Assembly: GCF_000009705.1 (NCBI RefSeq)
Contig: NC_003272.1
Location: forward strand, 2,640,001 to 2,672,000
DNA: 32,000 nucleotides
Origin: Nostoc sp. PCC 7120 = FACHB-418
GTDB taxonomy: Bacteria > Cyanobacteriota > Cyanobacteriia > Cyanobacteriales > Nostocaceae
Direction: 5' to 3'
The notes beneath the pieces were generated by a model. It ran no database searches. It was not told the DNA's origin and was given only the letters and a program-made list of their open reading frames with translations. The translations under genes were made by a program, and so were the position numbers. Positions 1 to 32,000 of this stretch are shown here, piece after piece. Numbering within the stretch: the first letter of the stretch is position 1; the number at the start of each line of letters is the position of its first letter.

Positions 1-353
1 TGAAAATTCCATTGAGCGACTGTTGAGAAATTATCTTGTCATCGACCTGAGTATCAAAATACTCATTAAATGCAATGACTTTGAATCCAGGCTGCTTAAA
101 AATGTTACCTTTTCTTTACGGATACAATGCTTCCCTCAACATCTAGATTGACTTCTTCTAAGTAATTGGATTTAAGCCACAGAAAAGCATATATAATAAG
201 TAGTATTGCTGCAAAAATGATGCCAAGTGTTAGTTTTACCTCTTTAGGTATCTCAACAAATATCAGTAGAAGAGAAAGCCCTACACTTATCCATGATGTA
301 AATTCTAGGAATTGTTTGATAATTCTATTATCAAGCAAATTAACTTTGACCAA
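1..353 (-). pseudogene. 2-TM + Macro-like effector (type II Thoeris ThsA-like); frame broken at an A-run, 3' end beyond window
   Basis: ORF 105..353 encodes two hydrophobic helices (FTSWISVGLSLLLIFVEI and LTLGIIFAAILLIIYAFLWL) and stops at TAA 105-107. A -1 shift inside minus-strand AAAGAAAAGG (+ coords 108-117) continues the frame as VKKGNIFKQPGFKVIAFNEYFDTQVDDKIISQQSLNGIF to position 1, with no start codon of its own. G-[DN]-I ... [VI]-x-x-N-E is the usual first strand/loop of Macro folds. Confidence 0.45.
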
Positions 354-421
354 AGCCTCCTCCTAAACTTCAATTTTCTTGTTTTTTACCAAAGGCTGTC
401 ATACCAACGGTTAAGACATTG

Positions 422-982
422 TTATCGATAAAGATACACATCTGGTGTTGTTTTCGTGTTTGTCATGAAGTCATTATTTTTCAGCGACTCAGTAATAAGA
501 TATTTATTCATCGGGACATGTAAAGTTGGAACTTTATTCATTGATTCCCTTAGTATCGGTAGCTTATTCCATAAATTCTTAATCTCGTCTTTTAAAGAGC
601 CGTTATGCAAGAGGCTTTCCTTGGTATCGTAGTCGGGGTAGATCACAATTACCGGAAGTCCAAGTGAATTTATTCCGTAATCTATTTCCTCTTTTAGGGC
701 GCGAGAATTTACTGTCCTTTCGCTGAGGAATAGGATCACGTTCTTTGAGTTTCTAAGACGTTCTCGGAGCCTTGGCTTCAAGGTTAACTCCCAGTCACTG
801 CCATCTCGAACGCTGTAAGTTTTACTATGAGAGTCGTTGAAGGGAAAGGATGAGTCACTTCCTTTCCAAGTTCTCAGCAAATTGTAGTAAACAAAGTCCT
901 TGGTTGCGTATGCGCCTAAAGCACTTTCATTAAATGGTTCAGCAACGTAGAAAGCACAGTAATTTCCGTTTTTGTATGACAT
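422..982 (-). CDS. TIR-like domain protein (DUF1863 / ThsB-type)
   Basis: The ORF track gives 422..1015. The second ATG (982) is preceded by GAGGAA, so I prefer MSYKNGNYCAFYV... The layout is ThsB-like: an early beta-strand (YCAFYV), W/F-rich loop, then NVILFLSERTVNSRALKEEIDYGI resembling the V-x-LIG-x-T-x-x-S-x-W-V-x-YEI catalytic-Glu segment, then LPVIVIY. Confidence 0.6.
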   Translation of the reverse strand: MSYKNGNYCAFYVAEPFNESALGAYATKDFVYYNLLRTWKGSDSSFPFNDSHSKTYSVRDGSDWELTLKPRLRERLRNSKNVILFLSERTVNSRALKEEIDYGINSLGLPVIVIYPDYDTKESLLHNGSLKDEIKNLWNKLPILRESMNKVPTLHVPMNKYLITESLKNNDFMTNTKTTPDVYLYR

Positions 983-1060
983 TCTTTCCTCAATACTGCC
1001 TTTGTCAATGAACAATGATGCTTAAATTAAGGCTCGGCTAACTACTTATTATACCCAATG

Positions 1061-1232
1061 TTCCATCTAATCCCCTTCCATAAGTGTTTATACTGAACTG
1101 TTCTGTATAATACCCTAAATTCCAGTATTATACCGAATCTTTCCTTATAAACAACCTTTTTAAGTGGTTTATACGGAAAATATTCCATATAAATCTTCAT
1201 ACAGGGTTATTCAAAAGAACTATTCCGTATTT
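1061..1232. promoter_or_regulatory. Array of about 10 TTCCNTATAA / TTTATACNGAA half-sites including two ~25-bp palindromes
   Basis: Forward copies are at 1061, 1076, 1101, 1120, 1141, 1183 and 1223. Reverse copies are at 1087-1097, 1128-1137 and 1168-1178. Palindromes: TTTATACTGAA-ctg-TTCTGTATAAT (1087-1111, 9/11 arms) and TTTATACGGAA-aata-TTCCATATAAA (1168-1193, 10/11 arms), centres about 81 bp apart. The array lies 80-250 bp upstream of the TIR-like gene. Confidence 0.5.
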
Positions 1233-1262
1233 TAGATGGGGATATTTGATTTTAAATAAACC

Positions 1263-1385
1263 AGGACTTACGCAAGTGTCACAATCGATATTTGGTGCGT
1301 GACGCTATAAATCTCATGACTACGTTCAAATACTTTTGCAGCGTCACACACCCTACGTGAAAAATATGCCAGTTGCGTAAGTCCT
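1263..1385. mobile_element. MITE-like small dispersed repeat (nested inverted repeats)
   Basis: Perfect 13-bp terminal inverted repeats: AGGACTTACGCAA (1263-1275) and TTGCGTAAGTCCT (1373-1385). Inner inverted repeat: GGTGCGTGACGCT (1294-1306) and AGCGTCACACACC (1340-1352), 12/13. No coding capacity. Confidence 0.6.
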
Positions 1386-1633
1386 ATAAACTTAATAATT
1401 AATTGGGATGTTGGGAATTCGTCAACGTTTTTTTGCTAATTCAAGAACAGCGATCGCTATTGTAACTCAATGACTCTCCAGATACCGATATCAATGTTTG
1501 AAAATAAGTCTCCTGACCTTGAATGAGGAGTTCCCGAAAGATACTTAAATATCAAAACTTTAACACGAAGAAAAAAGTTTGAATTTAATTAAATCCAATC
1601 TCGATCATCAGTCGTCTTAGTAAACAGATGCGT

Positions 1634-1675
1634 CACAATTGACCACTCCAGTACCCATCTCAGGTCAGCATTGTG
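1634..1675 (+). promoter_or_regulatory. Leader hairpin / inverted repeat upstream of thioredoxin-like paralogue 1
   Basis: CACAAT-TGACC (1634-1644) pairs with GGTCA-gc-ATTGTG (1663-1675). The loop contains CCATCTCAGG. The same outer arms recur upstream of paralogue 2. Confidence 0.35.
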
Positions 1676-1725
1676 GCAGCATATTGCAAATTAAACAGTT
1701 TTAGTCTGAGAATAGGAAGAATTTT

Positions 1726-2241
1726 ATGCACAAACGCGCAAACTTCTTGCTCAAAATTTGTTTGAGCAGCCTGGTTTTTACTGCATCAATATTAGCAACA
1801 ACCACAGCCAGTATTTCTGCAACCGAAGCTAAATCATCAATTACAAAAGTTGCTCAGGTAAATCCATCTACTGCTACTAGCAACTCTGTAGGCGGGCCGT
1901 TAGCTAAAGAACTTCAAGGAAAACCAGTTGTAGTAGACGTGTTTGCTACTTGGTGTGCTGGCTGTAAGAATATTGCTCCTACTTTGTCACAGTTGAAACA
2001 GCAATATTCTGGTAAGGTGAATTTCGTGGTTTTGGATGTCACTGATAGAGCCAAACTCAAACAGACAGAAGCAATGGCGCAAAGATTAGGTTTGGGTAAA
2101 TTCCTAGCAGCTAATAAAAGTAAAACCAGCACAGTTGCGATCGTTGATCCTGCTACTGGTGACATTTTAGCCCTGTACCAAAACAATTCTAATAAAGCTG
2201 ACTACACCAAAATCCTCGAAACCGCTTTGGCGAAAAAGTAG
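1726..2241 (+). CDS. Exported thioredoxin-like (TlpA/ResA-type) protein, WCAGC active site, cleavable signal peptide
   Basis: N-terminal hydrophobic signal ending SISA-TEA. Motif VDVFATWCAGCKNIAP. Paralogue of 2444..2968. Confidence 0.85.
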   Translation: MHKRANFLLKICLSSLVFTASILATTTASISATEAKSSITKVAQVNPSTATSNSVGGPLAKELQGKPVVVDVFATWCAGCKNIAPTLSQLKQQYSGKVNFVVLDVTDRAKLKQTEAMAQRLGLGKFLAANKSKTSTVAIVDPATGDILALYQNNSNKADYTKILETALAKK

Positions 2242-2252
2242 TTCAATTATGC

Positions 2253-2292
2253 CTTTGCCTCATCTTTAGGGGCAAAGCTAGCTTTTTATTTT
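2253..2292 (+). terminator. Rho-independent terminator candidate
   Basis: Stem CTTTGCC (2253-2259) / GGCAAAG (2271-2277) followed by CTAGCTTTTTATTTT. Confidence 0.5.
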
Positions 2293-2337
2293 CAGTAAAT
2301 CCAACTTTGATGCTCAATCGTCTTATCAATAGATGCT

Positions 2338-2407
2338 CCACAATGTACAGTTCCAATTTCTCATCTCCAGAAAACAGGTGAAAAATGAACGCCAAGACTG
2401 ATTGTGG
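2338..2407 (+). promoter_or_regulatory. Leader hairpin / inverted repeat upstream of thioredoxin-like paralogue 2
   Basis: CCACAAT (2338-2344) pairs with ATTGTGG (2401-2407). Inner CAGT (2348-2351) pairs with ACTG (2397-2400). The loop contains TCATCTCCAG. Confidence 0.35.
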
Positions 2408-2443
2408 CAGGATTACACAATTAAAGCGTGAGGAGAATACCCA

Positions 2444-2968
2444 ATGTACAAAAACAAATTTTTTCTGAGCCTACTGTGTTTGAGTGGCCTGCTTCTGACT
2501 GTATCATGCAGCCCACCAAAATCAGATAATATTGCTCAAAATCAAGCTCCATCAACTGCAAAGGTTGCTCAAACAGATCCTGGTGCTGGTAAAGATGCTG
2601 CTAAATTAACCTCTGTAGGAAACCCTCTAGCTCAAGAACTTCAAGGTAAACCTGTATTGGTAGATGTGTTTGCTACTTGGTGCGCTGGCTGCAAGAATAT
2701 TGCTCCTACTCTGTCCCAATTAAAACAAGAATATTCTGGTAAGGTGAATTTTGTGGTTTTGGATGTAACAGATAAAGCCAAACTCCAAGAGACACAAGCG
2801 CAAGCCGAAAAATTGGGCTTGGGGAAATTCCTAGAAGCTAATAAAAGTCAAACAAGTACTGTGGCGATCGTTGATCCGGCTACTGGCAATATTTTAACAA
2901 TCTTCAAAAATAATCCTAACAAGGATGACTACACCAAAATACTCGATACTGCTCTAGCAAAAAGTTAG
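2444..2968 (+). CDS. Thioredoxin-like (TlpA/ResA-type) lipoprotein, WCAGC active site
   Basis: Lipobox-like LLLTVSC-S. The mature domain is about four-fifths identical by eye to 1726..2241, including VDVFATWCAGCKNIAPTLSQLKQ. Confidence 0.85.
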   Translation: MYKNKFFLSLLCLSGLLLTVSCSPPKSDNIAQNQAPSTAKVAQTDPGAGKDAAKLTSVGNPLAQELQGKPVLVDVFATWCAGCKNIAPTLSQLKQEYSGKVNFVVLDVTDKAKLQETQAQAEKLGLGKFLEANKSQTSTVAIVDPATGNILTIFKNNPNKDDYTKILDTALAKS

Positions 2969-3000
2969 TCTGCATCTCTTCATAGCTTAAGGCTAATTTC

Positions 3001-3852
3001 ATGAAACCAATATCTCAGTTGTCAACTGAGCAACCCCCCTCCCGCCATTCTAAAATCTCCAAGAAATGGCTAGTTTACGGTGGATTGGGATTGCTCTCCC
3101 TCGTTATAGTTTTGACTTTGGGGCCTGTAATCAGTCATCCCATTGAACGGGTAATTTCCATTGTGGAAAACCGTTATCAGCAGTGGTTTAATCAACAGGA
3201 CACAGCAAATCCTTTGGTGTTGTTACCTTTGGCGTTTGTTGGTGGGTTACTTGCTAGTGTATCTCCCTGTATTTTGGCACTTTTACCAGTCAACCTGAGT
3301 TACATCGGCACACTAAAAATTAAATCCCGTTGGGATGCTTTTAGTAAGGCTGGCTTGTTTGTCTTGGGAGCAGTAACAATTTTAAGTCTGTTTGGTTTAG
3401 TCTCATCCTTTGCTGGCGCAGTGATGGTGGAGTATCGAGGCTATATCAATATAGTTGTCGGATTAATTATGGCTGTAATGGGTTTGTGGTTGATGGGGGT
3501 GGTAAAAATACCCCTACCGCAGATGAATGTGAATCTCCCCCAGGCTGGCCCTTATGGAGTGGGTTTGACTTTTGCTCTGGTGAGTTCCCCCTGTGCTAGT
3601 CCGGTGCTGTTTGCGGTGCTGGCGGCTGCTGCGGCTACAGGTTCGCAAGTTTTGGGGACGCTGACGATGGTTAGCTATGCTCTGGGTTATACTCTCCTGA
3701 TTTTCCTGGCGAGTTTGTTTACGGGAATGGCGAAACAAAGTAACAAGTTGTTGAAACATTCCGAGGGAATTATTCGCTTTGGTAGTGTGGCACTGATTCT
3801 AACTGGGGCATATTACCTATTTACTGGTACTCAATGGTTTGTGGGAGGTTAA
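3001..3852 (+). CDS. ccdA: CcdA / DsbD-family thiol:disulfide electron-transfer membrane protein
   Basis: Polytopic membrane protein with the two signature membrane cysteines in [12 protein letters not shown] and [12 protein letters not shown]. Confidence 0.85.
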
Positions 3853-3854
3853 TC

Positions 3855-4841
3855 ATGGTCGAGGATCTGGTGATTATTGGTTCTGGCCCGGCTGGTTATA
3901 CCGCCGCCATCTATGCAGGACGCGCTCAACTCAAACCTGTGGTATTTGAAGGGTTCAGTGCTGGGGGAATCCCCGGCGGCCAATTGATGACCACCACTGA
4001 GGTAGAGAATTATCCTGGTTTTGCTGAAGGAGTTCAAGGGCCAAAGTTAATGCAGCAAATGCGCCAACAAGCATTACGCTGGGGTGCTAGGTTGATTACT
4101 GATGATGTAATTGCTGTGGATTTTACCCAATACCCATTCCTGATAGCTTCTGCGGATTTATTAGAAGTGAAAGCGCGGGCTGTGATTATTTGCACGGGAG
4201 CAACTGCTAAAAGATTACATTTGCCGGGTGAGGAGAAGTTTTGGAATAACGGCATTTCTGCCTGTGCAATCTGCGATGGGGCAAATCCTTTGTTTGCGAA
4301 TGCAGACATTGCTGTGGTTGGTGGCGGAGATTCGGCTGTGGAAGAAGCACTTTATCTAACTAAATATGCCAGTAAGGTTCATTTATTGGTAAGGAGCGAT
4401 CGCCTGCGGGCTTCTAAGACGATGCAGGAGCGTATATTTAATCACAGCCAATTTCATATTCACTGGCATAGCTTACCCATCAGTGTAGATGGAGATGAGG
4501 TACTACGTAGTGTCCAAATTCGAGATACACAAACAGGTGGAGTTGCCGATTTAACCGTGAGTGGATTATTCTACGCCATTGGTCACACTCCCAATACGCA
4601 ACTGTTTCAGGATCAATTAGAACTGGATGAAGCCGGCTACATCAAAACTCAGGGTAAGAGTACAGCTACTAATATTCCGGGCATTTGGGCGGCTGGAGAT
4701 GTTCAAGATCACGTTTATCGTCAAGCAATTACCGCAGCTGGTACGGGTTGCATGGCAGCGCTGGAGGCTGAGAGGTGGTTGTCAGAAAGGCAATTGTCTC
4801 CGGCGGACGGAACACCAACCCTTGTTTCTTTCGCTGCGTAA
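3855..4841 (+). CDS. trxB: Thioredoxin reductase-type flavoprotein (low-Mr TrxB family)
   Basis: [13 protein letters not shown] (FAD), redox [25 protein letters not shown]. Start moved from 3834 to ATG 3855, which follows GGAGG (3844-3848) and sits 3 nt after the ccdA stop. The NADPH-phosphate motif reads VRSDRLRA where canonical enzymes have HRRDxFRA. Confidence 0.85.
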
Positions 4842-4876
4842 ATAGTATTTTTTATCACAATTACAAGGAGATAAAT

Positions 4877-5218
4877 ATGCAGAAAACTTTTACTATTGAT
4901 CAAACTTTCTTCACAGGAAAAGAAGCTTTTGACTGGTTGATGCAGGAATCCGATCAGCTAATCATTGTCAAATTTGTAGCTCCCTACTGTCCTTCCTGCG
5001 AAACGCTTAAACCTGTCCTACATCAAATAGCTGAGGAAAACACAGGTAAATTGCATTTGGTTGAACTTGACATGAGCGAAGAACCTGAATTAGCGATTAA
5101 CTTTGGTGTCAGAAGCGCACCAACAGTAGTATTACTTAAACACCAGCAAACATTGGCACAAATTGCAGGCTTGAAACCTAAGAAACAGTACACCGAAATG
5201 ATTCAATCTGCGCTCTAA
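4877..5218 (+). CDS. Thioredoxin with atypical YCPSC active site
   Basis: Start moved to ATG 4877, preceded by AAGGAG (4865-4870). Thioredoxin fold motifs VKFVAPYCPSCETLKP and SAPTVV (cis-Pro). Confidence 0.8.
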   Translation: MQKTFTIDQTFFTGKEAFDWLMQESDQLIIVKFVAPYCPSCETLKPVLHQIAEENTGKLHLVELDMSEEPELAINFGVRSAPTVVLLKHQQTLAQIAGLKPKKQYTEMIQSAL

Positions 5219-5294
5219 GACAGGTGGATAAATGTCTATAGCCTTATCCCGTCTAGATTCTTAATTTTGTAGCTTTAGCTTCCCGTAGGGTATT

Positions 5295-5575
5295 TTGAGT
5301 TTTGAATTGACAATGAGTGGAGGTGTGCTGTTCGGCGTAGTTTGGGGGTCAATCTATGTAGCGATCGCCGCAAATTTGGGAGCAACTTGGGCTTTTCTCA
5401 TTGGACTTTACTTGTATCGGGATGTAATTTGCAGGATGATTCAGGGTAATGTTAAGTTCAAAGCGATTGATAAAGCAGTAGCACAGGAAGGATTCAAAAT
5501 TGTCCTCCTGTCTTGCCCTTCAAGCTGTTAAATTACGCCTTTGGTGTGACTCAGAAAGCTTTAAACACAACTGTT
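5295..5575 (+). pseudogene. Fragment of a TVP38/TMEM64 (DedA-related) membrane protein gene
   Basis: GVLFGVVWGSIYVAIAANLGATWAFLIG...KFKAIDKAVAQEGFKIVLL parallels residues of the intact neighbour 5595..6443. It lacks the N-terminal third. An internal deletion shifts frame, and PFKLLNYAFGVTQ continues in the -1 frame from about 5516. Confidence 0.7.
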
Positions 5576-5594
5576 TAATCGGGAGAAATCACCC

Positions 5595-6443
5595 ATGTTA
5601 CAACCTACAAGTATTAATTTGATAATTCTCCAAAGTCACAAGAGAACTATCGCAGATATGCCAACCAGGAACTGGCAAAAGTTGATTAGGCTTGTTTTCC
5701 TGATGCTGCTGGCATTTGGTGTTACCTTAATATTGGCTACAGAACCAGCTTTTGGACAAGAATCGGCTCAAAACGCTCCAGGGTTTAATCCCCAAGCATG
5801 GTTAAAAAATGCTTTGCAGTGGATTGATGGTCTTGGTGCTGTGGGAGCATTAGCATTTATCCTCCTTTATATCATTGCCACTGTTGCCTTTTTACCAGGA
5901 TCAATCCTTACTCTCGGTGCAGGTGTGGTCTTTGGCGTGGTTTGGGGTTCGCTTTATGTCTTCATTGGTGCAACTATAGGTGCTACCGCCGCTTTCTTGG
6001 TCGGACGTTATTTGGCTAGGGGATGGGTTGCTAAGAAGATTGTCGGGAATCAGAAATTTCGGGCGATTGATGAAGCGGTAGGTAGAGAAGGGCTGAAAAT
6101 TGTACTATTAACGCGACTTTCTCCTATATTCCCTTTCAATTTGTTGAACTATGCCTATGGCGTAACAGGAGTTTCCCTCAAAGATTATGTTCTTGCTTCC
6201 ATTGGCATGATTCCCGGTACAATTATGTATGTTTATATCGGTTCTTTAGCTGGTAGTATTGCCACTATTGGTACTGAATCTCAACCTGGGAATCCTGGCG
6301 TACAGTGGGCAATTCGGATTATCGGCTTTATCGCTACGGTTGCTGTGACAATTTATGTGACTAAAGTTGCTCGCAAGGCTTTAGAAGATGAAGTTTTAGA
6401 GTCCACAAACGATGATGAAAATAAACAAATCAACCTGAATTAG
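5595..6443 (+). CDS. TVP38/TMEM64 family (SNARE-associated/DedA-like) membrane protein
   Basis: GAGVVFGVVWGSLYVFIGATIGATAAFLVGRYLAR...LLTRLSPIFPFNLLNYAYGVT is typical of the family. The real start may be the internal MPTRNW. Confidence 0.8.
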   Translation: MLQPTSINLIILQSHKRTIADMPTRNWQKLIRLVFLMLLAFGVTLILATEPAFGQESAQNAPGFNPQAWLKNALQWIDGLGAVGALAFILLYIIATVAFLPGSILTLGAGVVFGVVWGSLYVFIGATIGATAAFLVGRYLARGWVAKKIVGNQKFRAIDEAVGREGLKIVLLTRLSPIFPFNLLNYAYGVTGVSLKDYVLASIGMIPGTIMYVYIGSLAGSIATIGTESQPGNPGVQWAIRIIGFIATVAVTIYVTKVARKALEDEVLESTNDDENKQINLN

Positions 6444-6461
6444 TTAATCAAAGACTTATTT

Positions 6462-6665
6462 CGTAGTTGGGGACTTTATATTGCCAAAGGTGCATTTGAA
6501 AAAGAATCTCCTTTATTTTGTGAACCTGGGTTTTTCTTAGTTAAGCCAGACGGCACACTTTTCTATGCTGCCGTAAATAGCGCACCTTTTGGTAGTCCAC
6601 CCATATCAGATATGCTCTCTGCTATTGACTTTATTTTGCTGACCCATCATGCCACACCCGGCCAT
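6462..6665 (+). pseudogene. C-terminal remnant of a peroxiredoxin-like/redoxin-family gene
   Basis: No start codon. In the same frame as, and right after, the TAG stop of 5595..6443 it reads [71 protein letters not shown]..., EPG[FL]F[LV].P.G, SAPF..P and IDFI match the tail of a thioredoxin-fold peroxiredoxin-like family as I recall it. Confidence 0.45.
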
Positions 6666-6810
6666 ACCCCCAAAGAAGGTAGTAACTATGTTTGCAATAC
6701 CTTGTCCTTTGGCTTATTGGTTTTTATCACTAGGGGCGTCTTGTGAGTTCATCTACTAATGAAGCGGTTAAGAACGAAATTTGTGACTCTTGATACTCAT
6801 TTTATAGTTA

Positions 6811-6832
6811 AATTAATGATATTATTTCTCAT
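6811..6832. promoter_or_regulatory. Candidate Fur box upstream of the AraC-type regulator
   Basis: AATTAATGATATTATTTCTCAT resembles the GATAATGATAATCATTATC-type Fur consensus, with the TAATGATA core exact. It lies 40-60 nt upstream of ATG 6871. Confidence 0.35.
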
Positions 6833-6870
6833 CTATCTATTTAATAAACAAATCCAAAATCCCAAGTTTC

Positions 6871-7866
6871 ATGACCTTTGTTTTACAAGAATCAGCAGAT
6901 TGTCATCATTTATGGTCTACAAATCTGGTGAACAATTGCACCTCTTTTCAACCAAAAACTTACGAATTTCCGATAAATGACCCCAAGGGAATGAGTCATG
7001 GCTATAGACGTTGGTATCATCTGCGTCCGGGAATTTCTCTTTTGGTAGATGACTATACTCTGCATGATGACTTGGTGATCAAGACATCTTCTACTCAACC
7101 AATGAAATATTTAGAACTGAGTTTTAGTCTTTTAGGTAATAATTATAATGAAAGAGTGTGTTCTGGGCAAAATTTTTTATCTTGCTATACAGATTCGGGT
7201 CAGGAATATTTGATTGAATGGAAAAATCAAAATAGAATTTTAAAATTTGATATTCATATTGAATGGTCTATATTTAAAAACCTCATTACCAATCAAATTG
7301 ATTTATTACCTTCACCATTAAAAGATGTCATAAAAATAGAAGATGATGAGTTAGATTATCTACATATAGATATGACAACACCAAAAATGCAGGGTATTAT
7401 ACGTGAAGTTTTACACTGCCCCTATCAAGGTTTAACTAAGCAATTATATTTAGAAGGGAAAATATTAGAATTACTAGCGTTGCGGTTAGAAAATTTCACG
7501 GAAAAATCCCAGCAACGAGCAGCTAAACAACTTAAACCCTATCAAGTAGATAGTATTTATCAAGCTAGAGATATTTTAATTAGTAACATTAATCAACCAC
7601 CCTCTTTATTATCTTTAGCTCGTCAAGTCGGCTTGAACGACTGTATTTTAAAAAAAGGATTTCAAGAGATATTTGGAACTACAGCTTTTGGCTATTTGCA
7701 CAAATACCGTATGGAAAGAGCAAAAGAACTATTGCGGGAATATCAAATGAATGTTAACCAAGTTGCTCAAGCTGTAGGTTACGAATCACGTAGTTCATTT
7801 GTTAGGGCTTTTTCTAAACAGTTTGGTGTTAGCCCTAGTGCTTACATTCCCAGAAGTTCCGTCTGA
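6871..7866 (+). CDS. AraC-family transcriptional regulator (PchR-like, siderophore-responsive type)
   Basis: C-terminal double HTH: LSLARQVGLNDCILKKGFQEIFGTTAFGYLHKYRMERAKELL...VNQVAQAVGYESRSSFVRAFSKQFGVSPSAY. It sits immediately upstream of TonB-dependent receptor genes. Confidence 0.85.
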   Translation: MTFVLQESADCHHLWSTNLVNNCTSFQPKTYEFPINDPKGMSHGYRRWYHLRPGISLLVDDYTLHDDLVIKTSSTQPMKYLELSFSLLGNNYNERVCSGQNFLSCYTDSGQEYLIEWKNQNRILKFDIHIEWSIFKNLITNQIDLLPSPLKDVIKIEDDELDYLHIDMTTPKMQGIIREVLHCPYQGLTKQLYLEGKILELLALRLENFTEKSQQRAAKQLKPYQVDSIYQARDILISNINQPPSLLSLARQVGLNDCILKKGFQEIFGTTAFGYLHKYRMERAKELLREYQMNVNQVAQAVGYESRSSFVRAFSKQFGVSPSAYIPRSSV

Positions 7867-7932
7867 GCAACAAAAAGTTCCGTTTGGGACACACTCCTAG
7901 CTTTCGCCGTCTATGTAATTACTGTAAGATAT

Positions 7933-7954
7933 TTGACAATTATTATTAATAATA
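7933..7954 (+). promoter_or_regulatory. Candidate -35 hexamer overlapped by a Fur-box-like AT palindrome
   Basis: TTGACA (7933-7938) is followed by the perfect 14-bp palindrome TATTATTAATAATA (7941-7954). This is about 85 nt upstream of the receptor start. Confidence 0.4.
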
Positions 7955-8036
7955 GTGTGCGGCACTGCTGGATAGATTTAGTCTTGGTTAGTGTTGCAGA
8001 TTGTTTTGCGTCTGAAAGCATGGAGTGTGGGGTAGG

Positions 8037-10673
8037 ATGAGGACTGGCAACGAATTATTAAGTTGTTTATGTTTAGGTGCTGTATTATCCATCTTAATAG
8101 CACATCAATCGGCAAGGGCAGAGGATCAGCAAAAAGTCACCCACAGTAGTATAGTTCAGTCGAATAAGTTAGCACAAACACCAGCAACGGGAGTTATCAC
8201 TGGAGTCGAACTCAATTTAACAAATCAAGAACTAGAAATAATTTTACAAACAAAAAATGCAGATAAGTTAGAAACTGTGAATCGGAGTGAAGGGAATAGT
8301 TTTATTGCTGATATTCCTAATGCTCAGTTAAATTTGCCATCTGGTAGGGAATTTCGGCAAGAAAATCCCGGTAGTGGTATTAGTTTGGTGACAGTCACCA
8401 ATATTGATGCAAATACTATCCGGGTGACGGTAACGGGTGAGACGAGTTTACCCAAGGTGGAATTATTTGATAATGATGAGAGTCTAATTTTTGCTGTGTT
8501 TCTCCCAGACTCTACGCGAACAAACATCTCTCCTACTCCCACACCCCCAACGAGTGAAACCCCATCGGAACAGCCAACAGCAGATAGTGATGACCCGATC
8601 GAGTTGGTGGTGACAGCGACAAGAAGGGAGGAGGATATACAAAATGTACCGCGATCGGTGACGGTGATTACCCGTGAGCAACTCGAACAGCAAACTACTG
8701 TTAATCGTGATTTAACCTCGATACTTGGTAATACAGTTCCTGGTTTGGGTGCTAGTGCGGAATCACAACAAAGTTTTGCTCAGACTTTGCGGGGAAGACC
8801 ACCTTTGATCTTAGTGGATGGAGTACCCATTAGTTCCAATATCGATAATGATACATCGGTTGCTAACTTACGTCGGATTGATGTTGGGGCGATTGAACGG
8901 ATCGAAGTGGTGAGAGGGCCGAGTGCTGTTTATGGTGATGGTGCTGCGGGTGGGGTGATTAATATTATTACCCGAAGACCTGACCAAGACAGAGTAGTTT
9001 CCAACGCAGAGATTGGTATACGTTCCGTTGGTAACTTCAAATCTGGTAGTTTTGGTAACTTTGTTAATTACGGTATTTCTGGTCAGCAAGGAGGGGTAGA
9101 TTTTATCGCATCCTTTACCCGCGATAGCTTTGGAACACCCTTTGATGCAGAAGGCGATCGCATTCCATTATTTGGTGACGCAGAAGCAAATAGTGCTTCA
9201 ATTAACGTTTTAGGAAAATTGGGTTTTCAATTGGGTTCGGAACAGAGATTGCAAATTACAGCCAATTACTTTAATGATGATCAAAGTAATGATGTAGATT
9301 ATGATTTAACTGTAGGACAAATACCAGGAATACAAAAAGCACGAGCTTTAGATCAACCAGTTGAATTTATCAATTCTACAAATCCTTTTAACCGAGGAAC
9401 AGTAATTCAACTTGATTACACCCACAATAATATCCTGAATAGTCAACTACAAGCCCAGGCTTATTATCGTCAAACTAAAACAGCCGCAACCCTGTTTGAT
9501 AACCGCATATTTGATCCAGATAGCATTTTAGATATTGGTCGTTCGGTAGTTACCTCAGAAAGATTTGGGGGACGTTTGCAGTTGGATACACCTTTATCCA
9601 GTAACTTGAACTTACTGTGGGGTGCAGATTATTCAAGTGAAGATAGCAAAGGAGATTACGATTTATTCGATGTTGACGAATTTGACAATAGTGGTAGAAG
9701 AATAGCACGAAAAATCGGTTCATCAATTCGTATCGCTCCTTTTACTATTCAAAACTTGGGTTTATTTTCGCAAGTAAAATGGGAAGCCAGTGAAAATGTA
9801 TCCCTGAGTGGTGGAGTACGCTATGAAAATATCAATGTGTCTGTGATTGATAATTGGGTGGATGGACAAACTGCATTATCTTATCGAGGTGGGGAGAAAA
9901 CTTTAGATGATGTGGTATTTAATGCTGGAGTAGTTTACAAAGCTACACCAACAATTAGTCTATTTGCTAATTTTGCTCAAGGCTTTTCACTTCCTAATAT
10001 TTCCCGGATAGTACAGCGTCCCCAACCAGGTTTCAATTTTGCGGAAGATGTGGAACTATCCGCACCACAAAAAGTTGATAGCTACGAATTAGGAATTCGC
10101 GGACAGTGGAGAAATTTTCAAGCTTCTCTAGCTGGATTTTATAGTTATTCCAGTTTAGGAACTACAGTACAATTTGAAGATTTTGGTAGCGATTTTAGAA
10201 TTTTACGCGCTCCTCAACGCAATTATGGTATTGAATTAGCAGTAGATTGGCAACCGAGTGATAAATGGAAGTTGGGAAGTACATTAACTTGGAGCGAAGG
10301 GGAAAGGGAGGACTCAGAAACAGGTGAATTTGTAGCAATTACTGGCTATGAAATTTCACCTCTGAAACTCACAGCATATTTGGAAAATGAAACTTTACCT
10401 GGTTGGAATAACCGACTGCAAGCATTATATATTGGTAATAGAGACCGTGCTTTTGATGCAGGAATTGACCCAATTGGTATAGACAGTTATTTGGTCATGG
10501 ATTTAATTAGTAGTTTGAAACTTGGTAATGGGACGCTGAGTTTGGGTGTCAGGAATTTGTTGAATAACCAATACTTAAATGTCGTTAGCCAAATTAATGG
10601 AGGTTATGACGATTCCTATGCTGTCGCTTCAAGAGGGCGAACTTTCACCTTAAATTATCGTTGGAGTTGGTAA
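8037..10673 (+). CDS. TonB-dependent siderophore receptor with N-terminal AMIN-like domain
   Basis: Signal peptide ending ARA-ED. AMIN-like module (ITGVELN...FIADIPNAQL...ANTIRVTVTGE...LIFAV). Pro/Thr/Ser linker, TonB-box-like PIELVVTAT, plug (VTVITREQLE, LRGRPPLILVDGVPI, IERIEVVRGPSAVYG), long beta-barrel ending in an aromatic residue (W). ATG 8037 preferred over GTG 8025. Confidence 0.9.
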   Translation: MRTGNELLSCLCLGAVLSILIAHQSARAEDQQKVTHSSIVQSNKLAQTPATGVITGVELNLTNQELEIILQTKNADKLETVNRSEGNSFIADIPNAQLNLPSGREFRQENPGSGISLVTVTNIDANTIRVTVTGETSLPKVELFDNDESLIFAVFLPDSTRTNISPTPTPPTSETPSEQPTADSDDPIELVVTATRREEDIQNVPRSVTVITREQLEQQTTVNRDLTSILGNTVPGLGASAESQQSFAQTLRGRPPLILVDGVPISSNIDNDTSVANLRRIDVGAIERIEVVRGPSAVYGDGAAGGVINIITRRPDQDRVVSNAEIGIRSVGNFKSGSFGNFVNYGISGQQGGVDFIASFTRDSFGTPFDAEGDRIPLFGDAEANSASINVLGKLGFQLGSEQRLQITANYFNDDQSNDVDYDLTVGQIPGIQKARALDQPVEFINSTNPFNRGTVIQLDYTHNNILNSQLQAQAYYRQTKTAATLFDNRIFDPDSILDIGRSVVTSERFGGRLQLDTPLSSNLNLLWGADYSSEDSKGDYDLFDVDEFDNSGRRIARKIGSSIRIAPFTIQNLGLFSQVKWEASENVSLSGGVRYENINVSVIDNWVDGQTALSYRGGEKTLDDVVFNAGVVYKATPTISLFANFAQGFSLPNISRIVQRPQPGFNFAEDVELSAPQKVDSYELGIRGQWRNFQASLAGFYSYSSLGTTVQFEDFGSDFRILRAPQRNYGIELAVDWQPSDKWKLGSTLTWSEGEREDSETGEFVAITGYEISPLKLTAYLENETLPGWNNRLQALYIGNRDRAFDAGIDPIGIDSYLVMDLISSLKLGNGTLSLGVRNLLNNQYLNVVSQINGGYDDSYAVASRGRTFTLNYRWSW

Positions 10674-10714
10674 GCAGAGAAAACCAAAAAAATATTCCAA
10701 ATTGACAGTTTAGT

Positions 10715-10778
10715 AGGGTGTATCAGTATAAATAATTTCTTGATATACTTGTTGGGATTCCTCGCACTGATGCACCCT
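10715..10778. repeat. Hairpin repeat related to the inner arms of the 1263-1385 element
   Basis: AGGGTGTATCAGT (10715-10727) pairs with ACTGATGCACCCT (10766-10778), 12/13. It shares GGTG..T.A...TATAAAT and CACCCTA with the inner repeat at 1294-1355. Confidence 0.45.
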
Positions 10779-10903
10779 ATATTTGTAATATTTTTCTCTG
10801 GAAGTCCCTAGCAGTTAATTATCACCAATTGCTGTGAAGGTACACATTATTTGCTCACTGTATAATTATGTATATCTTCGCAGCAAAATAAAATTCAAGG
10901 TTG

Positions 10904-11896
10904 ATGAAAAAAAAGAAGATTTGGGCTTTAATTTGGAGAAAGTCTGCTTTTAGATGGTTATTAATATCTATTTTTACCGCCATCATAATTTCAGCTTGCA
11001 GCTATAACGTAAGCAAGGATGAGAATGGCAAAGTAAAGACTGTTAAATCACATTTCACACCCTGTTACGTAGTGAAGCACAAAATGGGAGAAACCTGTGT
11101 TCCCCAGAATCCTCAACGTATTGTTGTTTTAGCTCAAACTACTTTGGCAAATGTTCTAGCTTTAGGTGTGAAACCAATTGGTATACTAGGTGCTGATTTA
11201 CCTACCTATCTCCAACAAGCCAGGGATATTCAAGTAGTTGGTGAGGGATGGGAACCTGATGTTGAAAAAATTTTGCTGCTTAAACCCGATCTGATTCTTG
11301 GCAAAGAGTACCATCGCACACAATATAATACATTATCACAGATTGCTCCAACGGTACTCTTGGAATGGAACGGCACACCTTCTTGGAAACAGCATTTAGA
11401 AGATGTTGCCCAGGTTTTAAATAAAACAGATCAAGCCAAATCCTTAATGCGAAATTACCACCAACGGCTGGAAGAATTTAAAATAAAAATGGGCGATCGC
11501 CTGAAAAATCTTCAAATTTCCTACATCGATATATTGGTAGGTTATATCTGGTGTGATGTGAAAAATTCCTTTGCAGGGACGATTCTAGCAGATGCAGGTT
11601 TACAGCATCCTTCTGCTCAAGAAGTTGTGACTAAAGGTGGATACATTACATTTGGTTTAGAAACCATGCCAATGGATGCAGACGGAGATGTAATTTTTAC
11701 TAGCCATTGGATGGATGAAGATGGTGCAAAAGCTTTGAAAAGAAATCAAAATAACCCTCTTTGGCGCAAACTCAAAGCCGTAGAACAGAACCAAGTATAT
11801 GTTGTTAATCGTCACTTTTGGCGAGGTTCAAATATTCTTGCTGCTCACAAAGTCATTGATGATTTATTTAATTATTTAGTAGATGCGAAAAGTTAA
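10904..11896 (+). CDS. Fe(3+)-siderophore ABC-type periplasmic binding lipoprotein (FhuD/FecB-like)
   Basis: Lipobox IISAC. Conserved C..VKH..GE.C.P..PQR.V start of the mature domain, LKPDLILG, SQIAPT. Paralogue of 14776.. and 15775.. Confidence 0.85.
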   Translation: MKKKKIWALIWRKSAFRWLLISIFTAIIISACSYNVSKDENGKVKTVKSHFTPCYVVKHKMGETCVPQNPQRIVVLAQTTLANVLALGVKPIGILGADLPTYLQQARDIQVVGEGWEPDVEKILLLKPDLILGKEYHRTQYNTLSQIAPTVLLEWNGTPSWKQHLEDVAQVLNKTDQAKSLMRNYHQRLEEFKIKMGDRLKNLQISYIDILVGYIWCDVKNSFAGTILADAGLQHPSAQEVVTKGGYITFGLETMPMDADGDVIFTSHWMDEDGAKALKRNQNNPLWRKLKAVEQNQVYVVNRHFWRGSNILAAHKVIDDLFNYLVDAKS

Positions 11897-12013
11897 CGCG
11901 CCCAAGGCTGGGCCTAGTCCATTACTATTTAACCCGCCCCTAATATCTTGGAATTACAACCTATTGCCAGATATTTGCTACTTACTTGCAGGGTTATGTC
12001 AAAAATTAATCAC

Positions 12014-12046
12014 ACTCTCCGTCTATGGTTCAAAACTCTCCGTCTA
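12014..12046 (+). promoter_or_regulatory. Direct repeat ACTCTCCGTCTA x2 (21-bp phase), candidate AraC-type operator
   Basis: Perfect 12-mers at 12014-12025 and 12035-12046, about 100 nt upstream of receptor 2. CCGTCTATG also occurs upstream of receptor 1 (7907-7915). The pair is flanked by the decamer TTACTTGCAG at 11982-11991 and 12103-12112. Confidence 0.4.
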
Positions 12047-12142
12047 CTATGTAGACTTACGCTTCGTAAATTACATAAACTCTTTCCACAGAAAGTTGCA
12101 AATTACTTGCAGTATTGAGTTTGACTTTGTGGAGTGAGGGGT

Positions 12143-14698
12143 ATGGAGTCTCGACCATCGAAAGAAATTATTTCAGCCGGGATTGTCTTGGCACTTGTAT
12201 CATTGCTTTTACAACCAGCTGTTGCGGAAACCAAATCACATCATTCTATCAGTACGGCGAAGTTACTACTGGCACAACAAAGTGATGTTTCATCTGTGCA
12301 AGTGACAGGCGTAAAAGTCACTAATACAGATAAAGGTATCGAAGTGACTTTAGAAAGTTCTAAACCAGAAGCACTGCGACCTGTGATTAAAAGTGCAGAG
12401 AATAATTATATTGCAGATGTCCCTAATGCAGTCTTAGCACTACCGGAAGGTAAAGAATTTAGCATTGCTAATCCAGTAAGCGGGATTGTATCTGTGATTG
12501 TTACTCAAGCTGATGCTAATACTGTACGGGTAACGGTAACAGGTGAGACGGGTTTACCAACAGCAGAATTATTTGATAGTGAAGAAGGTTTAATCTTTGC
12601 ACTTGCTCCTATAGCTTCAACGATACCAGCACCAGAACAACCAGAACAGCCGACAAGTGAAACACCACCAGCACAACCAACAGCAGAAAATAATGAACCT
12701 ATTGAATTGGTTGTTACAGGAAACCAAGACCAGTATCGTGTAGAAGAGTCATCAACTGCAACTAAAATTGATGCTCCCCTACGTGACATTCCCGCATCTG
12801 TTCAGGTAATTCCCAAAGAAATTATCCAAGATCGCCAAGTGGTGAGGCTGAATGAGTTAGCTAATAACGTCAGTGGCGTACAACAGCAATCGGGTTACGG
12901 TGGACTATCGTCTTCAGGTTACTTTATTCGCGGTTTTGAGTCAGGTTTTGAAGGGCTGCGTAACGGATTTAAAGATTTTGGTTTTACCAGTCCTCGTGAT
13001 GTCGCTAACATTGAACGAGTTGAGTTTCTCAAAGGCCCTGCATCAGTCCTGTATGGCAGTGCTAATAACCCTGGTGGTGTCGTGAATACAATCACCAAGA
13101 AACCTTTACCAGACCCTTCTTACAGGGTAGGTATGACTATTGGCAGTTATGACTTTTATCGCCCCACAATTGATTTTACTGGGCCCTTAACAGACGATAA
13201 ATCGGTATTATACCGCCTGAATGTTGCCTATGAAAACTCTGGTAGCTTTCGAGATTTTATTGAAAACGAAAGTTTCTTTATATCTCCTGTAGTTACAGTC
13301 AATATTAGTCCAAAAACCAGCATGACTTTTGAGTACGAATATCAAAAGTATAACTATACATTTGATAGGGGCTTGTTACCTGGAAACACGTTTTTCCAAA
13401 TTCCTATCAGCAGATTTTTAGGTGAACCTGGTTTCAATAACGCTGAGTTTATATCCAATGTATTTACCTACAATTTAGAACACCAATTCAGCGATGATTG
13501 GAAATTCCGTCAAGGATTTAATGTCACTAGTATCCGTGGTAATACTCGCATAGCACGTAACACCAATTTTTCTGAACCTTTTTTAGAAGACGATGGACAG
13601 ACACTTCCACGTACATCTGAGACATCAGATGAAGAACAGGAAAACATTTCGCTGCAAACCGAAGTTAGCGGTAAGTTTAATACAGGTTCTATCCGTCATA
13701 ATGTTTTGTTAGGAGTAGAACTAGCAAAATACAAATTTACTTACGATTTTTTCAGCGCACCAATTGCCAGTATAGACATATTTAATCCAGTGTATGGCGC
13801 GCAACCAGGAACATTTGATAGGTCTTTTGCTGGAGAATATGGCGGTGATAATTTGGCAGTGTATTTCCAGAATTTGATTGAATTTACACCTAATCTAAAA
13901 TTATTGGCTGGTGGACGCTTTGATTGGATAGATTCTTTTGACAGAGATCCAGTAAGCAATACTGTGAATAATGAAGTTTCAGAATCCAATTTTTCGCCGC
14001 GAGTAGGTATTGTCTACCAACCTACTAACTCCACTTCACTCTATGCGAGTTGGACAAATTCTTTTAACCCGCAATTTTTTGGACGTAGCCGTACAGGTGA
14101 GTCGTTTAAGCCAGAAACATCGGAACAATTTGAGGTTGGCATCAAACAAGAATTTTTTGACAAGCGACTATCAGCCACTTTGGCATATTTTGACATCACT
14201 AAAAACAATGTACTCACTCCTGATCCTGTAGACAATAATTTCAGTGTTCAAATTGGTGAGCAAAAAAGCCGTGGTTTGGAATTAGATATTGCAGGTGAAA
14301 TTTTACCAGGATGGAAAATCATCGCTACCTATGCTTATATAGATTCTTCTGTCAGCAAAGACAATGATTTAGAACGGTTAAATGATCGGTTATCCGGAGT
14401 ACCATTTAATAGTGCTAGTTTGTGGACAACTTATGAATTTCAAAAAGGTAGTTTGGCAGGGTTAGGATTTGGTTTAGGGCTTGTTTATGTAGACGAACGG
14501 GAAGCTACTCTGCCAAATACGATCAAAATCCCCTCTTATGTCAGAACTGACGCTAGTATTTTTTACCGCCGAGATAACTGGCGAGCAGCCATAAATATCA
14601 AAAATTTGTTCGATACAGAATATTATGAGTCTCAGAGTTTTTATTTAGTGCCGGCTGCACCGTTGACTGTATTAGGAACAATTTCTTTTGAGTTTTGA
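12143..14698 (+). CDS. TonB-dependent siderophore receptor (FhuA/FhuE-type) with N-terminal AMIN-like domain
   Basis: Signal peptide ending AVA-ETK. AMIN-like module nearly matching receptor 1, linker, PIELVVTG, plug (IPASVQVIPKEIIQDRQ, FIRGF, IERVEFLKGPASVLYG), barrel ending ISFEF. ATG 12143 preferred over GTG 12134. Confidence 0.9.
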   Translation: MESRPSKEIISAGIVLALVSLLLQPAVAETKSHHSISTAKLLLAQQSDVSSVQVTGVKVTNTDKGIEVTLESSKPEALRPVIKSAENNYIADVPNAVLALPEGKEFSIANPVSGIVSVIVTQADANTVRVTVTGETGLPTAELFDSEEGLIFALAPIASTIPAPEQPEQPTSETPPAQPTAENNEPIELVVTGNQDQYRVEESSTATKIDAPLRDIPASVQVIPKEIIQDRQVVRLNELANNVSGVQQQSGYGGLSSSGYFIRGFESGFEGLRNGFKDFGFTSPRDVANIERVEFLKGPASVLYGSANNPGGVVNTITKKPLPDPSYRVGMTIGSYDFYRPTIDFTGPLTDDKSVLYRLNVAYENSGSFRDFIENESFFISPVVTVNISPKTSMTFEYEYQKYNYTFDRGLLPGNTFFQIPISRFLGEPGFNNAEFISNVFTYNLEHQFSDDWKFRQGFNVTSIRGNTRIARNTNFSEPFLEDDGQTLPRTSETSDEEQENISLQTEVSGKFNTGSIRHNVLLGVELAKYKFTYDFFSAPIASIDIFNPVYGAQPGTFDRSFAGEYGGDNLAVYFQNLIEFTPNLKLLAGGRFDWIDSFDRDPVSNTVNNEVSESNFSPRVGIVYQPTNSTSLYASWTNSFNPQFFGRSRTGESFKPETSEQFEVGIKQEFFDKRLSATLAYFDITKNNVLTPDPVDNNFSVQIGEQKSRGLELDIAGEILPGWKIIATYAYIDSSVSKDNDLERLNDRLSGVPFNSASLWTTYEFQKGSLAGLGFGLGLVYVDEREATLPNTIKIPSYVRTDASIFYRRDNWRAAINIKNLFDTEYYESQSFYLVPAAPLTVLGTISFEF

Positions 14699-14706
14699 TC
14701 TAGTTC

Positions 14707-14749
14707 ATGAAACATACACAGCCCTTAAATTAAATTAGGGCTGTTTCAT
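14707..14749 (+). terminator. Stem-loop terminator candidate
   Basis: ATGAAAC...CAGCCCT (14719-14725) - loop - AGGGCTG (14737-14743) GTTTCAT. There is only a weak T tract. Confidence 0.4.
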
Positions 14750-14775
14750 ATCCAAACTTCTTATGACAGCAGAAA

Positions 14776-15756
14776 ATGAAACCTAAATATCGATACAAGT
14801 ATATAAAACTACTCTTAGTAATTACTTTAACCATAGTATTTTTTAAAGGGTGTCATAGCTTTTTAACACAAAATATATATTCATCAAATGAATATGTAAA
14901 ATCAACAGAATGTCGAATAATTAAACATAAATTAGGCGAAATTTGTATTCCTCTTAATCCGCAACGCATTATTGTGACTGACCCAGAAAATTTAGAGATA
15001 TTATTAGCATTAGGTATAAAGCCAATAGCATCAGCAAGAGCAAATGCAGTAGGTAATAAAGTCAACATATTAGATAAGGATAAAGTTGATGGGATTATTA
15101 ATTTAGGAAAAGAAAGCCAAATAAATCTTGAAAGGATTATCCAGCTAAACCCAGATTTAATTCTAGGTTTTTCATACAGTTCTCAAGATTATAAATTACT
15201 TTCACAAATAGCTCCTACAGCTTATTTTAATTATACAGAAACAGACTGGAAAAAAACTTTACTAGAAGTTGCAGAAGTAGTTAATAAAACAAAAAAGGCG
15301 GAAAAATTATTAGAAGAATATCAACACAGAATTGAAGATTTAAAATTAAAATTTACTCAAAAAAATAAAAACACAAAAATTTCTGTAATGCGATTTTATA
15401 CAACTATTCAATTTACACAATTTTTGAATGAGTTATCGTTTCCTGTCAGCATTTTAGAGGAATTGAAATTATCTATCCCTCTGGCACAACGGCAAGTTAG
15501 TAGAGGTGCAAATGTCAGTTATAACAATGTTAGTTTAGAACGTGTAGATTTACTAGAATCAGACGCGATGTTTATCGCATTAGATCCAGGTGCAGAAGAA
15601 AATTTTCAAACATATCAGAATAGTCCTCTATGGCAAACACTAAATGTAGTAAAAAATAACCATGTATATACCGTTGATTCTGGTTACTGGATTTTTGGAA
15701 ATATTTTGTCAGCTAATGCTATTTTAGATGACATCGTTAAATATTTAGTGGAATAA
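14776..15756 (+). CDS. Fe(3+)-siderophore periplasmic binding lipoprotein (FhuD-like), paralogue 2
   Basis: Lipobox FFKGC. ECRIIKHKLGEICIPLNPQRIIV, LNPDLILGF, SQIAPT, C-terminal DSGYWIFGNILSANAILDDIVKYLVE. Very AT-rich. Confidence 0.85.
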   Translation: MKPKYRYKYIKLLLVITLTIVFFKGCHSFLTQNIYSSNEYVKSTECRIIKHKLGEICIPLNPQRIIVTDPENLEILLALGIKPIASARANAVGNKVNILDKDKVDGIINLGKESQINLERIIQLNPDLILGFSYSSQDYKLLSQIAPTAYFNYTETDWKKTLLEVAEVVNKTKKAEKLLEEYQHRIEDLKLKFTQKNKNTKISVMRFYTTIQFTQFLNELSFPVSILEELKLSIPLAQRQVSRGANVSYNNVSLERVDLLESDAMFIALDPGAEENFQTYQNSPLWQTLNVVKNNHVYTVDSGYWIFGNILSANAILDDIVKYLVE

Positions 15757-15774
15757 TTAATTTAATATCTAATA

Positions 15775-16752
15775 ATGAAACAGTTTTTACATCGTTATAT
15801 CAAGTTATTTATTCTCATACCCCTAACTTTAGTTTTGGTTAATAGTTGTTATATTAATTATCCTGAAAATTCCGGCTTGATAACGACAAGAATAAAAACA
15901 TCTGAGTGTAGACTAATCAAACATCCTTTAGGTGAAAGCTGCGTTCCTGTAAAACCTCAGCGCGTTATTGCTTTAGATGAAACCTCTATGGAAGCATTGT
16001 TAGCACTGGACTTAAAACCAATAGCTACAGCACAGCCTAATATTGCAGGTAGCATAATACAAAAGTTGGGTAAAAAAGCTGAAGGTATAGTTTCTTTAGG
16101 GAAAGATGGTCAGCCAAATATAGAAAAAATGGTGCAATTAAATCCAGATTTAATTTTGGGTTTTTCTGTGAGCGCAGAACAATACAAATTATTTTCCCAA
16201 ATAGCACCGACAGTTACACTTGATTATATTCAATTTGCTTGGAAAGATGCTTTATCACGTATTGCTGAAATCATAGATAAAAGTGAACAAGCAAAAATAT
16301 TACTTGAGCAATATCAGCAAAGAGTTAAAGAATTACGCACCTTTATAAATTATAATCTCAAAGAAAAAACTGTTTCGGTGAGTCGCTTTTATGCTGGTAA
16401 TCAAGTTCCAGAGTTTCGTACTAAATATTCATTTCCTGGAAGTTTACTTACAGAAGTGAGAATACCTGTACCAGAGATGCAAAATCAACTGACTACTAAT
16501 GAAAATCAGCCTTTAGTTTCAGTTAGTTTAGAGCGTTTAGAGTTATTAGATGCAGATGTTTTATTTGTAGCTTTAGACCCTGGTGCAGAAGAGTCATTTC
16601 AAAAATATCAAAACACTCCTTTATGGCAAAAGCTAGATGTCGTGAAAAATCAGCGCGTGTATGCGGTTGATTCTGGTTACTGGATATTTGGCAATATTCT
16701 ATCAGCTAATGCCATTTTAGATGACCTATTTAAATACTTAGTAGGAAAATAA
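15775..16752 (+). CDS. Fe(3+)-siderophore periplasmic binding lipoprotein (FhuD-like), paralogue 3
   Basis: Lipobox LVNSC. Same conserved blocks as 14776..15756, including an identical DSGYWIFGNILSANAILDD. Confidence 0.85.
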   Translation: MKQFLHRYIKLFILIPLTLVLVNSCYINYPENSGLITTRIKTSECRLIKHPLGESCVPVKPQRVIALDETSMEALLALDLKPIATAQPNIAGSIIQKLGKKAEGIVSLGKDGQPNIEKMVQLNPDLILGFSVSAEQYKLFSQIAPTVTLDYIQFAWKDALSRIAEIIDKSEQAKILLEQYQQRVKELRTFINYNLKEKTVSVSRFYAGNQVPEFRTKYSFPGSLLTEVRIPVPEMQNQLTTNENQPLVSVSLERLELLDADVLFVALDPGAEESFQKYQNTPLWQKLDVVKNQRVYAVDSGYWIFGNILSANAILDDLFKYLVGK

Positions 16753-17630
16753 TGTTGCAACAAATAACTAACAATAGTGTACAAAATTTCTTACAGGAAG
16801 TATTTACTCTTGCTCAAAATACTTTAGATAGTTTCTATACGGACTGCATAATTTTACCTCAGCCACCTGATGGTGTTGAGGTAATTTCATTAAATAATTA
16901 TTTACAACCAGATAGACTTTTATCTCAATGGCAAGCCAGCGATATATACCAAAAAACTCAAGATATTCGCATTGCTGCATCTATCTGGAACAAAGTTTAT
17001 AGCTGGACAACATTACCGGGTGTTTTAGCCTTGATGACTTGGGCTGGTGTCGGTTTAGATGCTGGGTTAGATAATGTGAGTTTTGTATTAGAAGACGGTG
17101 AACCCAAAGCTTTATGGTTTAATGATTTGAGTGGTACTGTAATTTATCCTCAGAGATTACCTATCCCCATTCCTCAAGACTACCCTGGAAAAATAGTAAA
17201 TAGTCTAGAAGGCTTACATCAAGCTGTATTTACAGGCTTATTCCAGCGTAATGTAGCCCCAATGATAGACCATGTTCATCGCTTAACCAAACTCTCCAAA
17301 AAAACTATGTGGGGTAATGCGGTGAACGCCTCAGAAGGACTGTTTGCTGAAATTAATAAATGTACAAATTTAGAAGCAATACAAACAGATTATTCCGTCT
17401 TGTATGAACAACCATACAGTTCAGTTATGCCGGGACGCAATTCCCTTTACAACTTAGTACGCACTGAACAACTCAACGAACCCGGTTTACCAGCTACAAC
17501 CACAGTCCGTCTTACCTGTTGTTTATATGCTTTTATTCCTCCATTTGATGAAAAGTGTACAAACTGTCCTCTATTAAAACCACAGGAACGAATTTCTCAA
17601 ATAAGAGAATATATGAAAGAATCCGAGTGA
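16752..17630 (+). CDS. FhuF-type ferric-siderophore reductase ((2Fe-2S)-binding C-terminus)
   Basis: C-terminal C-C-x10-C-x2-C motif (RLTCCLYAFIPPFDEKCTNCPL), characteristic of FhuF. The start ATG overlaps the upstream stop (TAATG). Confidence 0.75.
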   Translation: MLQQITNNSVQNFLQEVFTLAQNTLDSFYTDCIILPQPPDGVEVISLNNYLQPDRLLSQWQASDIYQKTQDIRIAASIWNKVYSWTTLPGVLALMTWAGVGLDAGLDNVSFVLEDGEPKALWFNDLSGTVIYPQRLPIPIPQDYPGKIVNSLEGLHQAVFTGLFQRNVAPMIDHVHRLTKLSKKTMWGNAVNASEGLFAEINKCTNLEAIQTDYSVLYEQPYSSVMPGRNSLYNLVRTEQLNEPGLPATTTVRLTCCLYAFIPPFDEKCTNCPLLKPQERISQIREYMKESE

Positions 17631-17704
17631 AAGTATATTTTTTGGTGTTGCATACTTATGAGTGATTTTTATTTCGCAGAGGCGCAGAGAGTAAGAAAAT
17701 TTTT

Positions 17705-19039
17705 ATGCTACAACAACCAAATCCAGCTAGTATGCGTAATTTTCTTATTGTTTGGCTTGGTCAATTAGTGTCTACCATTGGTAGTAATATGACCGGGTTT
17801 GCGATTGAAATTTGGGCATGGGAAATTACGGGTAAAGCTACAACTCTGACGCTGGTAAGTTTTTTTAGTTTGCTACCAAGTATTATTATTACCCCGATTA
17901 GTGGTGTAATTGTAGACAGATTTAACCGCAAATTTTTAATGATGGTGGGTGATACAGTTGCAGTTCTCAGCACAATTGTAATTTTGTTGTTGCATCTCAC
18001 AAATAATCTACAAATCTGGCACTTTTATTTAACAGGCGCGATTGTCGGAACTTTCAATCAATTTCAATCTTTGGCGTATTCAGCATCAGTATCACTGATG
18101 ATTCCTAAGCAGCACTATACCCGTGCTAGTAGTTTAGAATTTTTATCTGGTTATGGTAGTAATATTATTGCACCTGCTTTGGCGGGTTATCTTTACACAG
18201 TTATCGGTTTTTTAGGAATTTGGTTGATTGATATTTCGACGTTTCTTATAGCAATTGGAAGCTTATTATTTGTGAGTATTCCTCAACCAATACCACCAAC
18301 CACAAAAAACGAAAATATAGCCAACATTTGGCAAGATTTGGGGTTGGGTTGGCGTTATATTACTACTCACAAAAGTTTGCTGGCACTGTTAATAGTTAAT
18401 GTATTATTTTGGCTACCCCATGACATTGGAGATTCCCTTTACTCGCCCATGATTTTATCGCGCACTAATAATAATACTTTAGTGCTAGGTAGCTTGGCTG
18501 CTGCGGCTGGTTTTGGTGGTGTCACAGGGGCGATAGTTGTTAGCACTTGGGGCGGTTTCAGACGAAAAATTAAAGGTGTTTTATGGGGGATGATGGGTGC
18601 TGGTATTAGTAAAATTGTGTTTGGTTTGGGGAGAACACCTTGGGTTTGGATTCCAGCACAATTTTGTTCTTCTTTCAATTTCCCTTTGAATGGCAGTGCG
18701 GATAGTGCTATTTGGTTAGCGAAAGTACCCCCCGATGTGCAAGGAAGAGTTTTTGCAGCGCGATCGCTACTTTTACAGATCGCTTCTGCTGTAGGCTATT
18801 TAATAGCAGGGCCTTTGGCAGATCAAGTTTTTACACCTGCTTTGCAATCAGGCGGTGTTCTAGTTGGCATTCTCGGCGGATTATTTGGGACTGGTACTGG
18901 TGCAGGAATCGCGCTGTTATATGTAATTTGTGCGCTGTGTATGTTACTGGTCGGTTGGTTAGGCTTTTCTATACCTGTGCTGCGGAATTTAGAAGAGATT
19001 CTCCCCGACTATGATACAGAGTATAGCCAGTTGAGATGA
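17705..19039 (+). CDS. MFS transporter (EntS/MFS_3-like, 12 TM)
   Basis: Polytopic, with the MFS loop motif GVIVDRFNRKFLM between TM2 and TM3. Direction of transport is not deducible. Confidence 0.8.
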   Translation: MLQQPNPASMRNFLIVWLGQLVSTIGSNMTGFAIEIWAWEITGKATTLTLVSFFSLLPSIIITPISGVIVDRFNRKFLMMVGDTVAVLSTIVILLLHLTNNLQIWHFYLTGAIVGTFNQFQSLAYSASVSLMIPKQHYTRASSLEFLSGYGSNIIAPALAGYLYTVIGFLGIWLIDISTFLIAIGSLLFVSIPQPIPPTTKNENIANIWQDLGLGWRYITTHKSLLALLIVNVLFWLPHDIGDSLYSPMILSRTNNNTLVLGSLAAAAGFGGVTGAIVVSTWGGFRRKIKGVLWGMMGAGISKIVFGLGRTPWVWIPAQFCSSFNFPLNGSADSAIWLAKVPPDVQGRVFAARSLLLQIASAVGYLIAGPLADQVFTPALQSGGVLVGILGGLFGTGTGAGIALLYVICALCMLLVGWLGFSIPVLRNLEEILPDYDTEYSQLR

Positions 19040-19049
19040 TAAATTTGAT

Positions 19050-19384
19050 TCACGTCACCTGCAATAGATACTTACATAAATCATCGATTATGGCATTAGC
19101 GGATAGAACGCTAGCAAAAATCCATTTATATTTCCAGGTGCAAGATCTGAGGATCACCTCCTTCTTGTAAATAAAATCTGGTTTACAGTTAGCCTCTGGA
19201 GTCAATTCCTGTATAGCATCTGGTAGTTTATATTTAGTCTGGTAAATCTCCTGTAACACCACTCGCTCAAAATCAGAATTAGGGTCTGTTTGCTTCAGTA
19301 ATTTTTGATATTGTTCATCACGGGAAAGACCTTGAACTTGGGTAAAAACCTTACTTTCAAGGAGTACATCAAGCCAAGGTTTAA
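19050..19384 (-). pseudogene. Chimeric gene remnant: nuclease-tail-like fragment fused to an inverted FhuD-like C-terminal fragment
   Basis: The last ~28 codons (WIFASVLSANAIIDDLCKYL) copy the C-terminus of the binding-protein paralogues but on the opposite strand. The upstream part (FERVVLQEIYQTKYKLPDAIQELTPEANCKPDFIYK) resembles the endonuclease-like tails of defence helicases. There is no credible start; the ORF overlaps the phnM stop. Confidence 0.5.
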
Positions 19385-20521
19385 TTAAGAAACGCGATCG
19401 CCTCGGCAAATAGTTGTTTTCAATCGGGGAACGATACCATCATCATGAACGGTGATGAAATCGGCTCTTTTGCCTACCTCTAGACTACCGCGATCGCCAA
19501 ATAAATTAATGGCTTTGGCTGGGTTGCTGGTAAATAATTGCATTGCTTGGTAAATAGGCTTGTCTGTCTTATGGGCAATAATAAAAATCGATTGCAATAA
19601 GCTTTGAGGCACGTAATCAGAAGAAATCACATCCACTAAATTGTGTAAGACAAGTTCCATTGCGGAAACATTCCCAGAGTGAGAACCACCAAGCACTAAA
19701 TTCGGCGCACCCATCAAAACTTGTAGTCCTAAGCTGTGCGCTGCTTTGGCGGCTTCTAAGGTCGTGGGGAACTCAGCTAACACTACGCCATCTTCCACCG
19801 CTTCTTGGACGTGTTCGACTGTAGCATCATCATGACTCGCTAAGGAAATACCTTGAGTTTTTGCCAGTTCTACTAAAGCTATACGGTTTTTTTCTGCATA
19901 TATTGCTTGTTTTTGCTGACGAATCAAAATAAACTCGTCCATTTGGTCAGGAGTCACACCATGTTTACCCATGTAATATTCTTTAAATTTATCTAAGTGA
20001 ATAAACTGGCGTTGTCCAGGGGTATGATCCATCAGTGAAATCATGGATAACAGAGGATGATTTGTATACTCTGCTGTAATCTCATACACCTCCTCATAAG
20101 CCAGTTCACAGCGTAGATGAATCCGATGTTCCACACAAAAGCGTCCGGCGGCTTGTCCTTGGGAGATAACATCAATCATCGGTGCATAGTTAGTTAAGCG
20201 AGGAGAACCAACCGCTACATCACCGATAGCGATCGCATCACATACTGTTGTTACTCCCGCACTGGCTAAATCTCGGTCATGATAAACGGCTGCGGCTTCT
20301 AAAGGCCAGCGAATACCAGGACGCGGAGACATACAGCGTTCAAGATTATCGGTGTGTAATTCAATCAATCCTGGTAAAAGATAATCTCCTTCACCATTTT
20401 GACCATGAGTAAGAATTCCTGGCTGAATATCAGCAATTAATCCATCTCGGACTACCAAAGTACCCAGCAGTTCTTGATCTGGTAGTTGTAGACGGTAGTT
20501 AGTGTATATTTGCTCATTCAT
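19385..20521 (-). CDS. phnM: PhnM, alpha-D-ribose 1-methylphosphonate 5-triphosphate diphosphatase
   Basis: LPGLIELHTDNLE, RIHLRCEL, SLMDHTPGQRQF, LASHDDAT, AEFPTT, LMGAPNLVLGGSHSGNVSA and SSDYVP are colinear with E. coli PhnM. Start set to ATG 20521 (MNEQIY). The 33 upstream codons from GTG 20620 are translated heptamer repeats. Confidence 0.9.
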   Translation of the reverse strand: MNEQIYTNYRLQLPDQELLGTLVVRDGLIADIQPGILTHGQNGEGDYLLPGLIELHTDNLERCMSPRPGIRWPLEAAAVYHDRDLASAGVTTVCDAIAIGDVAVGSPRLTNYAPMIDVISQGQAAGRFCVEHRIHLRCELAYEEVYEITAEYTNHPLLSMISLMDHTPGQRQFIHLDKFKEYYMGKHGVTPDQMDEFILIRQQKQAIYAEKNRIALVELAKTQGISLASHDDATVEHVQEAVEDGVVLAEFPTTLEAAKAAHSLGLQVLMGAPNLVLGGSHSGNVSAMELVLHNLVDVISSDYVPQSLLQSIFIIAHKTDKPIYQAMQLFTSNPAKAINLFGDRGSLEVGKRADFITVHDDGIVPRLKTTICRGDRVS

Positions 20522-20525
20522 AAAT

Positions 20526-20620
20526 ACTGGGGACTGGGGATTGATGACTGTTGACTGATGACTGTTGACTGATGACTGATGGCTGTTGACTGATGACTGG
20601 TGACTGATGACTGGTGACAC
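20526..20620. repeat. STRR heptamer array A (ACTGGGG/ACTGATG/ACTGTTG, 13 units)
   Basis: Read directly. ACTGGGG is the complement of STRR1 CCCCAGT. The array is stop-free on the phn sense strand and abuts the phnM start. Confidence 0.95.
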
Positions 20621-20641
20621 TTTGTTGGATCATTTGAAGAA

Positions 20642-20697
20642 CAATCAACAGTTAACCGTCAACCGTCAACCGTCAACAGTTAACAGTTAACCATCAA
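20642..20697. repeat. STRR heptamer array B (CAACCGT/CAACAGT-type, 8 units), inverted relative to array A
   Basis: CAATCAA CAGTTAA CCGTCAA x3 CAGTTAA x2 CCATCAA. It contains the phnL stop codon. Confidence 0.95.
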
Positions 20698-21419
20698 CTC
20701 TTAAAAATTAATTCCCGGTTACAAAGTTGCGCTTTTACTTCTTCGTCGTGAAAAATGCCAATTAACGCACAACCTTGAGCTTTTTTCTCTTGTAGCAGTT
20801 CGATTACTACTTGGCGATTGGTTGTGTCTAGGGCTGAAGTTGGTTCATCTAGCAGCAAAATTGGATAGTCAACGGCTAAAGCACGAGTAATATTTACCCG
20901 TTGCTTTTCGCCTCCAGAAAAAGTCGTGGGGGAAAGATGCCATAGTCGTTCTGAGAGGTTAAGGCGACGAAATAAGTCTTTAACTTTGTTATATGCAACA
21001 TCTATATTTATTCCTAATTCCAACAATGGTTCTGCGGCAACTTCTAAGGCTGGTACTCTAGGAATTACTCTTAAAAATTGGCTGACATATCCAATAGTTT
21101 TCTGTCGTACTGCTAAAATTTCGTGGGGTGCAAGTTGACACAAATCAAGCCAAGATTCCTCATGCCTAACCCACACAGAACCACTATCAACGCGATAATT
21201 AGCGTATAAGCAGCGCATAAATGTAGATTTACCACTACCGGAAGCGCCAGAAAGAGCGACACATTCCCCAGCATTAACGCTCAAAGATACATCTTCTAGT
21301 ACTGATAAATTCATACCTCCTTGCTGATGCAAAATAAAACTTTTTCGCAAATTCTCGACTTGTAAAAGTGCTTGGCGAGGAAAGCTTACTGAATGATGAT
21401 TAAGAGTTAATGATTGCAT
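20694..21419 (-). CDS. phnL: PhnL, C-P lyase system ATP-binding subunit
   Basis: FILHQQGG, GASGSGKST, VSQFLRVIPRV, LWHLSPTTFSGGEKQRVNI and ILLLDEPT are colinear with E. coli PhnL. Confidence 0.9.
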   Translation of the reverse strand: MQSLTLNHHSVSFPRQALLQVENLRKSFILHQQGGMNLSVLEDVSLSVNAGECVALSGASGSGKSTFMRCLYANYRVDSGSVWVRHEESWLDLCQLAPHEILAVRQKTIGYVSQFLRVIPRVPALEVAAEPLLELGINIDVAYNKVKDLFRRLNLSERLWHLSPTTFSGGEKQRVNITRALAVDYPILLLDEPTSALDTTNRQVVIELLQEKKAQGCALIGIFHDEEVKAQLCNRELIFKS

Positions 21420-21477
21420 GGTTAAGAAGTATCAATAGCAATAGGACACAGATGACGAAGAATCAGTTCATGGGGGT

Positions 21478-21541
21478 GTTAACGGTTGACGGTTAACGGT
21501 TAACAGTCATCAGTCAACAGTCATCAGTCAACAGTCAACTA
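21478..21541. repeat. STRR array C: two abutting sub-arrays in opposite orientation
   Basis: GTTAACG GTTGACG GTTAACG GTTAAC, then AGTCATC AGTCAAC AGTCATC AGTCAAC AGTCAAC. Confidence 0.9.
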
Positions 21542-21542
21542 A

Positions 21543-22316
21543 TTAGGGCGTTAGTGCAGCACTGACTAATAGTTGAGTGTATGGATGTTGTGGATCATCA
21601 AGTACTTGGTCAGTTAAACCTGATTCCACTACTTGTCCTTGCTGCATGACTAGTAATCTGTGCGCCAGTAGCCTGACTACGCCGATATCGTGGGTGACTA
21701 TAATCACACTCAGGTGAAAATTGCGGACAAGCGATCGCAACAAATCCAATAACCGCGCTTGCACTGACACATCTAAACCTCCCGTCGGTTCGTCCATCAA
21801 AATCAATCGAGGACGCGTTACCAACACACGTGCAAGTTGTAATCTTTGCTGCATTCCTCCCGAAAATTGGGCTGGCAAATCATCTATCCGTGTCGGGTCA
21901 ATTTCAACTTCTCGTAACCAGTGGGCAGCCTCATCCCGAATATTGCCATAGTGGCGCACCCCAATATCTAGCAAGCGTTCCCCTATATTCGCCCCCGCAC
22001 TCACCCGCATTCGCAAACCATCACGGGGATTTTGCTGGACAAAACCCCACTCCGTTCGCATCAATAAACGCCGTTTAGCTTCCGCAAGTTGAAATATTTC
22101 TAAGTCTTCACCGCTACGGCTAATATAAGTAACATTACCGTGATCAACTGCAATGTGATCGGCTATTGCACCCAGCAAAGTAGACTTACCAGAACCAGAT
22201 TCGCCGACAATACCGAGAACTTGCCCAGGATAGAGGTCAAAAGAAATGCGATCGCAAGCCTTAATCCCACCGTAAGATTTACTCAATTCGTGAACTTGTA
22301 AAAGAGGTTTAGTCAT
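21543..22316 (-). CDS. phnK: PhnK, C-P lyase system ATP-binding subunit
   Basis: GIVGESGSGKSTLL, RTEWGFVQQNPRDGLR, FSGGMQQRLQLAR, GGLDVSVQARLLDLL and HPYTQLLVS are colinear with E. coli PhnK. Confidence 0.92.
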   Translation of the reverse strand: MTKPLLQVHELSKSYGGIKACDRISFDLYPGQVLGIVGESGSGKSTLLGAIADHIAVDHGNVTYISRSGEDLEIFQLAEAKRRLLMRTEWGFVQQNPRDGLRMRVSAGANIGERLLDIGVRHYGNIRDEAAHWLREVEIDPTRIDDLPAQFSGGMQQRLQLARVLVTRPRLILMDEPTGGLDVSVQARLLDLLRSLVRNFHLSVIIVTHDIGVVRLLAHRLLVMQQGQVVESGLTDQVLDDPQHPYTQLLVSAALTP

Positions 22317-22547
22317 TAGTCATTAGTCATTAGTCATTGGTCATTAGTCATTAGTCATTGGTCATTAGTCATTGGTCATTGGTCATTAGTCATTGGTCAT
22401 TGGTCATTGGTCATTGGTCATTAGTCATTGGTCATTGGTCATTGGTCATTAGTCAACCGTCACCAGTCATCAGTCATCAGTCATCAGTCAACCGTCAACC
22501 GTCACCAGTCATCAGTCATCAGTCATCAGTCAACCGTCATCAGTCAC
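22309..22547. repeat. STRR array D (TTAGTCA/TTGGTCA then CAGTCAT/CCGTCAA), about 34 units filling the whole phnJ-phnK spacer
   Basis: TTGGTCA is STRR2. The array overlaps the phnK ATG (22314-22316) and the last codons and stop of phnJ (22530-22547). Confidence 0.97.
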
Positions 22548-23396
22548 CCCTTCTCTCCTCCCAGTACAAAAATCCGTATCTGAACAAATCCACATTCGCC
22601 CGCCTTGGTCATCAATCACCACTTCATCCAAATAGCTTTCTGTAGAACCGCATAACTCACAGGCTTTATCCCATTTTTCTACAGTGAAGGGATGGTCTTC
22701 AAAATCCAGGCTTTTGACTTTGGTGTATGGTGGAATTGCATATATGCGTTTTTCTCTGCCTGCACCAAATAATTGCAATGCTGGACTCATATTCATTTTG
22801 GGATTATCAAAGCGAGGGATGGGGCTGGGACTCATCAAATAACGGTGATGCACCATGACCGGGTAGTCGTAGGATGTGGCAATGTGTCCATGTGTGGTGA
22901 TGTCTTCGTAAAGTTTTACGTACATAGCCCCGTATTCTTCTAGAGCGTGCATTTTGCCTGTCTCCACAGATGAGGGTTCTAGCCAGCGCAAGGGTTCAGG
23001 GATTGGTACTTGGTAAACTAAAATCTGCCCGTCGTTGAGTGGTGTTTCGGGTATGCGGTGGCGAGTCTGAAGTAAAGTTGCTGCTTGTGTACTTTCTGTT
23101 GTTTTTACGCCACAGACTTTTTGGAAAAAGCGGCGAATATTAACGGCGTTTGTGGTGTCGTCTGCACCTTGGTCAATTACTTTCAAGACATCAGTTTGAC
23201 CAATTACAGCAGCCGTAACCTGGATTCCACCAGTACCCCAGCCGTAAGACATGGGCATTTCTCTGGAAGAAAAAGGAATTTGATGTCCTGGAATAGCTAC
23301 GGCTTTCAGCAAGGCGCGGCGAATGGAACGCTTTGTTTGTTCATCTAAGTAGGCGAAGTTAAAGCCTGTTTCTGGGGATGAGGGAGAAGTATTCAT
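22530..23396 (-). CDS. phnJ: PhnJ, alpha-D-ribose 1-methylphosphonate 5-phosphate C-P lyase
   Basis: FNFAYLDEQTKR, YGWGTGGIQ, KVIDQGADDTTNAVNIR, QTRHRIPETPL, LQLFGAGREKRIYA, Cys cluster CELCGS...WICSDTDFC. The last 6 codons (GVTDDG) are repeat-derived. Confidence 0.95.
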   Translation of the reverse strand: MNTSPSSPETGFNFAYLDEQTKRSIRRALLKAVAIPGHQIPFSSREMPMSYGWGTGGIQVTAAVIGQTDVLKVIDQGADDTTNAVNIRRFFQKVCGVKTTESTQAATLLQTRHRIPETPLNDGQILVYQVPIPEPLRWLEPSSVETGKMHALEEYGAMYVKLYEDITTHGHIATSYDYPVMVHHRYLMSPSPIPRFDNPKMNMSPALQLFGAGREKRIYAIPPYTKVKSLDFEDHPFTVEKWDKACELCGSTESYLDEVVIDDQGGRMWICSDTDFCTGRREGVTDDG

Positions 23397-23480
23397 TTGA
23401 CTGATGACGGTTGACTGATGGCTGTTGACTGATGACTGATGACTGATGGCTGTTGACTGTTGACTGATGACTGTTGACAG
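23397..23480. repeat. STRR array E (TTGACTG/ATGACTG, 12 units)
   Basis: Starts at the nucleotide after the phnJ ATG. Stop-free on the phn sense strand. Confidence 0.95.
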
Positions 23481-23491
23481 CCTATGACAAG

Positions 23492-24052
23492 TTAGATGTG
23501 TGACAGCTTATTTAAGGAGGCGGTTATAAATTGGGTGAAGTGATTTAAATCGGGTGTGTGGAGATTTGTGATTTTGGCTTTGTCGTCAAAAATCCTTAAC
23601 TGTACAGCATCTTCGGCGTATGGTTGTTGAATAAATTGCTCTGCTTGTTCTGGGGAAAATATGCCTCCTTGCAGTTCTAGGCTGCGTTTGGATGCGGCTG
23701 AGAGGTTTTCCCAATATTCGGGAATAACTGAGCAAAGATAGCGTTTGGCGACGACATGAAGCCTAATCGGTTCTGTGACTGCTGGACTGAACATCTGACT
23801 TAGTAAAGGTATGGCGCGATGTTCATGATGGTCATCTATGCCTTGGCTGGCTGGATTATCACCTAAGTCATGGATTAAATGCCCTAAATCATGAAGTAGA
23901 CAAGCGGTAATCAATTCATGGGTTTGGCCTGATGCTTCGGCGAGGCTAGCGCATTGTAAGGCGTGTTCTAGTTGACTAATAGCTTCCGCGCCGTATAATT
24001 GAGAACCTTTTTCGGTGAATAGGTTGATAATGTTTTCGATGGTGGGTTTCAT
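23492..24052 (-). CDS. HD-domain metal-dependent phosphohydrolase of the type associated with phosphonate-degradation operons
   Basis: HALQCASLAE...ACLLHDLGH (H...HD motif), ~186 aa, embedded between C-P lyase genes. Confidence 0.75.
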   Translation of the reverse strand: MKPTIENIINLFTEKGSQLYGAEAISQLEHALQCASLAEASGQTHELITACLLHDLGHLIHDLGDNPASQGIDDHHEHRAIPLLSQMFSPAVTEPIRLHVVAKRYLCSVIPEYWENLSAASKRSLELQGGIFSPEQAEQFIQQPYAEDAVQLRIFDDKAKITNLHTPDLNHFTQFITASLNKLSHI

Positions 24053-24057
24053 AAATG

Positions 24058-24106
24058 GCGGTTGACAGTTGACAGTTGACAGTTGACGGTTGACGGTTGA
24101 CTGGGG
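24058..24106. repeat. STRR array F1 (GTTGACA/GTTGACG, ~6 units)
   Basis: Read directly. CAACAGT (STRR3) complement orientation. Confidence 0.9.
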
Positions 24107-24113
24107 TATTTAT

Positions 24114-24146
24114 TTTTGAATTTTGAATTTTGAATTTTGAATTTTT
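24114..24146. repeat. Tandem heptamer TTTTGAA x4.5
   Basis: TTTTGAA units at 24114, 24121, 24128 and 24135, then TTTTT. This is a different unit from the classic STRR types. Confidence 0.9.
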
Positions 24147-24151
24147 AATTG

Positions 24152-25831
24152 TTACTGGGTTTGATATCTTGCAACTTCTTTTCCTGCTACATATACGGAT
24201 GCTATCGCCGTAATTGCAGAAGGTAAGGAATTATTAGGAGATATCAATAGGAAATCAGCGTCTAAACCTGGGGCGATTTTACCTTTGCGATCGCTTATTC
24301 CCGCCGCTTCTGCTGGTCGGCTGGAAACTAATGACCATGCTTGTTCAAAGGACATTAAGCCTAATTCTTGGAGCTTGAAGGGGGCGTAAAACAAGGAAGG
24401 GTAATGATAATCTGAGCAGAGACAATCGATGACGTTATGTTTCACAGCTTCAGCTACACTCATTAAGCCCAAGTGCGAGCCACCGCGCACTAAGTTAGGC
24501 GCACCCATGAGGACGGCTGCACCATATTCACGAGATTGAGCAGCTAAATCTACAGTTGCGGGAAATTCGGCGATCGCTACTCGGCGTTGTTGACTGAGTT
24601 TTACCTTCTCTGGGCTATCATCATCATGGGACGCGAGGGGGATATTATATGTATGAGCTAAATCCACCAGTTCTTGTATTTGTCCATCTCCTTCATGTCG
24701 CCTTGCTGTGACTTGGGTGATTAATTCTTCAATCTCTTCTATGGACATGGATGATCTTTGCTTCACACTGTTGAGATAACGGCTCAATCTCTTGTAATTT
24801 CCTGGTGGTGGTAGGTGATCGTTGATAGACAAAAGATGCACGTGACCGGATACCATCCAATCACATAACTCTTGATGTTCTGCTATATTTGCCTCTTCAT
24901 GTCTAATATGAATCCGATGATTGCTATTTAAAACTTGTTTACCTGTCCCTAAGATGAAGTCAATTAAAGCACGAGCAGAATCTCGGCTGCGTAATCCTGG
25001 TTCGTAAGAGTCGGTGATTGAGCAGTAAAAAGTGGTAATACCCGATGCTAAGAGGTTGCGGTCATTATCGGCGATCGCTATTGGTAGAGGAAAGTTAACC
25101 CCAGGGCGTGGACAAATCATCCTTTCAAAAGCATCGCCATGCAGGTCAATAATTCCTGGCAACATTTGGAGACCTTGAGCATTGATCAATTGATATCCAT
25201 CAGGAGTAATTGCTTGATCAATAGTGATAAATTTTCCATCTTCAATTAAAACTGTGGCATCATTAAGCCAACCATCAAGAGTTAATACATTTACTCCTTG
25301 AATAGCAATTTTTGTATTATTTTGATTGTTAACTGTTGATTGTTGACTTTTGACTGTTGATTGTTGACTTTTGACTTTTGATTGTTGACTTTTGACTTTT
25401 GATTGTTGATTGTTGACTGATTCACTAAAAAATTTCATCTCTTCATAGGGGGCTTTTTTAGTAGCGGCAATTCTAGAAGATAAATCACCCACATGGAGTT
25501 CTAGCTTGTGGTGATCGGGGTCAAGAATATATATAGAATCACCTTCACTTGTATTTTGTTTCCACTGTTTTACTCCTAAAACTTTGAGGCGATCGCTATA
25601 TTCTAAAAACTTCTCTTCAGGGATGCTAAAAGCAATATGAGTGTATTCGTCCATCTGATTTGTGCGTGTGTTGGCATCTAAAGATAGGCACAACCACAAG
25701 TCACCTGCTAATAGATAAGCACCTCTTTGCCATTGAGCGATCGCTTGACAACCTATAATTTCTGTATAAAATTTCAAAGATTTCTCCAAGTCGGAGACAG
25801 ATAAAGTAATGTGGTTGATTCCTGTAATTAT
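24152..25831 (-). CDS. Fusion protein: FosA-like VOC/glyoxalase (fosfomycin-resistance type) domain + repeat-encoded linker + PhnM-like amidohydrolase
   Basis: N-terminal domain: (I)ITGINHITLSVSDL..GAYLLAGDLWLCLSLD..YTHIAFSI..WKQNTSEGDSIYILDPDHHKLELHVGDLSSRIAATKKAPYEEMKF, colinear with FosA as I recall it. Linker NNQQSKVKSQQSKVKSQQSTVKSQQSTVNNQNN is encoded by array G. C-terminal domain: LPGIIDLHGDAFE, HIRHEE, LASHDDDS, AEFPAT, LMGAPNLVRGGSH, CSDYHYPS. The track starts at TTG 25789, but the conserved first strand lies upstream and the codon aligned to FosA Met1 is ATA (25829-25831). The 5' boundary is therefore uncertain. Confidence 0.75.
   Translation of the reverse strand: MITGINHITLSVSDLEKSLKFYTEIIGCQAIAQWQRGAYLLAGDLWLCLSLDANTRTNQMDEYTHIAFSIPEEKFLEYSDRLKVLGVKQWKQNTSEGDSIYILDPDHHKLELHVGDLSSRIAATKKAPYEEMKFFSESVNNQQSKVKSQQSKVKSQQSTVKSQQSTVNNQNNTKIAIQGVNVLTLDGWLNDATVLIEDGKFITIDQAITPDGYQLINAQGLQMLPGIIDLHGDAFERMICPRPGVNFPLPIAIADNDRNLLASGITTFYCSITDSYEPGLRSRDSARALIDFILGTGKQVLNSNHRIHIRHEEANIAEHQELCDWMVSGHVHLLSINDHLPPPGNYKRLSRYLNSVKQRSSMSIEEIEELITQVTARRHEGDGQIQELVDLAHTYNIPLASHDDDSPEKVKLSQQRRVAIAEFPATVDLAAQSREYGAAVLMGAPNLVRGGSHLGLMSVAEAVKHNVIDCLCSDYHYPSLFYAPFKLQELGLMSFEQAWSLVSSRPAEAAGISDRKGKIAPGLDADFLLISPNNSLPSAITAIASVYVAGKEVARYQTQ
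25322..25419. repeat. STRR array G (TTGATTG/TTGACTT/TTGACTG, 14 units) inside a coding region
   Basis: Read directly. Sense strand reads CAGTCAA/AAGTCAA/CAATCAA, which is open in all frames. Confidence 0.95.
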
Positions 25832-25840
25832 TCTGAAAGA

Positions 25841-25877
25841 GGGTTTAGGGGTATAAGGGTTTAGGGGTGTAGGGGTT
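25841..25877. repeat. G-rich tandem repeat GGGTTTAGGGGTRTA x2 + GGGGTTG
   Basis: Read directly. It contains GGGGTGTAGGGG (25864-25875), whose complement recurs at 26592-26603. Confidence 0.85.
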
Positions 25878-25885
25878 GAAAATAC

Positions 25886-27133
25886 TTACACCTTACCAAC
25901 GGGAGAATTTTCTTTATTTAAATTTTGATTTCCTAAAGGCTGAGATTCTTTCAACGTAATATTTGAATCTGGCGATTGATTATTTACTTGTTGTTGTCTA
26001 ATCTTCCGCACTAGATTTAATTCGGATTGAAAGTCAATGTAGTGTGGAAGCTTGAGGTGTTGGACAAAACCTTGTGCTTCTACGTTGTCAGAGTGGGAAA
26101 GGACAAACTCGACACTTTGGGCTGGGCCTTGAATTGTTTCCCCTAATTCCTCAGCACGCATCGCTCTATCTACTAACGCCATTGACATGGCTTTACGTTC
26201 GTTGTAACCAAAGGTCAAACCATAGCCACGTGTAAATTGAGCAGGTAATTCTTTACTACCTTTAAACTGATTGACCATTTGCACCTCGGTAACAGTAATA
26301 TCTGCGATCGCTATTTCAAATCCCAATTCTTCTGGACAAATCACCACCTCTACTTCCCCCATGCGAATCTCACCCGCAAAAGGATGGTTTCTGCCATAGC
26401 CTCGCTGTGTAGAATAAGCCAGAGACAGTAAAAAACCCTCATCTGCACGCGCTAGATTTTGCAGTCTCGCATCCCGTCCCGCCGGAAAGGTCAACGGTTG
26501 GCGAGTGATGTCAAAGGGTTGTTGATGGTTGACTGTTGACTGTTGACTGTTGATGGTTGACTGGGAATTATTGCAAAATTCTTCCCCTGCACCCCTACAC
26601 CCCTGCACCCCTACACCCCCATACCCCTCTGCCTGCATCAATCCTTCCCGATCTAAAGTGTCAATTACACGGGGAACTGGTTCTGTAATTGCTTCTGCTT
26701 CTGGTGCTGTCGGAACTTGTCCTTCTGCTATTAACTTAAAGTCTAGTAGGCGGTGGATGTAGTCGAAGGTAGTCCCTAACCTTTGTCCTCCTGGCACATC
26801 TTTAAAAATGGCAGAAATGCGGCGCTGAATCTGCATTTTACTGGTGTCTAGAGGCTGGCTGTAGTAAAAACGGGGCAGTGTTGTACGATAGGCGCGTAAT
26901 AAGAAAATTGCTTCGACTAAATCACCCCAAGATTGTTTAATAGCTAGGGCTGCTAACTCTCTATCATATAAACTACCCTCACACATTACCCGTTCTACTG
27001 CTAGGGTAAGTTGTTGTTCAATCTGGTCTAAGGTCAATTCGGGAATTGCAGGATCACCTCTGCGTCGGCTTTGCAAGAGTGCTTCTGCATTTTGAATTGC
27101 CTGTTCACCACCTTTGACTGCAACGTATGGCAT
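25886..27133 (-). CDS. phnI: PhnI, C-P lyase core subunit (nucleosidase/ribosyl transferase) with in-frame repeat insertion
   Basis: MPYVAVKGGEQAI, EAIFLLRAYRTTL, RRISAIFKDVPGGQ, YSTQRGYGRNHPFAGEIR, FTRGYGL, HLKLPHYIDFQ are colinear with E. coli PhnI. Start moved to ATG 27133. The C-terminal ~35 residues are low-complexity. Confidence 0.92.
   Translation of the reverse strand: MPYVAVKGGEQAIQNAEALLQSRRRGDPAIPELTLDQIEQQLTLAVERVMCEGSLYDRELAALAIKQSWGDLVEAIFLLRAYRTTLPRFYYSQPLDTSKMQIQRRISAIFKDVPGGQRLGTTFDYIHRLLDFKLIAEGQVPTAPEAEAITEPVPRVIDTLDREGLMQAEGYGGVGVQGCRGAGEEFCNNSQSTINSQQSTVNHQQPFDITRQPLTFPAGRDARLQNLARADEGFLLSLAYSTQRGYGRNHPFAGEIRMGEVEVVICPEELGFEIAIADITVTEVQMVNQFKGSKELPAQFTRGYGLTFGYNERKAMSMALVDRAMRAEELGETIQGPAQSVEFVLSHSDNVEAQGFVQHLKLPHYIDFQSELNLVRKIRQQQVNNQSPDSNITLKESQPLGNQNLNKENSPVGKV
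26518..26565. repeat. STRR array H1 inside phnI
   Basis: GTTGATG GTTGACT x3 GTTGATG GTTGACT GGG. Encodes NSQSTINSQQSTVNHQQ. Confidence 0.9.
26584..26631. repeat. Tandem octamer CCCCTRCA x6 inside phnI
   Basis: CCCCTGCA CCCCTACA CCCCTGCA CCCCTACA CCCCCATA CCCCTCTG. Encodes GYGGVGVQGCRGAG. Confidence 0.9.
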
Positions 27134-27142
27134 ATATTTTTT

Positions 27143-27167
27143 GTTGATGGTTGACGGCTGACTGGGG
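27143..27167. repeat. Short STRR array I between the GNAT gene and phnI
   Basis: GTTGATG GTTGACG GCTGACT GGGG. The flank GGGGATTATCCAAAATT resembles GGGAATTATTGCAAAATT next to array H1. Confidence 0.8.
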
Positions 27168-27168
27168 A

Positions 27169-27630
27169 TTATCCAAAATTTTGGGTTGGTTGGAGTACGC
27201 ATTTAAAACTCCAGCCGTGCTGCTCGAAGCCTAGTGATTGATAGAATTGATGGGCGCGGCTACGTTTTAAATTGGAAGAGAGCATGACTTTATAGCACCC
27301 AGCATCAGCACTGAGTTTGAGCGCAGCTTTTACCATTTGGCTACCAATACCCTCTCCTCGCATTGAAGAAATTACTGTTACTGAATCTAGGACTGCAAAT
27401 TTGTGATATCCCCGGTGCATCATTGTTGGTGCATAGAGGAGACTAAAAGTGCCTACAGGTTGCTGATTTAAATAGGCAATATATGTGTGGTAATTGGGAA
27501 CTTGTGCGATTTCTGCGAAGATTTTTTCTAAATCATCGTTGGGTAAAGGTGGCTCACCATCCATGTCAGCATAGAGCTGATTTAATACAGACCAATCCTC
27601 ATGAGTAGCAATGCGAATCTCAAGAGCCAT
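27169..27630 (-). CDS. phnO: GNAT N-acetyltransferase, PhnO-like (aminoalkylphosphonate N-acetyltransferase type)
   Basis: GNAT motif A (VISSMRGEGIGSQMV). The tail LSSNLKRSRAHQFYQSLGFEQHGWSF resembles E. coli PhnO [26 protein letters not shown]. Start moved to ATG 27630 (MALEIRIA), overlapping the phnH end by 11 nt. Confidence 0.6.
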   Translation of the reverse strand: MALEIRIATHEDWSVLNQLYADMDGEPPLPNDDLEKIFAEIAQVPNYHTYIAYLNQQPVGTFSLLYAPTMMHRGYHKFAVLDSVTVISSMRGEGIGSQMVKAALKLSADAGCYKVMLSSNLKRSRAHQFYQSLGFEQHGWSFKCVLQPTQNFG

Positions 27631-28219
27631 AGTACACCTCTGGTTTAGCGGTGCGGGGTAATCCCATGACTGCATTTTCTGTAAATAAAAATACATCTAC
27701 GCCTTGTGGATAGGCTTGGTGATTCTGCATCCAGAAGTCCCAAAAATGGCTGGGAAGCTTAGGGGCGATCGCACGTTTATCTAAAATTCCTGGCCCTGTC
27801 AACATCACAGGTTGTCCCATCTCAAAACTTTCCACCTGTACTAACAATGTTGTTGAGGCTTCCGGTTTTTCTGCTGTCCCCCAGTTAAAAATAGATAATT
27901 CTGACAACATAGCCAAATCTTGAATTAAAGCAAAATTCGCTTCCTCTGGGTACTCAGTAAAACGACAGCCAGAATGGAACAACAGCCAATCTCTGACTTG
28001 AGCATGAAAACTCGGCTGTAGCCAGACCACAACATCCAAATCCAGCAACGTCAAACAAGCTGCCCCACAAGCAGGCGTTAAACCCGTAGGTACAGACATC
28101 TCAGCACTCATCTGATAAGGTGTTCCAGGTCGAGCATGAGCATCCAGCAACCCTCGAAACGTCCTCTGAGCATCATGAATCGGATCTTGTAAGCCAGGTA
28201 AAAAAGTCACTTTAGTCAT
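27620..28219 (-). CDS. phnH: PhnH, C-P lyase core subunit
   Basis: The N-terminus (DAQRTFRGLLDAHARPG) is colinear with E. coli PhnH (DAQHSFRRLLKAMSEPG). Position between phnG and phnI. Confidence 0.88.
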   Translation of the reverse strand: MTKVTFLPGLQDPIHDAQRTFRGLLDAHARPGTPYQMSAEMSVPTGLTPACGAACLTLLDLDVVVWLQPSFHAQVRDWLLFHSGCRFTEYPEEANFALIQDLAMLSELSIFNWGTAEKPEASTTLLVQVESFEMGQPVMLTGPGILDKRAIAPKLPSHFWDFWMQNHQAYPQGVDVFLFTENAVMGLPRTAKPEVYYGS

Positions 28220-28278
28220 TAGTCATTAGTCATTAGTCATCAGTCAACAGTCATCAGTCAACAGTCATCAGTCATCAG
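28212..28278. repeat. STRR array J (TTAGTCA x4, then TCAGTCA/ACAGTCA)
   Basis: Read directly. The phnH ATG (28217-28219) is the ATG of the last sense-strand unit. Confidence 0.95.
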
Positions 28279-28285
28279 ATATTTC

Positions 28286-28741
28286 CTATTCCCCCCTCAC
28301 CATCGTGAAGAAATTAACCTGAGTAGCTGCTGCTTGACGCTGCTTAAGTTCTTGCTGCTGTTGATATTCTGCTTGCAAGGGTTGAATTACTTCAGTCTGA
28401 ATCTGGTCATACCAATTTGGGGTTTGTAGTAACGCATCACAAACAGCCGCTAGTTCTGCATGACGGTGCGATCGCCCTGCGACATACCCAAATCCAGCTA
28501 ATGCGTCTTCTCCTTGACTCTCTAACTGCACGACACAGCGAGTCATGGTAATTTCTCCTAAATTAAATGCTTCTCCTGTACCCCCAGCAAGTCCTCGCAC
28601 CATTGCTAGACCAATCTCTGGACAGCGCAAAAAGCTATATTTGGGCAAAGTACCTAATTTGTTTACTAGTTTTTCTAATAGCTCTAACTCAGCTTTAGCT
28701 AATGTTGCCATCCATGCTTGTCGCTGCATCACAGTAGGCAT
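28286..28741 (-). CDS. phnG: PhnG, C-P lyase core subunit
   Basis: ~150 aa, RQAWMATLAKA N-terminus like E. coli PhnG (RQHWMSVLAHS). First gene of the G-M string, divergent from phnF. Confidence 0.85.
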   Translation of the reverse strand: MPTVMQRQAWMATLAKAELELLEKLVNKLGTLPKYSFLRCPEIGLAMVRGLAGGTGEAFNLGEITMTRCVVQLESQGEDALAGFGYVAGRSHRHAELAAVCDALLQTPNWYDQIQTEVIQPLQAEYQQQQELKQRQAAATQVNFFTMVRGE

Positions 28742-28782
28742 AAGTCAGTTTGCGGTATTTTGTTTTAAACTATTCTTAACTT

Positions 28783-28799
28783 GTCTAGACATCTAGATG
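28783..28799. promoter_or_regulatory. Candidate PhnF (GntR/HutC-type) operator
   Basis: GTCTAGAC (28783-28790) is a perfect palindrome matching the HutC-subfamily GTnTAnAC pattern. It overlaps a second palindrome, CATCTAGATG (28790-28799). Located 42-58 nt upstream of the phnG ATG. Confidence 0.45.
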
Positions 28800-28804
28800 A
28801 AAGT

Positions 28805-28833
28805 AGAATAACGCAATTCTCACAAGTTGACAA
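28805..28833 (-). promoter_or_regulatory. Candidate sigma70-type promoter for phnG-M
   Basis: Minus strand: TTGTCA (28833-28828), 17 nt spacer, TATTCT (28810-28805). The operator candidate lies just downstream. Confidence 0.3.
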
Positions 28834-28880
28834 TCTAATATTGATCAGATCATCTCACTCTTAAAAAGGGGATTTCACGT

Positions 28881-28927
28881 TAACAGTTAACCGTTCACAG
28901 TTAACAGTCATCAGTCAACAGTCATCC
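28881..28927. repeat. STRR array K in the phnG/phnF divergent region
   Basis: TAACAGT TAACCGT TCACAGT TAACAGT CATCAGT CAACAGT CATCC. Confidence 0.85.
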
Positions 28928-28976
28928 TGACTTTTCACGTTATGTGGAAAAGTTAACGCGAGACCTAACCCCCTAA

Positions 28977-29035
28977 CCCCCTTCCCTAGTAGGGAAGGGG
29001 GAAAAGTTAAAGCCTCTCTCCTTGTAGGGGAGAGG
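28977..29035. repeat. Pair of GC-rich hairpin repeats (Nostoc-type)
   Basis: CCCCCTTCCC-tagta-GGGAAGGGGG (28977-29001, 10-bp perfect stem) and CCTCTCTCC-ttgta-GGGGAGAGG (29013-29035). Confidence 0.8.
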
Positions 29036-29095
29036 TTTGGAGAGGGGTTTTCCAGATCCCGTCATCAGTCAACCCTATTTATTGATAATCGATAC

Positions 29096-29836
29096 ATGAA
29101 CGAAATAATGCCAATTTATGCCCAGATTGCTGACAAACTACGACAAAAGATTCATCAAGGGATTTATCAACTAGGGGAACAACTACCAACGGAAACCAAG
29201 TTAGCAGAACAGTTTGCAGTCAATCGCCATACCCTCAGACAAGCGATCGCTCTCCTGAAAACTGAAGGATTGTTACGAGTTGACCGAGGACGGGGGACTT
29301 TTGTCGCAGCCAAAACCATCCGCTATGCTATTGGTAAGCGTGTGCGTTATAACCAAACCCTGAAAGCGCAAGGGTTACAAGCAAGGTTTCAACTGCTACG
29401 GGTTTTAGAAGTACCTGCTGATGATGCTGTTGCGAAAGGATTAGAGATTTCTTTTGGTGAGCCAGTAGCGTTAATTGAACGTTTAGGTTTAGCAGATGAA
29501 GAACCCATTAGTGTGGGTAGTGGATATTTTCCCCTCAAGCGATTCCCTGATTTTTTAGAACCGGAAAATATCAAGATTTTGCAAGAACAGCAATCAATTT
29601 CTCAGTTTTTACAGCAGGTATATGGATGTGATCATATCCGCCGTAGTACCTGCGTTTCGGCTCGTCTAGTCCAACCTCAAGATGCAAAATGGCTACAAAT
29701 ACCACTCAATCAACCCATCTTGTTAGCAGAATCAGTCAACGTTGATCAAGCAGGTAATGTGATTGAATATGGCGTAACTCGACTGCGAGGCGATCGTATG
29801 GAGTTATTTTTTGAAAATAATTTATTTGATGATTGA
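29096..29836 (+). CDS. phnF: PhnF, GntR-family (HutC/UTRA) phosphonate regulator
   Basis: N-terminal wHTH (LPTETKLAEQFAVNRHTLRQAIALLKTEGLLRVDRGRGTFV), C-terminal UTRA-like domain. Divergent to phnG. The stop TGA is the first unit of array L. Confidence 0.85.
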   Translation: MNEIMPIYAQIADKLRQKIHQGIYQLGEQLPTETKLAEQFAVNRHTLRQAIALLKTEGLLRVDRGRGTFVAAKTIRYAIGKRVRYNQTLKAQGLQARFQLLRVLEVPADDAVAKGLEISFGEPVALIERLGLADEEPISVGSGYFPLKRFPDFLEPENIKILQEQQSISQFLQQVYGCDHIRRSTCVSARLVQPQDAKWLQIPLNQPILLAESVNVDQAGNVIEYGVTRLRGDRMELFFENNLFDD

Positions 29837-29868
29837 TGACTGATGACTGGTGACTGGTGACTGATAAC
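29833..29868. repeat. STRR array L (TTGATGA CTGATGA CTGGTGA x2 CTGATAA)
   Basis: Read directly. Confidence 0.9.
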
Positions 29869-29871
29869 TAT

Positions 29872-30197
29872 GGTCGTTATAATTTACAGGATAATCAAAG
29901 ATTTATAAAAATTGCTAGAGGTTCTTTAAACGAAAGAAGACATTGGTTAAGACTTGCTTATAGCAATTCCTAGTTAAGTGAGGTACATAACTAATTTTTT
30001 TAAACGCAGAGGGGCGCAAAGGAAAACGCAGAGGGACGCGGAGATTACTCAGTACTTCAGCAGGTTAGGAAACGCTATATAAACGAAAACTTTTGACTCA
30101 AGAACAAATAGATAAGATTAAACCAATGATTAATGAATTATCACCTAAATTAAACGCTTATCTTAACTCCCGCAAAAAAAAGTCAGATAATATTTAA
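29872..30197 (+). pseudogene. 5'-truncated four-helix-bundle protein gene (23S rRNA intervening-sequence protein family), split by a MITE
   Basis: GRYNLQDNQRFIKIARGSLNERRHWLRLAYS (29872-29964) and KRKLLTQEQIDKIKPMINELSPKLNAYLNSRKKKSDNI* (30081-30197) are the contiguous C-terminal two helices of this family. The N-terminal half is missing. Confidence 0.7.
29967..30071. mobile_element. ~105-bp MITE-like insertion
   Basis: Imperfect ~20-bp terminal inverted repeats: TTCCTAGTTAAGTGAGGTAC (29967-29986) versus the complement of GTACTTCAGCAGGTTAGGAA (30052-30071). Internal CGCAGAGG-type repeats. It interrupts an otherwise continuous reading frame. Confidence 0.55.
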
Positions 30198-30246
30198 CAG
30201 TCACCTGTCAACAGTCAACAGTCAACTATCAACCGTCAACCATCAC
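30195..30246. repeat. STRR array M (CAACAGT/CAACCGT type), inverted relative to array L
   Basis: TAACAGT CACCTGT CAACAGT CAACAGT CAACTAT CAACCGT CAACCAT. It abuts the phnE stop. Confidence 0.9.
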
Positions 30247-30247
30247 A

Positions 30248-31072
30248 CTAAATAAACCACTCTCTAACCTTCGCCGAAAGTAAATCAATAACACCAGTAG
30301 TCACAACCAAAATAATGAGAATTGCACAGACTTTTTGGTATTCAAATGACCCAAAACTCTGATATAAGGAAACTCCGATACCACCAGCCCCGACTATTCC
30401 TAATACAGAAGCAGAACGCACATTTGATTCAAATCGATAGAGAGTGAAAGAAGTCCACAAAGGCATTACTTGGGGAATTACGCCATAAATAACTTCTTGA
30501 ATATGACTTGCACCAGTGGCTCTAATTCCTTCTACTGGGCCTGATTCAATTGATTCTACCGCTTCAGAGAATAGCTTACCCAAAATGCCTGTGGTATGAA
30601 CAAATAAAGCTAATACGCCAGCAAACGGCCCTAACCCTACAGCAACTACAAATATTAATGCAAAAACGATTTCATTAATAGCACGCATAGCATCCAAGAG
30701 GCGGCGTGTTGGTTGTACAACCCATACTGGACACATATTATTAGATGCTAAGATAGATAGAGGGACAGCTGCGATCGCCGCCATTAAAGTTCCCCAAATT
30801 CCCATCGATATAGTGATTAGCGTTTCTGAAAAATAATATCTCCAATCGCTAAAGTCTGGCGGGAAATATGAACGCATATATTCCGCCATGTTGTCTCCCC
30901 GTTGCAGCAGTACAGGGAAATTTAACTCGCTTTGGTTATAGGCAAAAATCAATATAGCAGCAATCACTAAAAGAAACAAAACTTTTTTGGTATTCACAAG
31001 TTTTGCTTCTTGCTCTAACATTGCTACTACGCTAGGTGACAAGTTACTAATTAGCTGATGTTGCGATTGCAC
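30248..31072 (-). CDS. phnE: PhnE, phosphonate ABC transporter permease
   Basis: ~270-aa polytopic permease with an EAA-like loop (IRATGASHIQEVIYGVIPQV). Lies directly downstream of phnD. Confidence 0.88.
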   Translation of the reverse strand: MQSQHQLISNLSPSVVAMLEQEAKLVNTKKVLFLLVIAAILIFAYNQSELNFPVLLQRGDNMAEYMRSYFPPDFSDWRYYFSETLITISMGIWGTLMAAIAAVPLSILASNNMCPVWVVQPTRRLLDAMRAINEIVFALIFVVAVGLGPFAGVLALFVHTTGILGKLFSEAVESIESGPVEGIRATGASHIQEVIYGVIPQVMPLWTSFTLYRFESNVRSASVLGIVGAGGIGVSLYQSFGSFEYQKVCAILIILVVTTGVIDLLSAKVREWFI

Positions 31073-31096
31073 TTTTTTATACCTATAAATGTAAAT

Positions 31097-32000
31097 TTAT
31101 TGAATCTCTTTGAGTTGCTGATTCAGTTCTGCTATTTTTTGCTGTTTTTCTTGCGCGCTCAGATTTTCTTTAGCTTGAGTCTCTTGAATTTTTTTAGCAA
31201 TTTCTAATTCTCGAATTGTATGCCAATTTTTGTCTTCAGCCTGCACAAAACCAGAAATTTCAAATGGTGTTAAAACTTTTGCATCTTTATAGTTATAGAA
31301 AAACTTTTGCAACCTGTTTTTAATATCTGCTGGTAAGTCCTGACGATAAACAATCGGATCACTAGGAATTAGCGGTGATTGCCAAATAATTTCAATCTTC
31401 TGTCGAGCTGTAGGATTGGTTCTTTCCAAACGACTTAATGCTTCATTGCTGACAGTAGCTACATCTACCTGTTTATTTGCTACAGCCAGAGCGCAAGCTT
31501 CATGATTACCTGCAAAAATCAAGCGTTTAAAAGCTTTTTTAGGTTCAATATTATTTTTTGTAAAAATATAGTAACTAGGAACTAAAAACCCAGATGTAGA
31601 ATTGGGTTCATTAAAAGCAAAGGTAAGTTTAGCAGCATTCTGAATCACATATTTATCACCACCGACTGCTTTAGCTTCCGCCGTAATAGGATTATCTTTA
31701 TTAGCAATTAAATGAGAATAGTAGCCTCTAGTTCCATCTGCACTGACAACCTGAGCAAAAGCTTCTGCATTAGCAACTCTCGCTGCTTCAATATAAGATT
31801 TACCACCTAACCAAGCTGCTTGAACTTTACCAAAGCGCATAGCTTCTATAACTGCGGCATACTGTGTAACATAGAATGGTTTAATGGGGATGCCAACTTC
31901 CTGAGACATAGCAGCAGCAAAAGGTTCCCAAATTGGTTTTTGATTATCTTGAGATTCTGTAGACAGAACACCAAAGTTAATTTCTTTAAGTGCTGCGCTA
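31097..32000 (-). CDS. phnD: PhnD, phosphonate ABC transporter substrate-binding protein (5' end beyond window)
   Basis: The frame stays open upstream of the track's Met (31909) to the window edge: SAALKEINFGVLSTESQDNQKPIWEPFAAAMSQEVG. This matches E. coli PhnD LNFGIISTESQQNLKPQWTPF. Also YAAVIEAMRFGKVQAAWLG. Confidence 0.9.
   Translation of the reverse strand, partial: SAALKEINFGVLSTESQDNQKPIWEPFAAAMSQEVGIPIKPFYVTQYAAVIEAMRFGKVQAAWLGGKSYIEAARVANAEAFAQVVSADGTRGYYSHLIANKDNPITAEAKAVGGDKYVIQNAAKLTFAFNEPNSTSGFLVPSYYIFTKNNIEPKKAFKRLIFAGNHEACALAVANKQVDVATVSNEALSRLERTNPTARQKIEIIWQSPLIPSDPIVYRQDLPADIKNRLQKFFYNYKDAKVLTPFEISGFVQAEDKNWHTIRELEIAKKIQETQAKENLSAQEKQQKIAELNQQLKEIQ

Follow-up and report, generated by a model that had tools for sequence, protein, structure and literature searches.

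A FosA-type domain fused to a PhnM paralogue in the C-P lyase operon of Nostoc sp. PCC 7120

A single minus-strand gene of Nostoc sp. PCC 7120 encodes a FosA-type domain, a low-complexity linker and a paralogue of PhnM (named PhnM2 here), and the fusion of these two domains is real and old. The overall explanation, which we regard as probable, is that of a two-domain fusion gene that starts with ATG, originated through the gain of heptamer repeats and plays a role towards epoxy-phosphonates. The window, namely the whole stretch of 32,000 nucleotides that was analyzed, holds the genes listed in Table 1. The locus is the C-P lyase (phn) operon, located on the minus strand of the Nostoc/Anabaena sp. 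PCC 7120 chromosome.

Table 1. Genes and segments of the phn operon in the window
Feature	Position	Strand	Basis or remark
phnG	28741-28286	-	NCBIfam match
phnH	28219-27620	-	NCBIfam match
GNAT acetyltransferase	27696-27169	-	NCBIfam match; upstream part of the operon is 27169..28741
phnI (C-P lyase subunit)	25886..27202	-	ORF list; PF05861 PhnI in homologous loci; tblastn synteny
Spacer, phnI stop to fosA start, 54 nt	25832..25885	-	8-mer repeat array 25841-25877 (TRF)
Start codon position of the fusion gene	25829..25831	-	ATA in the window; ATG in every other assembly
FosA-type domain, residues 1-138	25418..25831	-	Mn2+/K+ glutathione-transferase-type VOC fold
Low-complexity linker, 34 residues (139-172)	25316..25417	-	From heptamer array 25322-25419
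PhnM paralogue domain (PhnM2), residues 173-559	24155..25315	-	Amidohydrolase, subfamily NF011987
HD-domain phosphonate oxygenase-like gene	23492..24052	-	TIGR03276; usual neighbour of phnM2
phnJ	23396-22530	-	Pfam PF06007 in homologous loci; no NCBIfam match in the NCBIfam profile search
phnK	22316-21543	-	NCBIfam equivalog match
phnL	21419-20694	-	NCBIfam equivalog match
Canonical phnM	20620-19385	-	TIGR02318, 523.9 bits (cut-off 390.55)

Domains of the fused protein

The frame is open for 577 codons (25885-24155), from the TAA stop of phnI (25888-25886, minus strand) to a TAA at 24154-24152 (minus strand), and the FosA-type domain, linker and PhnM paralogue that the earlier note had read in one continuous frame were all recovered where it had placed them; the gene is deposited as BAB73920.1 (100% match). 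Residues 20-152 of this frame score 185.0 bits against the NCBIfam equivalog model NF000496 (Fos_GSH), passing its cut-off of 180 bits by a narrow margin, and remain under the cut-offs of all allele-specific 'exception' models, as expected of a distant member. FosA chains in the PDB are matched with E-values of about 1e-43 and 51-53% identity. In phmmer searches FosA chains reach 145-151 bits, FosB 71-84 and FosX 54-66, and Foldseek, run on an AlphaFold model (pLDDT 80.6), also places FosA first, with TM-scores of 0.89-0.90 and an rmsd of 1.7-1.9 Å, followed by FosB and then FosX.

No metal, K+-loop or substrate residue has been lost. In the numbering of PA1129, the window has the Mn2+ ligands His7, His64 and Glu110, as do 36 of 36 homologues from phn contexts, and it carries the complete K+ loop (Asn92, Ser94, Glu95, Gly96, Ser98) and all substrate contacts (Thr9, Lys90, Tyr100, Arg119) (WKQNTSEGDSIY); loop and contact residues are invariant or nearly invariant in the phn-context homologues. 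Tyr39, Trp34 and Ser50 are retained, while Gln36 and Arg93 of PA1129 are replaced by Arg and Thr, two positions that also vary in FosA relatives outside phn operons; these five residues are those proposed for glutathione binding and activation. HMM score, catalytic residues and predicted fold agree, as had been proposed, on a FosA-type domain and not a generic glyoxalase, FosA being the best match both by sequence and by fold. When compared to FosA from P. aeruginosa (PA1129, PDB 1LQK/1LQP) and K. pneumoniae (PDB 5V3D), the catalytic domain has the same length, and the Mn2+ ligands, K+ loop, substrate contacts, Tyr39 and Trp34 are shared. FosA, however, is encoded alone on a chromosome or plasmid, whereas the domain in the window lies within a C-P lyase operon, directly 3' of phnI, and has a PhnM paralogue joined to its C-terminus. 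A literature search found no experimental study of any cyanobacterial FosA member.

The linker that follows, counted from the position of the FosA Met, reads VNNQQSKVKSQQSKVKSQQSTVKSQQSTVNNQNN. TRF describes the underlying array as 14 copies of a 7-nt period, and also as a 21-nt period with 94% matches; array and translation agree in confirming that the linker is encoded by heptamers of the STRR type, and, read on the coding strand, the repeat is free of stop codons in all three frames. These units, of the CAACAGT / AGTCAAC type, resemble the STRR heptamers of heterocyst-forming cyanobacteria, of which STRR3 is CAACAGT, reportedly according to Mazel et al. 1990. Arrays of this type fill many intergenic gaps of the phn operon (more than 10 further heptamer arrays were detected by TRF at 19-31 kb of the window), and in-frame arrays of a similar kind are also present inside phnI. 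Unlike intergenic STRR sequences, the linker array lies in an ORF and is translated as a Q/S/T/V/N/K linker.

Residues 182-577 of the open frame match NF011987 (PRK15446.2-3), a model of a PhnM subfamily with a cut-off of 253, at 640.2 bits over model positions 1-389 of 395; against the TIGR02318 equivalog the score is 333.9 bits, which lies under the cut-off. PhnM2 has the amidohydrolase fold of E. coli PhnM (alpha-D-ribose 1-methylphosphonate 5-triphosphate diphosphatase) and its H-x-D first metal motif, DLHGD in PhnM2 and ELHTD in the canonical PhnM of the operon, and it matches PhnM-family models over its full length, but it belongs to a subfamily of its own. The claim that it is distinct from the canonical phnM holds, the latter being a separate gene whose product shows 33% identity to PhnM2 and falls in a different subfamily. 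In addition, unlike PhnM, PhnM2 is usually accompanied by an HD-domain oxygenase-like gene, which adjoins phnM2 in other genomes even where fosA is located elsewhere in the operon.

Distribution and origin of the fusion

The fusion is carried by at least six further genomes of the Nostoc group, whose linkers vary in length but are always in frame: N. parmelioides (559 aa), Nostoc sp. CHAB 5824 (553 aa), Nostoc sp. FACHB-152 (538 aa), Komarekiella delphini-convector (564 aa), Nostoc sp. XA010 (546 aa) and N. sphaeroides (548 aa). Ratios of dN/dS of 0.11-0.32 (with one pair at 0.53) for the FosA domain and 0.09-0.15 for the PhnM2 domain show that both are under purifying selection; the fused gene has been kept through a dS of about 0.5. 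The arrangement had been considered undescribed, and a literature search indeed found no paper on a FosA-PhnM fusion or on fosA following phnI in phn operons; it is, however, not unique to this strain.

A survey of synteny by tblastn placed fosA directly 3' of phnI in 35 of the 80 genomes with FosA relatives that were surveyed, the two genes overlapping as ATGA in 28 of those 35. Both separate and fused arrangements of fosA and phnM2 are found, as a stand-alone fosA lies inside the phn operon of about 30 genomes besides those with the fusion. In close unfused relatives, genes are chained by stop/start overlaps (phnI-ATGA-fosA-GTGA-phnM2), and in 12 unfused relatives of 84-88% identity fosA ends in AGT CAG TGA, with phnM2 beginning at the overlapping GTG. 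At the fosA/phnM2 junction, heptamers are present only in fused genes, exactly at the GTGA spot. These close relatives, which keep separate genes, support the earlier note's derivation of the fusion from two adjacent cistrons, but not its idea that a stop-free array had parted them, since the nearest unfused relatives overlap by 4 nt (GTGA) and have no heptamers at that junction.

The heptamer array was presumably the physical cause of the fusion. Gain of heptamer units would have removed the TGA stop of fosA and also generated a +1 shift, available because 7 = 3x2+1, that placed phnM2 in the fosA frame; afterwards, length changes would have been limited to multiples of three bases, for example a step of three heptamers (21 nt), and both the 21-nt period seen in the array and the varied but in-frame linkers of orthologues fit this scheme. 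As in Rosetta-stone type fusions that follow stop loss, adjacent and coupled genes of an operon, here with a GTGA overlap, became one ORF; unlike in other such cases, the event is tied to a 7-nt repeat that supplies the +1 shift, with a linker that then drifts in frame. The fused genes fall into two groups in a neighbour-joining tree and need not share a single origin. The fusion itself probably brought no new chemistry, and would fix a 1:1 co-expression that translational coupling already provided.

Start codon and relation to phnI

The codon ATA does occupy the position of FosA Met1, being aligned with the Met1 of 23/23 homologues, all of which start with MI(T/L/I)(G/A)(I/L)NH. In eight other contigs from the same or near-identical strains (L003-L009, L090) the codon is ATG, and L003 differs from the window by a single mismatch in 7,680 bp, located at base 25829. 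A protein of 559 aa (P0242) from A. variabilis NIES-23, PCC 7120 DSM 107007 and one MAG begins with MITGINH and matches the frame of the window except at residue 1. ATA is private to the window's record, reflecting either a base-call error in the reference or a mutation confined to the sequenced substrain, and the normal product is in all likelihood a two-domain protein of 559 residues that starts from ATG at 25831-25829. Should ATA be a true mutation, the sequenced substrain would produce hardly any full-length protein, or none. The earlier note had listed AUA/AUU initiation, readthrough of TAA and a TTG start as options, none of which is needed, because ATG is found in every other assembly. 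The original GenBank annotation begins 59 codons late, at MDEYTH (500 aa), and that of RefSeq at MKFFSES, giving a 428-aa 'PhnM'; since RefSeq calls the same 428 aa in an assembly that carries ATG, short annotations reflect the choice of start codon by a pipeline and not decay. ATA, the late GenBank start and the RefSeq trim explain why the FosA domain is invisible in the most used annotations of PCC 7120.

The fusion and phnI lie in one frame because the phnI stop and the ATA codon are 57 nt apart, with 18 sense codons between them. This shared frame, which had also been pointed out, is present in the window but is not conserved: among relatives, fosA overlaps phnI by 4 nt or follows it at +83, +18, +11, +16 or +92 nt. 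The 54-nt spacer is not present in most relatives, where the stop of phnI and the ATG of fosA overlap in ATGA; inserted by repeats, it is common only to PCC 7120 and N. parmelioides. That the spacer is open in the fosA frame is a coincidence, and the leader it encodes is modeled by AlphaFold with low pLDDT (about 59-65).

These observations also bear on readings other than a gene that starts with ATG. ATA could be a genuine mutation of the substrain that leaves the FosA domain untranslated, with only PhnM2 made from an internal start (the ATG of MKFFSES, the ATG of MDEYTH, or TTG 25789, the first canonical start in the frame, which yields an ORF of 545 aa); such recent decay agrees with the ATA of the window and with the GenBank and RefSeq starts, but we consider it improbable given that ATG stands in eight other contigs, one of which shows no other difference in 7.7 kb, that the FosA domain has no other lesions and keeps all catalytic residues, and that the RefSeq call recurs in an ATG-bearing assembly. 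A PhnI-FosA-PhnM2 polyprotein produced by readthrough of the single TAA of phnI, across 18 sense codons of common frame, or low-level full-length protein from near-cognate AUA initiation, can scarcely be entertained, since ATG is present elsewhere, the frame relation varies between operons and the repeat-derived spacer is of such narrow distribution; readthrough from phnI is without comparative support. Equally hard to credit is a fusion that arose in assembly, from a wrong heptamer copy number that removed a frame shift or stop: tandem heptamers are hard to assemble, and same-strain contigs do differ in repeat length elsewhere in the operon, but at least nine independent contigs share an identical linker and encode the same 559-aa protein, six other species have in-frame linkers of differing length, and both domains are under purifying selection.

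Possible roles in phosphonate metabolism

For the gene read as an ATG-started fusion, sequence comparison suggests a function in the detoxification or use of epoxy-phosphonates. Phosphate limitation would turn the operon on and PhnCDE would import phosphonates broadly, while the FosA domain would open the epoxide ring of fosfomycin-like phosphonates with glutathione; MurA would thereby be protected, and the adduct may be usable as a phosphorus source in the pathway. The PhnM2 domain would serve as a second hydrolase of the ribosyl-phosphonate-triphosphate diphosphatase type. Opening of fosfomycin is the default expectation, because the domain is 51-53% identical to proven FosA and has the same active site; the exchanges at PA1129 positions 36 and 93 weigh against it. 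E. coli cells that express the phn operon have a selective advantage in fosfomycin (PMC7566553). In Nodularia spumigena CCY9414, a gene between phnI and phnJ that is listed as 'VOC family protein' belongs to the transcriptional unit of phnG-M and is induced under phosphate limitation, up to a log2FC of 2.86 (PMC9846622).

The FosA-like domain could alternatively catalyze a step of phosphonate catabolism, with a natural phosphonate or a pathway intermediate as its substrate and no part in resistance, and the fusion would then reflect a functional partnership with PhnM2. We hold this as a tentative possibility: it is favored by the placement of fosA in 35 genomes, with phnI on one side and phnJ or phnM2 on the other and translationally coupled to phnI, by the co-transcription and induction in Nodularia (PMC9846622), by fully conserved phosphonate-binding residues and by maintenance of the fusion under selection, but has against it the likeness to proven FosA. 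Other cyanobacterial phn operons that bear phnM2, such as those of Pseudanabaena PCC 6802 and Crocosphaera, do not have fosA, which makes it an accessory and not a core gene, and in Pleurocapsales and proteobacteria fosA also occurs away from phn operons. Where gene order changes, fosA stays with phnI and not with phnM2, so the fusion may be a neutral accident of adjacency. Roles in resistance and catabolism are not mutually exclusive. More speculatively, FosA might be native to the cyanobacterial C-P lyase pathway as an accessory enzyme, translationally coupled to PhnI and induced by phosphate starvation, that turns phosphonates which PhnCDE brings in, whether epoxy- or otherwise reactive, into harmless compounds usable as a phosphorus source; the fosA resistance genes of Gram-negative pathogens might then descend from such catabolic helpers or share their native role, and the fusion could represent a physical link of the ring-opening step to the pathway's ribosylation branch.

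FosA, a resistance enzyme of clinical importance, has to our knowledge no settled role outside the clinic. The wider point, of more interest than the ATA codon, is that fosA lies inside the phn operon in many cyanobacteria. Its conservation there, its co-transcription and its induction by phosphate starvation lead to a testable hypothesis of a native role, in which reactive phosphonates would be made safe or usable, and PCC 7120, a genetically tractable model, lends itself to such a test. The locus also suggests that the 7-nt repeats of Nostocales can join two translationally coupled genes into one, with a linker that would then drift in in-frame steps.

Domain identities within the fusion gene

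In the C-P lyase (phn) operon on the chromosome of Nostoc/Anabaena sp. PCC 7120, a minus-strand frame of 577 codons without a stop begins directly past the phnI TAA and carries three parts: a FosA-type domain, a 34-residue Q/S/K/V/N/T stretch that is the product of a heptamer array, and PhnM2, a paralogue distinct from the operon's canonical PhnM. Frame, array and operon context were re-checked, and every detail that the earlier note had read from the sequence proved correct. The array has zero stop codons in all three frames of the fusion-gene strand, and most intergenic gaps of the operon are themselves heptamer arrays; an Rfam scan of the window gave no match. The locus tag of the fusion gene, guessed by accession arithmetic, is presumably all2221.

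Features of the phn region and its surroundings, in window coordinates
Feature	Position	Strand	Description
C-P lyase operon		minus	phnD, phnE, phnG, phnH, GNAT acetyltransferase, phnI, fusion gene, HD-domain oxygenase-like gene (TIGR03276), phnJ, phnK, phnL, canonical phnM
phnF		plus	between phnE and phnG in operon order
phnI, missing in contig L004	26780-26786		7 nt
phnI insert	26520-26628	minus	in frame; octamer array and heptamer array
phnI, missing in contig L008	26584-26599		16 nt of octamer array
phnI stop	25888-25886	minus	TAA
ATA codon	25831-25829	minus	aligned with FosA Met1
TTG	25789	minus	earliest ATG/GTG/TTG in fusion-gene frame
Linker array	25322-25419		14 copies at period 7; period 21 too, 94% matches (Tandem Repeats Finder)
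phnM2 and HD-domain gene	23492-25315	minus	adjoining
Fusion-gene stop	24154-24152	minus	TAA
phnJ-phnK gap	22309-22532		heptamer array over entire gap, 224 nt, 32 copies
Canonical phnM ORF	20620-19385	minus	as listed: GTG 20620, 411 aa
Array in phnM ORF	20542-20618		heptamers at beginning of listed ORF
Siderophore-uptake cluster	8025-19039	plus	2 TonB-dependent receptors, 3 or 4 FhuD/FecB-type binding proteins, FhuF-like reductase, MFS transporter

The N-terminal part, which the earlier note had assigned to FosA from its motifs, scores 185 bits on the FosA glutathione-transferase equivalog NF000496 (NCBIfam; cut-off 180). In a PDB sequence search it matches the solved FosA chains of K. pneumoniae, PA1129, Tn2921 and FosA3 with E ~1e-43, followed by FosB (71-84 bits) and FosX (54-66 bits), and it is 51-53% identical to PA1129 and K. 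pneumoniae FosA. The metal ligands His7, His64 and Glu110, the K+ loop, the substrate contacts Thr9, Lys90, Tyr100 and Arg119, as well as Tyr39 and Trp34, are all kept, and are invariant or nearly so among 36 homologues within phn operons; positions 36 and 93, Arg and Thr here, are variable also in FosA relatives elsewhere. An AlphaFold model of the FosA domain alone (pLDDT 80.6) superimposes on FosA structures with TM 0.89-0.90 and rmsd 1.7-1.9 A, with FosB and FosX behind. A mixed alignment (A3) placed most stand-alone FosA rows wrongly. A generic glyoxalase lacking the substrate-binding residues, the outcome that would have spoken against the assignment, is thus ruled out by the HMM cut-off, the residue table, and the sequence and fold searches, and by profile score, fold, metal ligands, K+ loop and substrate contacts the domain is a predicted FosA.

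The C-terminal part, with 640 bits on subfamily NF011987, falls below the cut-off of the TIGR02318 equivalog and is 33% identical to the canonical PhnM of the same operon; by these profiles it is PhnM-like, not a canonical PhnM equivalog. A PDB search with this domain returned distant amidohydrolases only, and no structural inference is therefore drawn for it. As to canonical phnM itself, PhnM models fit the listed ORF from residue 34-39 onward and orthologues measure 378 aa, while a heptamer array occupies its beginning; the real start is probably downstream of that array.

Start codon and annotation

The frame carries ATA at the codon aligned with FosA Met1, and the earlier note had offered near-cognate initiation at AUA/AUU, readthrough of the phnI TAA, initiation at TTG 25789, or recent decay. 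The first three are ruled out by other assemblies of the strain and by 35 related operons. A 559-aa protein that starts MITGINH and is otherwise the same as the window frame is found in A. variabilis NIES-23, PCC 7120 DSM 107007 and a metagenome-assembled genome, and belongs to the 90%-identity cluster of BAB73920.1, whose 500 aa are 100% identical to the window frame. All eight contigs compared at this codon (seven encoding the 559-aa protein, plus one FACHB strain assembly) carry ATG; in the 7,680-bp contig L003, as in the shorter contigs L005-L007, this base is the sole mismatch with the window, and it is among the mismatches in every remaining contig. Methionine also occupies the column in 23 of 23 aligned homologues. 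Because of this agreement, the ATA is either an erroneous base call in the reference or a mutation confined to the substrain that was sequenced, and the start-codon puzzle comes down to an artefact or private SNP.

The common frame of phnI and the fusion gene, to which the earlier note had attached meaning, is by the same comparisons a coincidence. The phnI stop overlaps the fosA start (ATGA) in 28 of the 35 related operons, where the two genes are translationally coupled, and gaps in others measure +83, +18, +11, +16, +92 or +605 nt. The 54-nt spacer of PCC 7120 is an octamer-repeat insertion seen otherwise only in N. parmelioides.

It is of note that annotation conceals the fusion. GenBank BAB73920.1 begins at the internal MDEYTH, RefSeq/PGAP cuts the protein to 428 aa (start MKFFSES) even in the FACHB assembly carrying ATG, the MetaClust version has 541 aa, and the full 559 aa appear in just some of the submitter annotations. 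Fused genes are labelled PhnM alone, while stand-alone cyanobacterial genes are already auto-labelled 'fosfomycin resistance glutathione transferase'.

Origin of the fusion

The fusion is real and older than strain PCC 7120. An assembly artefact in the linker is ruled out because independent contigs carry the identical linker and orthologues keep the frame: fused orthologues with ATG starts occur in N. parmelioides (559 aa), Nostoc sp. CHAB 5824 (553 aa), Nostoc sp. FACHB-152 (538 aa), Komarekiella delphini-convector (564 aa), Nostoc sp. XA010 (546 aa) and N. sphaeroides (548 aa), with linkers that vary in length and content. In the fused set (dS up to 0.58), pairwise dN/dS lies at 0.11-0.32 in the FosA part, a single pair reaching 0.53, and at 0.09-0.15 in the PhnM2 part, values which argue that both domains have been under selection ever since fusion.

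In 12 relatives, 84-88% identical, the two genes are separate. There fosA (140 aa) ends ...AGT CAG TGA and phnM2 starts from an overlapping GTG, the 4-nt overlap (GTGA) placing phnM2 one base behind fosA in frame. In the fused genes, CAGTCAA-type heptamers lie exactly at this junction, and both TGA and GTG are lost. Comparison of these junctions points to a heptamer-made origin: one 7-nt unit would provide the +1 shift required to join the two frames, and after fusion the frame would be kept only by multiples of 3 bases, such as three heptamer units (21 nt), which agrees with the period of 21 nt seen in the array of the window. A single origin is not backed by the neighbour-joining tree, in which the fused genes are not monophyletic and form two groups, one beside the unfused N. 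mirabile and N. favosum, though the 5' junction KFF-SESVN is common to all of them.

The Komarekiella linker (L013, ~6400-6480) holds an extra in-frame, GC-rich, palindromic-looking segment of ~48 nt, translating as RSQCVARVSRVEATGV, which resembles a small repeat of the mobile or hairpin kind inserted among the heptamers; a related GC-rich segment is seen in the fosA-phnM2 spacer of another relative (L032). The phnI insert of the window encodes GYGGVGVQGCRGAGEEFCNNSQSTINSQQSTVNHQQ within a loop that is not the same in Nostoc sp. CHAB 5824, and the same-strain metagenome contigs L008 and L004 carry deletions in phnI, which gene callers split in both. These could represent assembly errors or repeat-driven on/off switching, of the kind for which the 8-bp repeat of E. 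coli phnE offers a comparison (PMC7566553). In L004, phnK is called 42 nt nearer phnJ, the array between them differing from that of the window.

Operon context and proposed function

Among 80 species-representative genomes holding FosA relatives, fosA directly follows phnI within a C-P lyase operon in 35, all cyanobacterial (Nostocales, Rivularia, several marine and Pleurocapsales-like genomes, Halomicronema). The next gene is phnM2 in 27 and phnJ in seven; two of the latter (Anabaenopsis, L030, and L033) have phnM2 earlier in the operon, and the others have no phnM2 within the stretch examined. No phn neighbours were found beside FosA genes of proteobacteria, Pleurocapsa, Waterburya and Hyella, and fosA is absent from two cyanobacterial phn operons with phnM2 (Pseudanabaena PCC 6802, Crocosphaera). 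From gene placement in this survey, fosA is therefore judged an accessory gene of these operons, and its tie with phnI is closer than that with phnM2.

The position of fosA after phnI is constant across altered operon orders. Likewise, phnM2 and the HD-domain gene adjoin despite changed order, as in Anabaenopsis, which suggests two separate accessory modules; in L033 no HD gene was detected beside phnM2, and in Pseudanabaena (L091) a 180-aa gene without Pfam match follows it. In Nostoc linckia NIES-25 (L029, 6671-6895) and Nostoc sp. ChiSLP01 (L035, 6496-6720), a fosA relative is located away from any complete phn operon; next to it comes a short fragment sharing 71-77% identity with canonical PhnM, possibly what is left of a decayed operon. 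The window's siderophore-uptake cluster adjoins the phn operon, and in Nodularia iron-uptake genes are co-induced by methylphosphonate treatment (PMC5955973).

No publication was found on FosA within C-P lyase operons or on a FosA-PhnM2 fusion, in keeping with the earlier note's view of the arrangement as undescribed, although it is not peculiar to PCC 7120, recurring in the six genomes listed. Searches on all2221, on FosA in connection with C-P lyase or with cyanobacteria, and on PCC 7120 resequencing yielded as relevant only a table row and an E. coli TraDIS study. In that table row, the Nodularia spumigena CCY9414 orthologue, a gene between phnI and phnJ, belongs to one transcriptional unit with phnG-M and rises by up to log2FC 2.86 in phosphate limitation (PMC9846622); its odd description is explained by the PhnM annotation of the fused N. 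sphaeroides protein. In E. coli, fosfomycin strongly selects transposon insertions driving phn operon expression (PMC7566553). This TraDIS result gives independent support for a link between phn and fosfomycin.

With the operon switched on, PhnCDE, an importer of broad range, would take up phosphonates, among them reactive compounds like fosfomycin, whose epoxide the FosA domain would open with glutathione, a thiol made by cyanobacteria. Epoxide opening would protect cell-wall synthesis and may yield an alkylphosphonate usable by C-P lyase, with PhnM2 as a putative second hydrolase of other substrate range at the ribosyl-triphosphate step. FosA crystal structures are dimers with a free C-terminus, and a flexible C-terminal tether should therefore be tolerated; the fusion probably fixes a stoichiometry already given by GTGA coupling. 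What deserves following up is the operon context of fosA, which is conserved, together with the apparently repeat-made fusion.
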